Part shown: positions 1 through 64,000 of the stretch, piece by piece
How the letters are laid out: each line of letters starts with the position of its first letter
How positions within the stretch are numbered: position 1 is the stretch's first letter
Assembly (NCBI GenBank): GCA_965213575.1
Contig: CBDBZN010000037.1
Span: 67,835 to 131,834, forward strand
Reading direction: 5' to 3'
Source of the DNA: Chitinophagales bacterium
Lineage (GTDB): Bacteria > Bacteroidota > Bacteroidia > Chitinophagales > JAUHXS01
DNA: 64,000 nucleotides
Notes under the pieces: generated by a model
The model's database searches: none
What the model saw: the letters and a program-made list of their open reading frames with translations, nothing else
Told to the model about the DNA's origin: nothing
Translations under genes and position numbers: made by a program

Positions 1-161
1 AGCTAATGGCTATTGACTAATAACTTACCTCCATAATTCAGCACTCAAAATTTAACATTAAAAATAGTACTTCGTAAATCATAAATTCCATGAAGCTTGT
101 AGCGAACAGCTAATAGTAAGCAGGTAACAGTTAACATCAATCCTAAAGTCGTAAATAGTAC

Positions 162-177
162 ATAGGGTTTACCCTAT
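162..177. repeat. Short REP-like palindrome ATAGGGT-TT-ACCCTAT, related to the TAGGGTTTAAACCCTA core of the REPs at 39.8-40.4 kb. A half-copy TTAGGGTTTTTCCCA follows at 186..200.
   Basis: Read directly: atagggt (162..168) is the reverse complement of accctat (171..177). It shares TAGGGTTT...CCCTA with the RAYT-flanking palindromes. Confidence 0.4.
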
Positions 178-223
178 TGCAATATTTAGGGTTTTTCCCA
201 TTGACATGCGTGTTTAGTTTGAC

Positions 224-231
224 TACTTTTG
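224..231 (+). promoter_or_regulatory. Bacteroidota -7 promoter box TActTTTG upstream of the fibre gene
   Basis: Exact match to the TAnnTTTG consensus, 36 nt upstream of the ATG at 268. It overlaps the TTG (229) that starts the ORF-track frame, which argues against that start. Confidence 0.5.
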
Positions 232-267
232 AGCATTACTTTTTTGATATCACATAATAAACACACT

Positions 268-3200
268 ATGTACAACATTTTACAAATTGCATTTATAGCG
301 AGTTTCACTTTTATTGGTTCAGCCGTTTTTGCTCAAGGTAACACTTGGAAGTTATCAGGCAATAATAATGTAAACGCTAACAGTTTTATTGGAAGTGAAA
401 ATAACGCCCCGCTAATATTTAAAACTAATAATAATGAAGTGATGAGATTGACTGAAAATGGAGAGGTCAATTTTATGCCGGGTACTAATATCAACTTATC
501 AGGAAATGCTAATATTGATAGTATTTACACTAGTTACATTAATGCCACTTCACTATTTGCTGCATATATAGATATACAACAAGCGGATATATATGACCTA
601 TCTGCTGTTATCTTAACTTCTAGAAGACATACAGCCGATTCTTTATTAGCCGGATATTTCTCAGCAAATACACTAACAACACCTACCGCTACTATTGAAA
701 CACTAATTGCATTGAGCATTGTAAGTGAGTCAGTCATTACTGATACTTTAATAGTAGAGGAGGGTGAAATTGATCATTTGAATGCTTCGCAAATTATAAC
801 TGATGAGTTGGTAGGAAATAATTTACAGATTACTACCTTAAACAGTAATACTGCATCAATTAGTAAATTAAATGCAGATAGTATAGATGCAGTTTTCATA
901 CAAAGTAATGATCTGATTAGTGAAAAAGCGAATATTAATAGGTTAAATAGTGACAGCATCTATACAATGGCAATCAATAATACTGGAACAATTAGCACTC
1001 AGACAATAATTGCTAATTATACTGGATCAAATATTGTTCAAGCAGACACTTTAGAAAGTGTTTATGGAAATATTGATGATTTACATAATCAAAACATTAC
1101 TACCGAAACATTGATAGCAAATTCTTCAATGATACAAACGCTTACCACAGACTCACTTACTGCTATACATATTAATACCACTCAATTTGATGGCGAAACC
1201 GCTCAAATCAATTCTATTAATACCAATCAACTAGATGCTGAAAGAATAAATGCAATTGATATAGCAGTAGATAGTGTAATCAGTGCTAATCTGAATACAC
1301 AACAATTGAATGCTGAAAACGGTGAGGTTCAACACTTAGAGGTAGATAGTTTAGTTACTAATACTATAACAAATACTGGTGATATTAATACTACAACTGT
1401 AAATGCGAATAATTTGATTGCTCAATCATCAATTTCAAATAGTCTTTTATCTGATAGTGCTCATATTGAGTTCTTAGATGTGGAGAATTTTAACAGCACT
1501 TCCCTATTTGGTCAAAATGCTAACTTTCAATATATACATACAGATAGCTCAATTGCTACTACCGTAATTACAGGAGTACTTAAGGCAGATACGATTAGTG
1601 CAAACACATTAAGTGCTGCAAATGGAGATATAAATAATTTGAATGCAGATAGCATTCATACGCTATATACATCTAGTGATTATATCAATAGTGCTTCGTT
1701 GCGTGATATTAATAATGCACTAATACAAACTTCTGCCGATGGAAATTTACAGCGATTTGAGTTTTCAGGTGATAGCACACAAGTTTTACGGGGAGACGGT
1801 ACTTTTGGAGCAGATAATAATCATTGGTTTACTTCGGGTGATGTTCTATTTAATAATAATACCGGTAATGTAGGCATTGGTACTTCCAATCCTATTGAAA
1901 AGCTACATGTAGCCGGTAATATTAAGTTTGATGGCCAGTTAAAGAACAGTATTTTTCAAACTAACCCCACAGATAGTACGGTAGAGATTAATGGAGATGT
2001 GAATATTACTAACAACCTAACAACTAATACTTTCACTACCGATAAAATACAAGTCAATGAACAGTTTAAGATTGGCAACTCTATTGTATTAGATGCTACT
2101 ACTTCTTCTACGGGAGCTGCCAATAGACTATTTACCAGTAATACTGCTCCTACCGAATTATTTATTCAATCAGAGTCAGGGCTCAGTCACCATACTATTA
2201 TTAATGCCCATAACGATGGCAACGTAGGAATCGGCTTAACCAATCCTTCTGAAAAATTACATCTAGCAGGTAACTTTAGAAATACAGGTACTCTTAGAAC
2301 GGGTAGTCTAATCTTTAACGCAACCGGAAGTGAAAATACTATTATCAAAACCGGAACAGAACATATGTATATTTTAAATGGCGATAATGAGAATAATGAA
2401 TTAAAAATAGGGCTAGGGACAGACCATCCTGAAAAAGCATTACATATTAGGACCTACCACCGAGTCAATAATGCGGTAACTCATTATTCTCATGAAGGTA
2501 TCAGAATGGAAAGCCACTACGTACCGGATCTTATGACTATAGGTGAAAGAACCAGTACAACTTGGGATATAGAACCCGAAGTGGCTCAAATGCCTTTTTT
2601 GTCTTTTGGATTACCGGATGAACCTAAAATGGTGATTAGAGAAAATGGAAGTGTAGGCATTGGAAACACAATTACCGGAGAAGGGTTTAGCTTAGATGAT
2701 CAAATGATTGTATTAAATGACAAAAAGGTGGGTTTAAGACTAGTGGATGAAGATCAAACTGCTACGGATCACTACGGCTTATTGGTTGATATTAATGAGA
2801 ATGAAAATACTAAAGCCATAGTAGTAAGAGAAGATGATGGCCATCAAGGAGAACGCTTTACCGTATATGGTAATGGGGCTGTTGAAACAAGGGAGGGGAT
2901 TTTAGCGTATGAAAATATTATTACCAAAGAGTCTATATATGCAGACGGACTTAGAGTGCCTGCTGATACAGATGAAGATGTTAAGTTTATTATTAAGGAA
3001 GATGGTACTGTTGGGATTGGAACTAATACTCCTCAATCATTACTTTCAGTAAACGGAGAAATCACTTGCAAAGGTATCGAGGTAACAGCCAACGGTTGGC
3101 CTGATTATGTATTCTATAAAGACTATAATCTTCTACCGCTTGACAGCGTTAAAAATTATATTAACCAGAATGGTCACTTACCGGATGTTCCTTCGGAAAA

Positions 3201-3339
3201 AACTATTGAAAAGAACGGTATCAACTTGGGTGAAATGGATGCTATTTTGTTACGAAAAATAGAAGAACTGACGCTTTATATGATAGAATTAAAAAAAGAA
3301 AATGCTGAGTTGAAAAGAGCAGTATATAATATTAGATAA
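268..3339 (+). CDS. Large secreted fibre/adhesin-like protein with phage-tail-fibre-like architecture
   Basis: Frame open 229..3339. The ATG at 268 gives a clean signal peptide, MYNILQIAFIASFTFIGSAVFAQG. About 400 aa of degenerate N/T/S/I/D-rich repeats follow. Then come repeated G-N/T-VGIG-x-x-x-P-x-x-KLH-x-x-GN motifs (NVGIGTSNPIEKLHVAGN, NVGIGLTNPSEKLHLAGN, TVGIGTNTPQSLLSVNGE). The C-terminal module is WPDYVF...GHLPDVPS...LGEM...IEELTLYMIE. Confidence 0.8.
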   Translation: MYNILQIAFIASFTFIGSAVFAQGNTWKLSGNNNVNANSFIGSENNAPLIFKTNNNEVMRLTENGEVNFMPGTNINLSGNANIDSIYTSYINATSLFAAYIDIQQADIYDLSAVILTSRRHTADSLLAGYFSANTLTTPTATIETLIALSIVSESVITDTLIVEEGEIDHLNASQIITDELVGNNLQITTLNSNTASISKLNADSIDAVFIQSNDLISEKANINRLNSDSIYTMAINNTGTISTQTIIANYTGSNIVQADTLESVYGNIDDLHNQNITTETLIANSSMIQTLTTDSLTAIHINTTQFDGETAQINSINTNQLDAERINAIDIAVDSVISANLNTQQLNAENGEVQHLEVDSLVTNTITNTGDINTTTVNANNLIAQSSISNSLLSDSAHIEFLDVENFNSTSLFGQNANFQYIHTDSSIATTVITGVLKADTISANTLSAANGDINNLNADSIHTLYTSSDYINSASLRDINNALIQTSADGNLQRFEFSGDSTQVLRGDGTFGADNNHWFTSGDVLFNNNTGNVGIGTSNPIEKLHVAGNIKFDGQLKNSIFQTNPTDSTVEINGDVNITNNLTTNTFTTDKIQVNEQFKIGNSIVLDATTSSTGAANRLFTSNTAPTELFIQSESGLSHHTIINAHNDGNVGIGLTNPSEKLHLAGNFRNTGTLRTGSLIFNATGSENTIIKTGTEHMYILNGDNENNELKIGLGTDHPEKALHIRTYHRVNNAVTHYSHEGIRMESHYVPDLMTIGERTSTTWDIEPEVAQMPFLSFGLPDEPKMVIRENGSVGIGNTITGEGFSLDDQMIVLNDKKVGLRLVDEDQTATDHYGLLVDINENENTKAIVVREDDGHQGERFTVYGNGAVETREGILAYENIITKESIYADGLRVPADTDEDVKFIIKEDGTVGIGTNTPQSLLSVNGEITCKGIEVTANGWPDYVFYKDYNLLPLDSVKNYINQNGHLPDVPSEKTIEKNGINLGEMDAILLRKIEELTLYMIELKKENAELKRAVYNIR

Positions 3340-3989
3340 TGATCTATAGAATAGTATTATTGATATTTATTTTGTCCACACCCACAGTTGCTAGTATAAA
3401 AAGTGGGTATTTGGGGCTACATGTTACAAATCCTTTCGTTGGATATTATCCACCTGGTAATACAATTATTATTGGTGTGGAAGGAGGAGGAGTTTTTAAT
3501 ATCAAATCTTTCCATTTTAAAACCCAACTGCGATATACTTATTTTTATCATGATATTTATAATAAACATTTATACACACACGAGTTAGGTCAAGGAAAGC
3601 CTTTTGGTAGTCATGTTCTAACTAACCAATATCATATCATAGATTGGGAAGGAGCAATAGTTTTAAAGAGATGGTATGTTGGGAAATCAAGATTCGATTG
3701 GGATGGAATTATAAGTGTTTCTAAAAACTTATTAAATAATCAGACTATCAAAAGATATGTATACCCTGATAGCACTCCTATAATAGAAAATAAACTCATT
3801 CTTAATTCTTCAATTGTATTTGGAATAGGTACTAGTTTGCAATTCAATTTAAACACTAATACCTTTTTTTTACCTTATTTTAAAACAGAAATTTTACTGT
3901 TTCCTGTTGAAACGGGTGGCTATATTGGAGGTAATTGGCCATATGGTAGAATAATAATTAGTTTAGGAATATTGTTGAATAAAAACTAA
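3339..3989 (+). CDS. Small signal-peptide protein, predicted outer-membrane beta-barrel (module 1 partner)
   Basis: 216 aa with a hydrophobic N-terminus and alternating aromatic/glycine-rich strand-like segments. The start overlaps the upstream stop (TAATG), and the stop lies 3 nt before the next ATG. Confidence 0.6.
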   Translation: MIYRIVLLIFILSTPTVASIKSGYLGLHVTNPFVGYYPPGNTIIIGVEGGGVFNIKSFHFKTQLRYTYFYHDIYNKHLYTHELGQGKPFGSHVLTNQYHIIDWEGAIVLKRWYVGKSRFDWDGIISVSKNLLNNQTIKRYVYPDSTPIIENKLILNSSIVFGIGTSLQFNLNTNTFFLPYFKTEILLFPVETGGYIGGNWPYGRIIISLGILLNKN

Positions 3990-3992
3990 AAT

Positions 3993-5600
3993 ATGCACAA
4001 GTTAGCTGCTTTCATAGTACTTATTATATACGTAACAATAGGGTTTTCTCAAGAAAATCTAGTCCCTAATTTTAGTTTTGAAAGGGAAAATGGGTGTCCG
4101 ATTGGTGCTAGTATATCAGGACAATATGTAAATGAGGTTAAAGAGAATTGTTTAGATTGGGATAGTCCAATTCCGAGTGCTGACTATTTTAATAAATGTA
4201 ATAATTTTCCGTCCGGAAACGGAGAAGTAGGAGTTGCTGGAATATTGGGATTTCAAAATAATTTTTTTGGAAGACAAAGAGCATATAATGGTAATACCTC
4301 TCGAAAAGCTTATGCTGGCATTTATGGGGTTCATTTTGGTCCCCTTGGATATGAATATCTTCAAGTAAAATTAAAAGAACCACTAATTCAAAATTTTAGA
4401 TATCGAATTGCTTTTCGTATCAGCTTAGCTGACAAATCTCAATTTTCATTGGCTGGATTAGGGGCTTTGTTAACAGAGTCACCACCATCACCTATTTTAA
4501 ATTCTTTGCAAGGCAATCCGCAGGTAGTTTACAATGATTTTGTAGATCATACTAAGAAATGGACAATTATAGAGGGAACGTTTATAGCGGGAGGAGGAGA
4601 AGAATGGTTAACGATCGGTACTTTTAGAAGTGGTGCTAATGTATCTTATCAGCATAAGGAAATTGATTTGGAAAACATAATCCCTGGTGCTTATTATTAT
4701 ATTGATGATGTTAAGGTTCATCTTTATCCAAATCCTTGCCAATGCTCAAATTTCTATTTACAACGAAAAACTTTTAAGGATGGAGAGAGTCATGTAATTC
4801 ATGCTGAATCGTCTTTAATTGTTGGTAGCAATGTAGGGAAACAATATACTTCTAGTGGGAATGTTATTGTAACGATGGGAAGCAATTTGACTTTAAAATC
4901 TGGAGAAGATATATATTTGGATGAAGGATTTAAGGTGGAAGAAGGGGCGAGATTTAAAGCTGAGATTTCCCACTGCCAACCTAAATCAGGACCAATAACT
5001 TTAGGATTTGTTCCTAATGCATTTACTCCAAATGGAGATGGTCAACATGATTTGTTTAGAGTGAGAGTAGAGAATGCTAACTTTGGGGGTGCAGAAGTCT
5101 ACAATAGTTCTAGGGAGTTAGTGTATAAAAATTCTTTTATTCCTGTTGAGGGAGATTCAATATTTATTGCATGGGATGGAAAACAAAATGGGAATGTATT
5201 AAGTCCAGGCGTTTATGACATACTCGTTTCAGCATATAACTGCACACATACTATAGAGAATCAATTATATAATGTTACTATGATTATTAATACTAGCAAT
5301 AAACAAGAATCCAAACTATTACAACATATGTCGATTGACCAACCTTTGTTTCTAGTTTATCCTTCTCCAACCGATGGAGTTATTGCTATAGTACTTAAAA
5401 GCAACATGTCAGCGAATAATACTCGTATTGAAATTTTAGATTTACAAGGTAGAGTAATAGATAACTTTATATCTGAATTTGAAGAAAATCAACAATCGGT
5501 TAACTATACTTTTAAAGATGCTCCGAGTGGTATATACTTTATTCATCTCACAACTTCCGAGGGTAAGCATTACGTAGAAAAAGTATTTTTAGAAAGGTAG
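3993..5600 (+). CDS. T9SS-secreted protein (module 1 cargo) with an NLVPNFSFE..CP N-domain, an internal gliding-motility (type B-like) CTD and a terminal type A CTD
   Basis: Signal peptide, then NLVPNFSFERENGCP...YYYIDDVKV (jelly-roll/CBM-like signature). A segment resembles the Bacteroidota 3-coathanger stack (GSNLTLKSGEDIYLDEGFKVEEGARFKAEISHC). PNAFTPNGDGQHD...WDGKQNG...GVYDILV is the type B-like CTD. VYPSPTDG...ILDLQGRVI...GIYFIHLTT...KVFLER is the type A CTD. Confidence 0.85.
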   Translation: MHKLAAFIVLIIYVTIGFSQENLVPNFSFERENGCPIGASISGQYVNEVKENCLDWDSPIPSADYFNKCNNFPSGNGEVGVAGILGFQNNFFGRQRAYNGNTSRKAYAGIYGVHFGPLGYEYLQVKLKEPLIQNFRYRIAFRISLADKSQFSLAGLGALLTESPPSPILNSLQGNPQVVYNDFVDHTKKWTIIEGTFIAGGGEEWLTIGTFRSGANVSYQHKEIDLENIIPGAYYYIDDVKVHLYPNPCQCSNFYLQRKTFKDGESHVIHAESSLIVGSNVGKQYTSSGNVIVTMGSNLTLKSGEDIYLDEGFKVEEGARFKAEISHCQPKSGPITLGFVPNAFTPNGDGQHDLFRVRVENANFGGAEVYNSSRELVYKNSFIPVEGDSIFIAWDGKQNGNVLSPGVYDILVSAYNCTHTIENQLYNVTMIINTSNKQESKLLQHMSIDQPLFLVYPSPTDGVIAIVLKSNMSANNTRIEILDLQGRVIDNFISEFEENQQSVNYTFKDAPSGIYFIHLTTSEGKHYVEKVFLER

Positions 5601-5659
5601 CTATGGAAATAGTTATTGAACTTGATCCAGATAAGGGTATTATTAATGATTTTGTAAAA

Positions 5660-5688
5660 CCCTGACAAAGTTTAAAACTTTGTCAGGG
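5660..5688 (+). terminator. Perfect 29-nt palindrome/hairpin (14-bp arms) downstream of the module 1 cargo gene
   Basis: ccctgacaaagttt-a-aaactttgtcaggg, read directly. It lies 60 nt after the stop at 5600. No clean T-tract follows, so the terminator role is tentative. A degraded copy sits at about 8243..8273. Confidence 0.4.
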
Positions 5689-5692
5689 TTAA

Positions 5693-5866
5693 ATGGCGAA
5701 TAAACACTTACCGGGTATCTCATCAGCTAAGGAAATTGAAACTAATAATAACAGTTATGACCTCGGTGAAATGGTAGAGAAACTATTAATTAAAATAGAG
5801 GAATTAACTTTATACACAATTGAGCAAGAGGAGAAGATTAGGGCGTTGGAGGGGTTGGTGAAATAG
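5693..5866 (+). CDS. 57-aa orphan ORF: stand-alone copy of the fibre C-terminal module (coiled-coil-like). May be a gene remnant or a small protein.
   Basis: Absent from the ORF track because it is under 60 aa. Hand translation: [57 protein letters not shown]. It aligns to [39 protein letters not shown] at the end of the 268..3339 protein and to 8278..8445. Confidence 0.45.
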
Positions 5867-5874
5867 CAAGCCAT

Positions 5875-6576
5875 ATGAAAACAAATATTGTAAAAGTTTA
5901 TTTATTACTTGCAATGTGCTTTAGTACTGTTAATGCTTTTTGTCAAAATAATCTTTCAGCAGAATTATATAGTGGATTAGGTTTTTCCTATAAGTTTTTA
6001 AATATAGAAGAATCAGGAGGAAATTCTTTTTATAATGATACAAAATCACCTTTACTGTCTTATGCTTTGGGAGGAAGAGCAAATATTTACTTTTCAAATA
6101 ATTTTTCTTTTTTAATAGATATAGGTATAAAAAAATATGGTGATAAAAGTATTTCTATGTATTCTGGTGACAAAAATTCTCTTCAGGCTGGGCAGATATA
6201 CAGAAGTATTAATAAGTCTTATAGGAATACAATTGTATGTATGTTAGGTATAGAAAGAAATTTTCTTGAAAAACATACTCTCTCTTTATCAGGGGGCGTA
6301 GGTCATTTTTTTTCTAGTAAACTATATACAACAATAGCATATAAGGAAAAGGCATCAGAAACATTTACTACTAATTTAGAAATACTTAGTCATAAATATT
6401 ATACTTTCTTCCCTTTATTTGAGGTAAGATATGGTTATAAGGTATTTGATGGTTCTAAATTTAAAATTTACACTTTATTATCACATGAACATACATTTAA
6501 TACATTTAAAAAAAATATTGATAGTCTCAAAATTTATTATTCTATTACAAGCATAAGGATAGCTATTCGAAAATAA
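5875..6576 (+). CDS. Small signal-peptide protein, predicted outer-membrane beta-barrel (module 2 partner)
   Basis: 233 aa. Signal peptide MKTNIVKVYLLLAMCFSTVNAFCQ, then an alternating G/Y/F/S strand-like pattern. The stop is 12 nt before the next ATG. Confidence 0.6.
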   Translation: MKTNIVKVYLLLAMCFSTVNAFCQNNLSAELYSGLGFSYKFLNIEESGGNSFYNDTKSPLLSYALGGRANIYFSNNFSFLIDIGIKKYGDKSISMYSGDKNSLQAGQIYRSINKSYRNTIVCMLGIERNFLEKHTLSLSGGVGHFFSSKLYTTIAYKEKASETFTTNLEILSHKYYTFFPLFEVRYGYKVFDGSKFKIYTLLSHEHTFNTFKKNIDSLKIYYSITSIRIAIRK

Positions 6577-6588
6577 AAACAAGCCTTT

Positions 6589-8190
6589 ATGAAATTTATA
6601 ATCATTATCTCTACTAACTTATTTTTCTTACAAATGAGTTTTTGTCAAATAAACTTGATAATAAATCCCGGCTTTGAAGATATAAAAAGCTGTCCAAATG
6701 AACCTCAGGCCATTGATCCAGATTTATTTCCTTCTTGGATAGATAACTGGTTTCAATACAAGGGAAGTTCTGATTTATACAGATATGATCCATCAGGTAA
6801 TTGTATCAATACTCCTTTTATGGCGAATTTCAATAACCCATATCAAGGAAAAGGCTATGCCGGTATAAAAATAGGAGGACATGATTTTTTCGCTGAAATT
6901 GGAGAAATGCTAACAGGTAGTTTATCTTCTCCATTAATTGCTAATCAAGAATATTATTTCGAGTTTTATGCACATTCACAGAAAGGAACTGGAGTTCTTC
7001 CTAATCAATATGCAAATAATGCAGAAATTAATTTATTTTCTGCCTATTTCACTATAGAACGACCAGTAGATGTACCTGACAATTATAATTCTGTTTTTTC
7101 AAATGTAGATAACGGACCAGTTGCTAGTAATCAAGGTTGGGTAAAGGTTTATGGTTCCTTTATTGCAAAGGGTGGTGAGTTATTTTTCACAGTGGGGAAA
7201 TCTTTATTGACTTCATACTTTGGTGACTTAGTTGAATATTCTCAAGGATATTATTACTTAGATGCATTTAAGCTTTATCCAACTGGAAATATAAGACCTA
7301 ATTTGTGTTGTCCGGATACAGTTTGTATAGAAGATGTAGGTACTGGTAACAATGATTTTTTACAAAAAAAGGTTGAAAGTACTTCGCTTATAAAAGCTGG
7401 TTTTGATGTTGGAATTCCAAATAAAGAAGGTGATGTAATTGTAAAGAATGGACAAAAGGTTGAATTTAGAGCTGGAGAGGAAATACTTCTAGTTAACGGG
7501 TTTTCTACAGAACTAGGTTCTGAATTTGTTGCCACAATAGAAAGTTGTAACCCTTTTATGGATTTCCCACAACCCGAAATATTATTTGTTCCAAATGGAG
7601 TGGGAGAATGTTCTAAGTTTTGTATTCAAGGTGAAGATATTTTTAGCTATAAATTAGATATGGCAACAATACAGCCGACTCAACCACAATATCAATATTA
7701 CACAGAAGGAATAGTCCGGGACTATTCATCTGCACGCATTTGTATAGATGTACCTACATACTCCCTTCGGTTTGTATGGGCATACTATTTAAAGGTCTTT
7801 AATTGTGAAGGTGATTCAATTTCAAAATTGGGAAACTTGACTGTAGAAGGCTGTACTCAAAAAACTGATTATAATGAAGAGAAGTCAGAAAGCCTAAGAG
7901 AAGACACCCTTAATAACGACCCCTCTTTAACAAACCTGTTTTTTAAAGTTTATCCTTCTCCAACCGATGGTGCTATAAATATTAAATATAGTTTTAAAGA
8001 AAATAAGGAAGGTGCAATTATTGAAATATTAGATTTTCAAGGTAAAATAATAGATAAATTCATTCCTTTATTTGGAGAAAACCAACAATTGGTAAACTAT
8101 ACGTTTAAAGATGCTCCAAGTGGTATATACTTTGTCCACCTTACTACTAATAGTGATCATTTCGTAGAGAAAGTATTCTTGGAAAGATAG
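6589..8190 (+). CDS. T9SS-secreted protein (module 2 cargo), paralog of 3993..5600
   Basis: Same layout as the module 1 cargo: NLIINPGFEDIKSCP...YYYLDAFKL, the coathanger-like GQKVEFRAGEEILLVNGFSTELGSEFVATIESC, a degenerate type B-like region, and the type A CTD VYPSPTDGAINI...ILDFQGKII...GIYFVHLTT...KVFLER. The last roughly 260 nt and 26 nt past the stop are clearly homologous at DNA level to 5340..5626. Confidence 0.85.
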   Translation: MKFIIIISTNLFFLQMSFCQINLIINPGFEDIKSCPNEPQAIDPDLFPSWIDNWFQYKGSSDLYRYDPSGNCINTPFMANFNNPYQGKGYAGIKIGGHDFFAEIGEMLTGSLSSPLIANQEYYFEFYAHSQKGTGVLPNQYANNAEINLFSAYFTIERPVDVPDNYNSVFSNVDNGPVASNQGWVKVYGSFIAKGGELFFTVGKSLLTSYFGDLVEYSQGYYYLDAFKLYPTGNIRPNLCCPDTVCIEDVGTGNNDFLQKKVESTSLIKAGFDVGIPNKEGDVIVKNGQKVEFRAGEEILLVNGFSTELGSEFVATIESCNPFMDFPQPEILFVPNGVGECSKFCIQGEDIFSYKLDMATIQPTQPQYQYYTEGIVRDYSSARICIDVPTYSLRFVWAYYLKVFNCEGDSISKLGNLTVEGCTQKTDYNEEKSESLREDTLNNDPSLTNLFFKVYPSPTDGAINIKYSFKENKEGAIIEILDFQGKIIDKFIPLFGENQQLVNYTFKDAPSGIYFVHLTTNSDHFVEKVFLER

Positions 8191-8205
8191 CTATGGAAAT
8201 AGTTA

Positions 8206-8445
8206 TTGAACTTGATGAAGGCAGCACTAATAATTTCGAAAAACTCTGCCAAAGTTTTAAATTTTGTCAGGGTTAAAGTGGCGAATAAACACTTACCGGG
8301 TATCTCATCAGCTAAGGAAATTGCAACTAACAATAGTTATGACCTCGGCGAAATGGTAGAGAAACTGTTGATTAAAGTAGAAGAATTAACTTTATACACA
8401 ATTGAACAAGAGGAGAAGATTAGGGAGTTGGAAGGATTTAGTTAA
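8206..8445 (+). CDS. Second orphan copy of the fibre C-terminal module (conserved part starts at GTG 8278)
   Basis: ...[55 protein letters not shown]. The upstream part (VLNFVRVKVANK) still resembles LDSVKNYINQNG of the full-length fibre protein, which points to origin from a truncated gene. Confidence 0.45.
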   Translation: MNLMKAALIISKNSAKVLNFVRVKVANKHLPGISSAKEIATNNSYDLGEMVEKLLIKVEELTLYTIEQEEKIRELEGFS

Positions 8446-8470
8446 GCGATAAAGATTAATATAAACTTGC

Positions 8471-9052
8471 ATGAGAAATGCTATGATGAAATTATTTTTT
8501 AAAATATTATTTATTTCATTTTGTTTTTGCGGCTTTGCTCAAAATGATTCCGTAACTAATAAATGGTCAGTGGGAGTAAATTATACAAACATTTTCCCAA
8601 TTTTTAACACCCCTGATTATGGAATTGCACATCAGATTAACTTATTAATTAGATATAAGCGATTATATATATTACCTGGATTAGATGTCCAAGGATTCGG
8701 TATACTAGGGAAAAAAATTGAAATCTGCTATGAAGTATTTAGGCAAAAAAAAGAAAAATTTTCTATTCAAACATATCATGGATTTCGTGGTTTTAATTAT
8801 AAAATTGGAGCCGGGCCTCCACTAGGTGTCCTGCCCACACGTAGAGATAATTTTGGGCCATATTATTATTTTAATAAGATTAGAATACTTGAGTTAGGAG
8901 GAGTATTTCAACTTAGGGTTAGCGACTTACTTTATTTTAACTCTTCATTTGCGCTAGCACGAATTCATCAATTGAGTGATCCATTTGATAAAGAATATAA
9001 ATTTTGGAGTTTTTATACAAAAGCAGGGTTTAGTTTTATTATCCTTAAATAA
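8471..9052 (+). CDS. Small signal-peptide protein, predicted outer-membrane beta-barrel (module 3a partner)
   Basis: 193 aa. Contains KLFFKILFISFCFCGFAQ. Paralog of 9185..9778 (WSVGVNYTNIFPIFNTPDYGIAHQINLL vs WSLGVNYTNIISIFKSPHYGYVHQFNTLL, and YKIGAGPPLGVLPT vs YRIGAGPPIGILPT). Confidence 0.6.
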   Translation: MRNAMMKLFFKILFISFCFCGFAQNDSVTNKWSVGVNYTNIFPIFNTPDYGIAHQINLLIRYKRLYILPGLDVQGFGILGKKIEICYEVFRQKKEKFSIQTYHGFRGFNYKIGAGPPLGVLPTRRDNFGPYYYFNKIRILELGGVFQLRVSDLLYFNSSFALARIHQLSDPFDKEYKFWSFYTKAGFSFIILK

Positions 9053-9059
9053 GAAGATT

Positions 9060-9173
9060 ATGAATAAATATTTTAGAGGAATGTGGTTATTTACCATTAT
9101 TATATTTTCTAATATTATTGCACAAAATTTAGTCCTAAATGGAGGATTTGAAAACCGGTATTGTTGCCCCTGA
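9060..9173 (+). pseudogene. Truncated 5' fragment (37 codons) of a module-cargo gene
   Basis: MNKYFRGMWLFTIIIFSNIIAQNLVLNGGFENRYCCP* is a signal peptide plus the family N-terminal motif (NLVPNFSFE..CP). It stops 12 nt before the next barrel gene. Confidence 0.6.
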
Positions 9174-9184
9174 AGGTTTTAACC

Positions 9185-9778
9185 ATGAAAAGTATAAAAA
9201 CAATACCTGTTATATTATTATTGGGACTATTGTTAAAGAATTGCTATGCTCAAGATGATACAATTAAAACTAAAAATTGGTCTTTAGGTGTGAACTATAC
9301 AAATATTATATCCATATTTAAAAGCCCTCATTATGGATATGTACACCAATTTAACACGCTACTAAAATGTAATAAGGTATCTTTAGTTTTAGGCTTAGAA
9401 TATCAGCAACAGGGAATTTTTGGAAAACATTTGGGAATAAGATATCAGATATATTCGACAGAAATGAAAAAATACAAAATAGAAATTTATAATACTGTCA
9501 GAAATTTTAATTATAGAATTGGAGCAGGTCCACCTATAGGTATTTTGCCTACTAAGAACGATCATTACGATCCATATGTATACGAAGTACAAACATGGGT
9601 AATTGATGTTGGTGGTATCTATTCATATAGAATATTAAAAAGTTTATTTATAGAGCTTTCTGTAGGAGTTACATATTCTAATAAGTACTTAACCTCTGAT
9701 ATTTACAATATTAAAACTTACACAAAACAGTATTATTTAAGCTCCAAAATGGGATTAACTTATAGTTTTAAATTATGA
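9185..9778 (+). CDS. Small signal-peptide protein, predicted outer-membrane beta-barrel (module 3b partner)
   Basis: The ORF-track frame begins at 9161. The ATG at 9185 gives MKSIKTIPVILLLGLLLKNCYAQ. Ends ...MGLTYSFKL. The stop overlaps the next start (ATGA). Confidence 0.6.
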   Translation: MKSIKTIPVILLLGLLLKNCYAQDDTIKTKNWSLGVNYTNIISIFKSPHYGYVHQFNTLLKCNKVSLVLGLEYQQQGIFGKHLGIRYQIYSTEMKKYKIEIYNTVRNFNYRIGAGPPIGILPTKNDHYDPYVYEVQTWVIDVGGIYSYRILKSLFIELSVGVTYSNKYLTSDIYNIKTYTKQYYLSSKMGLTYSFKL

Positions 9779-10041
9779 TTAAAAATTTTACATTATTATT
9801 TATTTTGATTTTTAGTAATGGATTTACTGAAAATTTGGTGCCGAATTCTAGCTTTGAAGAAAGATTTTGTTGTCCAATAGGTTACAATTCTTCATCAGAT
9901 ACAATAGACTGTTTAAATAATTGGCAAATTCCAAAAAGCAAACTTATTAATTGTGCAGGACCTGGCACATCTGATATTTTAACATATGCAATTGAGCAGG
10001 AAGAGAAGATTAGGGAGTTGGAACGACAATTTAGCAAATAA
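9775..10041 (+). pseudogene. Chimeric remnant: cargo-gene 5' end fused in frame to the last ~20 codons of the orphan fibre C-terminal module
   Basis: MIKNFTLLFILIFSNGFTENLVPNSSFEERFCCPIG... is the family N-terminus. It joins at about 9979 to [20 protein letters not shown], whose DNA aligns to ttaactttatacacaattgaacaagaggagaagattagggagttggaa at 8390..8436. Confidence 0.6.
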
Positions 10042-10062
10042 CCTATTGGCTTAAAACTATAT

Positions 10063-10605
10063 ATGAAAAAGTATATGCTGTTATTTTATTTTCTAATATT
10101 ATTTAGTTTCGGATTTGCACAGGAACGACTACATAAAGTGGTTTATGCTGAAGCATTAGGTTTTACATTTCTTTATTCACTAAATTTCGAATTCGATTTT
10201 AAAGATTCTTCAATGACCAATTTTGTATCCTATAGAACAGGATTATCATATTCCAACTTTAATTCTGATAAAATTGGTGTTTTAACTTATGGGGTGGCAT
10301 TACAATATAACATTTATTTAAAAAGACGTCTTTTTTTAGTAGCTTCAATATTACCAGTTTTACTATTAAACACTAGTAAAAATTTTATTCCTATTAATGG
10401 AAATAGTAACACAAATTCCTACTATCCAAGAGGATATATTGACACAGAGGTATCCTTGAAGTGGTGTCCAACAGAAGAGCAGAGAGTTTTTATAAAAGCG
10501 TGTTTGGGTTTCCAAATTTTTGATTATAGCTACAACTCTGAATTTAAAATGATTGAGTCTAACTTTCAACCATATTTAGGAATTGGAATAGGATATGGTT
10601 TTTAA
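10063..10605 (+). CDS. Small outer-membrane beta-barrel-like protein (family 2)
   Basis: 180 aa. Signal peptide ...FSFGFAQ. C-terminus YLGIGIGYGF ends in a terminal aromatic, typical of OM barrels. 61 nt at the 5' end are identical to 11352..11412. Confidence 0.6.
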   Translation: MKKYMLLFYFLILFSFGFAQERLHKVVYAEALGFTFLYSLNFEFDFKDSSMTNFVSYRTGLSYSNFNSDKIGVLTYGVALQYNIYLKRRLFLVASILPVLLLNTSKNFIPINGNSNTNSYYPRGYIDTEVSLKWCPTEEQRVFIKACLGFQIFDYSYNSEFKMIESNFQPYLGIGIGYGF

Positions 10606-10738
10606 AAATAGAATATGAGAATTATAATTATCCTTTTAGAATCTTTAAAGCTTTTTGCCAAGTAAACTTAGTTAACATATATTGAAAGTTTACAAAAAGT
10701 TTCTATAATAACATCTGAAAGAATTGAAAATATATATT

Positions 10739-11236
10739 ATGTGTTTTAAAATAAATTATTACTTAACAATATTAATTTTTCAGTTTTTATTTGCAATCTC
10801 TTTGCAAGCTCAAGATACTCCTGCTTTTAAGTATCTAATTGGTGGGCAGGGCGAGTTTGAATATATAAATGCTAATAAAGTTGACATTAGATACTTATCG
10901 TTATCGATAGCACCTCAATTTGGATATTTTATTACCAAAAGTATTGTTGGTGGAGCGAGTATAAATTATAGCTACCTAAAAGGAGATGATGTTGAGTCTT
11001 CTAATTTCGGTACTAAGTTTTTTTCAAGATACTATGTGCATTCGGTTAACATATTTGCTGAGGCAAACTACGGAATAGATTTTATGCCGGTAAACCACAG
11101 TATTGGTTTAGGATTGGGCTATATAATATATTTGACAAATAATTTAACAATTGAGCCTATGTTAAATTATAATATAGATAAATATATTCATAAAGTTAAT
11201 TTTTCCATAGGCGTGCAAGGGTATATAATTAGATGA
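10739..11236 (+). CDS. Small outer-membrane beta-barrel-like protein (family 3)
   Basis: The ORF-track frame starts at TTG 10724. The ATG at 10739 gives MCFKINYYLTILIFQFLFAISLQAQD. Alternating strand pattern, ending ...FSIGVQGYIIR. Confidence 0.55.
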   Translation: MCFKINYYLTILIFQFLFAISLQAQDTPAFKYLIGGQGEFEYINANKVDIRYLSLSIAPQFGYFITKSIVGGASINYSYLKGDDVESSNFGTKFFSRYYVHSVNIFAEANYGIDFMPVNHSIGLGLGYIIYLTNNLTIEPMLNYNIDKYIHKVNFSIGVQGYIIR

Positions 11237-11292
11237 TTTAGTATTCTATCAAGGCGTGCGTAGTTTTATTTAAAAATAAATAATTGCCAACT

Positions 11293-11847
11293 ATGAAAAT
11301 TCTTTTACAGACATATGTCATTATTCTATTATTTAATTTTCTAATATTATCTAGTTTCGGATTTGCACAGGAACGACTACATAAAGTGGTTTATGCTGAA
11401 GCATTAGGTTTTGCATCTCCATTTTCAGTAAATTTTGAATTCGATTTTGCTGATTCAGCCATACATAATTTTTTTTCTTATCGTTTAGGAATCAGCTATC
11501 CATATATAGTATTTAAAAACAGAAACTATGTAAATATTGGAGCAAGTATCGGATACAATTGGATGTTATCTCAACAGGCTTTCATTGAAACTTCCATAAT
11601 AAAGGAAGTTAAATTTTGTATTGGTAAAGAAAGTATTCCCTCTTCAGTTATGAGGGAATCTTTCTACCCGAGAGGAAGTTCCATCTTAAGTCTTGCTTTA
11701 AAATCTTCTTTAAAGAAACATCCTCGAATATATATAAAACCCAGTGTCATAGTAAGAATATTAAGTTTTGGATTTAATTCAGATTATAGGTGGTTTGATT
11801 CTGAAATCACACCTTACGTAGGTATAGCAGGAGGGATAAAGTTTTAA
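11293..11847 (+). CDS. Small outer-membrane beta-barrel-like protein (family 2 paralog)
   Basis: The ATG at 11293 gives MKILLQTYVIILLFNFLILSSFGFAQERLHKVVYAEALGF. Ends YVGIAGGIKF. The TTG at 11284 is the ORF-track start. Confidence 0.6.
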   Translation: MKILLQTYVIILLFNFLILSSFGFAQERLHKVVYAEALGFASPFSVNFEFDFADSAIHNFFSYRLGISYPYIVFKNRNYVNIGASIGYNWMLSQQAFIETSIIKEVKFCIGKESIPSSVMRESFYPRGSSILSLALKSSLKKHPRIYIKPSVIVRILSFGFNSDYRWFDSEITPYVGIAGGIKF

Positions 11848-11865
11848 ATAAATATTGATAGGCTA

Positions 11866-11898
11866 AATATAGGGTTGCAAGGGTATATAATCCGATAG
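11866..11898 (+). pseudogene. 3'-terminal remnant (~10 codons + stop) of a deleted paralog of the 10739..11236 gene
   Basis: aatatagggttgcaagggtatataatccgatag (NIGLQGYIIR*) aligns with ataggcgtgcaagggtatataattagatga (IGVQGYIIR*) at 11207..11236. Confidence 0.5.
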
Positions 11899-12083
11899 TT
11901 TAATCCTTGTGTTATCAGCCAAGGGTACTAGAAATATTAGCAATATCTAATCAATAAATATTATACAAGGTACGTGAATATCACATTTTTTAAAGCTGTA
12001 CTATAACTTTATGGGCTTAGAGAGGCTATAAGTTCATTTAAATTTCATCTTTTTATCTATATAAATGTTTATAACATTTTTAG

Positions 12084-12091
12084 TACTTTTG
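12084..12091 (+). promoter_or_regulatory. -7 promoter box TActTTTG for the solute-binding protein gene
   Basis: Exact TAnnTTTG, 40 nt upstream of the ATG at 12131 and inside the ORF-track extension (12065). Confidence 0.45.
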
Positions 12092-12130
12092 TACGTTAAG
12101 CCAATCTTGGTAAGAAACAACACAGTCACT

Positions 12131-13889
12131 ATGAGTAAAGGCAATTTACTACGCACAGCTATATTTTCTTTTATAGTATTTCTTTTATTTTCCTGTGGCA
12201 ATGATAAAAGAAATCCTCTCGATAAATTAGAACCGGTAGATGGAGGTGTTTTTTATGGTGGGACTTTTAGGTATAATGAGGTAGAGTATTTTAGAAGTTT
12301 ATATCCTCATAGTATCAATGAAGCTATCGGCCTTAGGATAGGTAATCAAGTATATGAAGGATTGACTAGGTTATCTCAAAGAGACCTTTCTGTTAAGCCG
12401 TGCTTGGCTCAAGAATGGACGATAGATAGTACTTTTACAGTTTATACTTTTAAAATTCGAAAAGGTGTATATTTTCATAATGATAAATGCTTTAAAGATG
12501 GTAAAGGGCGCCAACTTACCGCTCATGATTTCAAATATTGTTTTGATCAACTATGTTCTGCAAATTCTAACAACAAAGGGTTTTATTTATTTGAAGATAA
12601 AGTAGTAGGAGCAACCAAATACTATAATGCTTCCTTAACAGGGGAGGCTCTACCTAACGGAGTGGAAGGCATTCAGGTAATAGATGACTATACTTTAGAG
12701 ATAAGATTGGAACATCCTTTTCCTGCTTTCCCCGCTCAGCTTTCTATGCAATTTACATGGGTATTTCCTCAAGAAGCGGTAAAAGCTTATGGTAATGACA
12801 TGCGAACATTAGCAATTGGAACAGGCCCTTTTAAATTAAAAGAACTGCGAGAAGACGAGGCTGTGGTAATGATGCGCAATGAAAATTACTGGGACAAAGA
12901 TCAATATGGAAATCAATTGCCGTATTTGAGTGCTATTAAAGTATCTTTTTTCAAAGAGCAAAAAACTGAGCTATTGGAATTCAAAAAAGGTAATTTAGAT
13001 ATGGTCTATCGTATTCCATTGGAGATGTATGATGAGATTATAACCAAAGAGGGGGAACTTGCTCCCAGTTATAATGATTATCAGCTTCAAACTACTCCTA
13101 GTCTTAATATGCAATACTATGGCTTTATGAACCAAAAAGAACCATTTAATAATGTAAAAGTACGACAAGCGTTTAATTATGCTATAGACAAACAAAAAAT
13201 TGTTAATTATACGCTAAAAGGAATGGGAATCGCTGCACTATACGGCACTGTCCCACCGGCCCTTGTGGGGTATAATGCAAAATCTATAAAAGGTTATTCT
13301 TATGATCCTGATAAGGCAAAGCAACTGTTAGCAGAAGCTGGATATCCTAATGGTGAAAATTTTCCGGAGATCAATCTTCAGATAAATAGTGGCGGTGGTA
13401 GAAATATGCAAGTTGCTGAAGCAATTCAACGCATGTTAGAGGAAACCTTAAATATAAACGTGAGCTTATCAGTATTGCCCTTTCCTCAACATTTAGAAAA
13501 TATAGATAAAGGAAAAGCTTTATTTTGGCGTTCAGGTTGGGTAGCTGATTATCCGGATCCGGAAGCATTTTTTGTGCTTATTCCAAGGAAATTATGTGCC
13601 GGATGATATTAATGAACCAACTTATCTCAATACATTCAGATATAAAAACAAACAGTATGATGATTTATTGAACAGTGCACTAAAAACATTGTCTTTCGAT
13701 GAGCGAAATCAAAAATATGCAGCGGCAGATCAATATGTAATCAATGATGCGCCTATTATGCCAATATTTTACGAAAAGTCTTTTCGATTATTGCAGCCTT
13801 ACGTGAATAACTTTTATCAGAATCCGATGGAATATAGATCTTTTAGAGCAGTTAATTTTAATAAAAATACTAATAAAATAAATTCTTGA
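12131..13889 (+). pseudogene. ABC-transporter family-5 (peptide/nickel type) solute-binding lipoprotein, split by a frameshift at a T6 run
   Basis: MSKGNLLRTAIFSFIVFLLFSCGND is a lipobox. The body is typical of SBP_bac_5 (…WRSGWVADYPDPEAFF). The frame changes by +1 at tttttt 13568..13573 and continues as ...YVPDDINEPTYLNTFRYKNKQYDDLLNSAL... to 13889 (ORFs 12065..13606 and 13572..13889). Confidence 0.75.
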
Positions 13890-14082
13890 TCGGTATTAGT
13901 TTATACCAACGATTAGATTTTAATAGATCGGAAAGATCAATACAATTAGCCAGATTCTCAAAGTTTAATGTTTCAATTCGTTTATTGTCTTAATGTGCTT
14001 AACTTTAAGATAACTACTCAAGGCTTTTGCGCACTAAAAAGCTGTATTTTTAGTTATAATATATAAGCCTTAAATATTCATA

Positions 14083-17000
14083 GTGAAACAATCTGAAAAT
14101 AGCTATAATCAGTTAATCCAAAATTTAGATGGCTTTATTAGAAGGTTCTATTTGAATCAACTGGTAAAGGGCTTTTTATATCTTTTGGGCCTCACTTTAA
14201 GCTTATTTATTTTAATTACTACCTTAGAATATTTCCTATACTTTAATACAATTATTAGGAAACTACTGTTTTGGGGCTATTTAGCTGTTTCAGGTGCAGT
14301 GCTTTTTTACTGGATAATCAATCCTTTGTTAAAGTATTATCGATTGGGAAAGGTAATATCTAGAAATCAAGCGGCAATTGTAGTTGGACAGCATTTTCAG
14401 GATGTTAAAGATAAAATGCTGAACATTCTGCAACTGAAAGAAAGTAGCTATAGTCAAGCTCAAAATGATTTGCTAATAGCGAGTATAGAACAAAAAGCCA
14501 CTGAGATCAAACATATTAATTTTGTTTCAGCTATTAATATTCAAAAAAACAACAAGAAATATTTAAAATATGCATTACTACCCATTCTGATAATTTTATT
14601 GATTTTCATTACTATTCCTGATGTTATCAAAATAAGTACAGGCCGCATTGTACAAAATGATAAATCTTTTGCCAAAGAAGCTCCTTTTCAATTTTATTTA
14701 ATATCTGACAAACCGGCTATACAGCATGAAGATTATCTTATTGAAGTAGAAACAAAGGGCAATCTTTTGCCTAATCAACTAGACCTTGTTATTGGCCGAC
14801 AAACTCATACGCTAAACCGATCAGCTAACAATACATTTACCCATAAAATAAATAATGTACAGGAAGAGGTAGATTTTTATTTTAAAGCAGGGGAATATCG
14901 TTCAGCATCTTATCATCTGGAGGTGCTTAAAAAGCCAACTATTTTAAGTTTTGAAATAGCCCTTAAATATCCGGCTTATACAAAAAAGAATAACGAGAAA
15001 ATCAATTCAGGAGGAGATCTATATGTCCCTGCCGGCACTCAGGCAATTTGGACTTTTAAAGGAAAGGCAATAAAAGATATATTGATAGCTTTTAACAACT
15101 CAAGCCCGCTTGTTCTTAATAAAAAAGATGCTCAAACATTTTATTTTGAAAAACAACTTTTAGAAGCTGAAACATATACCGTATCTACTAATGGCATTGA
15201 GGTTGATAAAGGCGATTCGATTACCTACAACATTCAAGTGGTCCCTGATCTATATCCTACTATTCAAGTCGTGCCTACACTTGATTCGAATGACATGAAT
15301 TACTTATATTTTATTGGAGAAGCAGCTGATGATTATGGTATTAAAAGACTAGTATATAAATATCAAGTAATTCCGGATGGCGAAACACAGGCTATAAATA
15401 ATTATAACACGCTTCCAATTACTTATCAAGGCAGTCAAACACTGGTTTCGTTTTCTCACTACCAAAATTTATCTGCTCTTAATTTGCAACCCGGTGATAA
15501 AGTAAATTACTATTTTGAAGTATGGGATAATGATGGCGTGCACGGTAGTAAAAGTACTCGATCATCTTTGATGACATTTAAATTACCGAATAAAAATGAA
15601 TTGGAAAAGAAAACAAATGAAAACAATGAGCAACTTAAAACTGATGTAAGTAATTCTGTAGAACAGGCTCAAGACTTACAAGAGGAAGTCAGGCAGATTC
15701 AAGAACAGCTTCTGCAAAAGAAAAAGCTTGATTGGCAGGATAAAAAGAAGATTGAGCAGGTTTTGGAAAAACAAAAAAACTTACAGAATACAGTAGAGTC
15801 TATTAAAGAAAATTTTAATCAAAACTTGTCACAGCAGAAAAAGTTTAAACAGCTTGATGAAGACATACTTAAAAAATATGAAAGCTTGCAAAAACTATTA
15901 GAAGAAACAGTTACAGATGAAATGAAAGAACTCATGAAGCAATTATCTGAGCTTTTAGAAAAAATGGAAAATGAGCAAGCCATAGAAAACTTGGAAGAGT
16001 TTGAAGAAAGTAATGAAGAATTGGAAGAAAACCTAGACCAAATGTTAGCACTCTTCCAAAAGCTTGAATTTGAACAAAAGCTTCAAGAAACAATTGATGA
16101 ATTAGATCAATTAGCAAAAGAACAAGAACAATTATCAGAGGAAACATTAGATCCGAATAATAATAGCGAAGACTTAAAGCAAAAACAAGAAAAGCTCAAT
16201 GAGCAATTTGAAGATACTAAAGAAAAATTAGCCGATTTGCAAGAAATGCAGAAAAATATGGAAGAGAAAAGTGGGAAAAAAAGCGATGAACAAATAGAAG
16301 ATGTACAACCCCAAGCAAACGATATTAGTAAACAGATGCAAAACAGTAAAGAAAGTTTGGAAAATAATCAGTCGAAAAAAGCAAGTGAACAGCAAAAAAA
16401 CTCATCTGAAAAATTGGGAGACCTATCAGAGCAATTAAGTACTATGCAAGCAAGTATGAAATCATCAGAAGTCGAATTGAATTTAAGGGCTACTAGGCAA
16501 ATATTAGAAAATCTTATTCAACTTTCTTTTGACCAAGAGGATATCATTGAGCGAACAAAAACCGTTAAAAATAAAGATCCTCAATATGTTCAATTAATAC
16601 AAGATCAATATAAATTAAAAGATGAAACTAAAATCGTGAAGGATAGCTTACAAGCGCTTGCTAAAAGAGTTTTCCAAATAGAATCTTTTATTACCAAAGA
16701 GGTTAATAAGCTTACTCAGGAAGTCGATCAAAGTATCGATTATATGGAAGCTAGAAATACGAGGCAGGCATCCGTCCGGCAACAGTTAGCTATGACTTCT
16801 ATGAATAACTTGGCCTTAATGTTGAGCGAAATTATGGAACAGATGCAACAGCAGATGGCAAGTCAGATGAAGGGCGATCAAATGTGTCAAAATCCCGGAG
16901 GCAAAAAGTCAGGAAAGCAAGGGAAAAACGGACAATTACCTGATATAGGCGACATGCAAAAATCTTTAAACCAACAGCTCGAAAGTTTAAAAAAGATGAT

Positions 17001-17457
17001 GAAAGAAGGAAAGCAACCGGGCGGTCAAGGATTAAGTAGAGAGTTTGCAAAAATGGCTCAACAACAGGCACAAATAAGGCAAGCTCTTGAGCAGTTTAAT
17101 AAAGAGCAAAATAAAGATGGCGCTAAAAGCTATGGAGATATTGATAAAATGCTAAAGAATATGGATAAAACGGAAGAAGATTTGGTGAACAAAAGATTAA
17201 CTGAAGAACTTTTATCAAGGCAAGAAGATATTATGACTCGATTATTGGAAGCAGAAACCGCTGAACGGGAAAGGGAATTAGATAATAAACGAACTTCTAA
17301 CACAGCTGAAGAAATAGATAAAAAAATACCTCCTCAATTGGAAGAATATTTAAAAAAACGACAAGCAGAAACAGATCTTTTGAAAACTTTACCCCCAAAT
17401 TTGAAACCTTATTACAGAAATCTAGTAGAAGGATATTTTAAAGAAATTAGTTTTTAA
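14083..17457 (+). CDS. Large membrane protein with N-terminal TM helices and a long E/K/Q-rich coiled-coil C-terminal half (possibly the DUF4175 family)
   Basis: 1124 aa with a GTG start. Two or three hydrophobic helices lie in the first 190 aa. About 500 aa are E/K/Q-rich (…EELEENLDQMLALFQKLEFEQKLQETIDELDQLAKEQEQL…). The family name is from memory only. Confidence 0.7.
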   Translation: MKQSENSYNQLIQNLDGFIRRFYLNQLVKGFLYLLGLTLSLFILITTLEYFLYFNTIIRKLLFWGYLAVSGAVLFYWIINPLLKYYRLGKVISRNQAAIVVGQHFQDVKDKMLNILQLKESSYSQAQNDLLIASIEQKATEIKHINFVSAINIQKNNKKYLKYALLPILIILLIFITIPDVIKISTGRIVQNDKSFAKEAPFQFYLISDKPAIQHEDYLIEVETKGNLLPNQLDLVIGRQTHTLNRSANNTFTHKINNVQEEVDFYFKAGEYRSASYHLEVLKKPTILSFEIALKYPAYTKKNNEKINSGGDLYVPAGTQAIWTFKGKAIKDILIAFNNSSPLVLNKKDAQTFYFEKQLLEAETYTVSTNGIEVDKGDSITYNIQVVPDLYPTIQVVPTLDSNDMNYLYFIGEAADDYGIKRLVYKYQVIPDGETQAINNYNTLPITYQGSQTLVSFSHYQNLSALNLQPGDKVNYYFEVWDNDGVHGSKSTRSSLMTFKLPNKNELEKKTNENNEQLKTDVSNSVEQAQDLQEEVRQIQEQLLQKKKLDWQDKKKIEQVLEKQKNLQNTVESIKENFNQNLSQQKKFKQLDEDILKKYESLQKLLEETVTDEMKELMKQLSELLEKMENEQAIENLEEFEESNEELEENLDQMLALFQKLEFEQKLQETIDELDQLAKEQEQLSEETLDPNNNSEDLKQKQEKLNEQFEDTKEKLADLQEMQKNMEEKSGKKSDEQIEDVQPQANDISKQMQNSKESLENNQSKKASEQQKNSSEKLGDLSEQLSTMQASMKSSEVELNLRATRQILENLIQLSFDQEDIIERTKTVKNKDPQYVQLIQDQYKLKDETKIVKDSLQALAKRVFQIESFITKEVNKLTQEVDQSIDYMEARNTRQASVRQQLAMTSMNNLALMLSEIMEQMQQQMASQMKGDQMCQNPGGKKSGKQGKNGQLPDIGDMQKSLNQQLESLKKMMKEGKQPGGQGLSREFAKMAQQQAQIRQALEQFNKEQNKDGAKSYGDIDKMLKNMDKTEEDLVNKRLTEELLSRQEDIMTRLLEAETAERERELDNKRTSNTAEEIDKKIPPQLEEYLKKRQAETDLLKTLPPNLKPYYRNLVEGYFKEISF

Positions 17458-17473
17458 TTTATAACTTTTAAAC

Positions 17474-17884
17474 ATGACAACTGACACCCAAAAATATCAA
17501 CTCATATTTAGATCAGAGCCTAAAAATATACTTAAGATAGAAACGCTGATTGATGATTTAAGAAATGAACATAATATTTCTGCGGATGTATACGGGAATA
17601 TGTTAGTTGCTATGACGGAAGCGGTCAATAATGCTATATTTCATGGCAATAAATGCGATAAATCAAAAGAAGTAAAAATTGCATACGAAAAAGAAAAAAA
17701 TCGAATCACATTCTTTGTAGCAGATCAAGGTTCCGGCTTTGACTATAATAATTTGCCTGACCCAACTTCTGAAGAAAATCTTGAAAAGCCGAGTGGGAGA
17801 GGAGTTTTTTTAATGACTCAATTAGCAGACTTAGTTTCATTTTCTGATAAAGGAAGTACTGTAGAGCTCCAGTTTAAAATTTAA
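17474..17884 (+). CDS. RsbW/SpoIIAB-like anti-sigma regulatory factor (HATPase_c Ser kinase)
   Basis: 136 aa. N-box TEAVNNAIFHGN and G-box DQGSGFD...GRGVFLM. Lies 16 nt downstream of the preceding gene. Confidence 0.75.
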   Translation: MTTDTQKYQLIFRSEPKNILKIETLIDDLRNEHNISADVYGNMLVAMTEAVNNAIFHGNKCDKSKEVKIAYEKEKNRITFFVADQGSGFDYNNLPDPTSEENLEKPSGRGVFLMTQLADLVSFSDKGSTVELQFKI

Positions 17885-17908
17885 CCACTTTTTATTAGTA
17901 GTTAAGGC

Positions 17909-18340
17909 TTGAGCATTTCTTTTAACATCATATATCCGTCTTTCTCTCTTACGCAACGAACAAAGCTCAAAAACTGGCTTCAAGATACTGTTGAAACAGA
18001 AGGATTTATTCTAAAAAAAATTAATTATATTTTTTGCTCAGATGAATATCTTCTAAATATAAATCGTGCATATTTAGGCCACGATACTTATACAGACATT
18101 ATTACTTTTGATTTATCGGATAATCCAAAGCAAGTGGAAAGTGAAATTTACATTAGTATTGATAGAGTTAAAGAAAATGCAGATCAGTTTAATGCTACAT
18201 TTAATGAAGAACTTAAAAGAGTAATGGTTCATGGAATATTACATCTGATAGGTTTTGATGATAAAGAAGAGAATGATAAAAAATCAATGGTTGAAAAAGA
18301 AAATGAGTATCTACGAATTTATGATGATCTGTATCTCTAG
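17909..18340 (+). CDS. ybeY: rRNA maturation endoribonuclease YbeY
   Basis: Zinc motif HGILHLIGFDD, about 140 aa, TTG start in the ORF track. Confidence 0.85.
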   Translation: MSISFNIIYPSFSLTQRTKLKNWLQDTVETEGFILKKINYIFCSDEYLLNINRAYLGHDTYTDIITFDLSDNPKQVESEIYISIDRVKENADQFNATFNEELKRVMVHGILHLIGFDDKEENDKKSMVEKENEYLRIYDDLYL

Positions 18341-18360
18341 TACAAAAAAGCCATAGTAAG

Positions 18361-18816
18361 ATGGAATTATTTACAGATCAATACTTTATGAAAGAAGCAA
18401 TTAAAGAAGCTAAGATTGCTTTACAAAATGGCGAAATTCCGATTGGTGTTGTTATTGTTTCAGGTAAACTGATAATAGCACGCTCGCATAACCAGGTTGA
18501 GCAGTTAAAAGATGCTACTGCCCATGCAGAAATGATTGCTTTAACTTCAGCCATGTCTAATATCGGTGCAAAATACTTAAAAGGATGCACCATTTATATC
18601 ACGATAGAACCATGCGTTATGTGTGGTGGAGCTATGGCATGGGCTCAAATTAACCGTGTTGTCTGGGGAGCTAGTGATGATCAAAAAGGAATAAGTTCTA
18701 TAAAGCCTAGCGTTTTACATCCTAAAACCTTGATCACACAAGGTATAATGCAAGAGGAATGCAGATTATTACTGGATAATTTTTTTAATGAGAGAAGAAA
18801 AACAAATCTTCAATAG
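18361..18816 (+). CDS. tadA: tRNA-specific adenosine deaminase TadA
   Basis: CDA-fold motifs HAEMIAL and PCVMCGGA. About 150 aa. Confidence 0.85.
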   Translation: MELFTDQYFMKEAIKEAKIALQNGEIPIGVVIVSGKLIIARSHNQVEQLKDATAHAEMIALTSAMSNIGAKYLKGCTIYITIEPCVMCGGAMAWAQINRVVWGASDDQKGISSIKPSVLHPKTLITQGIMQEECRLLLDNFFNERRKTNLQ

Positions 18817-18886
18817 AAAAACGTTAAAAATCAATTAACTTTAATTGACGATTTAAATAAATATTCTTAATTAAATACATAAAATT

Positions 18887-19492
18887 ATGGCTTTTAAATT
18901 ACCGGATTTACCATATCCCTCCAATGCATTAGAACCTTATATTGATGCTAAAACGATGGAAATCCATCATGACAAACATCATGCAGGATACACTAGCAAA
19001 CTTAATGATGCTATTGCAGGAACAGATATGGAAGGAAAATCCATTGAAGAAATTCTTAAAAACGTGAATGGCAATACCGTTGTACGAAATAATGGCGGTG
19101 GATACTACAACCATTGTATGTTTTGGGAGATTATGTCGCCAAAAGGTGGCGGCAAACCTTCGGGAGATCTATCAGAGGCCATCAATAAAGCTTTTGGTTC
19201 TTTAGATGCATTTAAAGAAAAATTCAGCAACGCAGCGGCTACTAGGTTTGGTTCAGGATGGGCTTGGTTATGTGTCCAAAGTGGTGGAAAATTAGAAATT
19301 TGTTCTTCACCAAATCAGGATAATCCCTTAATGCCCGGCGTAGGTTGCGGTGGCATACCAATTTTAGGATTAGATGTTTGGGAGCATGCTTATTACTTAA
19401 AATATCAAAATAAAAGGCCAGATTATATTGACGCCTTTTTTAATGTGATTAATTGGGATGAAGTAGCTAAAAGATACAAGAAGAATTGTTAA
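18887..19492 (+). CDS. sodA: Superoxide dismutase, Mn-type by active-site context
   Basis: [34 protein letters not shown] (Gly rather than Gln in the N-domain) plus SPNQDNPL (C-domain Gln) favours the Mn type. Confidence 0.85.
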
Positions 19493-19499
19493 ATTTTTA

Positions 19500-19526
19500 A
19501 TAGAGAGCTACTTCGTAGCTCTCTAT
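19500..19526. terminator. Hairpin between convergent sodA and the DUF4112 gene (12-bp stem, 3-nt loop)
   Basis: atagagagctac-ttc-gtagctctctat, read directly. Flanked by A/T runs on both sides. Its 3' end touches the stop codon of the minus-strand gene. Confidence 0.6.
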
Positions 19527-19996
19527 TAAAATAATGCTTCAAACAGATACTCAGCTAATTTATAAGCTACATAAACACACAATCCTATTACAACTATTAT
19601 TCCTATCATTATAGCGATAATTATTCCATTTCCTGAGCCTTGATGTTTTCCTTCTTCGTAATGCTCTTTAAGTAATCTGACATTTCTGTCATTTGCTTTA
19701 AAAAATATATCGAAAACACTACCCAATAGCGGTACGCTGCTAATAACGGCATCTAAAAAAACATTTACTAGCATTTTAATTACCAACTTTCTGCTTGCAC
19801 CATAAGTATGCATCTGCCATACTAGCATTAAAGATACTCCGGTTGTAACAATATCTCCTGCGGCCGGAATTAAACTCAAAATTGGATCAAGGCCAAACTT
19901 TACTTTAGTACCCGGAATGGTGAATTTTGAATCCATTAATTTAGAAATGGAACTAAGTAACCTATATCTTTTACTTTCTTGAGGAGCTTTTTGCAT
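19526..19996 (-). CDS. DUF4112-like small membrane protein
   Basis: 156 aa. The conserved stretch FGLDPILSLIPAAGD is typical of that family (recalled from memory). C-terminal TM helix. Confidence 0.6.
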   Translation of the reverse strand: MQKAPQESKRYRLLSSISKLMDSKFTIPGTKVKFGLDPILSLIPAAGDIVTTGVSLMLVWQMHTYGASRKLVIKMLVNVFLDAVISSVPLLGSVFDIFFKANDRNVRLLKEHYEEGKHQGSGNGIIIAIMIGIIVVIGLCVYVAYKLAEYLFEALF

Positions 19997-20003
19997 TAAA
20001 TAT

Positions 20004-20249
20004 TTAAATTGAGCGTTTGTAGAAATTTTTATACCAGATATATCCTATGATCATAAATAATATATAAGGCATTATAAACAGATACAAAATACCCATATTC
20101 AGGCCTAAGGCAGCTGTACTGGATTCTTCCAAAGATTTTTCTGCAGTACCCTTACACATAGCACATTGAGACCAGGAATTGTTAACTATTAATAACAGCG
20201 ATATTACTATTGAGACAATAGACAAACTATATTTTTTTACTCTCAGCAT
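20004..20249 (-). CDS. Small membrane protein with a CAMC motif (hypothetical)
   Basis: 81 aa. Signal/TM segment, QCAMCKG, then a second TM helix. Lies 7 nt upstream of the DUF4112 gene on the same strand. Confidence 0.5.
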   Translation of the reverse strand: MLRVKKYSLSIVSIVISLLLIVNNSWSQCAMCKGTAEKSLEESSTAALGLNMGILYLFIMPYILFMIIGYIWYKNFYKRSI

Positions 20250-20346
20250 AATATTACAAAGTTACGATATTACTATTTAAACTTTTTATACTTGATAAAA
20301 TTATTAATATATGAGAATAAAATACTCAGGCAAAAGTTAATAGATC

Positions 20347-20856
20347 TTAATGATGATGGACTCCACCATCACCGTGAACATGTCCATGATCCAGTTCTTC
20401 TTTCGTAGCAGCTCTTACATCTTTAACAGTGCCTTTAAAATGTAAATCTACACCTGCTAAAGGATGATTAAAATCCATTTTTACATTTTCTGCTTCTACT
20501 TTTTTAATAGTCCCACGCATAGGATTGCCTTCTTGATCTTGCATATCCAGGATTTTTCCTTTCTCTAATATTCCCTCAGGTTCCTTGCCATCTATTTGAA
20601 AAGCATTTCTAGGTAAAGTAACTAAGGCATTAGGATTTACTTCTCCGTATGCATTTTTGGTGATGATTTTGAAATCAAAATCATCACCAGTTTTAAGCCC
20701 CTTTAAATTATCTTCAAATTCTTGTATTAATTGCCCTTTTCCAAATAAGAATACCATCGGGTTATCTTTTGAAGTTTTTTCTATTAAACTTTCATTTTGA
20801 TTTGAGGCATATAGTTTGTAATGAACAGACACTACTGTTTTTTTAGCAATTTGCAT
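20347..20856 (-). CDS. slyD: SlyD-like FKBP-type peptidyl-prolyl isomerase with a His-rich tail
   Basis: VVSVHYKLY...FLFG.GQLI..FE..L.G...GD.F... and a C-terminal HGHVHGDGGVHHH. Confidence 0.8.
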   Translation of the reverse strand: MQIAKKTVVSVHYKLYASNQNESLIEKTSKDNPMVFLFGKGQLIQEFEDNLKGLKTGDDFDFKIITKNAYGEVNPNALVTLPRNAFQIDGKEPEGILEKGKILDMQDQEGNPMRGTIKKVEAENVKMDFNHPLAGVDLHFKGTVKDVRAATKEELDHGHVHGDGGVHHH

Positions 20857-20992
20857 GTATTATTATTGTTTTATTTATGAATCGTTCTAAGGTACAATAA
20901 AAATAAAAAAGCCTAAAACCAGATGACAAGAATCTTTTAGTAATATGATTTTATCGGTAGATAGATATATACAAAAGTAATAATTAAGCACT

Positions 20993-23900
20993 TTATACTT
21001 TCATGCCTATTACGCATACATCATCAACTTGTTCTTTCCCCCCTTGCCAGTTAAGAAAAGTTTTTTTGATGATATAACTTTGAGCTTGTATATCCTCATG
21101 TTGAATACCAGCAAGTAATTTTCTAAAATTACTCAGCTTAAATTTTTTATCCATAGGGCCACCAAATTGATCAACATACCCATCTGTGAACATATATATG
21201 GAATCTCCTTTGTTCAATTGCATTTTATGTAATTTAAAGTCTATATTATTTGCTAATCTTTCGCCATTTATACCCATCTTATCCCCTTTTACTTGAACAA
21301 TTTTATTATTAGTATAAATAAAAACAGGCCTTTGAGCTGAAGCTATTTCTACAGCTCTAGTCTCTATATTAATTTTACAGATACTTATATCCATCCCATC
21401 TTTGGCAATCAATTTTTCTCTATTTTTACGTAAAATTTGCCTGAGTTCTAAATCTAAATAATGTAATATTTGATCAGGTTGCGTACTTTTAATTTGTATA
21501 ATTTTACTTATTAGTATTTCTCCCATCATAGATAAAAATGCACCGGGTACTCCATGCCCTGTACAATCTGCACAAATAACTATAATTTCTTTTGTGTTGC
21601 CTTCAAACCAGTAAAAGTCTCCACTAACAATATCTCTTGGTTGATAGTAAATAAATGATCCTTGCAATAGCTTATTTAACTCCCCAGCTTCTGGAAGAAT
21701 AGCACGTTGGATATGTTTAGCATAACGAATGCTGGACATAATATCTTTATTCTTTTTTTCTAATTCATCTCTTTGATCAGCAATTACCTGCGTTCCTTCT
21801 TCTACTTTACTCTTTAATAGTGCTTTGTATTTATTATGTTGTACATCTCTTATTTTAATGATGGTTATTAGCAAGGATATCACAATAATACTTAGTAACG
21901 TTATAAACCACCATTTTTTCCATATAGGTTTAGCTATAGATATCATTACTTTCTCAGGGTTAGAACACTCGCCATTTTTACTGCATGCCTTTACATAAAA
22001 TGTATAATCTCCATCTTCTACTCTGTACAAGGCTTCTGTAGATTTAGTAGGCTTAGACCACCCTTCATCAAAACCATTTAGTTTATAACGATATGTTATA
22101 TTTTTTGGATCAGCAATATTTATTCCGTTGTAATTGAATTTTAGTTTATATTTTGAATATTTCAAATTCAGTTTATTAGGATTGCGATATACCTTATCAT
22201 TGATTTCCATTGACATTAAGTCAATTGCAGGTGCTTTATTAATTGAAGTATTAAGAGAAGAGTTATAAGTAAAAATGCCATCATTTGTACCCCACCAAAT
22301 CTGTCCATTTTGATCTTTCTCAACAGCTAATTTATTGAATTCTATGTCAGGGAATGTTTGCGTTATAATGTTAAGTGATTTAACTATTATTTTACTTAAA
22401 CCATTCTTATGGCCTACCCATAAGTTTTTATTTAAATCTTCAATTATGCTGTAACAATAATTAGAAAATAGGCCCTGCTCTGTCGTAAATTGAGTAATAG
22501 AATCGTCTACTAAAAATACTCCATCACCTAAAGTTGTTATAACTAACTTATTATCATAAGTTCTATAAATTGAGGTAATATCTATTAATGTGTTTTTAAA
22601 TAATAGTCTTTTTCGGTTCAATAAACCATCTTTATCTACCGTTACTGTTGTGTTGGTAGGGGTTATAACCCACAATTTTTCATTTTGAATGTCATTGAAT
22701 ATAAATTGAATATGATTATGAGGAAGTTTGTTTCTGGTAGTATAGGAATTAACTATTTTATAAGTTTTGTTTAACTGATATAATCCGTTCTTAGTGGCTA
22801 TCCAGTAGTAGCCAAACATTTCATTGATGTGATTTATAGATTTTGACGGCTTATCATTTCGTAACATAATATATCTTATTGATTTATTTGTATCTACAAA
22901 ATATAATCCATCATCACTGGTACCTACTAATGCTCCTTTTGGCGTATTTAGAATTGTAGTAATTTTACTTGGTAAAACAGCGATAGGTTGTAAATCTGAA
23001 TTATCACCTGTTTTAAACAGATGATTGTCTCCGCCAACGTACATTGCTTTATTGTTATAATTTAATGCCGTTATATTTTTTTTATCTTTATCGTCTATCG
23101 GCAAATGAGCAAATGATAAATTGTCAAAAGCCAATAACCCCGAGCCATAACTGCCAACCCATAGATGATTGTCTTTGCTGATGAATATTTTTTGAATATA
23201 AGAAGTGGATGAATTTGTTTTTAATGTTTTAATATTCTCTAAATTATTCTTTTTAATTAACGCTTTGAAAAAACCATCTCCCATAGTAGACCAAACCATC
23301 ATACTATCATGTATTACTATAGAAGTTACCGGATAATCTGATTGATCATTAAATTTAATTAACTCAAATTTTTTATTTAAATGATAAAGCCCTTCTCCGG
23401 CGCCAATCCAAAACCCCTTGTTATGCCCAGGTACAATCGTATTAATTTTTAAAATTGGTGCAAATAATTTATTAATGGTAAGTTTGTTATTACTGAGGGC
23501 AGCTAATTTTAAACCACTATCACATCCTATAAGCCATTCTTTATCATTAAGTGGATGTACTGCGTATATGGTACATTTATGATTAAGAGTAATTAATTGA
23601 TGTTGTGCTGCAGATGAAATCTTTAATATCTGGTTTTGCTGAGCAACAATTATAATAGATTTTTCAAATTCAAATATTTGACTAATTTGAGACTTTAGGT
23701 CGTAATTATATATTTTAAAAGTATCTGTTAATGTTGTAATTTTTCCTTGCTGATGGCCAATCCATAAAACCCCTTTAGAATCTATAAATAAGCTACTAAT
23801 AAAATTTTCTGCTAAACCATCTTTAACAGTAAATACTTTAAATTTTTTACCATCAAATCTTACTAATCCATTCCCTGTACCAATCCACAGATAATTTTTT

Positions 23901-24052
23901 TCATCCTGTACTATATCGTATACATAATCTTCCGGAAGATCGTTATTCTTAGTACCGTATTGTTTATATAAATATTCTTTCTGTAAATCTATATTACTAT
24001 ACCCGGAAATGAAGAAAAGGATTAAAAGCCCTCCTAACAGGAATCTATGCAT
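20993..24052 (-). CDS. Membrane sensor: periplasmic two-component-regulator propeller + Y_Y_Y region, one TM helix, cytoplasmic PP2C (SpoIIE-type) phosphatase
   Basis: 1019 aa. Repeated ...LWIGT.NGL.. propeller blades. The TM helix is WWFITLLSIIVISLLITIIKI. PP2C motifs are SGDFYWF, CADCTGHGVPGAFLSM, DGMDISIC and MFTDGYVDQFGG. Confidence 0.8.
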   Translation of the reverse strand: MHRFLLGGLLILFFISGYSNIDLQKEYLYKQYGTKNNDLPEDYVYDIVQDEKNYLWIGTGNGLVRFDGKKFKVFTVKDGLAENFISSLFIDSKGVLWIGHQQGKITTLTDTFKIYNYDLKSQISQIFEFEKSIIIVAQQNQILKISSAAQHQLITLNHKCTIYAVHPLNDKEWLIGCDSGLKLAALSNNKLTINKLFAPILKINTIVPGHNKGFWIGAGEGLYHLNKKFELIKFNDQSDYPVTSIVIHDSMMVWSTMGDGFFKALIKKNNLENIKTLKTNSSTSYIQKIFISKDNHLWVGSYGSGLLAFDNLSFAHLPIDDKDKKNITALNYNNKAMYVGGDNHLFKTGDNSDLQPIAVLPSKITTILNTPKGALVGTSDDGLYFVDTNKSIRYIMLRNDKPSKSINHINEMFGYYWIATKNGLYQLNKTYKIVNSYTTRNKLPHNHIQFIFNDIQNEKLWVITPTNTTVTVDKDGLLNRKRLLFKNTLIDITSIYRTYDNKLVITTLGDGVFLVDDSITQFTTEQGLFSNYCYSIIEDLNKNLWVGHKNGLSKIIVKSLNIITQTFPDIEFNKLAVEKDQNGQIWWGTNDGIFTYNSSLNTSINKAPAIDLMSMEINDKVYRNPNKLNLKYSKYKLKFNYNGINIADPKNITYRYKLNGFDEGWSKPTKSTEALYRVEDGDYTFYVKACSKNGECSNPEKVMISIAKPIWKKWWFITLLSIIVISLLITIIKIRDVQHNKYKALLKSKVEEGTQVIADQRDELEKKNKDIMSSIRYAKHIQRAILPEAGELNKLLQGSFIYYQPRDIVSGDFYWFEGNTKEIIVICADCTGHGVPGAFLSMMGEILISKIIQIKSTQPDQILHYLDLELRQILRKNREKLIAKDGMDISICKINIETRAVEIASAQRPVFIYTNNKIVQVKGDKMGINGERLANNIDFKLHKMQLNKGDSIYMFTDGYVDQFGGPMDKKFKLSNFRKLLAGIQHEDIQAQSYIIKKTFLNWQGGKEQVDDVCVIGMKV

Positions 24053-24056
24053 ACAC

Positions 24057-25034
24057 TTATTTAGCCGAGATATTCTTGAAACCTATTTGATAATTATATT
24101 TTGGAATACCCCCTATTGGAATCGTGTAAAACGGCAATAATTCACCATATTGATTTGTGATAGAAAACACAACATTATTACTTAATGCAGGTAAGTTTGT
24201 GTTTTTGACAAATTGAATATCTAATGATCCTCCTTTCTCTTCGTCATCAATCTTATGAGTTTGATGTGCCCATAAATTATTCTTTGATATCATAGTAGAT
24301 ATGCCGGGTTTTGTCGGAGAAATAATTCTTATATATCCATCATCGTCCCAATCAAAATTAGCTTGCTTTATCGAAATCACTCGATCATCAATATAAGGAT
24401 AAATGTGAGATATTTCTGTAGGATCATCATGTAGTCGAAAGGAATATTCAAAAGTAAACGCATTGCCGCCTTCTACTGCTATGTTTTCCGTCGGAGATGT
24501 ACTTAAAAAGTAATTATATAAATTACCATCATCTCCTGTTACGCCTTCGCATATTAGTTTAAAAACACGGCCGCCATATTTGGGCGATAATTCTCCTTCT
24601 GAAGGATTAAAAGGGCCGAATGTATACCATTTTCCATCATATTCATCTTCGTTATAAAAAATTTTCTTAGCTAATTGATTACCCGCTTTATAATTTCCTT
24701 TTGGATCAATATTTCTCGAATCTTTATCTGTTATAGTTCCTTTACCTCCGTACACTGCAAATAATGTTCTTGTATCTGCCTCACCTTTTAACTCATCTAT
24801 TTTGCCACTGGTAGAAGGATCAAAAACTCTTATAAATATTGATTTGGTTTGCTCGGCCGGAAGAACAAAGAAAAATACTTGCGAAAAATCGTCATCGCCC
24901 CACCATTTATCCGCCATTTTTCCAAATGTCACTAAATGTGGAATGTTTTCCTCGCTTGCAGGTACAGGTTGGGCAATTATTGCACCATTAAAACAGGCCA
25001 ATGCAAATGTGAAATAAAAATACAATTGGTTCAT
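24057..25034 (-). CDS. Secreted hypothetical protein (no motif recognised)
   Basis: 325 aa. Signal peptide MNQLYFYFTFALACFNGAIIAQP. It sits 4 nt upstream of the sensor-phosphatase gene and 31 nt downstream of the PD40/PKD gene. Confidence 0.6.
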   Translation of the reverse strand: MNQLYFYFTFALACFNGAIIAQPVPASEENIPHLVTFGKMADKWWGDDDFSQVFFFVLPAEQTKSIFIRVFDPSTSGKIDELKGEADTRTLFAVYGGKGTITDKDSRNIDPKGNYKAGNQLAKKIFYNEDEYDGKWYTFGPFNPSEGELSPKYGGRVFKLICEGVTGDDGNLYNYFLSTSPTENIAVEGGNAFTFEYSFRLHDDPTEISHIYPYIDDRVISIKQANFDWDDDGYIRIISPTKPGISTMISKNNLWAHQTHKIDDEEKGGSLDIQFVKNTNLPALSNNVVFSITNQYGELLPFYTIPIGGIPKYNYQIGFKNISAK

Positions 25035-25065
25035 AATTCATTCTATGCTAATAGTATGCCATAAT

Positions 25066-26469
25066 TTACTGCACAACGATTTTCTTAAAACTACAGGTTA
25101 AATTTAGTAATTCGTTTTTTTTGCCATAGCTGCCGACTATTAGCTTTACGTTATACTCACCGTTTGCCACATAGTTATGTGATACTTTTAAACCGTTTTT
25201 ATAATGGCCATCTCCCATATCCCAATAATATTGGTTAGGAGTAAATGGTAAATTTGTTTCAGATGCATCAAAAAAAGCTTCATCAAAAACATTAATATTG
25301 TCTAAAGAATTTATATATGCTTGTTCAAGCTTAATAACAGGCAAATTATAGGAGAGGCTATCTACTGTTATATTAGCCTGAGTATCTATAACTAATAAAG
25401 ATAAATTGTAAGTGCCTGTGTCTTTATAACAATGCTGGACTTTTAAGCCTTGTAATTCTTGCCCATCTCCTGTAGACCATTTGAAAATTAATGGTAGTGT
25501 ATCAGAAAGTGATTGAATGGTGGGTTCAAAAAATTCAAAACAATAACTATCTTTTTGGAACGGTAAACAAGTATCAACATCAGGGAAGTATTTTCTTAAT
25601 GTAAAAATGTCTTCTGAAGCATTCCTATTCGAGGTAAAAAATACTTTTTCAAAGTTTTCACTAGCACAATATCCATATTCGTCAGCTGAAGTATTTATAA
25701 AAGAATCTATTAATTTGGGTTTTTTCCACTCTTCATTTTCTAATGTAGTAAAATATATATCATATCCACCTAGCCCAGGACGATTAGAGGCAAAATATAA
25801 TGCGCCCGATTGGTGTGCAAAAGGATAAATTTCATTAAACTCGCCATTGACTGGATAACCAATGTTTCTGGGCTTTTCCCATTCACCATTTCTATAAAAA
25901 CTAACATATAAATCAAATGCACCCACATCTCTTTTGAGGTCAGCAGAAAAGTATAACGCTTTTCTGTTTTCATCATAAGTTGGATGTAATAAAGAATAAT
26001 CAGGATTATTAAAAGGAAATGGAATTATTATAACTGAATCATCTGTAATATGTGCTTCAAAAATACCTATTGGATTATTTCCAACTACTTTACGAGAATT
26101 GGTGTGCAGGTTTTTATTAAAGAATGCTTTTGTACCTTGTTCACATATAAATATAGGCCCGTCATATAAGTCAGTAGTGAATTCTTTACGATATTTTCCT
26201 TCTGATTGCCATTTACGTTTTAAAGAATCGTATACAGATTCGTAAATATTAGTAAAATTATTGCCTTCTTCATCAGTTACATTTAAGAAGGAGTTGGTTC
26301 TTTTATCGCTGGTATATAATAGTCTGTTGTTGCTTAAAAGACAAGGCGCTGATTCATTATATCCGGGTTTACAAAAATCTAATACTACCGTTTGATAAGT
26401 TGATTGAGCTTTTGAAAATAAAAAGAAAATACTAAGTATTAATGTAACTGATGAAGAGCAAAAGTTCAT
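25066..26469 (-). CDS. Secreted protein with TolB-like PD40 repeats followed by two PKD domains
   Basis: PD40-like repeats are LYFSADLKRDVGAFDLYVS, LYFASNRPGLGGYDIYFT and VFFTSNRNASEDIFT. PKD signatures are WSTGDGQ...HCYKDTGTYNLSLLV and WDMGDGH...HNYVANGEYNVKLIV. Confidence 0.75.
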   Translation of the reverse strand: MNFCSSSVTLILSIFFLFSKAQSTYQTVVLDFCKPGYNESAPCLLSNNRLLYTSDKRTNSFLNVTDEEGNNFTNIYESVYDSLKRKWQSEGKYRKEFTTDLYDGPIFICEQGTKAFFNKNLHTNSRKVVGNNPIGIFEAHITDDSVIIIPFPFNNPDYSLLHPTYDENRKALYFSADLKRDVGAFDLYVSFYRNGEWEKPRNIGYPVNGEFNEIYPFAHQSGALYFASNRPGLGGYDIYFTTLENEEWKKPKLIDSFINTSADEYGYCASENFEKVFFTSNRNASEDIFTLRKYFPDVDTCLPFQKDSYCFEFFEPTIQSLSDTLPLIFKWSTGDGQELQGLKVQHCYKDTGTYNLSLLVIDTQANITVDSLSYNLPVIKLEQAYINSLDNINVFDEAFFDASETNLPFTPNQYYWDMGDGHYKNGLKVSHNYVANGEYNVKLIVGSYGKKNELLNLTCSFKKIVVQ

Positions 26470-26470
26470 T

Positions 26471-27394
26471 TCAAAATATTTTTGGACTACTTGCTTTTAA
26501 TCTGGTTTGAAATTGATAAGAAACGCTTATTTCGTGAGATCCGGACGAAAATGAGCTTATTTCATTAATTGAATGATCGTAAAAATAATAAATATGTAGC
26601 TTATAATTCCATTTATAACCAAATAATCCTACCATTGCAATTCCCGGCCGATAAGTAGTTCCCACTGAGAAGATATCATTAATATTAAGCACGGTAGTAA
26701 AATCAGATTGAATTGGGCTGTTCTTTACATATTTCGTTAAAGATGATAATTGTAGCTCAAAATTTTTATTGATATTAATCATTTTACCAATATTGAATAT
26801 GAAATTATTATTTGCAGGTTTAAAGGATGGTTGAATTAAATTACCTAGCCCGCCGCTGAATCTATAATATAATAAATCCGGCATTGATAATCCTATATAA
26901 AATTTCTGAGTATTGTAAAAAACTCCTAAGCCGAAGTTAGGATACAAATAGTTTGAGTTAGTCGTAAATTCAGCATCTCCTTGTTCATCAAGTAATAAAT
27001 CATTCCATCTTGAATTCTGTAAAACAGCTTTAGCCTTCAGTCCTAATGATACTTTACCTTTTGGTAATATTATTCGATAAGCATAATTGGCTGATAACGC
27101 TGTTCTTTGAGTAGCGCCTATTTCGTCATTAACTAGATTAATCCCTAAGGCCACGTTTTCCTTTTTGAGGGGTGTGTTAAGTAATATTGCTCGGGTAGTT
27201 GGTGCACCGGGCATGTCTACCCATTGGGTCCTATATATAATATTTCCGGTTAAAGCATTTGTTTCTCCTATTTGAGCCGGGTTATATAGAGCGCCATTTA
27301 TGAAGTAGCTGCTTATTAAGGGAATATGCTCCTGGCCAATTACCAACTGTATGGTCAATAAAAAGATGCATAGACTATATAGTAATTTCATCAT
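26471..27394 (-). CDS. PorP/SprF-family type IX secretion system membrane protein
   Basis: 307 aa. YNPAQIG...YRTQWVDMPGAPTT...GINLVNDEIGATQRTALSANYAYRI matches the PorP/SprF signature. It starts 2 nt after the stop of the type-B-CTD adhesin. Confidence 0.85.
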   Translation of the reverse strand: MMKLLYSLCIFLLTIQLVIGQEHIPLISSYFINGALYNPAQIGETNALTGNIIYRTQWVDMPGAPTTRAILLNTPLKKENVALGINLVNDEIGATQRTALSANYAYRIILPKGKVSLGLKAKAVLQNSRWNDLLLDEQGDAEFTTNSNYLYPNFGLGVFYNTQKFYIGLSMPDLLYYRFSGGLGNLIQPSFKPANNNFIFNIGKMININKNFELQLSSLTKYVKNSPIQSDFTTVLNINDIFSVGTTYRPGIAMVGLFGYKWNYKLHIYYFYDHSINEISSFSSGSHEISVSYQFQTRLKASSPKIF

Positions 27395-27396
27395 AA

Positions 27397-30300
27397 TTAA
27401 TATTTTACAACTACATATCCATTATATATCAGATCCAATTCAGAAACTTTCAAAATATAATGATAAGTATCTGGGGCAATTTTTTTACCATTCATATTAG
27501 TACCATCCCATGTGCCTAAATATTGATCAGTTTCATAAACTAGGTGCCCCCATCTATTAAAGATCTGCAAATTAGCACTGGGAACATTTTCTAAACCCCT
27601 AACTACGAAATTATCATTTATTTGATCAAAATTAGGAGAAAATCCTTCAGGAATATAAAGATCTTCAACTAGTACCTCTACATCATCAAAAATAACTTCA
27701 CAAGGCCCATTTTCTATTATCCATCTAAAAATATTTACCCCTACTGACAAATTGATAACTTGTAAATTTGGTTCATATATGTTAAGCAGCTCTGCAGAAC
27801 CCTCAATAATTTCCCAATGGCCTTCAAAAGGATTTTCCGGAGTATTGGCAATAACATCTGTTTCAAATAAATAATACAAAGTTTTATCCATGCCGGCATC
27901 TACTTCATTGGGCTGCTCATGAAAAGATATAGTTACACTATCACTATCTGCACAAAAGACATTATTTTCTGTCCATACAAAATTGTATGTGGTGTATTGG
28001 TTAGCAATTACATTATAATCTGTAGAATCATAATTAACTTCGTCCGGGATTTGCCAAGTGCTCATACCTACACTTGGAAATGGTTCTAGCTGAGTGGCTA
28101 ATCCGCATATATCTTTGTCTTCTCCTGCATTCGCCACAGGATTTTCAAGTACCGTAACTCGAAAAGAATCAGTTAAATTTTTTGATATACATCCATTTGC
28201 GTCCTCTAATTCTTTGATTGTGTATATTTTACTTTGTGCTGGTATAACAGTAAAACTATGGGTATCAGCTTCTATCTCCTCAAAATTAAAAATATTATCT
28301 CCGGTTGCATACTGTATATTAAAAGGAGCGAGTCCTGATATATTATTAGATGATAATAAGATACTGTCCCCTTGGCATATTGAATCATTACCTTCAAAAT
28401 CTGCATTGGGATTGTCATTAACGGATATGTATAATTCTGTGCTAATAGATGTATCGCATACGCTGGATGTAATTTTTCTTCGCAAATGAATAGGATTGGA
28501 AATAACAGGAAGATTATAAAATTGATCTCGACTGCTTCCCAAAGCTGATTCAAAATTTATGCCATCGCTACTCTTTTCCCATTGATACGAATAAGAATTG
28601 TCACCCCCACTGCCGGTAGAGCCGTCATATAAAGTGTTACTAGTTCCTTTACATAATTCATCAGGGCCTTCAATAGTATTATTTGTTATAGGTAAATAGA
28701 CAACTATAACCGCCGTGTCACTGGTGTTTTGGGGGCAATTGATTGATCTAACTATTCTCCTGAAATAAGTCGTCTCATCGATACTATTAGTTATATAATG
28801 CTGTAGTGAATCTGCTCCGGGAGCTGCTGTAAAATTGGTAGGGGTTATGCCAAATTCCCAAGAGTAAATATAATTGCTATCTCCACCCATTGGAAGAGAG
28901 CCAGATAAGACTAGCGCTGAGTCTTCGCTACACAATGTATCATTTCCTGAAATTGTATTATCAGAAATTGTTGCAGTAGTTATCAATTGCACGGTATTAC
29001 TATAAGAAGTTAGACAATTTCCAGATGTAGCCACTCTTCTATAATATTTTGTAATAAGAGAGTCTGTCATTGTTATGGGGGGAAGATAATTTTGATCTGT
29101 ATTATTAAAAGTTATATCGGCAAAACCTGTATCGTTTGAATCTATTTCCCACATCCAAACAATTTGTCCATTTCCTCCCGAAGGCTTATTGCCTAAGAAT
29201 GTATCCGGCATAATACCGGAACAAATAGTTTGATCGGCGGAAATGATATTATTAGTAAGAGATGGATAAACATTAATAGTTATTAGATTACTAATTGATG
29301 AATCACAAGTGGAGGAGTAAACTATTCTTCTGAACGAAGTTGTATCGGATAAAGTACCCGGGTGATAATCTTCTTGGTCATTAGATCCGGTAGCAGAATA
29401 AAAAGTTATTCCATCTGCACTGGCTTGCCATAAATAAGTAAAAGCATTATCTCCGCCGGCGGGACTACTACCGCGCAGGGTATCAGGACTTAAATCTGAA
29501 CAGATAGTTTGATCAGCCGAAATGGTATTACCGGTGATAGGCGGTTGCACAGAAATTTGCACAGTATCGCTAAAAGAGGTATCACAAGTAGAAGAAGTAA
29601 CAATTCTTCGGTAATAAGTGGTATCTGTTAAGATACCGGGGACATAATCGGTATTGGTAGAAGTTCCAATTGCTGTAATATAATTAATGTTATCAAGGCT
29701 TTGTTGCCACAAGAAAGCATGACTTCCATCACCACCGGTAGGAGAGGTGCCCGTTAAAACCGACGGCGTATGTCCTGAGCAGATAGTTTGATCAGCCGAA
29801 ATGGTATTACCGGTGATAGGCGGTTGCACAGAAATTTGCACAGTATCGCTAAAAGAGGTATCACAAGTAGAAGAAGTAACAATTCTTCGGTAATAAGTGG
29901 TATCTGTTAAGATGTCGGGGGCATAATCGGAATTATTAGAAGTTCCAACTGCTGTACTATAATTAATGTTATCAAGGCTTTGTTGCCACAAGAAAGCATG
30001 ACTTCCATCACCACCTATTGGATCACTACCCGATAAGGCTGACGGCGTATGTCCTGAACAGATAGTTTGATCAGCCGAAATGGTATTACCGGTGATAGGC
30101 GGTTGCACAGAAATTTGCACAGTATCGCTAAAAGAGGTATCACAAGTAGAAGAAGTAACAATTCTTCGGTAATAAGTGGTATCTGTTAAGACGCCGGGGG
30201 CATAATCGGTATTGGTAGAAGTTCCAATTGCTGTAATATAATTAATGTTATCAAGGCTTTGTTGCCACAAGAAAGCATGACTTCCATCACCACCGGTAGG

Positions 30301-32619
30301 AGAGGTGCCCGTTAAAACCGACGGCGTATGTCCTGAGCAGATAGTTTGATCAGCCGAAATGGTATTACCGGTGATAGGCGGTTGCACAGAAATTTGCACA
30401 GTATCGCTAAAAGAGGTATCACAAGTAGAAGAAGTAACAATTCTTCGGTAATAAGTGGTATCTGTTAAGATGCCGGGGGCATAATCGGAATTATTAGAAG
30501 TTCCAACTGCTGTACTATAATTAATGTTATCAAGGCTTTGTTGCCACAAGAAAGCATGACTTCCATCACCACCTATTGGATCACTACCCGATAAGGCTGA
30601 CGGCGTATGTCCTGAACAGATAGTTTGATCAGCCGAAATGGTATTACCGGTGATAGGCGGTTGCACAGAAATTTGCACAGTATCGCTAAAAGAGGTATCA
30701 CAAGTAGAAGAAGTAACAATTCTTCGGTAATAAGTGGTATCTGTTAAGACGCCGGGGGCATAATCGGAATTATTAGAAGTTCCAACTGCTGTACTATAAT
30801 TAATGTTATCAAGGCTTTGTTGCCACAAGAAAGCATGACTTCCATCACCACCTATTGGATCACTACCCGATAAGGCTGACGGCGTATGTCCTGAACAGAT
30901 AGTTTGATCAGCCGAAATGGTATTACCGGTGATAGGCGGTTGCACAGAAATTTGCACAGTATCGCTAAAAGAGGTATCACAAGTAGAAGAAGTAACAATT
31001 CTTCGGTAATAAGTGGTATCTGTTAAGACGCCGGGGGCATAATCGGAATTATTAGAAGTTCCAACCGCTGTACTATAATTAATATTATCAGGACTTTGTT
31101 GCCAATTATAGACATAATTACCATCACCACCGGTAGGAGAGGTGCCTGTTAAAGGTGCCGGCGTATTACCTGAGCAAATAGTTTGATCAGCCGAAATGGT
31201 ATTATCGGTAATAGGCGTACATTCCCCAATTCTACCTGCAAAAATATTATAATTATTAGAACTATTGAAATCAATGCTATCAAAAGATATATCACTACTA
31301 AAAGCCCCACAAACATATATGTTATCATCTGCCCCTACACTAATACCATAACCTTCTTCCCTACCGCCTCCTGCAGCTCCTTTAACCCAATTTAAAGTTC
31401 TATCAGGGTTATAGCATGCGACAAAAATATCCCTATTAGAGCCACCTGTTCCAGATAGAATTGTACCACTAAAATTAGTATTTCCTATGTAATCACCGAT
31501 AACATAAATTTTACCATCGGGAGCTAAATCAATATCATAACCCCAGCCTAAGTTATTGCTCTTAGCCGTTACTACCCAATCTGTATTGCCATTGTCCAAA
31601 GCATGCTTAGAAAGAAAAAAATCCTCTTCTGAAAGGCCATTAACATCAGGATGGCCCGGAAATTTTGCTTTGTCGTAAATATAACCTGAGATATATACCC
31701 CATCCGAATTTGCTGCTATGGCAAATGCTTCGTCATTTTTATTACCATTTCTGCCAATACTCTTTGCCCATCTAAAAGTGCCCTCATTAGTATAAGATGC
31801 TAAATATATTTGTGTAAATTCATCATCATTATTTGTTAACTCAAAAGTTGTCCCATTAAAACTTATGGTTTCACTACGATAATTACCTACTATATAAACA
31901 TTATCTTCATATGCAGTCAATACCCACGTTTCATCCTCCTCATCTCCACTTCCAACTGACCGCAGCCAGTCTACCGTTCCGCTTGAATTTATTTTTAGCA
32001 TGTAGCAATCTGAGCTGCCTAAGCTGGAAAGTGTTTGTCCCTGGAACGATAACCCTCCCCAAAATGTACCACAAACATATACATCGGATCCGTTTACTAC
32101 AACGCTATAGCCAATTCCGTAATTGCTTATACCTTGTACCACCCACTGCAATATTCCTGAGGAATTATATTTTGCTATAAATACATCTCTAGAACCACCA
32201 GCGCATGTTAAAAAATAATCTGGCCCTCCTAAGCCTTTGAAATTTGCTGTCCCTCTAAATGCTCCGGTTATATATACATTTCCTACATCGTCTGTAGTTA
32301 TCTCAATTGCTACATCATCTTCATCACCTCCAATTTTAAAGGCAGAAAGTACATTGCCATTGGCATCGTATCGAGCAACAAATGCATCTGCTCCACCATA
32401 AGTGTTCTTTAAACTATCACCATAAGAAGATGATAAATCACCTGCAAAAGTTCCACAAACATAAGTCGTATTAGTAGTGGCATCATACGCTATTTCGTAA
32501 GCAAGTTCAACTGAAGCGGTGCTAGCCTGCTTAACCCACTGCCAAGGAGGAGCTTGTGCATAGCTAGTGATAGGAAGTATAAGTATAAAATAAATAATAA
32601 GCCTTCCTACAAAATTCAT
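27397..32619 (-). CDS. Giant T9SS adhesin: SBBP beta-propeller repeats, 10 tandem 93-aa Cys-containing domains, further Ig-like domains, gliding-motility (type B) C-terminal domain
   Basis: Frame open to 32643. The ATG at 32619 gives signal peptide MNFVGRLIIYFILILPITSYAQA. SBBP-like blades (GGDEDDVAIEITTDDVGNVYITGAF...). The repeat domain is ISADQTICSG..P..L.G..P.GGDG...Y.WQ.S.D...Y....G.....Y.P..L.DTTYYRR.V.S..C. The C-terminus is PEGFSPNFDQINDNFVV...IFNRWGHLVYE...WDGTNMNGKKIAPDTYHYIL. Confidence 0.9.
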   Translation of the reverse strand: MNFVGRLIIYFILILPITSYAQAPPWQWVKQASTASVELAYEIAYDATTNTTYVCGTFAGDLSSSYGDSLKNTYGGADAFVARYDANGNVLSAFKIGGDEDDVAIEITTDDVGNVYITGAFRGTANFKGLGGPDYFLTCAGGSRDVFIAKYNSSGILQWVVQGISNYGIGYSVVVNGSDVYVCGTFWGGLSFQGQTLSSLGSSDCYMLKINSSGTVDWLRSVGSGDEEDETWVLTAYEDNVYIVGNYRSETISFNGTTFELTNNDDEFTQIYLASYTNEGTFRWAKSIGRNGNKNDEAFAIAANSDGVYISGYIYDKAKFPGHPDVNGLSEEDFFLSKHALDNGNTDWVVTAKSNNLGWGYDIDLAPDGKIYVIGDYIGNTNFSGTILSGTGGSNRDIFVACYNPDRTLNWVKGAAGGGREEGYGISVGADDNIYVCGAFSSDISFDSIDFNSSNNYNIFAGRIGECTPITDNTISADQTICSGNTPAPLTGTSPTGGDGNYVYNWQQSPDNINYSTAVGTSNNSDYAPGVLTDTTYYRRIVTSSTCDTSFSDTVQISVQPPITGNTISADQTICSGHTPSALSGSDPIGGDGSHAFLWQQSLDNINYSTAVGTSNNSDYAPGVLTDTTYYRRIVTSSTCDTSFSDTVQISVQPPITGNTISADQTICSGHTPSALSGSDPIGGDGSHAFLWQQSLDNINYSTAVGTSNNSDYAPGILTDTTYYRRIVTSSTCDTSFSDTVQISVQPPITGNTISADQTICSGHTPSVLTGTSPTGGDGSHAFLWQQSLDNINYITAIGTSTNTDYAPGVLTDTTYYRRIVTSSTCDTSFSDTVQISVQPPITGNTISADQTICSGHTPSALSGSDPIGGDGSHAFLWQQSLDNINYSTAVGTSNNSDYAPDILTDTTYYRRIVTSSTCDTSFSDTVQISVQPPITGNTISADQTICSGHTPSVLTGTSPTGGDGSHAFLWQQSLDNINYITAIGTSTNTDYVPGILTDTTYYRRIVTSSTCDTSFSDTVQISVQPPITGNTISADQTICSDLSPDTLRGSSPAGGDNAFTYLWQASADGITFYSATGSNDQEDYHPGTLSDTTSFRRIVYSSTCDSSISNLITINVYPSLTNNIISADQTICSGIMPDTFLGNKPSGGNGQIVWMWEIDSNDTGFADITFNNTDQNYLPPITMTDSLITKYYRRVATSGNCLTSYSNTVQLITTATISDNTISGNDTLCSEDSALVLSGSLPMGGDSNYIYSWEFGITPTNFTAAPGADSLQHYITNSIDETTYFRRIVRSINCPQNTSDTAVIVVYLPITNNTIEGPDELCKGTSNTLYDGSTGSGGDNSYSYQWEKSSDGINFESALGSSRDQFYNLPVISNPIHLRRKITSSVCDTSISTELYISVNDNPNADFEGNDSICQGDSILLSSNNISGLAPFNIQYATGDNIFNFEEIEADTHSFTVIPAQSKIYTIKELEDANGCISKNLTDSFRVTVLENPVANAGEDKDICGLATQLEPFPSVGMSTWQIPDEVNYDSTDYNVIANQYTTYNFVWTENNVFCADSDSVTISFHEQPNEVDAGMDKTLYYLFETDVIANTPENPFEGHWEIIEGSAELLNIYEPNLQVINLSVGVNIFRWIIENGPCEVIFDDVEVLVEDLYIPEGFSPNFDQINDNFVVRGLENVPSANLQIFNRWGHLVYETDQYLGTWDGTNMNGKKIAPDTYHYILKVSELDLIYNGYVVVKY
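28430..31215 (-). repeat. Tandem array of about 10 x 279-nt (93-codon) units inside the adhesin gene; six units are near-identical
   Basis: The anchor word c(a/g)a(a/t)atagtttgatc(a/g)gc(c/g)gaaatg recurs at 29222, 29501, 29780, 30059, 30338, 30617, 30896 and 31175, exactly 279 nt apart. Units below 29500 are progressively diverged. Confidence 0.9.
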
Positions 32620-33048
32620 ATATTTATCATTCACATAAATCATACCAGCTACCTAAATAAGAGCTTTTAGATTACTAAGGATCAAAATCAGTTAGTAATA
32701 AACTTACTTATACGCTGATGCGACATTAATTGTTACATTTATAATTCATAAAAATTTCTTCTATATAAATATAGCTTATATTTATATCAGAAAAAAATAA
32801 AACACTAATGTCGTTGTTTACCTATTTACTAAGGCTACAGTTTTATATAGATGCAAACTACCTGATTTATACTATAAAAGAAAATTAACGACATTATATT
32901 TTCATTATAATATTATAAATAATTGCAAAAATTTATAATAAAATGATATATAATAAATTTTACTTAATTGGGTAAAATATACCTCTTAAGTATAAAAATA
33001 CCCAATAGTAGATGAATAGATGGTAGGAGATTAATTAATAACCTTTAA

Positions 33049-33645
33049 TTAATTACTTTTAAAAGCTGCAATATTTTTCTGTACATATTTACCTAAAATA
33101 TCAAATTCAATATTTACAAGTTGATTAATTTGAAGATTTTTAAAGTTCGTATGCTCATAGGTATATGGAATAATTGCTACTGAAAAATGGTTATTGGAGA
33201 CATTATAGGCCGTTAAGCTAACACCGTTGATACAAATAGAACCTTTTTCTACCATTAAAAGTTGAAAAGATGAAGGTAAGTTAAAAACGAATTCCACGCT
33301 GCCGCCTTTATCAATCATGTCTACACATTCTACGACAGTATCTACATGCCCCTGCACCATATGCCCATCTAACCTACTTTGAATGGTAACTGACCTTTCT
33401 AAGTTGACAAAGTCATTTTCTTTTAGATGGCCGATAACAGTTTTCTGAAGTGTCTCCTGGATTGCAGTAACGGTATGAGTATGTTTCTTAACATCAACTA
33501 CTGTTAAGCAAACACCATTATGCGCTACACTTTGGTCGATTTTAAGCTCAGGTGAAATATCAGATTTTATATGAATATGAATATTAGAGCCATCTTCAAC
33601 GACCGCTTTGACTTCTCCTAGTGCTTCTATAATACCCGTAAACAA
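33049..33645 (-). CDS. ribE: Riboflavin synthase (alpha chain)
   Basis: MFTGIIE...G; two lumazine-binding repeats (…VAHNGVCLTV… / …ICINGVSLTA…). 198 aa. Confidence 0.9.
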   Translation of the reverse strand: MFTGIIEALGEVKAVVEDGSNIHIHIKSDISPELKIDQSVAHNGVCLTVVDVKKHTHTVTAIQETLQKTVIGHLKENDFVNLERSVTIQSRLDGHMVQGHVDTVVECVDMIDKGGSVEFVFNLPSSFQLLMVEKGSICINGVSLTAYNVSNNHFSVAIIPYTYEHTNFKNLQINQLVNIEFDILGKYVQKNIAAFKSN

Positions 33646-33648
33646 ATA

Positions 33649-36357
33649 TTAATTTTTATCGCCTCGTAAAATATGAATATAGCCTTTGAGCGGCTTTTCA
33701 CGTTTTATAATTCCTTCTAATCTGGTTTCATAAACGTCACATCCATAATAGTAAACTCCTTCTACTAATTCTTTGCCATTTTTGTCTGTGCCATTCCAAT
33801 TAATTTCAGGGTCTGAAGTTTCAAATAATAATTGGCCCCATCTGTTAAACACTTGAAAATCTACATGATCTATGAATCTAAATTTAAATACACCATTTAC
33901 TTTATAAGGGGTATATAAATCATTTTGTCCATCTCCATTTGGCGTAAACACATTAGGCAGGTCATATATCGGACAATTATCTACACATTTTTTCTGTGTA
34001 ATTCTACTTTCATTATTATTAGAATCCACTGCTGTGATCATATAACATCCCGCTACTGAATTAAATAAGTTTGCATGAACGTATATACTATCATCTGCCG
34101 GCAACTGAGTAGCAATAATTTGAGAATCTGCAGTAAACGTAGGGGCGTAATAAATATTATAAAACAATACATCTTCGGCGCAAGAGTCTGAGGGGTCAAC
34201 CCAATTTAAAGTATTTTTAAAATTAGCAGCTACCCATGGTATCTCCGGAATGATGTCGCAGTTATTTATCACTTCTAAAATAGGCTCACAAGGCGGAATA
34301 TTATCTACCGGTGCTTTGCAAACTATTTGTGAATTATTAATCAATGTATCTACCTCATCTGTTCCATAAGTACCTATACTTTGAATATAATAGCAGTAAA
34401 TGCTGTCGTTCTTTAAGCCTTTATCTACATAGGTGCTAACTGTTACCGTATCTAATGGAAAATAATTGTTTCCAACGACTTCTTTTTTAAAGATTACATA
34501 CTGATCATTAAACCAAGGCACATCCTCTTGCCAAGAAAGAATTAAGCGATTATCTGTGGGCTCAATAGTGAGGTAAACAGAAGAGGCAGGTTCTGTTTCA
34601 CCAAGTAAAGTGCCATTATTAACATAAAATTCCAGTAAATAGTAATATTGGTTATCGACAGTATTGATTGTGCTATCTAAAAAAGCTGTGTCGTTAAAAG
34701 TATTATAAGTAGGTGCAGTGAAAGATTTTATTTCTGTGTAGGTGCCGGCTGCATTTGTTTTTCTATAAATTTTATATTCATATGGGCCCGGGTTTTGAAT
34801 AGTGTCTAAATCTTCACGTTTGGGCTTCAGCCAAGCAATTTGTATTTTTCCATTTATTGAATCCGTCTCCGTAACCGTCACATGGGTAATGACCGGAATG
34901 TCTTGTTTCAATTGTTCGCAAACCTCATTAGATGGCAAACTTTCTACTTTATTATAAGGGAAATTACCACCACCGTCAGCAAACCCCGCCGTTACCCTAT
35001 AACAATATTCAAAACCAATTTCTACATCCTTATCTTCATAAGTATGTTCATCAATACCTATCGCTATAGCAGTATAACCTAAGTCGGCTAAATTGACAGG
35101 ACATTTACCGCTAAAAGTATCTCCTGACCCTAACTTTCTCCAGATAGTAAATCCTTGAAACTTTGTGGAAGAGAAACATTCGTATGGATTATCCCAATTT
35201 AAAATTATTCTTCCGGTCAATGCAGTTGCCGTCAAATTTTCAGGGGGTGGGGCGACAACAGTAATCAGCCATGTTTCTAAGTCAGCAAGTGGCTTTAAGT
35301 TTCCTCCCTGCACAAAATTATCTTCTGCTTTAAAAACTACTTCATAAAAAAATTTCCTTACGTGATCACAAGTCGTTTGCCAAGAAAATTGCCCGGTGAT
35401 AGAATCAGTACCCATAATAGTATTAAAATTAGCAGGATTAGGACTCACTTCTAAAGGGCCACCTTCTGCACTTAAAGTGATAACTTGCCCTATATTAGGA
35501 TCTGTCGCAGTGACTGAAATATTCAGTAATTCGCCTGCTATGACACAGGTATCGTTTATTTCTTTAACATCAGGCGGAAGATTTGCTACATCCAGTACAA
35601 TTATCTGCATGTCTCTTAAAAGGGTACCTATTAAAAATCCATTCCTATATTCTGAGATTAAGATGGCAATGTTATATATTCCTTCTACCTTGGGGCTTGC
35701 CCATTCCAACTCGCCTGTAATAGCATCAATCATAATATTATTATTTGGCCCCGGGCCCACCTCATCAGGGTATAAATAATTAGGCACGTCTGCATTAGCG
35801 TTTTGTTTAGGAATAATCAACTGATAGGAAAGGCTATCCCCATCTGAATCGAAAGCATTAGGATTATGTTTAAAAATAGTATTCACATTGGCATAATCTA
35901 ATGGTGGTTGGAGTAAAACCGGAGAATTATTGAATCCGAAGAATTGTGGGTCTAAGACAATTAATTCTGTTTCTACATAAAAGGGAATATTGACTGAGCC
36001 TCCATCATTTACATTGATAATGGAAGCAATTCTATTAGCATCAACGATAGATAATGTGTAGCTGGATGGGCCCGGATATGTATGGGTGGCGCTATATTCG
36101 TTACGTTTTACGTCATCTGCTAAGATAACTTCTTCGATTCGGGGAATAAATTGCGATTGACCATCTCCCCAAAACAATTCCAAAGAATCTCGATCAGCCG
36201 GACTGGATTCTTTAGTATAGGTTACCACAGTAACTTCGAATTTAAAATTAGATATTTGTTTATAAGTAATTTCTCCTGCTCTGTTATGGGTTGCAAAGGC
36301 TATGGAAAATGTAAAAAAACTGAAAAGCGTACTTAATAGTATATCTTTAAAGCGCAT
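33649..36357 (-). CDS. T9SS-secreted surface protein with Ig/FN3-like domains and a gliding-motility (type B) C-terminal domain
   Basis: 902 aa with a signal peptide. The C-terminus is PNVFTPNGDGQNDLYTP...VFNRWGQLLFE...WNGTDKNGKELVEGVYYY...GYIHILR. Confidence 0.85.
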   Translation of the reverse strand: MRFKDILLSTLFSFFTFSIAFATHNRAGEITYKQISNFKFEVTVVTYTKESSPADRDSLELFWGDGQSQFIPRIEEVILADDVKRNEYSATHTYPGPSSYTLSIVDANRIASIINVNDGGSVNIPFYVETELIVLDPQFFGFNNSPVLLQPPLDYANVNTIFKHNPNAFDSDGDSLSYQLIIPKQNANADVPNYLYPDEVGPGPNNNIMIDAITGELEWASPKVEGIYNIAILISEYRNGFLIGTLLRDMQIIVLDVANLPPDVKEINDTCVIAGELLNISVTATDPNIGQVITLSAEGGPLEVSPNPANFNTIMGTDSITGQFSWQTTCDHVRKFFYEVVFKAEDNFVQGGNLKPLADLETWLITVVAPPPENLTATALTGRIILNWDNPYECFSSTKFQGFTIWRKLGSGDTFSGKCPVNLADLGYTAIAIGIDEHTYEDKDVEIGFEYCYRVTAGFADGGGNFPYNKVESLPSNEVCEQLKQDIPVITHVTVTETDSINGKIQIAWLKPKREDLDTIQNPGPYEYKIYRKTNAAGTYTEIKSFTAPTYNTFNDTAFLDSTINTVDNQYYYLLEFYVNNGTLLGETEPASSVYLTIEPTDNRLILSWQEDVPWFNDQYVIFKKEVVGNNYFPLDTVTVSTYVDKGLKNDSIYCYYIQSIGTYGTDEVDTLINNSQIVCKAPVDNIPPCEPILEVINNCDIIPEIPWVAANFKNTLNWVDPSDSCAEDVLFYNIYYAPTFTADSQIIATQLPADDSIYVHANLFNSVAGCYMITAVDSNNNESRITQKKCVDNCPIYDLPNVFTPNGDGQNDLYTPYKVNGVFKFRFIDHVDFQVFNRWGQLLFETSDPEINWNGTDKNGKELVEGVYYYGCDVYETRLEGIIKREKPLKGYIHILRGDKN

Positions 36358-36484
36358 CTGTGTAAGATATAGTTAAATGTTATTTTATACAAACAATTTA
36401 TTCATAAGAAAAATTCTTGCTTTTTTAACGCTCAATTATCAGTTTTGTTATTCAAGAGCATAGGCCTTTCAAAATCTAATTAAA

Positions 36485-37468
36485 TTAACGCGCCAATTCT
36501 ACAAATACCGGGAAGTGATCGCTAAATCCTCCAATATAAATGGGGCCTTGATAAGTTCTATACGGCATACCGCTCAAAGAATTATTTTTATGCTTATATA
36601 GCCAATCGGGATCAAAAATATCAGCATATTTATATGATAAGTAGGTAGTATTTCCGGTAATGATAATTTGATCAAACAGATTCCATCTCCCTTTGTATTT
36701 TAAGGTGCCTTTTCCTGATTTATAAATATCTTGAAAGGGATTAAGTACTGCTACTTTTTTATTTTGCTGAGACAGCATTGATACACTTCGATTGATAGGA
36801 TCATCATTAAAATCTCCCATCACAATTTGCAAATCATTAGGATAACGTTGGTGATAGTCATCTATAAGTAATTTTAATTTATTGGCAGCGGTTAAGCGTT
36901 TGCTTTCGGAAGCAACTACACCACCTCTCCTAGATGGCCAATGATTAACAAAAATACTGACAGTATCTTCATCTATTTCTCCTCTAACATATAAAATGTC
37001 TCTTGTTTTAATATTCGGATTTTGATCAAAATATATCGGGTAATTTTTATGTGATAAAATCTTAAAAATGTCTTTTCGATAAAGTAAAGCCACATCAATT
37101 CCTCTCTCATTAGGAGACTCGTAATGTATAAAGTCGTAATCTGTCCGGATCAAAGGAGTATTTTCAATAAGGTCAGTTAATACTTTTTTATTTTCTATTT
37201 CGCCCAATCCCACTACAACCGGGAGGTTTTCTTCTCCTAATGCTATAATGACTTTAGCAATATTTAGCAATTTTTGATTATATCGATAATAATTCCATTT
37301 TTTAGCACCTGTAGGTAAAAACTCATTATCATTTTTCTGTAGGTCATCTACGGTATCAAATAAATTTTCTACATTGTAATACATGAACCGGTATGTATCA
37401 GCTGATGGTTGTGTACAAGCAGTAAAAAAAGTAAGAATAAAATAGAGAAATGTTATCTTAAAGTACAT
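36485..37468 (-). CDS. Endonuclease/exonuclease/phosphatase (EEP) family lipoprotein
   Basis: The ATG at 37468 gives MYFKITFLYFILTFFTAC (lipobox); the ORF-track start is 37498. EEP motifs are MYYNVENLFD, GDFND and SDHFPV. Confidence 0.8.
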   Translation of the reverse strand: MYFKITFLYFILTFFTACTQPSADTYRFMYYNVENLFDTVDDLQKNDNEFLPTGAKKWNYYRYNQKLLNIAKVIIALGEENLPVVVGLGEIENKKVLTDLIENTPLIRTDYDFIHYESPNERGIDVALLYRKDIFKILSHKNYPIYFDQNPNIKTRDILYVRGEIDEDTVSIFVNHWPSRRGGVVASESKRLTAANKLKLLIDDYHQRYPNDLQIVMGDFNDDPINRSVSMLSQQNKKVAVLNPFQDIYKSGKGTLKYKGRWNLFDQIIITGNTTYLSYKYADIFDPDWLYKHKNNSLSGMPYRTYQGPIYIGGFSDHFPVFVELAR

Positions 37469-37543
37469 GTACTTCAAAGATAATATTTTTAATATCATAA
37501 AAGTATAAAGTAATTGTGGCCACTTTTTAGACAGAAAATAATA

Positions 37544-39691
37544 TTACATCTCCTGTTTATGTTTATAAATCGGCTCTATACCCATATTATAAAACACGAA
37601 TGCCCATACATCAGCATACTCTTCTATGATCTTTGAAGTAGGTTTGCCTGAGCCATGGCCTGCCATCGTTTCAATCCTAATCAACACCGGATTATCTCCT
37701 TGTTGTTTTTCTTGTAGCGTAGAAATAAATTTATAAGAGTGAGCCGGTACCACTCTATCATCGTGATCTGCGGTGATTACCATAGTAGCAGGATATGCTG
37801 TCTCTTCTATATTGTGGAGAGGAGAATATTTAAGCAAATTTTCAAACTGGACGGAATCTTCGCTTGAACCATATTCCGATACCCATGCATGGCCAATAGT
37901 GTATTTATGAAATTTCAACATATCTAATACGCCTACGGCAGGAAGTGCCACTTGGAATAGTTCAGGCCGCTGAGTCATTGCAGCTCCAACTAATAATCCC
38001 CCATTCGACCTGCCGGAAATGGCTAGTTTTTCTGAATTCGTATATTTATTATTAACTAAATACTCGGCTGCGCTTATGAAATCATCAAAAACATTTTGTT
38101 TCTTATCTAACATGCCGCTTTTATGCCATTCTTCTCCATACTCACTTCCACCTCTCAGGTTGGCTACTGCATACACACCACCATTTTCTAACAGCACAAT
38201 ATTAGCAATACTAAAACTTGGTGTAATGCTGATGTTGAAACCTCCATATCCATATAAAACTGTAGGGTTTTGGCCGTTAAGTTGCAAGCCTTTTTTATAG
38301 GTGATAAACATAGGTATTTTAGTGCCGTCTTTACTGGAATAAAACACTTGTTTAGTTTCATAATCTTGCGGGTTAAATTTTGCTTCAGATTCTTTGAAAA
38401 CTTCAGAAGTTTTGGTAGCAATATTATATTTGTAAGTTGTACCGGGATAGGTATATGAAGTAAAGCGGTAAAAAACAAATTCTGCATCCTTCTTTCCCTC
38501 AAACCCGCTTACATTTCCAACAGTTGGAAGTTGCACTTCGCTTTCTTGGTTGCCTTCCATATCATAAACATATATTTTACTGGCTACATCTACCATATAA
38601 TGAGCAAAAAGCTTACCTCCGGCACTGCTGATGCTACTAAGCACTTCTTCTTTTTCCGGTATGAGGGTTTCCCAATTTTTTGGTTCCGGTTTATTGATGT
38701 CAATTAAAACTATTCTATATTTAGGAGCATCTTTATTAGTGGCTACAACTAATTTGTCGCCAATATTATCAATCAGATTATAGCTGTTTTTTATTTCTTT
38801 AACGATAGGAACGAATTGGCTGTTTGACTTAGTAAGGTCTTTTACGTAAAGTGCATTATCATTACTGGCCCCGGAGCTGATGTATAATTCTAAAAACCGC
38901 TCATCTTCTGTTACGCCTGCATAAAATCCTAATTTAGGTTCTTTAGGATCTTCATAAATGAGTTTGTCTTCATTTTGGCGTGTTCCTATCTTGTGATAAT
39001 ATATTTTAGCATTTTCGTTTTGAGAAGATAGGTCTTTGCCGGCTTCCGGTTCCGGATATCGGGTGTAGAAAAAACCATCTTTATACCAGGACATGCCGGA
39101 AAATTTAACATACTCTATGGTGTCAGATAGTTGCTCTTTTGTTTCCATGTCTATTACATAAAACTTTTTCCAATCTGATCCGCCTTCAGAGAGGCCATAG
39201 CCAAAGTATTTACCATCGTTAGAAACGCTAGTAGTGCTGATGGAAACTGTGCCTTCATCAGACATTTTATTAGGATCTAAAAATACTTCCGGCTCTCCAT
39301 CTAAGCCTTTTTGACGATATAGCACTGCTTGGTTTTGCAAGCCGTCGTTCTTATAATAAAAGTAATACTCGCCACCTTCAAAAGGAGTTGAATATTTCGG
39401 GTAATTCCACAATTCTTCTAAGCGATCTTTTATCTCATCCTTATAAGAAATTTGGCTGAGATAATCTTGGGTAAGCTTATTTTGTGCCGCTACCCATGAT
39501 TTTGTTTCTTCAGAATTTTCATCTTCTAACCAATAGTAAGAATCTTTAATTTCTGTATTGAAATATAGGTCTACTTTATCTTGTTTAGCAGTAGCGGGAT
39601 ATTCGATTTTTCTGGCAGGCGGATTATCTACATTAGATTGGCAACCGATAATTAATGCTAGGGGAGGCAAAGTGAAATATTTAATGTTCAT
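37544..39691 (-). CDS. Prolyl oligopeptidase (S9A family) lipoprotein
   Basis: 715 aa. The N-terminal propeller region has YYWLEDENSEET. The catalytic region has GRSNGGLLVGA, ...DHDDRV... and ...AGHG. Confidence 0.9.
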   Translation of the reverse strand: MNIKYFTLPPLALIIGCQSNVDNPPARKIEYPATAKQDKVDLYFNTEIKDSYYWLEDENSEETKSWVAAQNKLTQDYLSQISYKDEIKDRLEELWNYPKYSTPFEGGEYYFYYKNDGLQNQAVLYRQKGLDGEPEVFLDPNKMSDEGTVSISTTSVSNDGKYFGYGLSEGGSDWKKFYVIDMETKEQLSDTIEYVKFSGMSWYKDGFFYTRYPEPEAGKDLSSQNENAKIYYHKIGTRQNEDKLIYEDPKEPKLGFYAGVTEDERFLELYISSGASNDNALYVKDLTKSNSQFVPIVKEIKNSYNLIDNIGDKLVVATNKDAPKYRIVLIDINKPEPKNWETLIPEKEEVLSSISSAGGKLFAHYMVDVASKIYVYDMEGNQESEVQLPTVGNVSGFEGKKDAEFVFYRFTSYTYPGTTYKYNIATKTSEVFKESEAKFNPQDYETKQVFYSSKDGTKIPMFITYKKGLQLNGQNPTVLYGYGGFNISITPSFSIANIVLLENGGVYAVANLRGGSEYGEEWHKSGMLDKKQNVFDDFISAAEYLVNNKYTNSEKLAISGRSNGGLLVGAAMTQRPELFQVALPAVGVLDMLKFHKYTIGHAWVSEYGSSEDSVQFENLLKYSPLHNIEETAYPATMVITADHDDRVVPAHSYKFISTLQEKQQGDNPVLIRIETMAGHGSGKPTSKIIEEYADVWAFVFYNMGIEPIYKHKQEM

Positions 39692-39791
39692 TTAATAAAT
39701 TTTTTATGAAGTTATGAAAATGAATTTCAAAATAAAAAATTTAATATTAAATGAGTTGTGTTGCTCCATTCTTTAGCAGTTATAGAATGGC

Positions 39792-39859
39792 AGCTTCACC
39801 ATAGGCTTCACATAGGCTAGGGTTTAAACCCTAGCCTATGTGAAGCCTATGGTGAAGCT
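39792..39859. repeat. 68-bp perfect REP-type palindrome centred on GGGTTTAAACCC
   Basis: agcttcaccataggcttcacataggctagggttt|aaaccctagcctatgtgaagcctatggtgaagct, read directly. Its right end overlaps the RAYT stop codon. Confidence 0.9.
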
Positions 39860-40289
39860 ATTCGCTATTTCCGTTTAGGTTTAAGAATTCTTCATATTCT
39901 TGCGGAAAGCTTCTTTTTAAATGATGTTCTTTCTGATTTTTTATATAGAAAAACACTTTATCTAACATAGATTCACTTACTGAAAATGCAGCATACCCTG
40001 CTTGCCAAGCGAATGTTGTAGGAATAAAATTTTGCTTATTAATATAAAAAGAACTGCTTCCCTTAATTTGCTTTATAACTTCAGCTACTGATTTTTGAGG
40101 ATTTAACAGAAACAGGCAATGGATATGATCAGGCATTCCATTGACAATTCTTACCGGGCAGCCACTATCAATTAACTGCTGACTTAGATACTTATGAATG
40201 GTTGGCTCAATTGAATAATGTAAAAAAGGTTCTCGGTTTTTAGTAGACCACACCGCTTGAATCCATATTTTGTTAAATGATTGAGGCAT
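39858..40289 (-). CDS. REP-associated tyrosine transposase (RAYT; IS200-like Y1/HUH transposase)
   Basis: 143 aa. HUH motif in MPDHIHCLF. The Tyr-containing region is WQAGYAAFSVSES...YIKNQKEHH. Flanked on both sides by GGGTTTAAACCC-centred palindromes. Confidence 0.8.
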   Translation of the reverse strand: MPQSFNKIWIQAVWSTKNREPFLHYSIEPTIHKYLSQQLIDSGCPVRIVNGMPDHIHCLFLLNPQKSVAEVIKQIKGSSSFYINKQNFIPTTFAWQAGYAAFSVSESMLDKVFFYIKNQKEHHLKRSFPQEYEEFLNLNGNSE

Positions 40290-40320
40290 TTATGTAAATG
40301 TATAAAAATTGAAGAAATTT

Positions 40321-40368
40321 TCTATCATCTATAAGCTGGGGTTTAAACCCAGCTTATAGATGATGGAA
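40321..40368. repeat. REP-type palindrome (one-base bulge) centred on GGGGTTTAAACCC
   Basis: atcatctataagctggggtttaaacccagcttatagatgat, read directly. The arms differ from the other two REPs, but the core is conserved. Confidence 0.8.
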
Positions 40369-40380
40369 GTTGTAATATAA

Positions 40381-40426
40381 TTTTTTCATATAGGCTAGGG
40401 TTTAAACCCTAGCCTATATGAAAAAA
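40381..40426. repeat. 46-bp perfect REP-type palindrome centred on GGGTTTAAACCC
   Basis: ttttttcatataggctagggttt|aaaccctagcctatatgaaaaaa. It shares ataggctagggtttaaaccctagcctat with 39792..39859. A partial core, caggtttaaactc, follows at about 40431. Confidence 0.9.
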
Positions 40427-40460
40427 AACACAGGTTTAAACTCACCGCGGTTTAGGAATA

Positions 40461-42206
40461 TTATATCCTCGACTGATACGTATACAACTGATGATATCGG
40501 CCTGCTTTATTGATCAACTCATCATGTGTGCCTCTTTCGTATATTTTCCCATCTTCTATTACTAATATTTGATCAGCTTTTTTTATGGTACTTAATCGGT
40601 GGGCAATCACAAAAGTAGTTCGGCCTTCCATAAGTTTACCCAAACTATCTTGAATATAGGTTTCACTTTCAGTGTCCAAATTGGAAGTAGCTTCATCCAA
40701 AATCAAGACTTTAGGATCAGCCAATAATGCTCGGGCAATAGCAACTCGCTGACGTTGTCCACCCGACAGCTTCACGCCTCTCTCGCCAATGACAGTTTCT
40801 AGCCCCTTCTCAAACCGATCGGTAAATTCGCTTACATGCGCAGCTTTTACCGCAGCTTGGATTTCCGGGCCCGTTGCATCAGGCCGGGAAAAGAGAATGT
40901 TTTCCCTGATTGTTCCTTCATATAAAAAATCATCTTGTAAGACTACACCCAGGTGTTTTCGGTAAGTATCCAATTTGATAGTTGACATATCAATTCCATC
41001 AACATATACTGTTCCTGTTTGCGGAGATAGAAAGGAAGCCGCCAGCCCTGCGATGGTCGTTTTGCCTGAGCCTGAACTACCTACTAATGCAGTCACAGAC
41101 CCCGCTCTTGCTGTGAGTGAAATTTTATGTAACACCGGTTTATCTTTTTCGTATTCGAAAGAAACATCTTGAAAACTGATATCTCCTTTAATTTCTTGCA
41201 GCGATATCATTCGGCCGGGTTCTTCTCCTTCACGAGTAGTATTTAATACTTCTTCCATTCTATCAATGCCTGCAAAAGCCTCTGTGATTTGGCTTCCGAT
41301 ATTACTCATCTGAATGATAGGAGCTACTAAAAAGCCGAGATATAATGTAAATGCAAAGAAATCCCCAACTGTCATAGTTTCATTAATTATTTTCGTCCCA
41401 CCGATCCACATAATCATAATACTCGTAAGGCCTAGCAAAAGAGTTGCGAGGCTGGTAACTAAACTTGTAGAAGTAAGTGTTTTCTTAACATTTATATAGA
41501 GCCGAGTGACTCCTTGCTCAAAAATATTTATTTCATAAGCTTCTGCATTAAATCCTTTAATAACCCTTATACCATTAAGTGATTCTGTTAGGCGGCCTGA
41601 TACGTCTGCATTGATCTCCCTTCTTTGTTTAAATATCGGGCGAATGTAAGCAAAGGCCTTCATCGATACAATGCCGAAAATAATGAGTGGAATGAATGTG
41701 AAAAGTGTCATCGTAACACTTATATTCATCAATAAGATAAATGCAATGACCGAAGTAAGTACGCCTCCAAATAATTGTACTAACCCGGTGCCCACCAAAT
41801 TCCTTACTCCTTCTACGTCAGACATAATTCGCGATACTAAAGAGCCTGATTTATTATTATCAAAATAATTTATTGGGAGCTTTATAATATGTTGTTGAAC
41901 TTGCACACGCAATACAGAAATAAGGTGTTGCGCTTCTACGCTAAGCAATTTTGTTAAAAAGAAAGAAGTAGTGGACTGAATTACAATGGCAGCGCCTACT
42001 ACTAGTAATAGTAGTTTTAATAGATTAAAATCATTTTTAGCAATAACTTCATCGATAAGGATTTTAGTGGAACCCGGCAAAACAAGCCCTGCTAATCTAT
42101 TAATGATAATAAGTACCAGCCCTAATAAAAGAAGTTTTTTGCGAGGTAAAATAATGTTTTTAACTGCATATTGAAGGGCTGAAAATTTCAGTTTTTTTGC
42201 CGGCAC
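40461..42206 (-). CDS. ABC transporter, fused permease/ATP-binding protein (MsbA-like exporter)
   Basis: 581 aa. Six predicted TM helices, then Walker A GSSGSGKTT, signature LSGGQRQR and Walker B ILILDEATS. GTG start. Confidence 0.9.
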   Translation of the reverse strand: MPAKKLKFSALQYAVKNIILPRKKLLLLGLVLIIINRLAGLVLPGSTKILIDEVIAKNDFNLLKLLLLVVGAAIVIQSTTSFFLTKLLSVEAQHLISVLRVQVQQHIIKLPINYFDNNKSGSLVSRIMSDVEGVRNLVGTGLVQLFGGVLTSVIAFILLMNISVTMTLFTFIPLIIFGIVSMKAFAYIRPIFKQRREINADVSGRLTESLNGIRVIKGFNAEAYEINIFEQGVTRLYINVKKTLTSTSLVTSLATLLLGLTSIMIMWIGGTKIINETMTVGDFFAFTLYLGFLVAPIIQMSNIGSQITEAFAGIDRMEEVLNTTREGEEPGRMISLQEIKGDISFQDVSFEYEKDKPVLHKISLTARAGSVTALVGSSGSGKTTIAGLAASFLSPQTGTVYVDGIDMSTIKLDTYRKHLGVVLQDDFLYEGTIRENILFSRPDATGPEIQAAVKAAHVSEFTDRFEKGLETVIGERGVKLSGGQRQRVAIARALLADPKVLILDEATSNLDTESETYIQDSLGKLMEGRTTFVIAHRLSTIKKADQILVIEDGKIYERGTHDELINKAGRYHQLYTYQSRI

Positions 42207-42211
42207 CGATC

Positions 42212-42988
42212 CTATTTTTCCGTCATTTTTCTAACGATCGAAGTTACTATTTTACGCGGTGTAAAGCGAATTGAATTGGCTAATATTTTATTTTTTAAGC
42301 CATGGATAGCTACTACTTCACCTTTCATCATTTTTTCGTAACCAAATTTCGCAACCTCTTTTGCAGTAGGCAGGTCGCCTTGAAATAATTTAGAATTTTC
42401 TGCATCTGCCGCATCTTTAAAGCCCGTATCAGTGGCGCCAGGACATAATGCTGTAACAGTTATGCCTTTATCTTTTACCTCATTTGCAATGCCCTCACTA
42501 AAAGCTAATACGTAATGTTTAGTAGCGTAATAAACTGCCATCAAAGGCCCCGGAGGAAACGCTGCCACAGATGCTAAGTTCATGATTTTCCCACTTTTCC
42601 GTTTTACCATATCTTGCAGAAAAAGTTTGGTGAGGTGTGTGAGTGTGGTAATATTTAATTGTATCATGTCAGCCTCTTTTTCCCACTCAGTTTCATAAAA
42701 GAAACCAAAATCACCAAGTCCTGCATTATTAATTAAATAATCTACTGTAATATTTTCTTTTTTAACCTTATCATAAACATTTTGGACAGCATCTGGCTTA
42801 GTCAGATCTATCTCAATCACTATAGCTTTTATTTTAAATTTCGCCTCAAGTTCTTGTTTTAGTGAATTCAATTTATCGCCACTTCTAGCTATCAATATTA
42901 AATCACCGCCTTTTTCGGCATGTATTTTGGCTAATTCTAATCCAATTCCATTAGATGCTCCGGTTATTAAAGCTGTTTTATGGCTCAT
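42212..42988 (-). CDS. Short-chain dehydrogenase/reductase (SDR) family oxidoreductase
   Basis: The ATG at 42988 gives MSHKTALITGASNGIG (TGxxxGIG). NNAG and the YxxxK motif (YYATKHY). The ORF-track TTG at 43015 is probably an over-extension. Confidence 0.85.
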   Translation of the reverse strand: MSHKTALITGASNGIGLELAKIHAEKGGDLILIARSGDKLNSLKQELEAKFKIKAIVIEIDLTKPDAVQNVYDKVKKENITVDYLINNAGLGDFGFFYETEWEKEADMIQLNITTLTHLTKLFLQDMVKRKSGKIMNLASVAAFPPGPLMAVYYATKHYVLAFSEGIANEVKDKGITVTALCPGATDTGFKDAADAENSKLFQGDLPTAKEVAKFGYEKMMKGEVVAIHGLKNKILANSIRFTPRKIVTSIVRKMTEK

Positions 42989-43040
42989 TGATATTTGGTT
43001 TATTTGTGTTTGCAAATTACAAACTTTATGCTAATTAAAT

Positions 43041-43135
43041 ATGGTATTACAATACTATTTATATTATATATAATAGTAACTAAATACTATTTTTTACTAA
43101 AATAATAGGTATTCAATACTATTTTAGTATATTTG
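43041..43135. promoter_or_regulatory. Divergent promoter region with three exact AATACTATTT 10-mers phased at 32 bp, nested short inverted repeats, and a TAtaTTTG -7 box
   Basis: aatactattt occurs at 43051, 43083 and 43115. Extended copies are ggtattacaatactattt (43043) and ggtattcaatactatttt (43108). Inverted repeats are GTATT-AC-AATAC, AATAGTA-N6-TACTATT (43072..43091) and AATACTA-TTT-TAGTATA (43115..43131). The -7 box is at 43128..43135, 4 nt before the ATG. Confidence 0.6.
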
Positions 43136-43139
43136 TTAC

Positions 43140-44369
43140 ATGTTAGAAGAATTATTTCAACTCAGTCAGCATTTCATCAACAAACGGAATAGAAGCTATG
43201 TGCGCAGTTTTTTTGAAACGCTATCTCCTCAAAATCGAATAAACGTGATTTTAGGACAAAGAGGCGTAGGTAAAACCACAGGCATTATTCAAACTATTTT
43301 AATGCGTTATGGAGATGTTCAAACGACTAAAGCACTCTATATCCAAGCAGATCATACTATTACTTCGAAATATAATTTGTATGATATCGCTAGAGAATTT
43401 CAAAATTATGGAGGTGAGTTATTATGTATTGATGAAGTCCATAAATATCCTGAGTGGGCTAGAGAGCTGAAAAGCATATACGATACATTTGATGATTTGC
43501 AAATGATTGTTTCCGGGAGTTCATTGCTTCAAATAAGAAAAGCAAGTCATGATTTAAGTCGCAGGGTAATTGTAAGTTATCTCAACGGGTTATCCTTTAG
43601 AGAATATCTTAATATACATCAAGGCATTTGTATACAGCCTATTTCGCTATCTCACCTACTGGATAATCATCAAGATATTGCTCAAGAATTTATCCAAGTA
43701 ATAGAAGCAACAGATCATAAAATTCTAGTTTTATTTAAGGAATACCTAAAACGAGGTTTTTATCCATATTATGAAGAATTTGATGAGATAGGCTTCTATG
43801 TAACCTTAGATGAGCAAATACACGCTACGTTAGAGTCTGATTTACCGCATGTTTTTCCCGATTTATCAGGATATAGCATTGCCAAGATGAAAAAATTATT
43901 AGCGCTTATTGCTACAACTGTACCATATATTCCTGATTTGAAATACTTAAAAGAAGTATTGGATATAGGAGATGAGCGTACCTTAAAAACCTATTTAAGG
44001 CATTTACATGATGCGCGAATTATTACCATGTTGCCGAAAAAAGGCAAAGGCATGAAATCTTTATACAAACCGGAAAAATTATATTTAAATAACTCCAACT
44101 TAGCATATGCATTAGGTGATAAGCAAAATTTGAATTTAGGAACTATAAGAGAATGTTTTTTTACTCAAGCTATTGGTAATTTGGCAGAATTGAGTATTCC
44201 ACCTAAAGGAGATTTTTTAATCAACGATGAAATTTTAATAGAAGTGGGTGGGAGAGGGAAAGGCTCTTCACAAATTAAAGGTTCATCCGATGCTTATTTA
44301 GTCTTAGATGAAATGGAAGTTGGTATCAACAAGAAAATACCATTATGGTTATTTGGATTTTTGTATTAA
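43140..44369 (+). CDS. COG1373-type AAA+ ATPase (AAA_14 N-domain with a DUF4143-like C-terminal domain)
   Basis: Walker A GQRGVGKTT and Walker B LLCIDEVHKY. The C-terminus ...DFLINDEILIEVGGRGKG...IPLWLFGFLY is typical of this family (from memory). Confidence 0.7.
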   Translation: MLEELFQLSQHFINKRNRSYVRSFFETLSPQNRINVILGQRGVGKTTGIIQTILMRYGDVQTTKALYIQADHTITSKYNLYDIAREFQNYGGELLCIDEVHKYPEWARELKSIYDTFDDLQMIVSGSSLLQIRKASHDLSRRVIVSYLNGLSFREYLNIHQGICIQPISLSHLLDNHQDIAQEFIQVIEATDHKILVLFKEYLKRGFYPYYEEFDEIGFYVTLDEQIHATLESDLPHVFPDLSGYSIAKMKKLLALIATTVPYIPDLKYLKEVLDIGDERTLKTYLRHLHDARIITMLPKKGKGMKSLYKPEKLYLNNSNLAYALGDKQNLNLGTIRECFFTQAIGNLAELSIPPKGDFLINDEILIEVGGRGKGSSQIKGSSDAYLVLDEMEVGINKKIPLWLFGFLY

Positions 44370-44371
44370 AG

Positions 44372-45268
44372 TTACATTGAGTAAAAGTCATATACATAAT
44401 CCGTTTGCGGTACGTTTTTTTCTCCTAAAAGCTGTCGAATATTTGTTTCAATAGTCATGGATATTTGATTCATTGCGGTATCAGTAGGTCGGTTTTCAAA
44501 AGGATCTTGCATATGATGAGCTGTTTTCATTAACAAGAAAAAAGACAACGCAATTGCAATAAGAAGCACCAGGACAAATATTGAATTTAAATCAGAAAGA
44601 GATATGGCTAAACAAGTTAAAAAGATATAAACAAAAAATCGGAGAAAAATCCGATAAGTTTTAGGGAAAACAGTATTTTTAATTCGTTCTGCCTTACCCA
44701 TAGAAGCACAAAGTCTCACGTAAGTATTATCTAATTGTACTTGTTGAAAATCATTTATTAACTTTTGCTCGTGAAGAGATTTAATTAATTGAGAATTGAG
44801 ATTTATAATGCCTAACGGGTTATTATTCTGAGTAGATAGGTATTTTAAATCTTCTGGAGATAAAAATTTTTTAGCATTTTCTAAAGGAAAGAGCTTACGC
44901 AATGAATTGGATAAGGCATAACACCAAGCAATTTGTTTATAAGCAATTACTTTCAAATTTTCCGACTTAGATTCAGTGTCTTTGTGAAAGTGGAGTAGCT
45001 GAACTATTAATGACCTAGAATCATTAACTATTGCTCCCCATATCTTTCTAGCTTCCCACCATCTATCGTATGATTGATTTATTTTGAATGCTAAAACTAA
45101 TGAAATTGCAGTACCTAAGAATGCAGGTACAGCTACAGGTAAATCATAATTAAACTTAAAAATTTGTCTCAGTATAATAATCGCAGCAGTAAAAACAACT
45201 GTAATAGCAATATCGATTTTTATTTTATTTAAAATGTATTTTAAAGGAATAGACTTATTAAGAAGCAT
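44372..45268 (-). CDS. Bestrophin/YneE (UPF0187) family putative anion channel
   Basis: 298 aa. TM hairpins plus SYDRWWEARKIWG and ...MQDPFENRPTDTAMNQIS..., characteristic of the family. Its stop is 2 nt from the convergent ATPase stop. Confidence 0.75.
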   Translation of the reverse strand: MLLNKSIPLKYILNKIKIDIAITVVFTAAIIILRQIFKFNYDLPVAVPAFLGTAISLVLAFKINQSYDRWWEARKIWGAIVNDSRSLIVQLLHFHKDTESKSENLKVIAYKQIAWCYALSNSLRKLFPLENAKKFLSPEDLKYLSTQNNNPLGIINLNSQLIKSLHEQKLINDFQQVQLDNTYVRLCASMGKAERIKNTVFPKTYRIFLRFFVYIFLTCLAISLSDLNSIFVLVLLIAIALSFFLLMKTAHHMQDPFENRPTDTAMNQISMTIETNIRQLLGEKNVPQTDYVYDFYSM

Positions 45269-45358
45269 ATAAATAAAAGTTTCTGTGAATTAATAATAGA
45301 TATTTTGAATTTTAAACATAGCCCATTCAATTTTAATGCCAAACTCAATAATATTGTA

Positions 45359-45366
45359 TACCTTTG
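45359..45366 (+). promoter_or_regulatory. -7 promoter box TAccTTTG for typA
   Basis: Exact TAnnTTTG, 17 nt upstream of the ATG at 45384. It lies inside the ORF-track extension (45336), which supports the shorter start. Confidence 0.5.
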
Positions 45367-45383
45367 TCGCCTCAAATAAAAAT

Positions 45384-47183
45384 ATGCAAAAGTTAAGGAA
45401 TATAGCGATTATCGCTCACGTTGACCACGGGAAAACTACTTTAGTAGATAAAATGCTAATGGTGGGTAAATTATTTCAAGATCACGAAAGGCCGGGTGAG
45501 CTCATTATGGACAGTAATGACCTGGAGAGGGAACGTGGAATTACTATTCTTGCAAAAAATGTATCGGTACGCTATAAAGACACTAAGATTAATATATTAG
45601 ATACTCCGGGCCACAGTGATTTTGGTGGAGAAGTAGAAAGGGTTTTAAATATGGCAGATGGGGTGTTACTTTTGGTAGATGCATTTGAAGGCCCTATGCC
45701 TCAAACAAGATTTGTATTACAAAAAGCCATTGAGATGGGATTAAAACCCATTGTAGTAGTTAACAAAGTAGATAAAGAAAACTGTACACCCGAAGAAGCT
45801 TATGAAGCAGTTTTTGATTTAATGTTTCAGTTAGATGCCTCTGAAGATCAATTAGATTTCCCGGTAGTTTATGGTTCTGCTAAAAATGGATGGATGAGTG
45901 ATGATTGGAAAAACCCTACGGAAGATATAACCATTTTAATGGATAAAATTCTTGAGCACATTCCTGCTCCTGAGTTTAATGAAGGAACTTCACAAATGCT
46001 GATCACTTCTTTAGATTACTCTTCATTTATCGGTAGGATTGCTATTGGTAGAGTGCATCGGGGAACCTTAAAGGCAGGACAAGCGGTATCTTTAATGAAA
46101 AGAGACGGCCGTGTTGTCAAAACGAAGATAAAAGAATTATATGTTTTTGAAGGCTTTGATAAGATAAAGGCAGAAACAGTCAGTTCCGGTGAAATTTGTG
46201 CCGTTGTAGGTATTGATGGATTTGAAATAGGAGAAACCATAGCAGATATCGAATCACCTGAAGCTTTGCCAACCATCACTATTGACGAGCCGACGATGAG
46301 TATGCTTTTTACTATTAATGATTCTCCATTTTTCGGTAAAGAAGGCAAATTTGTGACCTCCCGCCATTTAAAGGATCGCTTAACAAAAGAATTAGAAAAA
46401 AACCTTGCTCTACGAGTGGAGCCTACAAATTCTCCCGATTCGTACAATGTTTTTGGAAGAGGTGTACTGCATTTATCTGTCTTAATTGAAACGATGCGTA
46501 GAGAGGGTTATGAACTGCAAATTGGCCAGCCGCAAGTTATCATTAAAGAAATTGATGGTGTAAAATGTGAGCCGATAGAAGAGCTCACCATAGATATTCC
46601 TGAAGCAACGTCCGGTAAAGCTATCGAGATGGTAACTCAAAGAAAAGGCGAAATGCAAAGTATGGATCCCAAAGGTGATCGAATTATTCTTAAGTTTTTA
46701 GTACCTTCCAGGGGAATTATCGGGTTAAGAAATAACTTACTTACAGCATCTGCCGGAGAAGCGATTATGTCACACCGATTTTTAGAATTTCAGCCGTATA
46801 AAGGCAATATCCCTTCCCGCCAAAATGGATCATTAATCAGTTTAGAAACAGGCAAGGCGATTCCTTTTAGTATTAATAATTTACAAGACCGAGGTAAGTT
46901 TTTCATTGAGCCCAATGTAGATATTTACGAAGGGCAAGTAATAGGTGAAAATAACCGTCCGGGCGACTTAGTCGTTAACATCACTAAAACGAAGAAGTTG
47001 ACCAACATGCGTTCTTCCGGAGCAGATGATAAAATGCGCATTGCCCCACCTATTTTATTTTCTTTAGAAGAAGCGCTAGAATACATCCAGGGTGATGAAT
47101 ATCTAGAAGTAACCCCGGCTTCTATGCGGATCAGAAAGATATATTTAAAAGAAAACGATCGGAAAAGAGCGAAAGCAAATTAG
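45384..47183 (+). CDS. typA: Translational GTPase TypA/BipA
   Basis: [43 protein letters not shown]-like domains. About 600 aa. Confidence 0.95.
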
Positions 47184-47502
47184 CTTAGAGTGGATAGTTT
47201 AGAGTTTCGGGTTTCGGGTTCGAAGTTTAAGGTTGTTGGGTTAATTTTGAGTTAAGCTTACATGCACCACTGTGCTAATGCTTGCTAGAGAAGGGAGACA
47301 TTAATTTTTTTTAGTAATTCAACTTATTAAGCAAAGAATGCTAATCAAATTAGCTCTATTGGCAGGAGAGTAGTTTAACACATTTAATCATTCACTAACC
47401 TAACCTCAAATTCTAAAAACTATCAACTATAAATTCTAAACTGTCTAATTTCAAGTCTCAACTTTATACTTTAAACTACTCAACTTCAAACCTCAAACAC
47501 AG

Positions 47503-47534
47503 AACTTCAAACATCAACTTCAAACATCAACTTC
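47503..47534. repeat. Tandem 13-mer aacttcaaacatc x 2.4, running into the last codons of xerD
   Basis: Read directly: aacttcaaacatc aacttcaaacatc aacttc. It forms part of a larger C/A-rich low-complexity arm (47397..47534). Confidence 0.7.
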
Positions 47535-48423
47535 TCGGATGATACCGATTAATCGTATCTTTCAAATACGATCTATCCAAATGAGTATATATTTCTGTGG
47601 TGGTAATCGATTCATGACCCAGCATATCTTGAACAGCTTTGAGGTTCGCTCCACCTTCTACTAAGTGAGTAGCAAAAGAGTGCCGAAAGGTATGCGGGCT
47701 GATTTTTTTATGAATATTAGCTGCTTTTGCGAGAAGTTTAATAATGGTAAAGATCATCACCCGCGTAAGTTTTGCTCCTCTACGATTTAGGAAAAGGATG
47801 TCTTCGTTCCCAGGTTTGATCTTCATGTGATTACGAACGCTGTCTTTATAGATATTGATTTGCTTGATCGCTTGATCACCAATCGGAACTAATCGTTCTT
47901 TATTTCCTTTGCCGATGATTCTGATAAAATTTACATCTAAATATGAATTGGAAATTTTTAGGTTGATCAATTCAGATACGCGTAAGCCACACCCATATAA
48001 AACTTCGATGATAGCCTTGTTTCTTTCTCCTTCTGAAGAGCTTAAGTCTATTGCAGCAATAAGGTTTTGAATATCATCATAGCTAAGCGTGTCGGGAAGC
48101 TTTTTAGGCAGCTTAGGGCTTTCAATCAGCTCGGTAGGGTCTGAATCAATAATATTTTCTAAAATCAAATATTTATAAAAAGCTTTAATCCCAGAGATGA
48201 TTCTCGCCTGTGATTTTGCTGAAATACCAACTTCATTTAATGATTCTACAAAAAGTTGGATTTCTTTAAAAGTAACTTTTAAGGGAGAATGCTGAGTGGT
48301 AGCTTCAACATAAGAAGCTATTTTTTCTACATCTCTGAGATAAGCTTCTAAAGTATTATCAGAAAAAGATTTTTCTAATTTCAAATAACTTTTAAAACCT
48401 TTTATATAAATACTCCAGCTCAC
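47527..48423 (-). CDS. xerD: Tyrosine site-specific recombinase XerD-like
   Basis: 298 aa. The N-terminal SAM-like domain has LSDNTLEAYLRDV. The catalytic residues lie in ...GLRVSEL..., HTFRHSFATHL, GH.S..TTEIYTH. GTG start. Confidence 0.8.
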   Translation of the reverse strand: MSWSIYIKGFKSYLKLEKSFSDNTLEAYLRDVEKIASYVEATTQHSPLKVTFKEIQLFVESLNEVGISAKSQARIISGIKAFYKYLILENIIDSDPTELIESPKLPKKLPDTLSYDDIQNLIAAIDLSSSEGERNKAIIEVLYGCGLRVSELINLKISNSYLDVNFIRIIGKGNKERLVPIGDQAIKQINIYKDSVRNHMKIKPGNEDILFLNRRGAKLTRVMIFTIIKLLAKAANIHKKISPHTFRHSFATHLVEGGANLKAVQDMLGHESITTTEIYTHLDRSYLKDTINRYHPRS

Positions 48424-48550
48424 TACTTAAAAATATATTATACCTTTGAAGGTAACAAATTTGAGCTTTAATACTGAGTTATTTTTTTCTACTGTTAAAA
48501 ATCTTAACAGCTTAACTTTATACCTTGAACTTCAAACTGTGAACTAAACC

Positions 48551-48967
48551 ATGAAAATAATTATCATCAATGGCCCTAATCTTAACTTACTCGGCAAGAG
48601 AGAGCCTGATATTTATGGTTCATCTACTTTTGAGGAATATTTTAAAACGTTGGCTAACGCTTTTCCGGATATAAATCTCACGTATTATCAGAGTAATGTA
48701 GAAGGAGAACTCATCAATAAGATACAAGAAGTAGGATTTACATATGATGGTATAATTTTAAATGCAGGAGGCTATTCTCATACTTCAGTAGCTATGCGAG
48801 ATGCTATTTCAGCTATTTCGACTCTTGTAATTGAAGTACATATCTCTAATATTTATGCGAGGGAGGAGTTTCGACACAAATCATTGCTTTCCGAAAAATG
48901 CAAAGGAGTAATTTGTGGTTTGGGACTGGAAGGGTATCGGTATGCGGTAGATTATTTTCACAATTAG
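48551..48967 (+). CDS. aroQ: Type II 3-dehydroquinate dehydratase
   Basis: IIIINGPNLNLLGKREPDIYG, QSNVEGELI, NAGGYSHTSVA, EVHISNI. Confidence 0.95.
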   Translation: MKIIIINGPNLNLLGKREPDIYGSSTFEEYFKTLANAFPDINLTYYQSNVEGELINKIQEVGFTYDGIILNAGGYSHTSVAMRDAISAISTLVIEVHISNIYAREEFRHKSLLSEKCKGVICGLGLEGYRYAVDYFHN

Positions 48968-48998
48968 CTAATTAGCCAATTGACTAATTAGCTAATTT
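48964..48998 (+). terminator. Hairpin (12-bp perfect AT-rich stem, 8-nt loop) plus T-rich tail directly after aroQ
   Basis: ttagctaattag-ccaattga-ctaattagctaa, followed by tttcaatctttt. The left arm contains the aroQ stop codon. Confidence 0.5.
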
Positions 48999-49019
48999 CA
49001 ATCTTTTGAACTCAAGAAT

Positions 49020-50051
49020 TTATCTGGTATTTTGCAATATATCTAGTTTACTAAAAAATCGCTTCTTCTTAACAAAATACTGCCACACGATATTTTTAGG
49101 GTATACACCGTTGAGAGATTTTAAATAAGCATTATTTTTTATATGATGCCATTTAAAAACACCTCCTACATAATGGCGATGGGCTTTGCCAATAGCTAAA
49201 AATGTTCTCCAATTTCCCTTAAATAAAATTGTATAGGCCGCTACATGATCTAAAATAAGCCGGCTGATTATCAAATAAACTGCTTCTGGGGTAGGCGTAT
49301 TTTTATGAATGATAATGAGGTTGTTTCGGAAGTTTAAATAGGTTTTTCGCGGGCTACCTTGTGGCAAACTTCCTCCGCCTACATGATAAACAACAGATTT
49401 GGGGCAATACATAATTTTGTATCCTTTGTTTTGTAACCGCCAACAAAGGTCAATTTCTTCCATGTGTGCAAATAATCGCTCGTCTAGCCCTCCTAGTTTA
49501 TGATAAAGGGTTGATTTAATAAATAAACACGCTCCGGTTGCCCAGAAAATTTGCCGCGCATCGTCGTATTGGCCATGATCTTTTTCTACTGTTTCAAAGA
49601 TTCTGCCTCGACAAAAAGGATAACCATATCTGTCAATATATCCGCCTGCTGCTCCCGCATATTCAAAATGATCTTTATTATGAAAAGCTTTTATTTTAGG
49701 TTGACAAGCAGCAATATCTGCTGAACTTTCCATTAATTGGATAACCGGTTCTATCCAATCGGGTTCAACTTCTACATCTTGATTAAGCAATACATAATAA
49801 TCACTTTTGACTTGCTTTAACGCTGCATTATAACCCCCCGTGAAACCTAAATTTTCTTTAAGAGCAATGACTTTTACGGTAGGGAAATTTTTAGCTAATA
49901 TTGCTAAACTATTATCTGTAGAGGCGTTGTCTGCAACATACATAACTACATTAGAATAAGTAGACGCTACAACAGAGGGTAAAAACTGCTGTAAAAATTT
50001 TGCGCCATTCCAACTTAAAATAACGACAGCTACGGTAGGATTTTTATTCAT
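49020..50051 (-). CDS. Family 2 glycosyltransferase
   Basis: 343 aa. VAVVILSWNG, ...DNASTD..., ...LLNQDVEV... and the typical rhamnosyl/GT2 fold motifs. Confidence 0.8.
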   Translation of the reverse strand: MNKNPTVAVVILSWNGAKFLQQFLPSVVASTYSNVVMYVADNASTDNSLAILAKNFPTVKVIALKENLGFTGGYNAALKQVKSDYYVLLNQDVEVEPDWIEPVIQLMESSADIAACQPKIKAFHNKDHFEYAGAAGGYIDRYGYPFCRGRIFETVEKDHGQYDDARQIFWATGACLFIKSTLYHKLGGLDERLFAHMEEIDLCWRLQNKGYKIMYCPKSVVYHVGGGSLPQGSPRKTYLNFRNNLIIIHKNTPTPEAVYLIISRLILDHVAAYTILFKGNWRTFLAIGKAHRHYVGGVFKWHHIKNNAYLKSLNGVYPKNIVWQYFVKKKRFFSKLDILQNTR

Positions 50052-50127
50052 GTAAATGCAATATTACGAAAAAGGACAATCTAAATTTAGTAATCCATGG
50101 CACCTTTGTCCGTTGGATAAATAGCAT

Positions 50128-50135
50128 TATCTTTG
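50128..50135 (+). promoter_or_regulatory. -7 promoter box TAtcTTTG, 4 nt before the rpe ATG
   Basis: Exact TAnnTTTG. The geometry is the same as at 43128..43135. Confidence 0.5.
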
Positions 50136-50139
50136 CGTT

Positions 50140-50811
50140 ATGAATCATTTAATAGCTCCTTCCATTCTCGCTGCTGACTTTATTAACCTTGCCAAGGATA
50201 TCAATCTGGTTAATGAAAGTCAAGCTGATTGGTTTCATTTAGATGTGATGGATGGCGTATTTGTGCCTAATATTTCCTTTGGTATTCCGGTGATAAAAGC
50301 AATTAAGAGCAAAGCAAACAAACCGTTGGATGTTCATTTGATGATTGTCAATCCTGAAAAATACACAGAAGCATTTTGCAAGGCAGGAGCAGATATTCTC
50401 ACGGTACATTATGAAGCATGCCCACATTTGCATCGAAATCTACAAGAGATAAGGAGTTACGGCATGAAAGCCGGAGTAGCTATTAATCCGCATACACCTA
50501 TTAGTGCCCTAGAAGATATTATTGAAATGGCAGATGTAGTATGTTTAATGTCTGTCAACCCGGGTTTTGGCGGACAGCAATTTATCGAAAACTCTTTAAA
50601 TAAAATTGTTCAGCTTAAAGAACTGATTATCCGCAAAAACACTCATACCTATATTGAAGTAGACGGAGGTGTTGGGGCTGATAATATTCGACAGGTTTTA
50701 AAAGCGGGAGCAGATGTTTTAGTAGCAGGTAGCAGCGTGTTTGGTTCGGATAATCCTACGGAAACGATAGCCTCTTTCAAAAATTTCAAAACAAATACTT
50801 TGCAAGCCTGA
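50140..50811 (+). CDS. rpe: Ribulose-phosphate 3-epimerase
   Basis: IAPSILAADF, HLDVMDGVFVPN, DVHLM, MSVNPGFGGQ, VDGG. Confidence 0.95.
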   Translation: MNHLIAPSILAADFINLAKDINLVNESQADWFHLDVMDGVFVPNISFGIPVIKAIKSKANKPLDVHLMIVNPEKYTEAFCKAGADILTVHYEACPHLHRNLQEIRSYGMKAGVAINPHTPISALEDIIEMADVVCLMSVNPGFGGQQFIENSLNKIVQLKELIIRKNTHTYIEVDGGVGADNIRQVLKAGADVLVAGSSVFGSDNPTETIASFKNFKTNTLQA

Positions 50812-50830
50812 TTTCCGTTATACCTCAGAA

Positions 50831-53326
50831 ATGCGTCAACTCTTCAGCGGCTTTCTTTTTTTTTTAAGCATTAATTTTTTATCTGCACAGCAAAATACAG
50901 CAGAAATTTTTGGTTCGGTGAAGGATGAAGACGGCTTTTTTTTAGAAGGTGTTTTTGTTCATATAAAAGATTCTAAAAGTGGTGTGGTAACTGATGAAAA
51001 TGGGGAATATATACTTTCTATTCCTGCAGATTCTTCCATACAAATAGTTTTCTCTTACATTGGCTATGCTACACAAATCCAAAATGTAAATTTAGCCGGT
51101 GATAAGCGCAGGCGATTAAATATCAGCATGGAGCTAAAAGCCATTGATATTGATGAAATATTTATTGAAGATAAAGGTGAACGAAATAAGATCAGTACGC
51201 AGCAATTAGATATTAAAGATATTAATGTATTACCCAATGCTTCAGGCAATATAGAAGCTATTTTGAAAACGCTACCGGGAGTTACGTCTAACAATGAACT
51301 TAGTTCACAATATTCGGTAAGAGGAGGAAATTTTGATGAAAACCTAGTATATGTTAATGATTTTGAGATCTATCGCCCTTTTCTTATCCGGTCAGGACAG
51401 CAAGAAGGATTGAGTTTCATTAACCCGGATTTAGTAAGTAATATAGAATTTTCATCCGGTGGTTTTGGCGCTAAATACGGAGATAAAATGTCTTCTGTTT
51501 TAGACATTAAATACAAACGTCCGAGGAGTTTTGCCGGTTCTGCAAGTGTGAGTTTGTTAGGTACAAATTTGCATTTAGAAGGCAGTACCATCGATAATCG
51601 TGCTTACTATTTACTAGGCTTTAGATATAAAACAAATCAGTATTTATTAAATAGCCTGGATGCTCAAGGTGATTATCGCCCTCAATTCTTAGACTTTCAA
51701 GCTTTAGTAGGGTATGATATCAATGAAAAATGGGAGTTGGAGTGGATGGGTAATTATTCCAGTAACAAATTTCAGTTTGTTCCGGAAACCCGAACTACAG
51801 AATTTGGTGTCGTAAATAATGTGCTTCGGTTGACCGTTTTCTTTGATGGGCAGGAAATTAATCAATATAGCACTGCTATGACGGGTTTGTCTACTACTTT
51901 TAAGCCTAATAATAATGTGCGATTAAAATGGTTAGCATCGTATTATGTAGCGGATGAAAGGGAGACTTTCGATGTGATCGGAGAGTATTTTTTAGATGCT
52001 ATAGAGAGTAATTTAGGTAATGAAGATTTTGGCCAGATTAAATATAGCTTAGGCGTAGGGGCTTATCATGACAATGGCAGAAATTTTCTCAAAGTTTATG
52101 TGCCAAATGTTGCACATAAAGGATATTGGAGCAAAAATAAACATTTTGTACAATGGGGAGCAAGGTATCAATATGAAATTATTGATGATAAGCTGAAGGA
52201 ATGGCAACGGCTTGATTCAGCAGGTTATTCATTACCTTATACCAATCAGCAGGTTTTAATAAATGAGTACAGTAAATCAAAAGTAGATTTAACTTCAAAC
52301 AGATATTCAGCTTACATACAAGATAGTTGGGAATTGACCGATACTACTCAAATGACGCTGACAGGTGGAGTTCGTTTCCAATATTGGGATTTAAACAATG
52401 AGTTACTGGTAAGTCCGAGAGGACAGCTTTCTTTTAAACCTTTGTGGGAAAAAGATGTCGTGTTTAAATTTGCTTCAGGAATATATTATCAAGCTCCTTT
52501 CTACAGAGAATTAAGAGATTTGAATGGCAATATCAATCTCAATGTTAAAGCTCAAAAAGCCATCCATTACGTTGCAGGAATGGACTATAATTTTAAAGCA
52601 TGGAAGCGGCCTTTTAAATTCACTTCTGAGATTTATTATAAGCAATTAAGTAATTTAAATCCTTATGAAATTGAAAATGTTAGGATTCGTTATTTTGCTG
52701 AAAATGTTGCAAAAGGCTATGCCACCGGCATTGATTTTAGAGTGTATGGTGAATTTGTAAAAAATGCCGAGTCATGGTTTACCCTTTCTTTTCTGAAAAC
52801 TCAAGAAGATGTAATTGGCGATTTTAGGTATGAATTTTATAATGATGAAGGGGTGAGAATAACGACAAGTACTCGCGATCAAACAGCTACCGATAGCATT
52901 AAAATTGAACCTGGATATATTGCACGGCCTACTGACCAAAGAGTTAATTTTTCTATATTTTTTCAAGATTATATTCCCAATAATGAAAACTTTAAAATGC
53001 ACCTTAACTTAGTTTTTGGAACAGGTTTGCCTTTTGGCCCGGTCGACAAAAAACGTTATAATGATGTACTTCGTGTGCCGCCGTACCGCCGAGTTGATAT
53101 AGGTTTTTCTGCTTTACTGTGGGATAAAACTAAAAGGAATAACCTCATTAACAGCCCTTTAAAATATTTTAATTCTGTTTGGATGAGTATTGAAGTATTT
53201 AATTTACTTCAAGTGAAAAATACGGTATCTTACATATGGATTAAAGATGTAACAAATACACAATATGCTGTGCCTAACTATCTTACCAGTCGGCGTTTAA
53301 ATGCACGATTAGTTGTTAAGTTTTAA
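50831..53326 (+). CDS. TonB-dependent receptor-like outer-membrane protein with an N-terminal carboxypeptidase-regulatory-like domain
   Basis: 831 aa. The CarboxypepD_reg signature is GSVKDEDGFFLEGVFVHIKDSKSGVVTDENGEYILSIP. A plug-like region follows, and the large barrel ends ...RLNARLVVKF. Confidence 0.8.
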   Translation: MRQLFSGFLFFLSINFLSAQQNTAEIFGSVKDEDGFFLEGVFVHIKDSKSGVVTDENGEYILSIPADSSIQIVFSYIGYATQIQNVNLAGDKRRRLNISMELKAIDIDEIFIEDKGERNKISTQQLDIKDINVLPNASGNIEAILKTLPGVTSNNELSSQYSVRGGNFDENLVYVNDFEIYRPFLIRSGQQEGLSFINPDLVSNIEFSSGGFGAKYGDKMSSVLDIKYKRPRSFAGSASVSLLGTNLHLEGSTIDNRAYYLLGFRYKTNQYLLNSLDAQGDYRPQFLDFQALVGYDINEKWELEWMGNYSSNKFQFVPETRTTEFGVVNNVLRLTVFFDGQEINQYSTAMTGLSTTFKPNNNVRLKWLASYYVADERETFDVIGEYFLDAIESNLGNEDFGQIKYSLGVGAYHDNGRNFLKVYVPNVAHKGYWSKNKHFVQWGARYQYEIIDDKLKEWQRLDSAGYSLPYTNQQVLINEYSKSKVDLTSNRYSAYIQDSWELTDTTQMTLTGGVRFQYWDLNNELLVSPRGQLSFKPLWEKDVVFKFASGIYYQAPFYRELRDLNGNINLNVKAQKAIHYVAGMDYNFKAWKRPFKFTSEIYYKQLSNLNPYEIENVRIRYFAENVAKGYATGIDFRVYGEFVKNAESWFTLSFLKTQEDVIGDFRYEFYNDEGVRITTSTRDQTATDSIKIEPGYIARPTDQRVNFSIFFQDYIPNNENFKMHLNLVFGTGLPFGPVDKKRYNDVLRVPPYRRVDIGFSALLWDKTKRNNLINSPLKYFNSVWMSIEVFNLLQVKNTVSYIWIKDVTNTQYAVPNYLTSRRLNARLVVKF

Positions 53327-53395
53327 TTAGGTTACAGGTTCTAAATTGCAGATTTTAAGATTGAAAATTTGCTGTTTTAAACAAGATGAATCTCT

Positions 53396-53692
53396 TTATT
53401 CGATATGCTTTTTCCAGTTTAACTCATCCATGCTTGTATGATGAACTGTTAAAACGTAAATCGTTTTAGCTTCGACAATATAAAATATTCCAAACGGAAA
53501 ACGTTTAATAAAAGCTCTATGTACATTTTTATATTGACTTTAAAATAGATTTGGATTTTTTTGTAATTGATTTAATGTCTTCTACAGACAACAAAAAACA
53601 TTCCCCAAGCCATCTTGCTGTTCTTTATACCACAGAGAAGCGTTAAGAATATCGTCTTCTGCATCGGGCTTTACAACAAGCGAATAGATCAT
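53396..53692 (-). pseudogene. ParE/RelE-family toxin gene inactivated by two in-frame stop codons
   Basis: Hand translation: MIYSLVVKPDAEDDILNASLWYKEQQDGLGNVFCCL*KTLNQLQKNPNLF*SQYKNVHRAFIKRFPFGIFYIVEAKTIYVLTVHHTSMDELNWKKHIE*. TAG is at 53582..53584 and TAA at 53540..53542. The ATG overlaps the antitoxin stop (ATGA). RFPFGIFY...I.VL.V.H is the family signature. Confidence 0.8.
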
Positions 53693-53937
53693 ATTTTTTT
53701 AGAAATTCTATTTTTTACATCTTTCCAAGATGAGCCGGCACTTGGATGATGTTTGTGGGATTTTAATCTTTCATCAAATAATGTTTTAGTTGCAGTATTA
53801 AACTCAATATTTTTAGTATTAGCTTCAACAGCAATACTATCCCATATAGCTTCTACCACTTGAATTTTTTCCGAGATACTTAATTTTAATATGTCTTGTA
53901 ATTGTGTCATATATTGATTTAACGTAAAATTAGTCAA
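53689..53937 (-). CDS. Addiction-module antitoxin component (TIGR02574-like)
   Basis: 82 aa. LSISEKIQVVEAIWDSI is the hallmark helix of this antitoxin family. It lies immediately upstream of, and overlaps, the toxin pseudogene. Confidence 0.7.
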   Translation of the reverse strand: MTNFTLNQYMTQLQDILKLSISEKIQVVEAIWDSIAVEANTKNIEFNTATKTLFDERLKSHKHHPSAGSSWKDVKNRISKKI

Positions 53938-54122
53938 AAGTTGCGAAGTTATTTTAGCTTTGATATTTACAGTTTGAAATATAGGATTTAATTATATATC
54001 TCTTACATTTAATATTAAAAATTAAGCAGTAAACATTAAAAACTAATCCATGTCCAACTTCATCTCAACAAAAATCAAAAGAACTCCAATCAACTCAAAA
54101 ATTACTAGTTGATACATTTAAC

Positions 54123-54614
54123 ATGCTTACTCCGGCTCAACTGAATTGGAAACCGGATGCTGACTCTTGGAGTATCGGAGAGTGCATTGATCATATCAGC
54201 AATACTAATCAGACTTATTTTGATGTTTATGAAAAGATTGGCCAGGGGATATATCAGCCTGCCTTTTGGACAAGAATCAGTCCATTTTCAGGTATGTTTG
54301 GGAAAATGCTCATTGCTGCTACAGAACCGGAAGCTAAAAGAAAATCTAAAACAGTAAAAGTTTTTGAACCTTCTCACAGCGAATTAGACAAAGCAATCCT
54401 TGAAAAATATGAAGTAAATAATGGGATATTAATAAGCCTAATGAAAGCGATGGATGGTAAAGATTTATCAAAAATTAAAATTCCTTCGCCTGCTGCTGCG
54501 ATTATCACTTATTCTGTAAAAGATAGTATTATTTTGTTGGTAAATCACGAGAAAAGGCATTATAACCAAGCAGTCAAGGTGATGAAGAATAGTGGATTCC
54601 TAAAACTGAGTTAA
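54123..54614 (+). CDS. DinB-family (DinB_2) protein; the N-terminus is probably lost to a +1 frameshift (possible full gene 54050..54614)
   Basis: LTPAQLNWKPDADSWSIGECIDHI...HEKRHYNQ is the DinB four-helix-bundle His triad context. The ATG at 54050 opens MSNFISTKIK in another frame. The +1 frame then reads ELQSTQKLLVDTFNMLTPAQ with no start codon of its own. Confidence 0.7.
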   Translation: MLTPAQLNWKPDADSWSIGECIDHISNTNQTYFDVYEKIGQGIYQPAFWTRISPFSGMFGKMLIAATEPEAKRKSKTVKVFEPSHSELDKAILEKYEVNNGILISLMKAMDGKDLSKIKIPSPAAAIITYSVKDSIILLVNHEKRHYNQAVKVMKNSGFLKLS

Positions 54615-54638
54615 GAAGAAAAAGGTATTTCACCAACA

Positions 54639-54971
54639 TTACATATCTTCTTCCTCTTCTACTAAATTATCATCCACACTAACCTGCGAAAGGAGTACTT
54701 CCTTAATTCTATGTACCGGTACAGTAATACCATTTTTAAGTACTGCTTTCTCATCTTTATAATCCCAGATGGTCGTTTCAACTTTTTTAATGCCTTCTGC
54801 GTCTGCAAATACCATCATAACTTTATAATGAGCCAGGTTTCCATATTCGATCGCTTCTTTGATATCTTTTATTCTCTTTTTTCTGGCATTTGGATCTGCT
54901 AATAGGTCTTCTTGAGGAAACTTCATTCCTCTAATAGCCTCTTTATCTACTAAAATAGGTTTGTTTGTCAT
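54639..54971 (-). CDS. Hypothetical protein with an acidic C-terminus
   Basis: A 110-aa ORF with no motif recognised. Coding-like composition, ends ...VEEEEDM. Confidence 0.5.
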   Translation of the reverse strand: MTNKPILVDKEAIRGMKFPQEDLLADPNARKKRIKDIKEAIEYGNLAHYKVMMVFADAEGIKKVETTIWDYKDEKAVLKNGITVPVHRIKEVLLSQVSVDDNLVEEEEDM

Positions 54972-55058
54972 ACATCTAAATTAAAACTTATATTTCAAAT
55001 CTCATATCTAAATTATAAACTATAATTATAAACTATCTCATTTTCCAAAATGAATGAA

Positions 55059-55066
55059 TAACTTTG
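55059..55066 (+). promoter_or_regulatory. -7 promoter box TAacTTTG for uvrA
   Basis: Exact TAnnTTTG, 15 nt upstream of the ATG at 55082. It overlaps the ORF-track TTG start (55064). Confidence 0.5.
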
Positions 55067-55081
55067 AGGATTAGTAATACT

Positions 55082-57940
55082 ATGATAGAAGAAGCGCCCA
55101 ATCAAGTAATAAATGAGACAGATTACATATCAGTTTTTGGTGCCCGGGAAAATAATTTAAAAAATATTAATGTCATCATTCCCAGAGATCAACTGGTCGT
55201 CATAACCGGCATTAGCGGCAGTGGGAAGTCATCTTTAGCATTTGATACAATTTACGCAGAAGGCCAACGCCGCTATATGGAAAGCTTTTCTGCTTATGCA
55301 CGGCAATTTATGGGCAACATGGAAGCGCCGGATGTTGATAAGATCAGTGGACTTAGCCCGGTCATATCCATTGAGCAAAAAACAACAAATAAAAATCCTC
55401 GATCAACAGTAGGGACTGTTACTGAGATATACGATTTTGTCCGGCTTTTGTTTGCCAGAGTTGGAACAGCATATTCTTATGTGACAGGTAAAAAGATGGT
55501 TCGCTATAGTGGGCAAGAATTAGTTAACCATATTATTGATAAATACGCTGATAAGAAAATTGTTGTTTTAGCTCCTTTAGTACGAGGAAGAAAAGGGCAT
55601 TATCGAGAATTATTTGAACAGTTAAGAAAGCAAGGTTATTTAAAAGTCCGAGTAGATGGAGAAATTGTAAACATTGAACCCAAGATGCAACTGGATCGAT
55701 ATAAAATCCATGACATTGAGTCTATCATTGATCGATTAGAAGTAGCAGAAGAAGAAAGGACCCGATTAGCTAAAGCAGTAGATTCCGCCATGAAAATAGG
55801 GAACGGCTTAATCATGATCTTAGATCACGAAACTGATGAAGCTACTGTTTTTAGTAATAAATTGATGTGCCCTGATTCGGGCATTTCTTACGAAGAACCT
55901 TCTCCAAACTCATTTTCATTTAACTCCCCCTATGGAGCCTGTGCTGCTTGCAATGGATTAGGTGAAGTTAAAACAGTTGATGAACAGGCAATTATTCCGG
56001 ATGACTCTAAAAGCATTAATGAAGGGGGATTAGCCCCTTTGGGAGAATATAAAGATACGTATACCTTTAAATATGTAAGAGCTGTAGCAGATACATATGG
56101 TTTTTCTTTAGCTGCTCCAATTAATAAAATTCCGGAAGAAGGGTTAAAAGTATTGCTTCATGGTTTTACTGAAGAAGACAAATTAAAAGTTCCGGTTCGG
56201 TTTGGAGGAAAGAAGCGTAAGGTTTATAACTTGGAGTTTGAAGGATTGGTCAAAATGTTGCAACGATATTACGAAGAGACATCATCTGATGCTATTAGAA
56301 AATGGGCAGAAGATTTTATGATCAGTACTACTTGTGATACTTGTAAAGGCGGAAGGCTTAAAATAGAATCTTTAAATTTTAAAGTTGCAGATAAAAATAT
56401 TGCTGACTTAGTTACGATGGACCTTAATGTCTTAGCTGCTTGGTTTGAAAAGGTAGAAAATAAATTATCTCAAAGAGAGTTGACTATCAGTAGAGATATC
56501 TTAAAGGAGATTCGTGCCCGAATAGGATTTTTACTAGATGTCGGGCTTGATTATTTAACATTAGATAGGCCTGCACGCTCCCTTTCCGGTGGGGAGTCGC
56601 AACGGATCAGATTAGCTACTCAAATAGGTTCCAGATTGGAGGGAGTTACCTACATTTTAGATGAACCGAGTATAGGCCTACACCAGCGAGATAATCAGAA
56701 ATTGATTGAAACACTGAAAGAACTGGTTGAGATTGGTAATTCTGTCTTAGTGGTAGAGCATGATAAAGATATTATGCTAGAATCGGATTATTTGATAGAC
56801 ATTGGCCCTGGAGCAGGTGAATACGGAGGTAACATAGTGGCAGAAGGAACTCCGCAAGAAGTAGCAAAGCAAGATTCAAAAACTGCACAACACCTTAACG
56901 GTAAAAGTGATATTCCTGTGCCTGAAAAAAGAAGGAAAGGTAGCGGAAAGGAATTAGTTCTGATCGGAGCCAGTGGTAATAATTTAAAAAATGTAACTGT
57001 ACATTTACCTTTAGGTGTGATGATCTGTGTTACAGGCGTTTCTGGCAGTGGTAAATCAACCTTGATCAACGAAACCTTATATCCTATTTTAAATCATTAT
57101 TTTTTTAGGGCCAAGAAAAAACCATTACCCTATAAAAATATAAAAGGAATAGATCATATCGATAAAGTAATTGAAATAGATCAATCACCTATTGGTAGGA
57201 CACCTCGTTCTAATCCGGCTACTTATATTGGCGTTTTTACAGATATAAGACAACTGTTTTCCAATCTGCCAGAAGCAAAAATAAGAGGATATAAACCCGG
57301 CAGGTTTTCTTTTAATGTAAAGGGTGGCCGATGTGAAGTTTGCGAAGGTGGAGGTATGCGCGTAATCGAAATGAATTTCTTGCCGGATGTCTATATAGAA
57401 TGTGAAAATTGTCAGGGTAAGCGGTATAACAGAGAAACGCTTGAGGTTAGATATAAAGGTAAATCTATTAGTGATGTTTTAGACATGAGCATAGAAGATG
57501 CTACTGACTTTTTTAAAGAAATTCCCAATATTTATAGAAAATTAAAAACATTATTAGAAGTAGGATTAGGATATGTTCGATTAGGCCAATCTGCCACTAC
57601 CATTTCCGGAGGAGAAGCCCAGCGCGTTAAGTTAGCATCTGAATTATCTAAAAAAGATACGGGAAATACATTTTATATATTGGATGAACCAACGACCGGA
57701 TTGCATTTTGAGGATATAAAAAAGCTTTTAGATGTGTTAAATAAATTAGTAGAAAAAGGAAATTCTATCTTAATTATTGAGCACAATTTAGATGTAGTTA
57801 AAATTGCCGACCATGTTATAGATGTAGGCCCGGAAGGAGGAAATAAAGGAGGAAAAATTATTGCTACCGGCACTCCGGAAGAAGTAGCTGAAGTAAAAGA
57901 AAGCTATACCGGACAATTTTTGAAAAAGGAATTAATTTAG
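55082..57940 (+). CDS. uvrA: Excinuclease ABC subunit A
   Basis: [10 protein letters not shown], two Walker A sites ([14 protein letters not shown] and [10 protein letters not shown]), zinc modules (C..C...C..C), two LSGGE.QR signatures. About 950 aa. Confidence 0.95.
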
Positions 57941-58055
57941 ATTTTAGATTTATGAAGTAAGATTTTAGATTTTCTGAATGCTCTAAAACAGATTTATCAA
58001 TAGTACCTTCTATCCATTAATAATTCATCATTCAAAATTTATAATTAAAATATAG

Positions 58056-58646
58056 CTATCTGTATTTTAAATAAAACCGTAAAGCAATATTATGAGGTTT
58101 ATTGAACCCTTCAAAACCAGGATTCAATACAGTAATATTATAGCCATATACTAAATCAATATAGCCGCCTTTAAATGGCAACCAGTCAAAATAATTAACT
58201 AATCCTAACTCCGGGCGGATAACTAAATTCCCGTCTTTTGTGTCTGTATAAGTTATTAAGTTGATTCCATACTTGAAATTTACGAAACCTGATAAGGCAA
58301 ATATATCGTTTGCCCAGTAAGAAAGTTGTGGTGCAATGAGTAAGCTGTCTCCAACTCTTGCTTCAATAGACATCGAAATAGATTGCCAGATGGGTCCGGT
58401 TGCAGCAAATCTTGCCCCTAGTTTAGGATAAATAAGGCTTGACGTAACACTTCCAACACCTAATTGTATATAATGATAATCAAAGTAATGATATCCTAAA
58501 ATAAGTACCTCATCAATATGCTCTTTATCAAAAAATGCACAAGCTAACTCATCTTTTTTCTTTTGTGCTGAAGAGTCTGTAGTGGTTAACGTTACAAGCG
58601 CAATGCAAAATGAGAAAATAAATATACAATGATTAAATGTGGACAA
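58056..58646 (-). CDS. Small outer-membrane beta-barrel-like hypothetical protein
   Basis: 196 aa with a signal peptide and alternating aromatic/Gly strands. Ends ...IALRFYLKYR. TTG start in the ORF track. Confidence 0.5.
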   Translation of the reverse strand: MSTFNHCIFIFSFCIALVTLTTTDSSAQKKKDELACAFFDKEHIDEVLILGYHYFDYHYIQLGVGSVTSSLIYPKLGARFAATGPIWQSISMSIEARVGDSLLIAPQLSYWANDIFALSGFVNFKYGINLITYTDTKDGNLVIRPELGLVNYFDWLPFKGGYIDLVYGYNITVLNPGFEGFNKPHNIALRFYLKYR

Positions 58647-58833
58647 GAACCCTATGTTTTATCTACAAAGATTAAAAAACTAATGTTAATTCTACTGTAA
58701 GACTCAGATATAATTATAGAACAAGTATACCGGTAATAAAATGTATTAACGAATTGAGTGGGTTATTATTTTAGTCCTCTTCATAGGCCTTTACAGTATG
58801 ATTAATTCGTAAATAACTATATTTACATAGTTT

Positions 58834-59757
58834 ATGCCCAATCAAACCATTCCGGCTTTATCTAATATCGAAAACTTAGACCTCTATGCTAAACAAGTTG
58901 TAGAAGGGTTTATAATCGGGCTCCATAAAAGTCCTTATCATGGGTTTTCAGTAGAATTTGCAGAATACAAACCATACAATCCCGGACAGCCTGTTAAAGA
59001 TATCGACTGGAAAGTATATGGCAGAACTGATAAACTGTTTATTAAAAATTTTGAAGAAGAAACTAATTTAAGATGTCAGGTTGTAATAGACAATTCTTCT
59101 TCAATGCTATTTCCCAAAGACAGTAAAAAAACTAATAAATTGAGTTTTTCAATAATAGCCGCGGCAGCTCTTGCTAAACTTTTAAAAAGGCAGAGGGATG
59201 CGGTAGGATTATCTATTTTTAATAATTCGGTAGACTTTCATTTAAGTCCAAAATCAACCTTAGTGCATCATAAACTGATGATGACAGAATTACATGCTCA
59301 ATTAAATAATTCGAAAGAGCGAGTAACTACAGAAGCCTCTCAAAGTTTACACGAAATAGCAGAGCGAATTCATAAAAGGTCACTGGTAATTGTTTTTAGT
59401 GATATGTTGGAAGGAGTATTAGATGAGCAGTCATTGAACGAAACGTTTTTGGCCTTGCAGCACCTTAAATATAAGAAGCACGAAGTGATTCTTTTTAATG
59501 TATTAGATAAGCAAGCAGAAGAAGAGTTTAACTTTGAAAATCGCCCATATGTTTTTAAAGATATGGAAACAGGAGAAGAGGTTAAGTTATTTGCTAACGA
59601 AGCTAAGAAAGAATATCTCTCACAAGTAACTCACTATAAAAAGCAACTTATGCTTAAATGTGGGCAATATAAGATTGATTTTGTAGAAGTAGATATTAAT
59701 AAAGGAGTGGAACAGGTGTTGCTGGAATTTTTGTTGAAACGAAAACGGGTAAAATAA
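58834..59757 (+). CDS. DUF58 (vWA-like) protein of the MoxR/Bat type
   Basis: HKSPYHGFSVEFAEYKPYNPGQPVKDIDWKVYGRTDKLFIKNFEEETN is the DUF58 signature region. Confidence 0.8.
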   Translation: MPNQTIPALSNIENLDLYAKQVVEGFIIGLHKSPYHGFSVEFAEYKPYNPGQPVKDIDWKVYGRTDKLFIKNFEEETNLRCQVVIDNSSSMLFPKDSKKTNKLSFSIIAAAALAKLLKRQRDAVGLSIFNNSVDFHLSPKSTLVHHKLMMTELHAQLNNSKERVTTEASQSLHEIAERIHKRSLVIVFSDMLEGVLDEQSLNETFLALQHLKYKKHEVILFNVLDKQAEEEFNFENRPYVFKDMETGEEVKLFANEAKKEYLSQVTHYKKQLMLKCGQYKIDFVEVDINKGVEQVLLEFLLKRKRVK

Positions 59758-59800
59758 GAAAAGCTTTAGCAGATGCTAAAGCTTTTCTTATTTTACCCGT
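59745..59800. terminator. 56-bp perfect palindrome (26-bp arms, 4-nt loop): bidirectional terminator between convergent genes
   Basis: acgggtaaaataagaaaagctttagc-agat-gctaaagcttttcttattttacccgt, read directly. The left arm includes the last codons and the stop of the DUF58 gene. Confidence 0.75.
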
Positions 59801-59813
59801 ATATGCTGATTAA

Positions 59814-60887
59814 CTAATTTTGTAATAAGAATTTTTTACTAGTTAATAATTTACTGTCAGCAACAATATTTACAATTATCATAGAGCCGAAATTTTGAGT
59901 TATCTCAACTTGATGATTAGTGTAATTATTATCTAAATTGGATTTATATACTTCTTGGCCTAACAAATTAGTGACAATCAAATTCAAATTTGAATAGTAA
60001 GGATTAGAATATTCTATGTTTAACATATCACCAATTAATGCAATGTTTTCAATAAATGGGATAGGATTGTCTATTCCTACTCCAAATACAGTTACTGAAT
60101 TACATACTTGATCATTAGAAGGATTGGCATCTGTTAGCCCGTATTGACTGGATAAAGCTGTTGCACAATACGTGTTATTTCCTGCAGTTACGGGAAATCC
60201 TTGGATAGTTAAAGGGCCTGTACTGGAGTTAGCCGGAATGAAGGAAAAAAGCTGCGTATTGCTACTCATAGTAATATTAGTAGTGGTACTATTTTCTGAT
60301 AGAGAAGCAATAGGTATTCCATTGATAACGTTAGGAATAGAATTATAAACTAAAAAATCCCCACTACTATTGTTTTGAATTTCAAATGTGAAATCACTAG
60401 AAGGAGCAGAAATCGACGAGCCTTCTGCAGGAACGGAGAAATTAATGACTGCCAAATCAGCTGCATAAATAGTTAGTCCTGATTTACAAAGCGTATCATT
60501 GCTTGAAATAGAGTCTATATCATTCTCAAGGGCTACACAAAGAGTTCTAGCTCCGGTTAAAGTGGTATAAATTATGTCAGCATATGGAATAGCATCACCA
60601 GATTCAAAAACCTCATTTTCTAATTCATCAATTTCTAGTGAAATATCTAAAAGCAGAGTATTAGTTATATCATCATAAATTGAGCCTCTAACAATATCTA
60701 GCATGTCTGACGTTATATCATCCCCTCTATTGACTATATCAAAGCTAATTATAAACCTGCCATTAACATTCGGATTTGTCGGTAGTTGAATGTTGGTAAT
60801 AGCTATATCAACACTATCTTGAGCAAATGCGCTTTGGAATATAAGTATGCAGGCAAATGCTGCAATAGTTGTGTAAAGTTTTTTCAT
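59814..60887 (-). CDS. T9SS-secreted protein (type A C-terminal sorting domain), function unknown
   Basis: 357 aa. Signal peptide ...FQSAFAQ. The C-terminus ...LNLIVTNLLGQEVYKSNL...MIIVNIVADSKLLTSKKFLLQN resembles the Por secretion tail. Confidence 0.7.
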   Translation of the reverse strand: MKKLYTTIAAFACILIFQSAFAQDSVDIAITNIQLPTNPNVNGRFIISFDIVNRGDDITSDMLDIVRGSIYDDITNTLLLDISLEIDELENEVFESGDAIPYADIIYTTLTGARTLCVALENDIDSISSNDTLCKSGLTIYAADLAVINFSVPAEGSSISAPSSDFTFEIQNNSSGDFLVYNSIPNVINGIPIASLSENSTTTNITMSSNTQLFSFIPANSSTGPLTIQGFPVTAGNNTYCATALSSQYGLTDANPSNDQVCNSVTVFGVGIDNPIPFIENIALIGDMLNIEYSNPYYSNLNLIVTNLLGQEVYKSNLDNNYTNHQVEITQNFGSMIIVNIVADSKLLTSKKFLLQN

Positions 60888-60944
60888 AAAAGTTGTTTTA
60901 AGTTAAAAATTAAGTAACACAATATACATAATTAATATCTATAA

Positions 60945-63731
60945 TTAATGTGCCTCCAGCCAATTTTTGCCAACTCCCATTTCTACTTCTACAGGTACTT
61001 TTAAACTTACTGCATTACGCATATTTTCTAATACTATTGATTTGACGGTTTCCAGTTCATCTTTATATACATCAAAAACTAATTCATCATGTACTTGCAA
61101 GATCATTTTAGATTTTAATTTAAGTTGTTGAAATTTTTGGTGGATGTTAATCATAGCTATTTTGATCATATCTGCAGCTGAGCCCTGGATAGGAGCATTA
61201 ATTGCATTTCTTTCAGCAAAACCTCTGACGGTAAAATTTTTAGAATTGATATCTCTTAAATATCGCCTTCTTCCTTTAATGGTCTCTACATAGCCATGTT
61301 TCCTTGCAAATGCTATGGTATTATCCATATACTCTTTAATCTTGGGATATGAAATAAAATATTGATCTATCAACTCTTTTGCTTCTGTTCTACTGACACC
61401 GATACGCTCAGAAAGCCCAAAAGCAGAGATGCCATAAATAATCCCGAAATTGACTGTTTTAGCATTTCTACGCATTTCTGCAGTAACTTCTTCGATCGAA
61501 ACTTTATTTACCTTTGCAGCTGTAGCCGTATGGATATCAATATTTTTGTTAAAAGCTTTGATCATTTCTTCATCTCCACTGATAGAGGCAATCAACCTCA
61601 ATTCTACCTGAGAATAATCTGCTGATACTAAAACATGATCTTTGTCTCTGGCAATAAATGCTTTTCTGATTTCTCTGCCTTTAGCAGTCCTGATAGGGAT
61701 ATTTTGTAAATTAGGTTTGTCAGAACTTAATCGCCCCGTGGCAGCTACCGCTTGCCCAAAAGTAGTATGTATCCTATTAGTATTTGGATTTACTTCTTTA
61801 GGTAGTGCATCTACATAAGTCGATTTTAGCTTGCTTAATTGTCTGTAATCAAGTATTTGCTGGATGACTTCATGTTGGCCTTGAAGTTTTTGAAGCGTTT
61901 CTTCATTGGTAGAGTATTGTCCGCTTTTAGTCTTCTTTCCTTTGTAGTCAATTTGCATCTTATCAAAAAGAATTTCACCAAGTTGCTTAGGAGAAGCTAT
62001 ATTAAACTTGCTGTCGCTCAACTTGTAAATGCTTCTTTCTATATTCTCGATCTCTTCTGCAAGCTCTTTAGAATAATTATTTAGAAAATCTACATCTACA
62101 TTCACCCCTTCAGCTTCAATATCAGTCAGTAGTTTTACCAATGGCATTTCAATTTTATAAAATACTTCTTCACCATTAACTTCCTTGAGCTGAGGCGCCA
62201 ATATTTCTTTAAGTTGAAAAGTTATATCAGCATCTTCCGCGGCATATTCTTTTACTTCCTCTACAGGAATATCTCTCATGTTTTTCTGATTTTTACCTTT
62301 TTTGCCGATTAATGTTTCTATCGAAACAGGAGAATAATTAAGATAATTTTCTGCTAAAATATTCATTCCATGACGCATTTCCGGTTCAATGATATAATGA
62401 GCAAGCATGGTATCAAAGATTTCACCATGTATGCTGATTCCATATTTTTTAAGAATAAGCGCATCATATTTAATATTTTGTCCGATTTTTAAGATATTTT
62501 GATTTTCAAATAAACCTTTAAACTCAGTTATTATATTTTGAGCTTCTTTTTGACCTTTGGGGATAGGAATATAATAAGCTTCGTGAGGTTTAAATGATAT
62601 AGACAAGCCTACTAATTCAGCTACATTGGTATTTAAGCTGGTAGTTTCTGTATCAAAGCAGAAAGAATTTTGTTTGTTAAGAGCTTTAATTAATTCTTGC
62701 CTTTTTTCTTTTGTATCTATAAGATGATATTGATGCTCGGTATTTTCAATGTTTTTTCCTTCTTTAATGGTAATGGTTTCCTCTACATTGCCGGCAAAAA
62801 GATCCATTTGTCCATTGGTTGTAGCCGTTACTTTATATTCCTCTCCCAAAACTCTTTTTCCTAAGTTTCTAAATTCCAGTTCGGCAAATAGAGCAGTAAG
62901 TTTTTCTTTATGTACCTCTTCTTTTATTAATGATTTCTCATCAAAATCAATGGGTACATCCAATATAATTGTTGCCAATTTTTTTGACAAAATAGCTTGT
63001 TCTTTATTTTGTTCGACCCTTTCTTTGAGTTTGCCTTTTAAATTTTCAGTGTTATTAATTAAGTTTTCGATTGTATCATATTCTTCGATCAGTTTTTGAG
63101 CAGTTTTGGGTCCTATACCGGGTATTCCGGGGATATTGTCAACTGCATCACCTTGCAGGCCTAGCATATCTATCACCTGGTCAATCCGTTTGATGCCCCA
63201 CTTATTTAATATCTCTTTTACTCCATATATTTCGATCGGCCTTCCTTGATAAGAAGGTTTATACATATAGATCCTTTCTGACACCAATTGTCCGTAATCT
63301 TTATCCGGGGTAACCATATACACGGTATAGCCTGCATTATCTGCTTTTTTTGCAAGTGTACCAATAATATCATCTGCTTCATAGCCGTCCAGTTCTATGA
63401 CGGGAATATTAAAGCCCTTAATTACTTCTTTTATATAGGGAATAGATTGAAGAATATCTTCCGGAGTATCCTGTCTATTTGCTTTATAATCAGTATAGTC
63501 AGCGGTACGTGAGGTAGGGGCGAATGTATCAAAAGCAACAGCAATATGGGTAGGACTTTCTTTTTCAATCAAATCAATTAGAGTAAGGGTAAAGCCAAAC
63601 ACTGCTGAAGTATTCATACCTTTAGAATTGATTAATCCTGATCCGGTGTTTTTACTGCTATTAAAAGCGTAATATGCTCTGTAAATTAATGCCATTGCAT
63701 CTAACAGAAACAACCGTTTATCATTTTTCAT
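60945..63731 (-). CDS. polA: DNA polymerase I
   Basis: 928 aa. 5'-nuclease N-domain (LFLLDAMALIYRAYYA), a 3'-5' exo-like region, and polymerase motifs DYSQVELR, RRNAKTVNFGIIYG and QVHDELVF. Confidence 0.95.
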   Translation of the reverse strand: MKNDKRLFLLDAMALIYRAYYAFNSSKNTGSGLINSKGMNTSAVFGFTLTLIDLIEKESPTHIAVAFDTFAPTSRTADYTDYKANRQDTPEDILQSIPYIKEVIKGFNIPVIELDGYEADDIIGTLAKKADNAGYTVYMVTPDKDYGQLVSERIYMYKPSYQGRPIEIYGVKEILNKWGIKRIDQVIDMLGLQGDAVDNIPGIPGIGPKTAQKLIEEYDTIENLINNTENLKGKLKERVEQNKEQAILSKKLATIILDVPIDFDEKSLIKEEVHKEKLTALFAELEFRNLGKRVLGEEYKVTATTNGQMDLFAGNVEETITIKEGKNIENTEHQYHLIDTKEKRQELIKALNKQNSFCFDTETTSLNTNVAELVGLSISFKPHEAYYIPIPKGQKEAQNIITEFKGLFENQNILKIGQNIKYDALILKKYGISIHGEIFDTMLAHYIIEPEMRHGMNILAENYLNYSPVSIETLIGKKGKNQKNMRDIPVEEVKEYAAEDADITFQLKEILAPQLKEVNGEEVFYKIEMPLVKLLTDIEAEGVNVDVDFLNNYSKELAEEIENIERSIYKLSDSKFNIASPKQLGEILFDKMQIDYKGKKTKSGQYSTNEETLQKLQGQHEVIQQILDYRQLSKLKSTYVDALPKEVNPNTNRIHTTFGQAVAATGRLSSDKPNLQNIPIRTAKGREIRKAFIARDKDHVLVSADYSQVELRLIASISGDEEMIKAFNKNIDIHTATAAKVNKVSIEEVTAEMRRNAKTVNFGIIYGISAFGLSERIGVSRTEAKELIDQYFISYPKIKEYMDNTIAFARKHGYVETIKGRRRYLRDINSKNFTVRGFAERNAINAPIQGSAADMIKIAMINIHQKFQQLKLKSKMILQVHDELVFDVYKDELETVKSIVLENMRNAVSLKVPVEVEMGVGKNWLEAH

Positions 63732-63770
63732 AGGAATGTTGATTTATAACTTTAGACTAAGTTATAAAAG

Positions 63771-63778
63771 CAAATATA
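63771..63778 (-). promoter_or_regulatory. -7 promoter box TAtaTTTG for polA
   Basis: The reverse complement of caaatata is tatatttg. It ends 39 nt upstream of the polA ATG (63731). Confidence 0.45.
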
Positions 63779-64000
63779 ATTTTTATACTAATGATGATCT
63801 TAAAGGGAGATTATTAACGGAACTTGCTATTAACAAATCGAATAACCTTCGATATGATATTTATTTTGGATTTTCCATAGGCAAATGGTTGTTGAACTAC
63901 CATCGGAGGCATAGGCCGATTAATTTTTTGCTGAGTATGTATAATAGGTAATGATTGATGCCTATCACCAGGCTTAGAATTATCTTTTTGATTGTTTATA

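Follow-up and report, generated by a model that had tools for sequence, protein, structure and literature searches.

[quoted passage not shown] We consider it probable that export depends on the terminal type A CTD and that the internal domain serves as a spacer in front of it. The succession of a CHU_C-like (type-B-like) domain and a type A CTD is a rare but recurrent architecture, not a one-off accident, and no published description of it was found in the literature searched.

The reading frame of 3993..5600 is continuous through both domains. From N- to C-terminus the product has a predicted signal peptide, an all-β module, a coathanger stack, the CHU_C-like domain, the linker and the type A CTD (Table 1). 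Inspection of MHKLAAFIVLIIYVTIGFSQ shows n- and h-regions of typical form. Pfam matched no family to the N-terminal module. In an AlphaFold2 (AF2) model of the whole protein (61 homologs, mean pLDDT 78), the coathanger region (aa 250-327) is of low confidence, and Foldseek searches of the PDB gave generic tandem Ig/Fn3 matches only, both for the full model and for a separate model of the two C-terminal domains (pLDDT 67.6). The type A CTD passes the cut-offs of both Pfam (Por_Secre_tail, PF18962, aa 455-531, 51.6 bits against 27, E 1.2e-13) and NCBIfam (TIGR04183, 39.1 bits against 23), and seven strands are modelled within aa 453-533 (pLDDT 82-95). Since the Pfam match reaches aa 531 of 535 and the last modelled strand spans 526-533, the domain is terminal. 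The type A part of a tandem profile (A4) that contains the last 205 residues of the protein matches the solved type A CTDs 8qb1, 8glk_D and 8glj_D, among them substrates captured in the translocon of F. johnsoniae. A preliminary description of this DNA, made from the sequence alone, had placed a type-B-like and a type A domain in series; HMM matches and the AF2 model agree with it on coordinates and order, and the type A CTD that it put at the C-terminus is borne out by the PF18962 and TIGR04183 scores.

Table 1. Features of the window discussed in the text, with positions, strand and basis of assignment.
Feature	Position	Strand	Basis
Cargo gene, 535 aa	3993..5600	+	ORF list, domain matches, AF2 model
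Predicted Sec signal peptide MHKLAAFIVLIIYVTIGFSQ	3993..4052	+	Sequence inspection; AF2 helix aa 2-17
N-terminal all-β module, aa 21-245	4053..4727	+	pLDDT mostly 85-96 (AF2)
GCX_COOH / 3-coathanger stack, aa 290-329	4860..4979	+	NF045639 34.2 bits, cut-off 26 (NCBIfam)
Internal CHU_C / type-B-like β-sandwich, aa 335-430, partly eroded	4995..5282	+	Pfam CHU_C, AF2
Disordered linker, aa 431-452	5283..5348	+	pLDDT <50 at aa 438-449 (AF2)
Type A CTD, aa 453-535, extreme C-terminus	5349..5597	+	PF18962, TIGR04183, AF2
Shared 3' block	5345..5860 (copy 2: 7927-8438)	+	~81% nt identity over 529 nt
Hairpin, 14-bp stem, inside 3' block	5658-5690		
57-aa ORF inside 3' block	5693..5866		
Paralog, 533 aa, same layout	6589..8190	+	ORF list, Pfam, NCBIfam
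Decayed CHU_C-like region of paralog	~7558-7884	+	No HMM signal
Intact type A CTD of paralog	7948-8187	+	Pfam, NCBIfam
Third-copy remnant	9775..10041	+	tblastn match 9829-9909; DNA repeat 9984-10026
Canonical type B operon	25066..32643	-	Cargo + PorP/SprF + PorE-like β-propeller
Cargo with terminal CHU_C, 1747 aa	27397..32643	-	CHU_C 77.5 bits, aa 1663-1745, whole profile
PorP/SprF gene	26471..27394	-	PorP_SprF 199.9 bits
PorE-like β-propeller gene	25066..26469	-	Partial PorE match

Scored as a type B domain, the internal region gives a divided answer. Pfam CHU_C matches aa 340-414 with 37.5 bits against a cut-off of 27 (E 2.5e-9) and covers positions 3-72 of the 86-position profile, but the NCBIfam type B model TIGR04131 scores the protein at 27.2 bits, below its cut-off of 35, so that by the NCBI standard this is not a type B sorting domain. 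The preliminary description had called the domain complete, which holds for the fold, a full sandwich at aa 335-430 (pLDDT 83-93) with its last strand at 421-430, but not for the sequence. Measured against the consensus of 191 terminal CHU_C domains, the blocks PNAFTPNGDG and WDG are kept, whereas the IxNRWG block reads VYNSSR, the GVYxY block reads GVYDI and the final GxVTLxR block reads YNVTMII; about three of the five conserved blocks are thus eroded. Secretion by the SprB CTD required all five conserved blocks (PMC12618676), if our consensus blocks are equated, as we infer, with the motifs A-E of that study. The internal domain ends near aa 430 and 105 residues follow it, so that it is not C-terminal. 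Its last hairpin and strand (SAYNCTHT…YNVTMII) contain an 'NC' cysteine and lack a terminal Arg/Lys. With home-built HMMs it scores near-equally as an internal-type (54.2 bits) and a terminal-type (57.9 bits) domain, and when CHU_C domains were clustered by pairwise identity it grouped with neither the internal nor the terminal copies. The internal domain is best explained as a descendant of a type B CTD that, in this copy, does not look competent as a type B signal any more.

A canonical type B operon in the same window serves as an internal control. The tail of its cargo scores 56.5 bits with TIGR04131, against 27.2 for the internal domain, and a PorP/SprF gene directly adjoins the cargo gene, with the PorE-like gene following. 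An adjacent cognate PorP/SprF-like gene is usual for type B cargos, and orphan cargos exist. Among the neighbours of 3993..5600, no Pfam match to PorP_SprF and no BLAST similarity to the PorP/SprF protein of the window was found. The small upstream ORFs were considered as PorP/SprF-like partners and rejected on the same two grounds, and they are not conserved beside other tandem proteins.

The paralog at 6589..8190 gave no CHU_C or TIGR04131 match at E<=1 in Pfam and NCBIfam, and only 7 bits with home-built CHU_C HMMs, in keeping with the earlier remark that its internal region has degenerated. On the evidence of the two sequences, the internal domain is decaying in both window genes. A paralog that retains an intact type A CTD without a CHU_C signal is what one would expect where nothing but the type A tail is required. 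The two products share ~30% protein identity overall. At the DNA level, identity is ~40% up to nt 5345 and then 65-97% through nt ~5860, a step that coincides with the start of the type A CTD, and the shared 3' block comprises this CTD and ~260 nt of 3' flank. The comparison supports a recent history of the type A CTD that would be separate from that of the rest of 3993..5600. The simplest reading of the identity step is gene conversion between copies that already had the tandem layout, by which the 3' block of the two window paralogs would have been homogenized. In the third-copy remnant, the N-terminal module is represented by its first ~60 codons, which are joined to the tail of the 3' block. 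No close ortholog of the 3993..5600 product was found in the collections searched; the species-representative genomes gave no ortholog and unrelated CHU_C matches only.

The dual-domain arrangement recurs in other proteins. A profile of the C-terminal tandem gave 11 proteins with both Pfam families annotated, and a profile search over 1.84 billion cluster representatives gave many more among its best 150 matches. Counting over all proteins collected with separate HMMs for each half (a CHU_C-like domain, then a terminal type A CTD within 70 residues) gave at least 42 tandem proteins, namely the window protein and at least 41 others, with varied N-terminal parts and at least 33 clusters at 50% identity. 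In a Pfam check both families were above cut-off and in this order in all six proteins; in an NCBIfam check all nine proteins likewise had both domains in this order, the type A cut-off being passed by nine of nine and that of TIGR04131 by four of nine, at 38-40 bits. The linkers after the internal copies are Ser/Gly-rich and 0-32 residues long, a range that includes the 14-22 residues of the window protein, and a coathanger directly precedes CHU_C in at least ten other tandem proteins. Recurrence across dozens of unrelated families indicates a real architecture. Dual hits recur and are picked up by automated Pfam and NCBI annotation, yet they are rare, and the literature searched contained no paper on T9SS CTDs that occur in tandem, in pairs or at internal positions.

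The age of the fusion can be judged from proteins that share the N-terminal module. There are 319 such homologs, and hundreds of proteins with the module end in CHU_C, a type A CTD or OmpA; among the best 120, the ending is CHU_C only in 87, OmpA in 16, type A only in 13 and both CHU_C and type A in two. Three proteins (P0013, P0293 and P0308) have the same N-terminal module, coathanger, CHU_C and type A CTD in the same order as the window protein, and P0308 (515 aa) is collinear with aa 9-535 of the latter over all four domains, with 27% identity. Together with the same layout in the paralog, this collinearity indicates that the fusion predates the window genes and was not made in this genome.

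CHU_C is the most conserved domain across the tandem proteins. In a tandem family of ~315 residues with an N-terminal Ig-like domain, CHU_C has a mean pairwise identity of 52%, ahead of the Ig domain (43%) and the type A CTD (26%). Such strong conservation argues that the internal domain is in general no decaying relic. Five cluster representatives among the relatives of this family end exactly at CHU_C ('…QVLY'), one of them a complete gene well within a 26-kb contig, so that a domain of this type can stand alone at the C-terminus. In the P0197 family (members 62-80% identical), a canonical type B end is present at the junction '…GNVNLYR|DLIDLTPNP', and in two independent contigs the gene is followed directly by PorE-like and PorP/SprF genes. 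For the class as a whole, several of these observations run counter to a spacer role: the constraint on internal CHU_C exceeds what a passive spacer would need, TIGR04131 is passed by four of the nine proteins checked, the P0197 family sits in cargo–PorE–PorP/SprF operons, and the ~315-residue tandem family has CHU_C-ending relatives.

In the model that we prefer, the window protein would first reach the periplasm via Sec. Its type A CTD would then engage PorV at the SprA/Sov translocon and would probably be removed by a PorU-type sortase within the linker (aa 431-452), after which the mature protein would either be set free or become attached to the cell surface. We regard this CTD as the operative signal because the tail is intact and terminal, because the type-B-like domain is eroded and sub-threshold and because no PorP/SprF gene adjoins 3993..5600. 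The internal domain would be an inherited part of an old module (coathanger, CHU_C-like domain, linker, type A CTD) and, by analogy with known cargos, most likely forms a folded β-sandwich spacer or stalk before the type A CTD. The cargos RgpB, Kgp and PPAD of Porphyromonas gingivalis have an Ig-like domain, a flexible linker and a type A CTD, and their IgSF domain has been proposed as a spacer; in RgpB, PorU cuts the flexible linker between IgSF and CTD (PMC4804311), and by this parallel aa 431-452 is the presumed region of cleavage in the window protein. The likeness lies in a β-sandwich followed by a flexible linker and a terminal seven-strand type A CTD. Unlike the gingipain IgSF, however, the pre-CTD sandwich of the window protein is CHU_C/type-B-derived (PNAFTPNGDG, WDG), and for this protein cleavage and A-LPS attachment are putative. 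With the type B cargos (SprB, Fjoh_3952 and PG1035; TIGR04131/PF13585) it shares a homologous domain that passes Pfam CHU_C and keeps the fold and two of the five blocks, but here the domain is not C-terminal, falls below the NCBIfam cut-off, has three eroded blocks and has no cognate PorP/SprF gene adjacent.

An alternative that we regard as unlikely is that both domains act in sorting: the type A CTD would export the protein via PorV, PorU would cut, and the unmasked type-B-like domain would then bind a partner in the outer membrane, PorP/SprF-like or other, and fix the location. CTDs have been proposed to carry separable secretion and targeting information (PMC12618676), and among the tandem proteins the high conservation of internal CHU_C, the short Ser- and Gly-rich linkers, the relatives that terminate at CHU_C and the position of P0197-family genes beside PorE-like and PorP/SprF genes all agree with docking of this kind; a cut at the P0197 junction would restore a native type B end. 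The window genes fit it poorly, as the domain is eroded and sub-threshold in the 3993..5600 product, the paralog has lost its signal, and no PorP/SprF gene adjoins, the small upstream ORFs having no PorP/SprF similarity. Docking after cleavage is, for any protein, a hypothetical step. As a general statement, that tandem type B-then-A tails form a two-step address with export and placement on separate domains, the idea is rather to quite unlikely for the tandem class and less likely still for the eroded window protein; in the version in which the window protein is a decaying member of such a class, we judge it quite unlikely.

We also consider it quite unlikely that 3993..5600 encoded a functional type B cargo up to a recent date and gained its linker and type A CTD from the copied 3' end of the paralog. 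Such a transfer would account for the sharp identity step where the type A CTD begins, CHU_C is far less decayed in this gene than in the paralog, and a CHU_C-only end is found in 87 of the best 120 homologs of the N-terminal module. Gene conversion between two tandem-bearing copies explains the step equally well, however, and the four-part order shared with P0308, P0013 and P0293 makes the tandem older than 3993..5600. Of the original proposal that an ancestral type B cargo was re-tagged with a type A CTD, the type-B-first history remains plausible in the light of the module homologs, but a local event does not stand against the collinearity with P0308. An artefact without biological meaning, in which chimeric assembly, a frameshift or read-through past a lost stop would have joined the domains, is effectively refuted by the recurrence of the tandem: the frame is continuous, the paralog in the window has the same layout and so do at least 41 other proteins from independent assemblies.

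Whether CTDs hold separate instructions for secretion and for targeting is a question of current T9SS work and has been probed with artificial CTD swaps (PMC12618676). Natural proteins with both CTD types in a fixed order would be ready-made material for this question, the strongest being the tandem family in PorE–PorP/SprF operons; the 3993..5600 product is a weak example of the class because its type-B-like domain is eroded. If the two-step address were true, export and final placement would be coded by separate domains of one protein. For annotation, a Pfam CHU_C match alone is no mark of a type B cargo and may be internal, in which case it is probably the terminal type A CTD that decides the export route.

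Internal CHU_C matches are also found in giant surface proteins with 5-34 repeats of the signature SPNGDG…WDG…GxYxY, some of which end in OmpA. Such repeats score on both Pfam CHU_C and FlgD_ig, which means that an internal CHU_C match alone is no proof of a sorting function. The window domain resembles these FlgD_ig-like repeats (PF13860) in signature and internal position, but it scores higher with CHU_C (37.5 bits) than with FlgD_ig (20.4 bits) and is a single copy just before a sorting domain. Nearly all internal copies of the tandem proteins have a cysteine in the last hairpin, usually as 'NC', and their last strand ends in Gly, whereas terminal type B CTDs end in Arg/Lys. Two apparently internal cases, P0124 and P0130, were discarded as terminal CTDs with Cys-rich hairpin insertions. 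The 'NC' motif was rejected as an exclusive marker of internal copies, as some terminal CTDs have it too.

The most highly conserved part of the 3' block shared by the two cargo paralogs, at 92-97% nucleotide identity, is the 57-aa ORF, which is homologous to the last ~57 residues of the repetitive 1036-aa ORF 229..3339 and shares with its C-terminus the motif …GHLPDVPSEK…LGEM…IEELTLYMIE…. This C-terminal motif is also found at the end of a 235-aa gene (L006 5325-6032) located immediately 5' of the gene for P0013, a relative with the tandem arrangement of a CHU_C-like domain, linker and terminal type A CTD. A tail-fibre-like gene (L016 1-375) is found upstream of another such relative, P0293.

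In the truncated third paralog, ~60 codons from the N-terminal module run on in frame into the final part of the 57-aa ORF sequence, a structure that points to a deletion by recombination between repeated units.

Features of the window discussed in the text
Feature	Position	Strand	Remarks
Seven small ORFs, 170-233 aa	3339-11847		Signal-peptide-like starts; alternating β-strand-like sequence
57-aa ORF, two copies	5693-5866 and 8278-8450 (approximate)		One copy just 3' of each cargo paralog
Third paralog, truncated	9775-10041		
SBP_bac_5 solute-binding protein gene	12065-13889		Apparently split: overlapping ORFs 12065..13606 and 13572..13889
Canonical type B unit	25066-36357	minus	
Second type B cargo	33649..36357	minus	Last hairpin of CTD longer

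Two of the seven small ORFs adjoin the cargo genes, lying 3 and 12 nt upstream, and paralogous pairs are formed by 8471/9161 (40% identity) and 10063/11284 (42% identity). Matches to PagL and OMP_b-brl were weak and below threshold, and in sequence the ORFs are unrelated to PorP/SprF. These ORFs possibly encode small outer-membrane β-barrels. The apparent split of the SBP_bac_5 gene may reflect a frameshift or a pseudogene.

In the type B unit, the gene order is a 1747-aa cargo (Ig_7 and terminal CHU_C), PorP/SprF and a PorE-like β-propeller/PKD protein devoid of an OmpA domain. Elsewhere, both loci of the P0197 family, tandem proteins encoded beside PorE-like and PorP/SprF genes, contain fragmented-looking genes: the cargo is separated from a Laminin_G_3 ORF in L010 (242-2559), and in L017 (7894-10424) the type A CTD is truncated and the PorE-like and PorP/SprF genes are split. 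Errors in the assembly, or pseudogenes, may account for this.

At several loci of the ~315-aa tandem family, which has an N-terminal Ig-like domain (L011 4485-6491; L012 5324-6600; L007 320-2101), a TIG-domain gene recurs upstream of the family gene. An ECF sigma factor also precedes the family gene in L011, where two tandem-tail paralogs are adjacent, and the gene upstream of the member in L009 has FecR_C and OMP_b-brl_2 matches. The profile search for the tandem tail also returned giant proteins of 876-4065 residues (P0243, P0251, P0263, P0289 and P0307) with up to 34 FlgD_ig/CHU_C-like repeats (signature SPNGDG…WDG), some ending in OmpA; their internal repeats score far above the Pfam CHU_C gathering threshold.

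Follow-up and report, generated by a model that had tools for sequence, protein, structure and literature searches.

In bacteriophages, whose fibres fold in the cytoplasm, the small tail-fibre assembly chaperones, whose genes lie next to those of the fibres, include gp57A of T4, a helical oligomer of roughly 79 amino acids, and likewise the Tfa-type proteins. Polymorphic toxin loci, with their cdiA-CT/cdiI and rhs orphan cassettes, harbour variable toxin tips and immunity genes, and a homology handle is retained. Within fibres themselves, the S74 domain is located at the very end of the trimeric beta-helical fibre, just past GNVGIGT-type repeats, and carries a catalytic Ser-Lys motif, SDxxxK, at its start (PMC10769870). 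The mosaic adhesive trimer (MAT) fibres of Bdellovibrio bacteriovorus terminate either in an S74 domain or in a beta-sandwich tip, and not in the helical module considered here (PMC10769870).

We analysed a 64,000-nucleotide stretch of a Chitinophagales bacterium contig, referred to here as the window, in which the distal half of a fibre C-terminal module is encoded separately from any fibre by two small ORFs (the orphans). The original prediction was that these may be constrained small genes rather than dead scars. The features of the locus are as follows.

224..231, + strand: -7 promoter box TACTTTTG, of the Bacteroidetes type TAnnTTTG, from a regex scan
268..3339, + strand: full-length fibre gene (1023 aa), with a signal peptide and repeated beta-helix motifs, GNVGIGT..P..KL.V.G
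3339..3989, + strand: putative small outer-membrane barrel (216 aa, signal peptide), the start overlapping the fibre stop (TAATG)
3993..5600, + strand: T9SS cargo gene 1 (535 aa), with a type A sorting domain at aa 455-531 (about nt 5355-5585)
5601..5692, + strand: spacer 1, with a mini-ORF at 5603..5665, a hairpin at 5658..5690 and a TAA at 5690-5692 abutting the orphan ATG
5693..5866, + strand: orphan module 1 (57 aa, ATG start), the distal half of a fibre C-terminal module of 'type B'
5875..6576, + strand: putative barrel (233 aa, signal peptide), the start 8 nt past orphan 1
6589..8190, + strand: T9SS cargo gene 2 (533 aa; Por_Secre_tail, E 1e-10)
8191..8277, + strand: spacer 2, with a mini-ORF at 8193..8276 ending 1 nt before the GTG at 8278, and a degraded hairpin at 8242..8274
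8278..8445, + strand: orphan module 2 (55 aa from the GTG; 76 aa from an ATG at 8215 or 79 aa from a TTG at 8206, both upstream in the same frame)
8471..9052, + strand: putative barrel (193 aa, signal peptide), after orphan 2
9775..10041, + strand: fusion ORF (88 aa), a truncated cargo N-terminus (signal peptide and NLVPNSSFE...) joined in frame to a third orphan copy

The sorting domain of cargo 1 matched Por_Secre_tail (E 1e-13) and TIGR04183 (E 6e-10), and cargo 2 was found to be highly diverged from cargo 1 save at its 3' end. The barrel nature of the 3339..3989 protein is putative, being judged from its sequence pattern only, and no Pfam, NCBIfam or PHROG match was retrieved for it; the gene at 8471..9052 opens an array of putative-barrel genes with signal peptides that extends to about 11847. 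Between position 1 and about 12.1 kb, TACTTTTG was the only strict TAnnTTTG box 120 nt or less upstream of a + strand gene start, and in the regex scan none of the genes that follow the fibre in this region had a -7 box of its own, suggesting a single operon that extends from the fibre gene to the orphans and includes them. A sigma-70 promoter scan is uninformative for this phylum.

The fibre matched the PHROG tail-fibre family phrog_9942 (E 8e-7), and its body shares the repeated beta-helix motif with the MAT fibres of Bdellovibrio bacteriovorus (8OND, 8OML, 8OL4 and 8ONC), which were its top Foldseek matches and were also retrieved by hmmsearch with a profile of the fibre C-terminal region, via the GNVGIGT part, with E values from 4e-10 (8OND) to 1e-3. 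Fibres of both kinds have signal peptides and variable ends. The similarity does not, however, reach the orphan region, and in PDB searches with two profiles only the beta-helix part was matched, in Bdellovibrio fibres. The window fibre ends in a C-terminal helical module of 'type A' (about 3094-3336), belonging to a family with the consensus WPDYVF..Y.L..L.EVE..I..N.HLP.VPSA.EV...G..LGEM... that comprises 35,707 clusters at 50% identity, 31,820 of which score E <= 1e-10. The module nearly always forms the extreme C-terminus of its protein (120 to >1000 aa), right after GNVGIGT beta-helix repeats, and its genes often lie in tandem arrays. Neither Pfam, NCBIfam and PHROG, searched with the orphans, the fibre and their neighbours, nor the PDB, searched by sequence profile, contained a match to the module, and a literature search on its motifs retrieved no relevant paper.

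This terminal site is shared with the Peptidase S74/ICA domain (PF13884) of endosialidases, phage tail fibres, Bdellovibrio S74-type MAT fibres and MyRF, and like that domain the module is helix-rich with a long terminal helix. One family member carries the UniRef name 'Peptidase S74 domain-containing', a minority of the family reads WSDFVFK, consistent with SDxxxK, and the MyRF ICA domain 7DC3 gave a weak whole-length fold match (TM 0.47/0.40, E 0.67). PF13884 returned no match at E <= 1 for the fibre or orphans and none at E <= 10 for the 131 family members searched, and a true S74 domain from the fetched loci, included as a control, scored 41 bits. Comparison of the module with S74 by hhalign gave a probability of 28% that applied to the last helix only, and the window fibre reads WPDYVFYK, with Pro at the position of the S74 catalytic Ser, in a region that the orphans do not have. 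The module occupies the place of the S74 domain, but an S74 identity is supported neither by Pfam nor, in the window fibre, by the motif.

By their sequences, the orphans are unmistakable members of the distal half of the module family. A search with the module-family profile gave E values of 6.5e-23 for orphan 1 and 4e-23 for orphan 2 over profile positions 85-135, and with E at about 1e-23 the match is far above chance. Both also matched the C-terminus of the 268..3339 fibre at 3169..3315, as had been proposed (tblastn E about 1e-8, 50-60% identity). They are not, however, copies of that protein's own C-terminus, having a different module subtype that occurs full-length in L084, a metagenome locus. 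The invariant residues L68, K94, E96, E97, T99 and L100 (profile A3) and the near-invariant H67 and P69 are kept, and from H67 on only two positions are lost: P72, which is Ser in the orphans of the window and of L001, and G81. Both positions also differ in full-length type B modules. The orphans do not have the complete module, in that nothing of it lies upstream of 'NKHLP' and both WPDYVF and the first helix (L..L.EVE..I) are absent; they are free-standing ORFs of 55-76 codons (predicted product 6 kDa), with no signal peptide and no T9SS sorting domain.

Structure prediction of orphan 1 with AF2 returned a short helix and a 33-residue helix at residues 24-56 (pLDDT 87.6; block means of 86-98 over residues 21-57), and the last 120 aa of the fibre were modelled with a pLDDT of 93. 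A heptad pattern could be read by eye along the orphan helix (V28-L31-I35-L38-T42-Q45-I49-L52), bZIP and SlyX-type Pfam matches across the module family were weak, and the coiled coil that had been proposed for the orphans is putative. They are probably small helical proteins and not dead scars, a reading drawn from the comparisons of their codons.

Both orphan ORFs were present and alignable codon for codon, one with an ATG and the other with a GTG start, with a single in-frame codon indel. The eight synonymous differences that had been listed proved exact (AAT/AAC, GGT/GGC, CTA/CTG, TTA/TTG, GAG/GAA x3 and GGG/GGA). Five non-synonymous differences had been reported, where we counted five to six (E/A, I/V, A/E, L/F, V/S and K/stop) plus the ATG/GTG start, and the three that were placed in the last three codons are two replacements and an earlier stop. 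Codons 3-54 contained 11 nucleotide differences, 8 synonymous and 3 non-synonymous (NG86 dN 0.025, dS 0.32), for which neutral simulation gave P = 0.0001-0.002 over kappa 1-4 (about 0.002 at kappa 4). The open frame of this pair is in itself uninformative, since 11 random changes kept the frame open 45-65% of the time in simulation. All five orphans described here and below were predicted by public gene callers (P0001, P0002, P0003, P0280 and P0281), orphan 1 being P0001 and orphan 2 being P0002, which was called from the ATG at 8215.

The duplicated block exceeds the orphans, pairing about 5426-5856 with 8019-8438 and taking in the spacer and, ahead of it, the 3' end of the upstream gene's T9SS sorting domain. 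The two spacers are 85% identical with 7 gap columns, and the 1-nt indel noted between the copies is real (TTAAA-TGG versus TTAAAGTGG). The parts upstream of the orphans had also been described as decayed. A profile search in any frame found no module similarity upstream of 'ANKHLP', so that what stands of this claim is a by-eye chain of sequences, from 'VLNFVRVKVANKH' in copy 2 through 'VLNFRISLEPLRYNKH' in a related-genome orphan to 'DYKLMSLAELKAYIEQHKH' in a full-length module. The third orphan copy (9973..10041) comprises the last 21 codons, with 86% nucleotide identity to copy 2 over 43 nt, and to judge from its sequence is a genuine scar. That this copy is clearly dead speaks against reading the orphans as genes.

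The palindrome in spacer 1 was also real, though slightly longer than the 5660..5688 first given to it; it spans 5658..5690 and forms a near-perfect 15-pair stem (-23.6 kcal/mol, z -4.4), with a weaker counterpart in copy 2 (-15.7 kcal/mol). The ATG of orphan 1 lies 3 nt past this hairpin, which should hinder initiation and is a further observation against the gene reading. The strong hairpin immediately ahead of copy 1, together with its weaker counterpart in front of copy 2, might mean that the conserved entity is an RNA or DNA element, with the hairpin and its surroundings serving as a terminator, processing or regulatory site and the ORF being incidental. We regard this as hardly probable at all, as the hairpin has no U-tract, had no Rfam match in a scan of 5000-9000 and is not conserved at the related locus L001, two further loci (L085 and L164) have no spacer of any kind, and variation in the ORF falls at synonymous positions, the opposite of nucleotide-level constraint.

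Orphans were also identified at these three related loci.

L001 (GCA_030426955.1), 10001..10216: orphan directly after a Por_Secre_tail cargo gene, with a GTG start
L085 (metagenome), 3965..4162: orphan with an ATG overlapping the cargo stop
L164 (metagenome), 1500..1712: orphan with an ATG overlapping the cargo stop

With the window pair this amounts to five sequences at four loci, from at least three lineages and one group of loci, a narrow scope that counts against the gene reading, and Por_Secre_tail cargo lies upstream in all four, such that the occurrence of orphans after T9SS cargo is borne out elsewhere. Relative to the window copies, 58-65% of third codon positions in the L001 orphan were different, a level close to saturation (about 71% would be expected at random), as were 24-25% of first and 13-14% of second positions, and some 50 random substitutions left the frame open only 2-5% of the time in the simulation for this comparison. 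At the protein level, the L001 and window orphans were 76% identical, as against 33% for the flanking fibre and 25-31% for the cargo. The L085 and L164 orphans differed by 9 synonymous and 4 non-synonymous codon changes (dN 0.029, dS 0.40, P <= 3e-4). Replacement changes were hence avoided in three independent comparisons once more sequences were included, and the prediction of constrained small genes is supported at the codon level by all three, being strengthened because the related sequences from L001, L085 and L164 show the same codon pattern. The orphans are moreover the best-conserved part of their block, with dN of 0.025-0.03 compared with 0.27 (window pair) and 0.11 (L085-L164) for the cargo sorting domain. 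A start codon is present in every orphan copy. The starts vary between ATG, GTG (as in L001) and an upstream ATG, an observation that runs against the gene reading.

Type B modules in full-length fibres were found in L084, where the fibre ends in the orphan sequence of L085, from the same metagenome (97% amino acid and 91% nucleotide identity), and, with a looser resemblance, in L001. The source genome of the window might carry another type B fibre, of full length, able to donate sequence by gene conversion, and this too weighs against the gene reading; in the genome collection searched, no match exceeded 57-68% identity.

The low dN could otherwise be the legacy of an intact fibre followed by recent independent truncations, or of gene conversion from an intact type B fibre, in which case the orphans would be dead scars. 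The close identity of the L085 orphan to the 3' end of the intact L084 fibre makes recent derivation or conversion possible there, similarity along the window block is graded in the manner of a conversion tract, and the junction types differ (a spacer of about 93 nt in the window, a stop/start overlap in L085), which allows for independent truncations; a scar is already at hand in the third window copy, and broken fibre genes are frequent in the module family. This explanation is nonetheless unlikely in our estimation. The L085 and L164 orphans have one common truncation junction, with the cargo stop and ATG overlapping as TAATG, and so were already orphans when they diverged, yet show 9 synonymous against 4 non-synonymous differences. 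The window and L001 orphans are closer to each other than to any full-length module seen (72% at most) and share an upstream 'VLNF' stretch, and the fibre of the L001 locus, at only 64% identity to the L001 orphan, is no donor. In the window, the spacer has accumulated 15% mismatches along with indels beside an ORF with almost only synonymous changes.

Several further candidates were rejected. Other small stand-alone module proteins were nearly all frameshift or nonsense splits or contig-edge calls, which weighs against the gene reading, and were not counted as support: P0006 is the end of P0037 and not a stand-alone module, L083 contains an in-frame TAA, L016, L006, L118 and L163 contain frameshifts and represent broken genes, and the modules of L165 and L166 look like remnants. 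A fusion of cargo and orphan by frameshift or readthrough was likewise discarded, as frames and spacers vary between loci and stop codons intervene.

The frame might alternatively be kept open for the sake of translation only, so that the downstream barrel-like gene is coupled or shielded from polarity and the peptide itself is irrelevant. The distance from the orphan stop to the next ATG is short (8 nt, 5866 to 5875; 25 nt, 8445 to 8471; and, in L085, 7 nt), the fibre stop overlaps the start of the first barrel-like gene, and both spacers contain chains of short ORFs with abutting stop and start codons. Such a role predicts an amino acid sequence free to change, however, whereas replacements are strongly avoided and nearly all family-invariant residues are kept; the L001 orphan, furthermore, is followed after 47 nt by a cargo gene and not by a barrel-like gene. 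We consider this explanation improbable.

With cautious confidence, we favour instead the reading that the orphans are coding 3' remnants of a type B fibre, kept by purifying selection and perhaps assisting fibre assembly in trans. Given a repeated unit of fibre, barrel-like and cargo genes, a type B fibre would once have stood after a T9SS cargo gene; its body would have been deleted, and the surviving distal half of its C-terminal module would have gained a start (ATG 5693 in orphan 1, GTG 8278 or ATG 8215 in orphan 2 and, in L085 and L164, the ATG that overlaps the stop codon of the cargo). The retained half, made up of one short helix and one of about 33 residues with the family-invariant HLP and K.EELTL, would since have been held by purifying selection on its amino acid sequence. 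The orphans would belong to a single operon transcribed from the fibre promoter, and their translation would follow that of the cargo gene through coupling or re-initiation. Their product may do in trans what the terminal helix would do in cis, namely pair with like helices; bound in this way to the full-length fibre at its C-terminal module, or to a partner of this module, it might assist or tune fibre assembly.

Such a role would resemble that of a small tail-fibre assembly chaperone. The orphans are comparable to the phage fibre chaperones in being very small, predicted to be helical, without a signal peptide and located in a fibre locus, but differ in deriving from the fibre's own end and in that a signal peptide directs the export of the window fibre. 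Since the fibre has a signal peptide and the orphan has none, the two would not meet after export, and assistance in trans would need either a cytoplasmic encounter or another partner. It is a tentative and somewhat doubtful possibility that the distal helix is an autonomous unit, a free 6-kDa protein co-translated with T9SS cargo and acting in trans on the fibre, the barrel-like protein or cargo assembly. If this were true, the orphans would be a cellular equivalent of the tail-fibre chaperones of phages, one that arose from the end of the fibre itself, and would open a way into the function of a family that numbers more than 35,000 clusters and has no database description. If the orphans are expressed, a gene remnant has been retained as a small protein and the conserved end of a fibre has outlived the fibre in a secretion operon, which would offer a minimal fragment of 55-65 residues for the study of a module that tens of thousands of Bacteroidota fibre-like proteins carry. 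ORFs of this kind are easily overlooked or dismissed by annotation.

The arrangement, in which a full-length gene is followed by 3' fragments of its own family, also recalls polymorphic toxin loci, and the orphans could be silent cassettes acting as recombination substrates that swap the C-terminus of the expressed fibre. Consistent with this, the L084 and L085 fibres are about 86% identical in their 5' thirds but differ at their 3' ends, the end of the L084 fibre being the L085 orphan sequence. The orphans are, however, the conserved fibre end and not a variable tip, and are accompanied by no immunity gene and, according to the profile search, by no upstream homology handle. Homologous exchange with the window fibre is also unlikely, because at 50-60% protein identity the orphans and the fibre end are too diverged. 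Selection driven by recombination would not spare replacement sites in particular, and we judge silent cassettes very improbable.

The window comes from a Bacteroidota genome equipped for type IX secretion, and PorP/SprF and CHU_C genes are found further along the window. The initial 12 kb (31.5% G+C) form a single string of genes on the + strand:

268..3339, +, fibre gene
3339..3989, +, 216-aa signal-peptide protein
3993..5600, +, T9SS cargo
5693..5866, +, orphan 1
5875..6576, +, 233-aa signal-peptide protein
6589..8190, +, T9SS cargo
8278..8445, +, orphan 2
3' of orphan 2, +, small signal-peptide proteins, with truncated cargo N-termini in between

Among the 14 + strand starts examined in these 12 kb, a strict Bacteroidetes -7 box (TAnnTTTG) was found upstream of the fibre gene only (TACTTTTG at 224-231), and the whole string is therefore probably one operon. 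A lone box among 14 starts implies that the operon is very long or that the promoters are non-canonical.

The two orphans correspond to the distal half of the helical module that ends the fibre, and the original prediction was that they look constrained and may be small coiled-coil genes rather than dead scars. Their codon-for-codon alignment was reproduced, with the same eight synonymous differences, one codon indel, and ATG (copy 1) and GTG (copy 2) starts; the replacements are E/A, I/V, A/E, L/F and V/S, and the stop comes earlier in copy 2. Similarity of both to the fibre C-terminus was recovered as proposed (E about 1e-8), the module-family profile matches both (E about 1e-23), and the 1-nt indel and palindrome reported upstream are real. 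The duplicated block exceeds the orphan ORFs (about 5426-5856 versus 8019-8438), extending from inside the cargo T9SS sorting domain through the spacer to the orphan end, and a third copy comprises the last 21 codons only (9973..10041), joined in frame to a truncated cargo N-terminus.

Within the core of the window pair (codons 3-54), three of the 11 nucleotide differences are non-synonymous (dN 0.025, dS 0.32; NG86). When 11 random substitutions were placed on the ORF, the probability of three or fewer replacements was 0.0001, 0.0006 and 0.002 for kappa of 1, 2 and 4, respectively, a value of about 4 being suggested by the spacer differences (counted by eye on the alignment). The open frame itself is uninformative for this pair, because 45-65% of simulations retain it; the final three codons vary freely.

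Orphan ORFs were also found to follow T9SS cargo elsewhere. A protein search retrieved an orthologue from GCA_030426955.1 (locus L001, 10001..10216, GTG start), directly 3' of a Por_Secre_tail cargo gene. Relative to the window copies, 58-65% of its third codon positions differ (random expectation 71% for this composition), compared with 24-25% of first and 13-14% of second positions; the corresponding figures for the core are 54%, 17% and 5%. Protein identity between the window and L001 is 76% for the orphan, 33% for the flanking fibre and 25-31% for the cargo, and at this divergence an open frame survives fifty random substitutions in only 2-5% of simulations. Two further orphans, from a metagenome scan and profile search (L085 3965..4162 and L164 1500..1712), have an ATG overlapping the cargo stop (TAATG) at exactly the same junction, and were therefore already orphans before they diverged. 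These differ at 14 nucleotides, with nine synonymous and four replacement codons (dN 0.029, dS 0.40, neutral P 3e-4 or less). Recent scarring, or gene conversion from an intact donor, may have occurred in the window genome, but it fits poorly with this pair sharing one junction and with the comparison to L001, whilst a frame held open merely for translational coupling does not explain the avoidance of replacements. With the adjoining, certainly functional cargo sorting domain as the benchmark (dN 0.27 in the window pair, 0.11 between L085 and L164), the orphans stand out as the part of the block under the strongest constraint. The low dN relative to dS in both pairs, together with the codon-position pattern in L001, bears out the purifying selection originally suggested; as far as sequence evolution goes, the constrained-gene interpretation is supported.

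Similarity between the cargo-orphan units climbs toward the orphan: dS is saturated in the cargo body, 0.7-1.3 in the sorting domain and 0.2-0.3 in the orphan, with the spacer 85% identical, and L085 and L164 show a mosaic like that of the window block. This gradient suggests that a 3' block of sorting domain plus orphan has been exchanged or converted among otherwise fast-diverging cargo genes; an orphan that is itself a recombination cassette fits poorly. The same holds for an RNA element in the orphan region. A near-perfect 15-pair hairpin (5658-5690; -23.6 kcal/mol, z -4.4) lies 3 nt 5' of the orphan 1 ATG, with no U-tract and no Rfam match; its orphan 2 counterpart (8242-8274) is degraded, and no equivalent occurs in L001, L085 or L164.

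As to origin, the predicted relationship to the 268..3339 protein holds for C-terminal similarity, but the orphans are a distinct subtype and not copies of that protein's own end. The orphan-type module also terminates a full-length 631-aa fibre in locus L084, whose end shares 91% nucleotide and 97% amino-acid identity with the L085 orphan, and the L001 fibre end belongs more loosely to the same subtype. Gene order in L085 is as in the window: fibre, 187-aa protein, cargo, orphan, 196-aa protein, truncated cargo and a transposase-like ORF. The simplest history would be a repeated fibre/barrel-like/cargo unit in which the body of the second fibre was lost. In the window lineage the module profile finds no match upstream of 'NKHLP', and this region is tied to the module by a by-eye chain only, from 'VLNFVRVKVANKH' in copy 2 through 'VLNFRISLEPLRYNKH' in L001 to the full-length 'DYKLMSLAELKAYIEQHKH'. 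The junctions differ, with a 93-nt spacer in the window type and a stop/start overlap in the L085 type, and so the two truncations may have arisen independently or been remodelled. The transposase-like ORF (L085 5031-5576) adjoins the truncated cargo gene. The L084 (49-1944) and L085 (123-2090) fibres, from two contigs of one metagenome, are 86% identical over their 5' thirds and differ in bodies and ends.

Across 1.84 billion cluster representatives, all of them scanned, the module was found in 35,707 proteins (31,820 at E <= 1e-10). In about 290 copies from 160 fetched loci it almost invariably forms the very C-terminal end of a long ORF, often in tandem genes (arrays of up to nine); it is rare in viral contigs (27 loci). 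No sequence match was obtained in Pfam, NCBIfam, PHROG or PDB, and a literature search found no published description. The orphans are a free-standing truncated variant of this widespread, undescribed fibre-end module, and true orphans are restricted to this one locus kind. Module fibre genes repeatedly adjoin Por_Secre_tail (T9SS type A) cargo genes (L083, L163, L001, L085 and the window), which hints at a functional link with T9SS substrates. The window version (3094-3336, WPDYVF...HLP..PSA.E...LGEM...KIEELTLY) is among the commonest C-terminal modules of Bacteroidota fibre-like proteins. Module-bearing fibre genes are often split within or just before the module, as in L083 (in-frame TAA directly after WPDYVF, 5983-5985), L163 (A-run frameshift, about 4640) and L118 (about 646), which could reflect assembly errors, pseudogenes or phase variation. 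Other small 'stand-alone' module proteins in public sets were mostly contig-edge calls or broken genes.

AlphaFold2 modelled the C-terminal 120 residues of the window fibre (pLDDT 93) as three short strands (GNVGIGT repeat) followed by helices 55-65, 74-80 and 84-119. For the strand part there are matches among Bdellovibrio MAT fibre structures (PMC10769870); in these fibres and in phage fibres the terminal position is often taken by an S74 chaperone-protease domain. The sole whole-length fold match to the module, a weak one, was the MyRF ICA domain 7DC3 (E 0.67, TM 0.47/0.40). Evidence linking the module to S74 is weak: one family member has a UniRef S74 name and a few read WSDFVFK, whereas no member reaches PF13884, the hhalign comparison with true S74 domains yields a probability of 28% confined to the last helix, and Pro occupies the position of the would-be catalytic Ser in the window fibre. 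The module is accordingly treated as occupying the place of an S74 domain, rather than as an established one. A minority of modules carry WSD[YF]VF.K in place of WPDYVF; P0208 (WSDFVFK) is an exact match to SDxxxK, the catalytic pattern of S74, in P0201 and P0187 the Lys is shifted by one residue toward the C-terminus, and P0170 (WSDFVFYDNY) has no Lys there. By their motif, the WSD[YF]VF.K members could be self-cleaving relatives.

The orphan product has no signal peptide and is modelled by AlphaFold2 (pLDDT 87.6) as two helices, one short (12-17) and one long (24-56), and the hydrophobic spacing V28-L31-I35-L38-T42-Q45-I49-L52 in the latter fits a coiled coil by eye. Coding constraint is the one part of the present reading that the sequence comparisons establish; beyond it, we infer translation and action in trans. 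The orphans would probably be translated from the operon transcript, through coupling to the cargo gene or re-initiation downstream of it; L085 and L164 have the stop/start overlap, copy 2 a mini-ORF whose end lies 1 nt 5' of GTG 8278, and copy 1 a TAA abutting ATG 5693. Through the pairing surface of its terminal helix, the product would act on the fibre's own module or on the module's partner. Against this mechanism, the hairpin right before ATG 5693 (-23.6 kcal/mol) should hinder initiation, and the product's lack of a signal peptide is at odds with an exported fibre.

Between 8471 and 11847, seven small signal-peptide proteins form an array (165-233 aa if those at 3339 and 5875 are included); their C-termini resemble beta-strands and have F, L or K as the last residue. 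The proteins comprise at least two subfamilies and are without family matches. Truncated cargo N-termini (8976..9173 and 9775..10041) are interleaved with this array, and the locus is thus decaying at its distal end. Elsewhere, a 1748-aa protein (27397-32643, - strand) combines Ig_7 and a CHU_C type B sorting domain and contains seven tandem 279-nt repeats (29217-31190; 90-99% identical), its gene being followed on the same strand by that for PorP/SprF (26471-27394).

Follow-up and report, generated by a model that had tools for sequence, protein, structure and literature searches.

Known regulation of the T9SS, through PorXY-SigP, concerns expression of the secretion machinery itself. The closest described counterparts of the locus reported here are operons that encode a type B cargo, a PorP(SprF)-like protein and a PorE-like protein: Fjoh_3952-3951-3950 of F. 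johnsoniae and PG1035-PorP-PorE of P. gingivalis (PMC9143113, PMC12618676). In the published model, the cargo, the PorP-like shuttle and the PorE-like protein form a static surface complex. PorP is described as interacting with PorE, and type B cargo complexes as static and anchored to the wall (PMC9143113, PMC12618676). The other relevant system is SiaABCD of Pseudomonas aeruginosa, which controls aggregation and biofilm (PMC7647112).

The window analysed here is a stretch of 64,000 nt from a Chitinophagales bacterium. It contains five minus-strand genes in the order G1-G2-G3-G4-G5 (20993-32643), with intergenic gaps of 2, 1, 31 and 4 nt, and the open reading frames lie exactly where a first-pass annotation of the DNA had placed five packed genes. 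The features referred to below are as follows.

32644..33048, minus strand: intergenic region upstream of G1, 405 nt, AT-rich
27397..32643, minus strand: G1, 1748 aa, T9SS type B CTD cargo, putative Ig-repeat adhesin
29496..31217, minus strand: Ig_7 tandem repeats in G1, 6.2 copies of 279 nt (93 aa)
27406..27654, minus strand: type B C-terminal sorting domain of G1, aa 1664-1746, CHU_C/TIGR04131
26471..27394, minus strand: G2, 307 aa, PorP/SprF-family outer-membrane protein
25066..26469, minus strand: G3, 467 aa, exported PD40 beta-propeller with two PKD domains
24057..25034, minus strand: G4, 325 aa, exported, unannotated family
20993..24052, minus strand: G5, 1019 aa, inner-membrane sensor phosphatase
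21917..24052, minus strand: periplasmic sensor of G5, aa 1-712, Reg_prop beta-propellers and Y_Y_Y
21842..21916, minus strand: transmembrane (TM) helix of G5, about aa 713-737, Kyte-Doolittle maximum 2.7
20999..21589, minus strand: PP2C/SpoIIE phosphatase domain of G5, SiaA type, aa 822-1018, cytoplasmic

The first three genes follow the pattern of the F. johnsoniae and P. gingivalis operons, with a type B CTD in G1, PorP/SprF directly downstream and a PorE-type propeller in third place. G1-G4 all begin with a cleavable signal peptide, the residue at +1 being Gln, and G5 has one internal TM helix. By direct reading, the Sec signal peptide of G1 is MNFVGRLIIYFILILPITSYA, with cleavage between SYA and Q. 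The C-terminal domain of G1 (aa 1664-1746 of 1748) scored 52.3 bits against TIGR04131 (cut-off 35) and 77.5 bits against CHU_C (PF13585, cut-off 27), and strongly supports predicted export of G1 by the T9SS. The body of the protein consists of 6.2 near-identical 93-aa Ig_7 repeats (about aa 476-1049; 93% matching, TRF score 2931), with a 279-nt periodicity also visible across the repeat region. The earlier description of G1 as an SBBP adhesin was not borne out, as PF06739 gave no match. DUF5122 scored 26.4 bits, slightly below its 27-bit cut-off, and the N-terminal ~475 aa are predicted to contain borderline beta-propeller repeats. The adhesin role of G1 is putative and is read from the Ig-repeat architecture only. 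The window also holds a second type B cargo gene, without a G4-G5 pair.

G2 matched TIGR03519 over profile positions 2-292 of 292 (215.4 bits, cut-off 90.55) and PF11751 (199.9 bits). It has a signal peptide, its last residue is Phe, and it adjoins G1 with a gap of 2 nt; adjacency of cargo and PorP was kept in all of the complete-module loci described below. G2 is predicted, with strong support, to be the cognate PorP/SprF outer-membrane partner of G1, acting as its shuttle or anchor. The pairing of an adhesin with a cognate PorP/SprF protein, as first proposed, agrees with what has been published for F. johnsoniae and P. gingivalis (PMC9143113, PMC12618676).

G3 is likewise predicted with strong support to be a PorE-like periplasmic propeller/PKD protein. 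It combines PD40 (29.2 bits) with two PKD domains, and its propeller resembles those of PorE and CHU_0125. Scores were 83.3 bits (E 1e-23) against NF052230 and 105.2 bits (E 3e-30) against NF053607, compared with equivalog cut-offs of 600 and 620 respectively, and the alignment to the PorE profile covers positions 143-407, which is the propeller region only. Unlike its counterparts in the described operons, the G3 of the window carries two PKD domains and has neither a match to the peptidoglycan-binding OmpA_C domain in the domain search nor a lipoprotein signal, the lipobox being absent. A comparison of 77 G3-like open reading frames (29 long, 48 short) placed it in the OmpA-less short class: OmpA was present in 26 of the 29 long orthologues and in none of the 48 short ones. 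The long orthologues retain PKD and add OmpA, which contradicts the earlier suggestion that PKD replaces OmpA.

The window further differs from the described operons in adding G4 and a sensor phosphatase. Neither is mentioned in PMC9143113 or PMC12618676, in line with the view that the last two genes lie outside known T9SS cargo clusters. The domain matches strongly support assignment of G5 to the inner membrane, with a periplasmic sensor of HTCS type and a SiaA-type PP2C domain whose catalytic motifs are intact. The sensor scored 69 bits for Reg_prop and 42.5 bits for Y_Y_Y, and matched structures of Bacteroides HTCS proteins (4A2L/4A2M, E 5.6e-33; 3V9F, E 8e-28); what had been called a surface sensor is a periplasmic one of HTCS type. 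As in HTCS proteins of the BT4663 type, Reg_prop and Y_Y_Y are followed by a TM helix. In contrast to these proteins, where a HisKA-HATPase-receiver-AraC cassette follows, the domain search found SpoIIE/PP2C alone after the TM helix of G5 and no HisKA-HATPase-receiver-HTH_AraC cassette. The genomic partner of G5 is a T9SS cargo cluster with G4, not a polysaccharide utilisation locus.

The sole PDB match to the phosphatase was SiaA (6K4E, E 5e-34), and G5 matched the NCBIfam SiaA profile NF038263 at E 1e-53 (182.9 bits, cut-off 700) over positions 380-656 only. The motifs that bind metal (GDFY, DCTGHG, TDGYVDQ, VDD) are all preserved, and the alignment with 6K4E shares GDFY, DCxGHG, TDGxxDQ and DD. 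A coiled-coil linker precedes the phosphatase domain, and this cytoplasmic linker and PP2C region, with its catalytic motifs, is nearest to SiaA. The inputs differ: SiaA has two TM helices and HAMP, whereas G5 has the HTCS-type double-propeller/Y_Y_Y input. Some G5 paralogues adjoin type A CTD cargo genes (L085).

G4 is an exported, very strongly conserved member of an unannotated family, as the following data strongly support. Its signal peptide is cleaved between IIA and QPVP, and the mature protein has two beta-sandwich domains with invariant acidic motifs (GDDDF, GDDGNLY and NFDWDxDG). It is the best-conserved member of the module, with a median identity to the window protein of 58% compared with 28-43% for the others (G5 sensor 28%, PorP 30%, G3 29-33%). 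G4 encoders were found in at least 533 species genomes. No family match was found in Pfam or NCBIfam, and a G4 profile had no match among PDB sequences, in keeping with the original remark that the 325-aa protein lacks a recognisable motif. The fold comparison proposed at that stage did return a tandem beta-sandwich, but nothing further, as the matches were weak and generic (TM <= 0.26). There is a weak likeness to tandem beta-sandwich proteins that handle carbohydrates, PNGase F among them.

Distant relatives show the G4 domain in other settings. It is fused to 6-16 PKD domains or to Big_1/TIG arrays; PKD, the domain type that ends G3, is thus also fused to the G4 domain. In one relative (P0244, locus L090), the G4 domain is the extracytoplasmic part of a Peptidase_M56 BlaR1-type transducer whose gene adjoins that of a Penicillinase_R (BlaI-type) repressor. 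As the domain forms the outer sensor part of this transducer, it can be used as a signal input. Genes beside other relatives encode a HAMP kinase with FecR and a GAF-GGDEF protein. These arrangements strongly support the view that the G4 domain serves elsewhere as a head for sensing or binding outside the cytoplasm. The module itself differs from BlaR1/BlaI pairs in that the G4 of the window is a free protein and its transducer is a PP2C sensor rather than an M56 protease.

Gene order was examined in 83 non-duplicate loci from different species. These were collected via G4, so the counts are shares among G4 loci and not among type B cargo clusters. All five genes occurred in order in 59 of the 83 (71%). 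In 77 of the 82 loci where this could be tested, G5 came next after G4, mostly at gaps of -4 to +30 nt, and in many cases the stop codon overlaps the following start (ATGA/TAATG type). The carriers include Flavobacteriales (Crocinitomicaceae, Cryomorphaceae, Parvicellaceae, Fluviicola, Sanyastnella) and Bacteroidales/Marinilabiliaceae (Natronoflexus, Breznakibacter, Plebeiibacterium, Saccharicrinis), and the genes flanking the module vary between lineages. The first-pass annotation had listed a lack of this linkage in any related genome among the results that would refute its proposal, and the linkage proved clearly conserved. Dozens of divergent genomes, their flanks unrelated, share this order, which is far more than chance would produce, and the best explanation is that the five genes are one conserved functional module.

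If a signalling pair had come to follow a T9SS cargo cluster here by mere accident, the adjacency would be without functional meaning. The promoter and terminator scans are silent either way, and the phosphatase substrate is not encoded locally, both of which fit such an accident. Against it stand an order that 59 of the 83 divergent loci keep while their flanks differ, the many start/stop overlaps, and G4 identities of only 53-63%, which indicate deep divergence. We regard this explanation as extremely improbable; the synteny data have effectively refuted it already. As to the scans themselves, the 405-nt region upstream of G1 is the presumed cluster promoter, being the sole sizeable non-coding gap, and no consensus promoter motif was identified in it. 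Sigma-70-type promoters and terminators across 19400-33800 were as numerous as in shuffled sequence, which is uninformative. The Bacteroidota -7 motif TAnnTTTG matched 81 times against 97 expected, with zero matches in the 405 nt. Folding of the 136 nt downstream of G5 revealed no terminator (z-score 0.46), and Rfam and tRNA scans of the window gave no matches.

What might the phosphatase act on? No siaB, siaC or siaD (GGDEF) gene is present in the module or the 64-kb window, which sets it apart from SiaABCD. However, as in that system, SiaC-family genes with the conserved phospho-threonine motif accompany the phosphatase in some orthologous modules: 4 of the 83 loci (L011, L058, L023, L044) contain PF09345 genes (103-127 bits) within the module and in the same orientation. 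At a further locus (L088), DUF6272 and SiaC genes adjoin a G5 paralogue. The YFNT(S/A)T motif of these genes aligns with the T68 peptide of SiaC, LLYLNTSSIK (PMC7647112). These genes and the SiaA-type phosphatase lend specific support to the partner-switching-type output that had been proposed, and the assignment of SiaC as substrate is one of homology and minority synteny, since the window has no such gene and only 4 of 83 loci do. Probes for DUF6272/SiaB and STAS against the window and loci matched only at L088, the STAS probes being a weak test. Neither Pfam scans of the window (open reading frames of at least 100 aa not inside longer ones) nor loose phmmer probes revealed a STAS protein there. 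An RsbW/SpoIIAB-like kinase (HATPase_c_2, 88 bits) is encoded at 17474-17884 on the opposite strand, 3.1 kb from G5. Its linkage to G5 is not conserved, occurring in 0 of 84 other loci.

On balance, we favour a reading in which the module is an envelope-spanning signalling relay that would connect the T9SS type-B cargo anchoring complex to a SiaA/SiaC-type partner switch. G4 may act as a periplasmic co-sensor or adaptor of G5, reporting on the outer-membrane complex of G1, G2 and G3, either on its state or on a ligand that it has captured. A conformational change could then pass through the single TM helix of G5 and the coiled coil to the phosphatase. G5 would dephosphorylate a SiaC-family phosphoprotein, encoded elsewhere in the genome, at the conserved YxNT(S/A)(S/T) threonine, and so might flip a switch that controls adhesion/biofilm-type behaviour or expression of the cluster. 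Signalling could run from the adhesin state to the phosphatase, or the sensor could regulate the adhesin. In LuxP-LuxQ, TorT-TorS and ChvE-VirA, a sensor relies on a periplasmic binding protein. G4-G5 resembles these systems in that the gene for an exported putative binding protein lies directly upstream of that for a membrane sensor it is proposed to gate. It differs in that G4 is a tandem beta-sandwich, not a Venus-flytrap binding protein, and the output is a phosphatase, not a kinase.

The loci with incomplete modules bear on how far such a relay would extend. In about 8 of the 83, a G4-G5 pair with all G4 motifs kept had no cargo, PorP or G3 nearby, and its neighbours were housekeeping genes (tRNA_edit, ABC ATPase, GrpE, Crp). 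Since such pairs occur, the signalling pair can be autonomous. It is possible, if doubtful, that G4-G5 is an autonomous periplasmic sensor, for example for a glycan or other small ligand, with G4 as binding protein, which regulates the adjoining operon with no mechanical or protein-borne relay from the outer membrane. The homology of the G5 sensor to oligosaccharide-binding HTCS domains, the weak likeness of the G4 fold to PNGase F, the G4 sensor heads of BlaR1-type and other signalling proteins, and the habit of Bacteroidota regulators of sitting beside their target loci are all consistent with this. However, four loci (L031, L036, L070 and probably L028) have G4 with cargo, PorP and G3 but without G5, all motifs being kept, and in five others a G3-G4-G5 triplet lacks cargo or PorP. 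All conserved columns of G4 are retained in both G5-less and G3-less loci, with no loss of an interface-specific motif, so that this comparison is not discriminating. Fusions of the G4 domain to PKD also point to a physical tie with PKD proteins such as G3, and a full order in 71% of loci across two orders is tighter than the usual adjacency of regulator and target.

We consider it quite improbable that G3, G4 and G5 are non-sensory accessory factors for cargo secretion, anchoring or turnover, the phosphatase then acting on some component of the T9SS, of gliding or of the envelope, and G4 being a structural or enzymatic periplasmic factor. PorE, which G3 resembles, is an essential T9SS component (PMC12773672), the conservation and invariant acidic clusters of G4 would also suit an enzyme or a Ca2+-dependent structural protein, and the G5 paralogues beside type A CTD cargo genes fit as well. 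Yet the output of G5 is specifically SiaA-like and SiaC genes lie inside some modules, G4-G5 pairs occur without any T9SS gene nearby, and G4 matches no enzyme family or catalytic fold. The module is also absent from model T9SS organisms with described type B operons (PMC9143113, PMC12618676), and so is not a general secretion requirement.

Returning to the relay, a more specific form, which we think rather unlikely as it stands, is a surface-state sensor for T9SS-anchored adhesins, in which load, ligand binding or occupancy of the PorP-bound type B cargo at the surface would be read through G3 and G4 by G5 and passed to the SiaC switch. If true, it would be the first envelope-spanning contact/adhesion-sensing pathway wired to the T9SS, and G4 would define a new family of sensory domains that work outside the cytoplasm in several phyla. 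More broadly, the data suggest an undescribed signalling route between T9SS surface machinery and the cytoplasm. The module links a cargo/PorP/PorE-like anchoring complex to a phosphatase of the class with which Pseudomonas controls aggregation, and the link passes through a highly conserved and wholly unannotated family. That family is nominated here as a new extracytoplasmic sensory domain, present on BlaR1-type transducers and PKD/Ig stalks. To our knowledge, Bacteroidota are largely without c-di-GMP outputs, and the SiaA/SiaC partner-switch paradigm would be extended into this phylum. For T9SS and biofilm researchers, the module is a testable candidate for outside-in signalling. Experiments are feasible, because cultured isolates carry it: Sanyastnella coralliicola, Natronoflexus pectinivorans, Breznakibacter xylanolyticus and Plebeiibacterium marinum.

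The five minus-strand genes, numbered G1 to G5 in reading order, were reproduced exactly by a six-frame ORF list, with the tight spacing described in the first-pass annotation (2, 1, 31 and 4 nt, in order).

Genes of the cluster (G1 to G5 from the six-frame ORF list) and their upstream neighbour
33049-33645, upstream of G1, riboflavin synthase
27397-32643, minus strand, G1, type B cargo protein, 1748 aa
26471-27394, minus strand, G2, PorP/SprF protein, 307 aa
25066-26469, minus strand, G3, PorE-like PD40 and PKD protein, 467 aa
24057-25034, minus strand, G4, exported protein, 325 aa
20993-24052, minus strand, G5, sensor phosphatase, 1019 aa

Each of G1 to G4 begins with a cleavable signal peptide followed by Gln. 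A SlyD-like FKBP isomerase gene lies downstream of G5, across a 136-nt spacer in which folding gave no terminator. As pattern scans for promoters and terminators, including the Bacteroidota TAnnTTTG motif, also gave matches at chance level only, transcript boundaries were not readable from the sequence. By its BipA protein, at ~80% identity, the organism falls among uncultured Flavobacteriales, close to Cryomorphaceae, Owenweeksia and Vicingaceae. Elsewhere, the window encodes an IS200/Y1-type transposase (39858-40289, minus strand), a tyrosine recombinase with XerC/D-like domains (47527-48423, minus strand) and five small same-strand ORFs of 170-205 aa without a Pfam match (8471-11847, plus strand), among which are two paralogue pairs (8471-9052 and 9161-9778, 40% identity; 10063-10605 and 11284-11847, 42% identity).

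Pfam and NCBIfam confirmed the domain calls made at first pass, apart from an SBBP label for G1, where the nearest match was DUF5122 (26.4 bits, under the 27-bit cut-off). G1 carries a type B C-terminal sorting domain (CTD; CHU_C, 77.5 bits; TIGR04131, 52.3 bits versus a 35-bit cut-off) together with Ig_7 domains (Pfam). Its middle consists of 6.2 near-identical 93-aa Ig_7 repeats (279-nt unit, 93% matches, 29496-31217). Six repeats at 93% identity point to recent expansion, and their copy number may be collapsed or mis-estimated in the metagenome assembly. G2 is a full-length PorP/SprF protein (TIGR03519, 215 bits versus a cut-off of 90.55) ending in Phe. G3 has PD40 and two PKD domains (Pfam); its propeller part alone matched the NCBIfam PorE and CHU_0125 models, far under their cut-offs, and neither Pfam nor NCBIfam found OmpA_C. 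The PKD domains had been thought to replace OmpA. Across loci, however, G3 is bimodal, with 48 short forms without OmpA, as in the window, and 29 long forms, 26 of which have it. The PKD domains are therefore no substitute for OmpA, which the short class simply lacks.

Together, G1, G2 and G3 are the counterpart of three components known from published work, a type B cargo, its PorP/SprF-like shuttle and a PorE-like partner (PMC9143113, PMC12618676), so that the adhesin and PorP/SprF pair does follow the known logic, as proposed. In the published model, the cargo is anchored by PorP-like proteins, while PorE-like partners attach the complex to the wall and keep it static (PMC9143113, PMC12618676). 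A phosphatase or G4-like gene is mentioned in neither paper, in agreement with the earlier view that the last two genes are foreign to known T9SS cargo clusters. Upstream of the module, beyond the riboflavin synthase gene (33049-33645), another gene (33649-36357, minus strand) also encodes a type B CTD protein, of 902 aa (CHU_C, 59.5 bits). This protein has no PorP/SprF gene of its own and shares 35% CTD identity with G1; G2 might be a shared shuttle for it. Two paralogues of ~535 aa (30% identical; 3993-5600 and 6589-8190, plus strand) have type A T9SS tails (Por_Secre_tail). In the first, a CHU_C-like, type B-like segment (aa 340-414) directly precedes the type A tail, an unusual tandem of sorting-domain types.

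G5 contains Reg_prop, Y_Y_Y and SpoIIE domains (Pfam) and one strong internal transmembrane helix (~aa 713-737). Its N-terminal half is homologous to solved periplasmic domains of Bacteroides hybrid two-component sensors (HTCS; 4A2L/4A2M, E 5.6e-33; 3V9F), which places the sensor in the periplasm, not at the cell surface as first described. The cytoplasmic linker and PP2C domain match the C-terminal 277 positions of the NCBIfam SiaA model (E 1e-53), and their sole PDB relative is 6K4E, the phosphatase domain of Pseudomonas aeruginosa SiaA (E 5e-34). The metal-binding motifs GDFY, DCxGHG, TDGxxDQ and DD are all kept. HTCS homology and a SiaA match with intact motifs identify G5 as an HTCS-type periplasmic sensor predicted to drive a catalytically competent SiaA-type phosphatase. 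At another locus (L085, 4459-11180), genes for two type A CTD (Por_Secre_tail) proteins are followed directly by a G5 paralogue (29% identical), without G4; propeller/Y_Y_Y/PP2C sensors may thus associate with T9SS cargo genes more broadly.

G4, originally reported to have no recognisable motif, matched no Pfam or NCBIfam family, and its profile had no match among PDB sequences. An AlphaFold2 model from a 30-sequence alignment (pLDDT 77.8, pTM 0.76) shows an all-beta fold made up of two sandwich domains; the N- and C-terminal tails are conserved, yet modelled with low confidence. Foldseek gave only weak PDB matches, to tandem jelly-roll proteins (TM ≤ 0.26). Among the invariant acidic motifs of G4, NFDWDxDG fits the DxDxDG pattern and may form a calcium loop. 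An exhaustive profile search of 1.84 billion cluster representatives returned 693 clusters. In distant ones, the G4 domain is N-terminal in proteins with 6-16 PKD domains, which echoes the PKD domains at the end of G3, or C-terminal to Big_1/invasin/TIG arrays; in one it makes up the extracytoplasmic portion of a BlaR1-type Peptidase_M56 transducer, whose gene adjoins one for a BlaI-type repressor. Genes for a HAMP histidine kinase and a FecR/LysM protein adjoin a PKD-fusion form, and a GAF-GGDEF protein gene adjoins a Big_1 form. Judged by these fusions and signalling neighbours, the G4 domain serves as an extracytoplasmic head, for binding or sensing, and has been coupled to signal-transduction proteins repeatedly.

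The linkage, on whose presence in relatives the first-pass reading had been staked, proved to be conserved. The 90%-clustered protein collection contains 3,680 G4 relatives, with identities of 57-64% throughout Flavobacteriales, Marinilabiliales and Bacteroidales, all annotated as hypothetical and none with a Pfam domain; the best non-self match of G5 was 35% identical. The same five-gene order, with unrelated flanks, occurs in two unclassified Bacteroidota genomes as well as in Sanyastnella coralliicola and Natronoflexus pectinivorans. With each species represented by a single genome, a scan detected G4 relatives in at least 533 genomes, and 80 loci were fetched from it. All loci were annotated by phmmer with the window proteins as queries, and the count covers 83 non-duplicate ones. 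Cargo, PorP, G3, G4 and G5 are in order in 59/83, and G5 follows G4 in 77 of 82 testable loci, with gaps mostly of -4 to +30 nt and frequent 1- or 4-nt overlaps. That genes so arranged are adjacent by chance is very unlikely. Conservation is highest for G4, whose median identity to the protein of the window is 58%, against 43% for the PP2C domain, 40% for the CTD, 29-33% for G3, 30% for PorP and 28% for the G5 sensor.

A partner-switching output had also been suggested. At locus L088, DUF6272 and SiaC (PF09345) genes precede a 29%-identical G5 paralogue, and we used their sequences as probes for SiaC-family ORFs in orthologous modules. Such ORFs, on the same strand, lie directly upstream of G4 (L011), between G3 and G4 (L058) and directly upstream of the cargo gene (L023, L044 and L058), with two further copies downstream in L011. 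Pfam confirmed them (103-127 bits versus a 24.5-bit cut-off), and the Y-F-N-T-(S/A)-T motif conserved among them can be aligned with LLYLNTSSIK, a peptide of P. aeruginosa SiaC. This peptide contains T68, which SiaB phosphorylates and SiaA dephosphorylates as part of a partner switch (PMC7647112). The SiaC genes inside modules and the aligned phospho-Thr motif support a SiaC-family phosphoprotein as the probable G5 substrate. The suggestion thus gains from the SiaA-type phosphatase and from SiaC in 4/83 loci only, but not from the window, where no STAS, SiaC, DUF6272 or GGDEF gene turned up across the 64 kb, either in Pfam searches of ORFs of at least 100 aa not inside longer ORFs or when the six-frame translation was searched with profiles. 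A SiaB-like kinase is linked to none of the loci. The window does encode an RsbW/SpoIIAB-like serine kinase (136 aa; HATPase_c_2, 88 bits; 17474-17884, plus strand), 3.1 kb from G5 on the opposite strand, directly after a 1124-aa DUF4175 protein and before ybeY (region 14083-17884, plus strand). It is a possible kinase counterpart of the G5 PP2C, but in none of the other loci is it linked to G5.

The building blocks are all of known kinds: a type B cargo/PorP/PorE-like operon, an HTCS sensor and a SiaA-type PP2C. The searchable literature does not describe these parts as a conserved combination, nor the linking G4 family, which falls outside Pfam and NCBIfam coverage; full-text searches that paired T9SS with PP2C, SpoIIE, RsbU or SiaC gave nothing relevant. 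Sequence and genome comparison show that the conserved module comprises an exported cargo, an outer-membrane PorP, periplasmic PorE-like and G4 proteins and an inner-membrane sensor phosphatase with an intact SiaA-type catalytic domain; that the G4 domain serves as a sensory head elsewhere; and that SiaC genes are embedded in some modules. G4 could couple the outer-membrane complex of G1, G2 and G3, or a ligand caught by it, to the G5 sensor. G5 would then alter how far a SiaC-type switch protein is phosphorylated, and this would change adhesion or aggregation behaviour, or expression of the cluster. We favour this coupling with moderate confidence; its most novel form, a dedicated surface-state-sensing relay for T9SS-anchored adhesins, is possible but rather doubtful. 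The main rival, in which G4 and G5 sense a ligand autonomously and do no more than regulate the adjoining cargo operon, is favoured by ~8 of the 83 loci, where the pair stands alone among housekeeping neighbours. However, it fits poorly with the 3-4 loci that have cargo, PorP, G3 and G4 without G5, and with the PKD fusions of the G4 domain. A further 5 loci have a giant OmpA-bearing G3 followed by G4 and G5, without cargo or PorP; thus, G4 is always in the company of G3, G5 or both. Retention of G4 motifs by locus class, in which class-specific loss was sought, did not tell the relay and the autonomous sensor apart. A structural or secretory role is less likely than either.

In a Bacteroidales-type sublineage (19 loci: L004, L006, L007, L010, L013, L015, L017, L018, L020, L022, L027, L041, L043, L045, L047, L068, L075, L083 and L087), a same-strand gene directly upstream of the cargo (about 1-3900) encodes a ~1230-aa protein with a ~950-aa N-terminal region without annotation, then HAMP, HisKA and HATPase, making a six-gene cluster with a second sensor. 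Four Flavobacteriales loci have a second type B CTD protein (~1175 aa) and a 658-766-aa protein with a G3-like propeller, directly downstream of G5 (L030, 14146-20722; L038, 14131-20948; L069, 9258-15972) or of G4 (L028, 5667-12575). Two G4 paralogues occur in one genome (MAG CBDFGG01; L070 and L081), one in a cargo-cargo-PorP-G3-G4 cluster without phosphatase and the other in a G3-G4-G5 cluster that lacks both cargo and PorP. Finally, in the Crocinitomicaceae locus L011, the region downstream of G5 (14137-19507) encodes a TPR protein, a PAS-HisKA-HATPase-REC-Hpt hybrid kinase, a single-domain receiver and the two SiaC proteins, an arrangement suggesting that a phosphorelay and the SiaC switch communicate.
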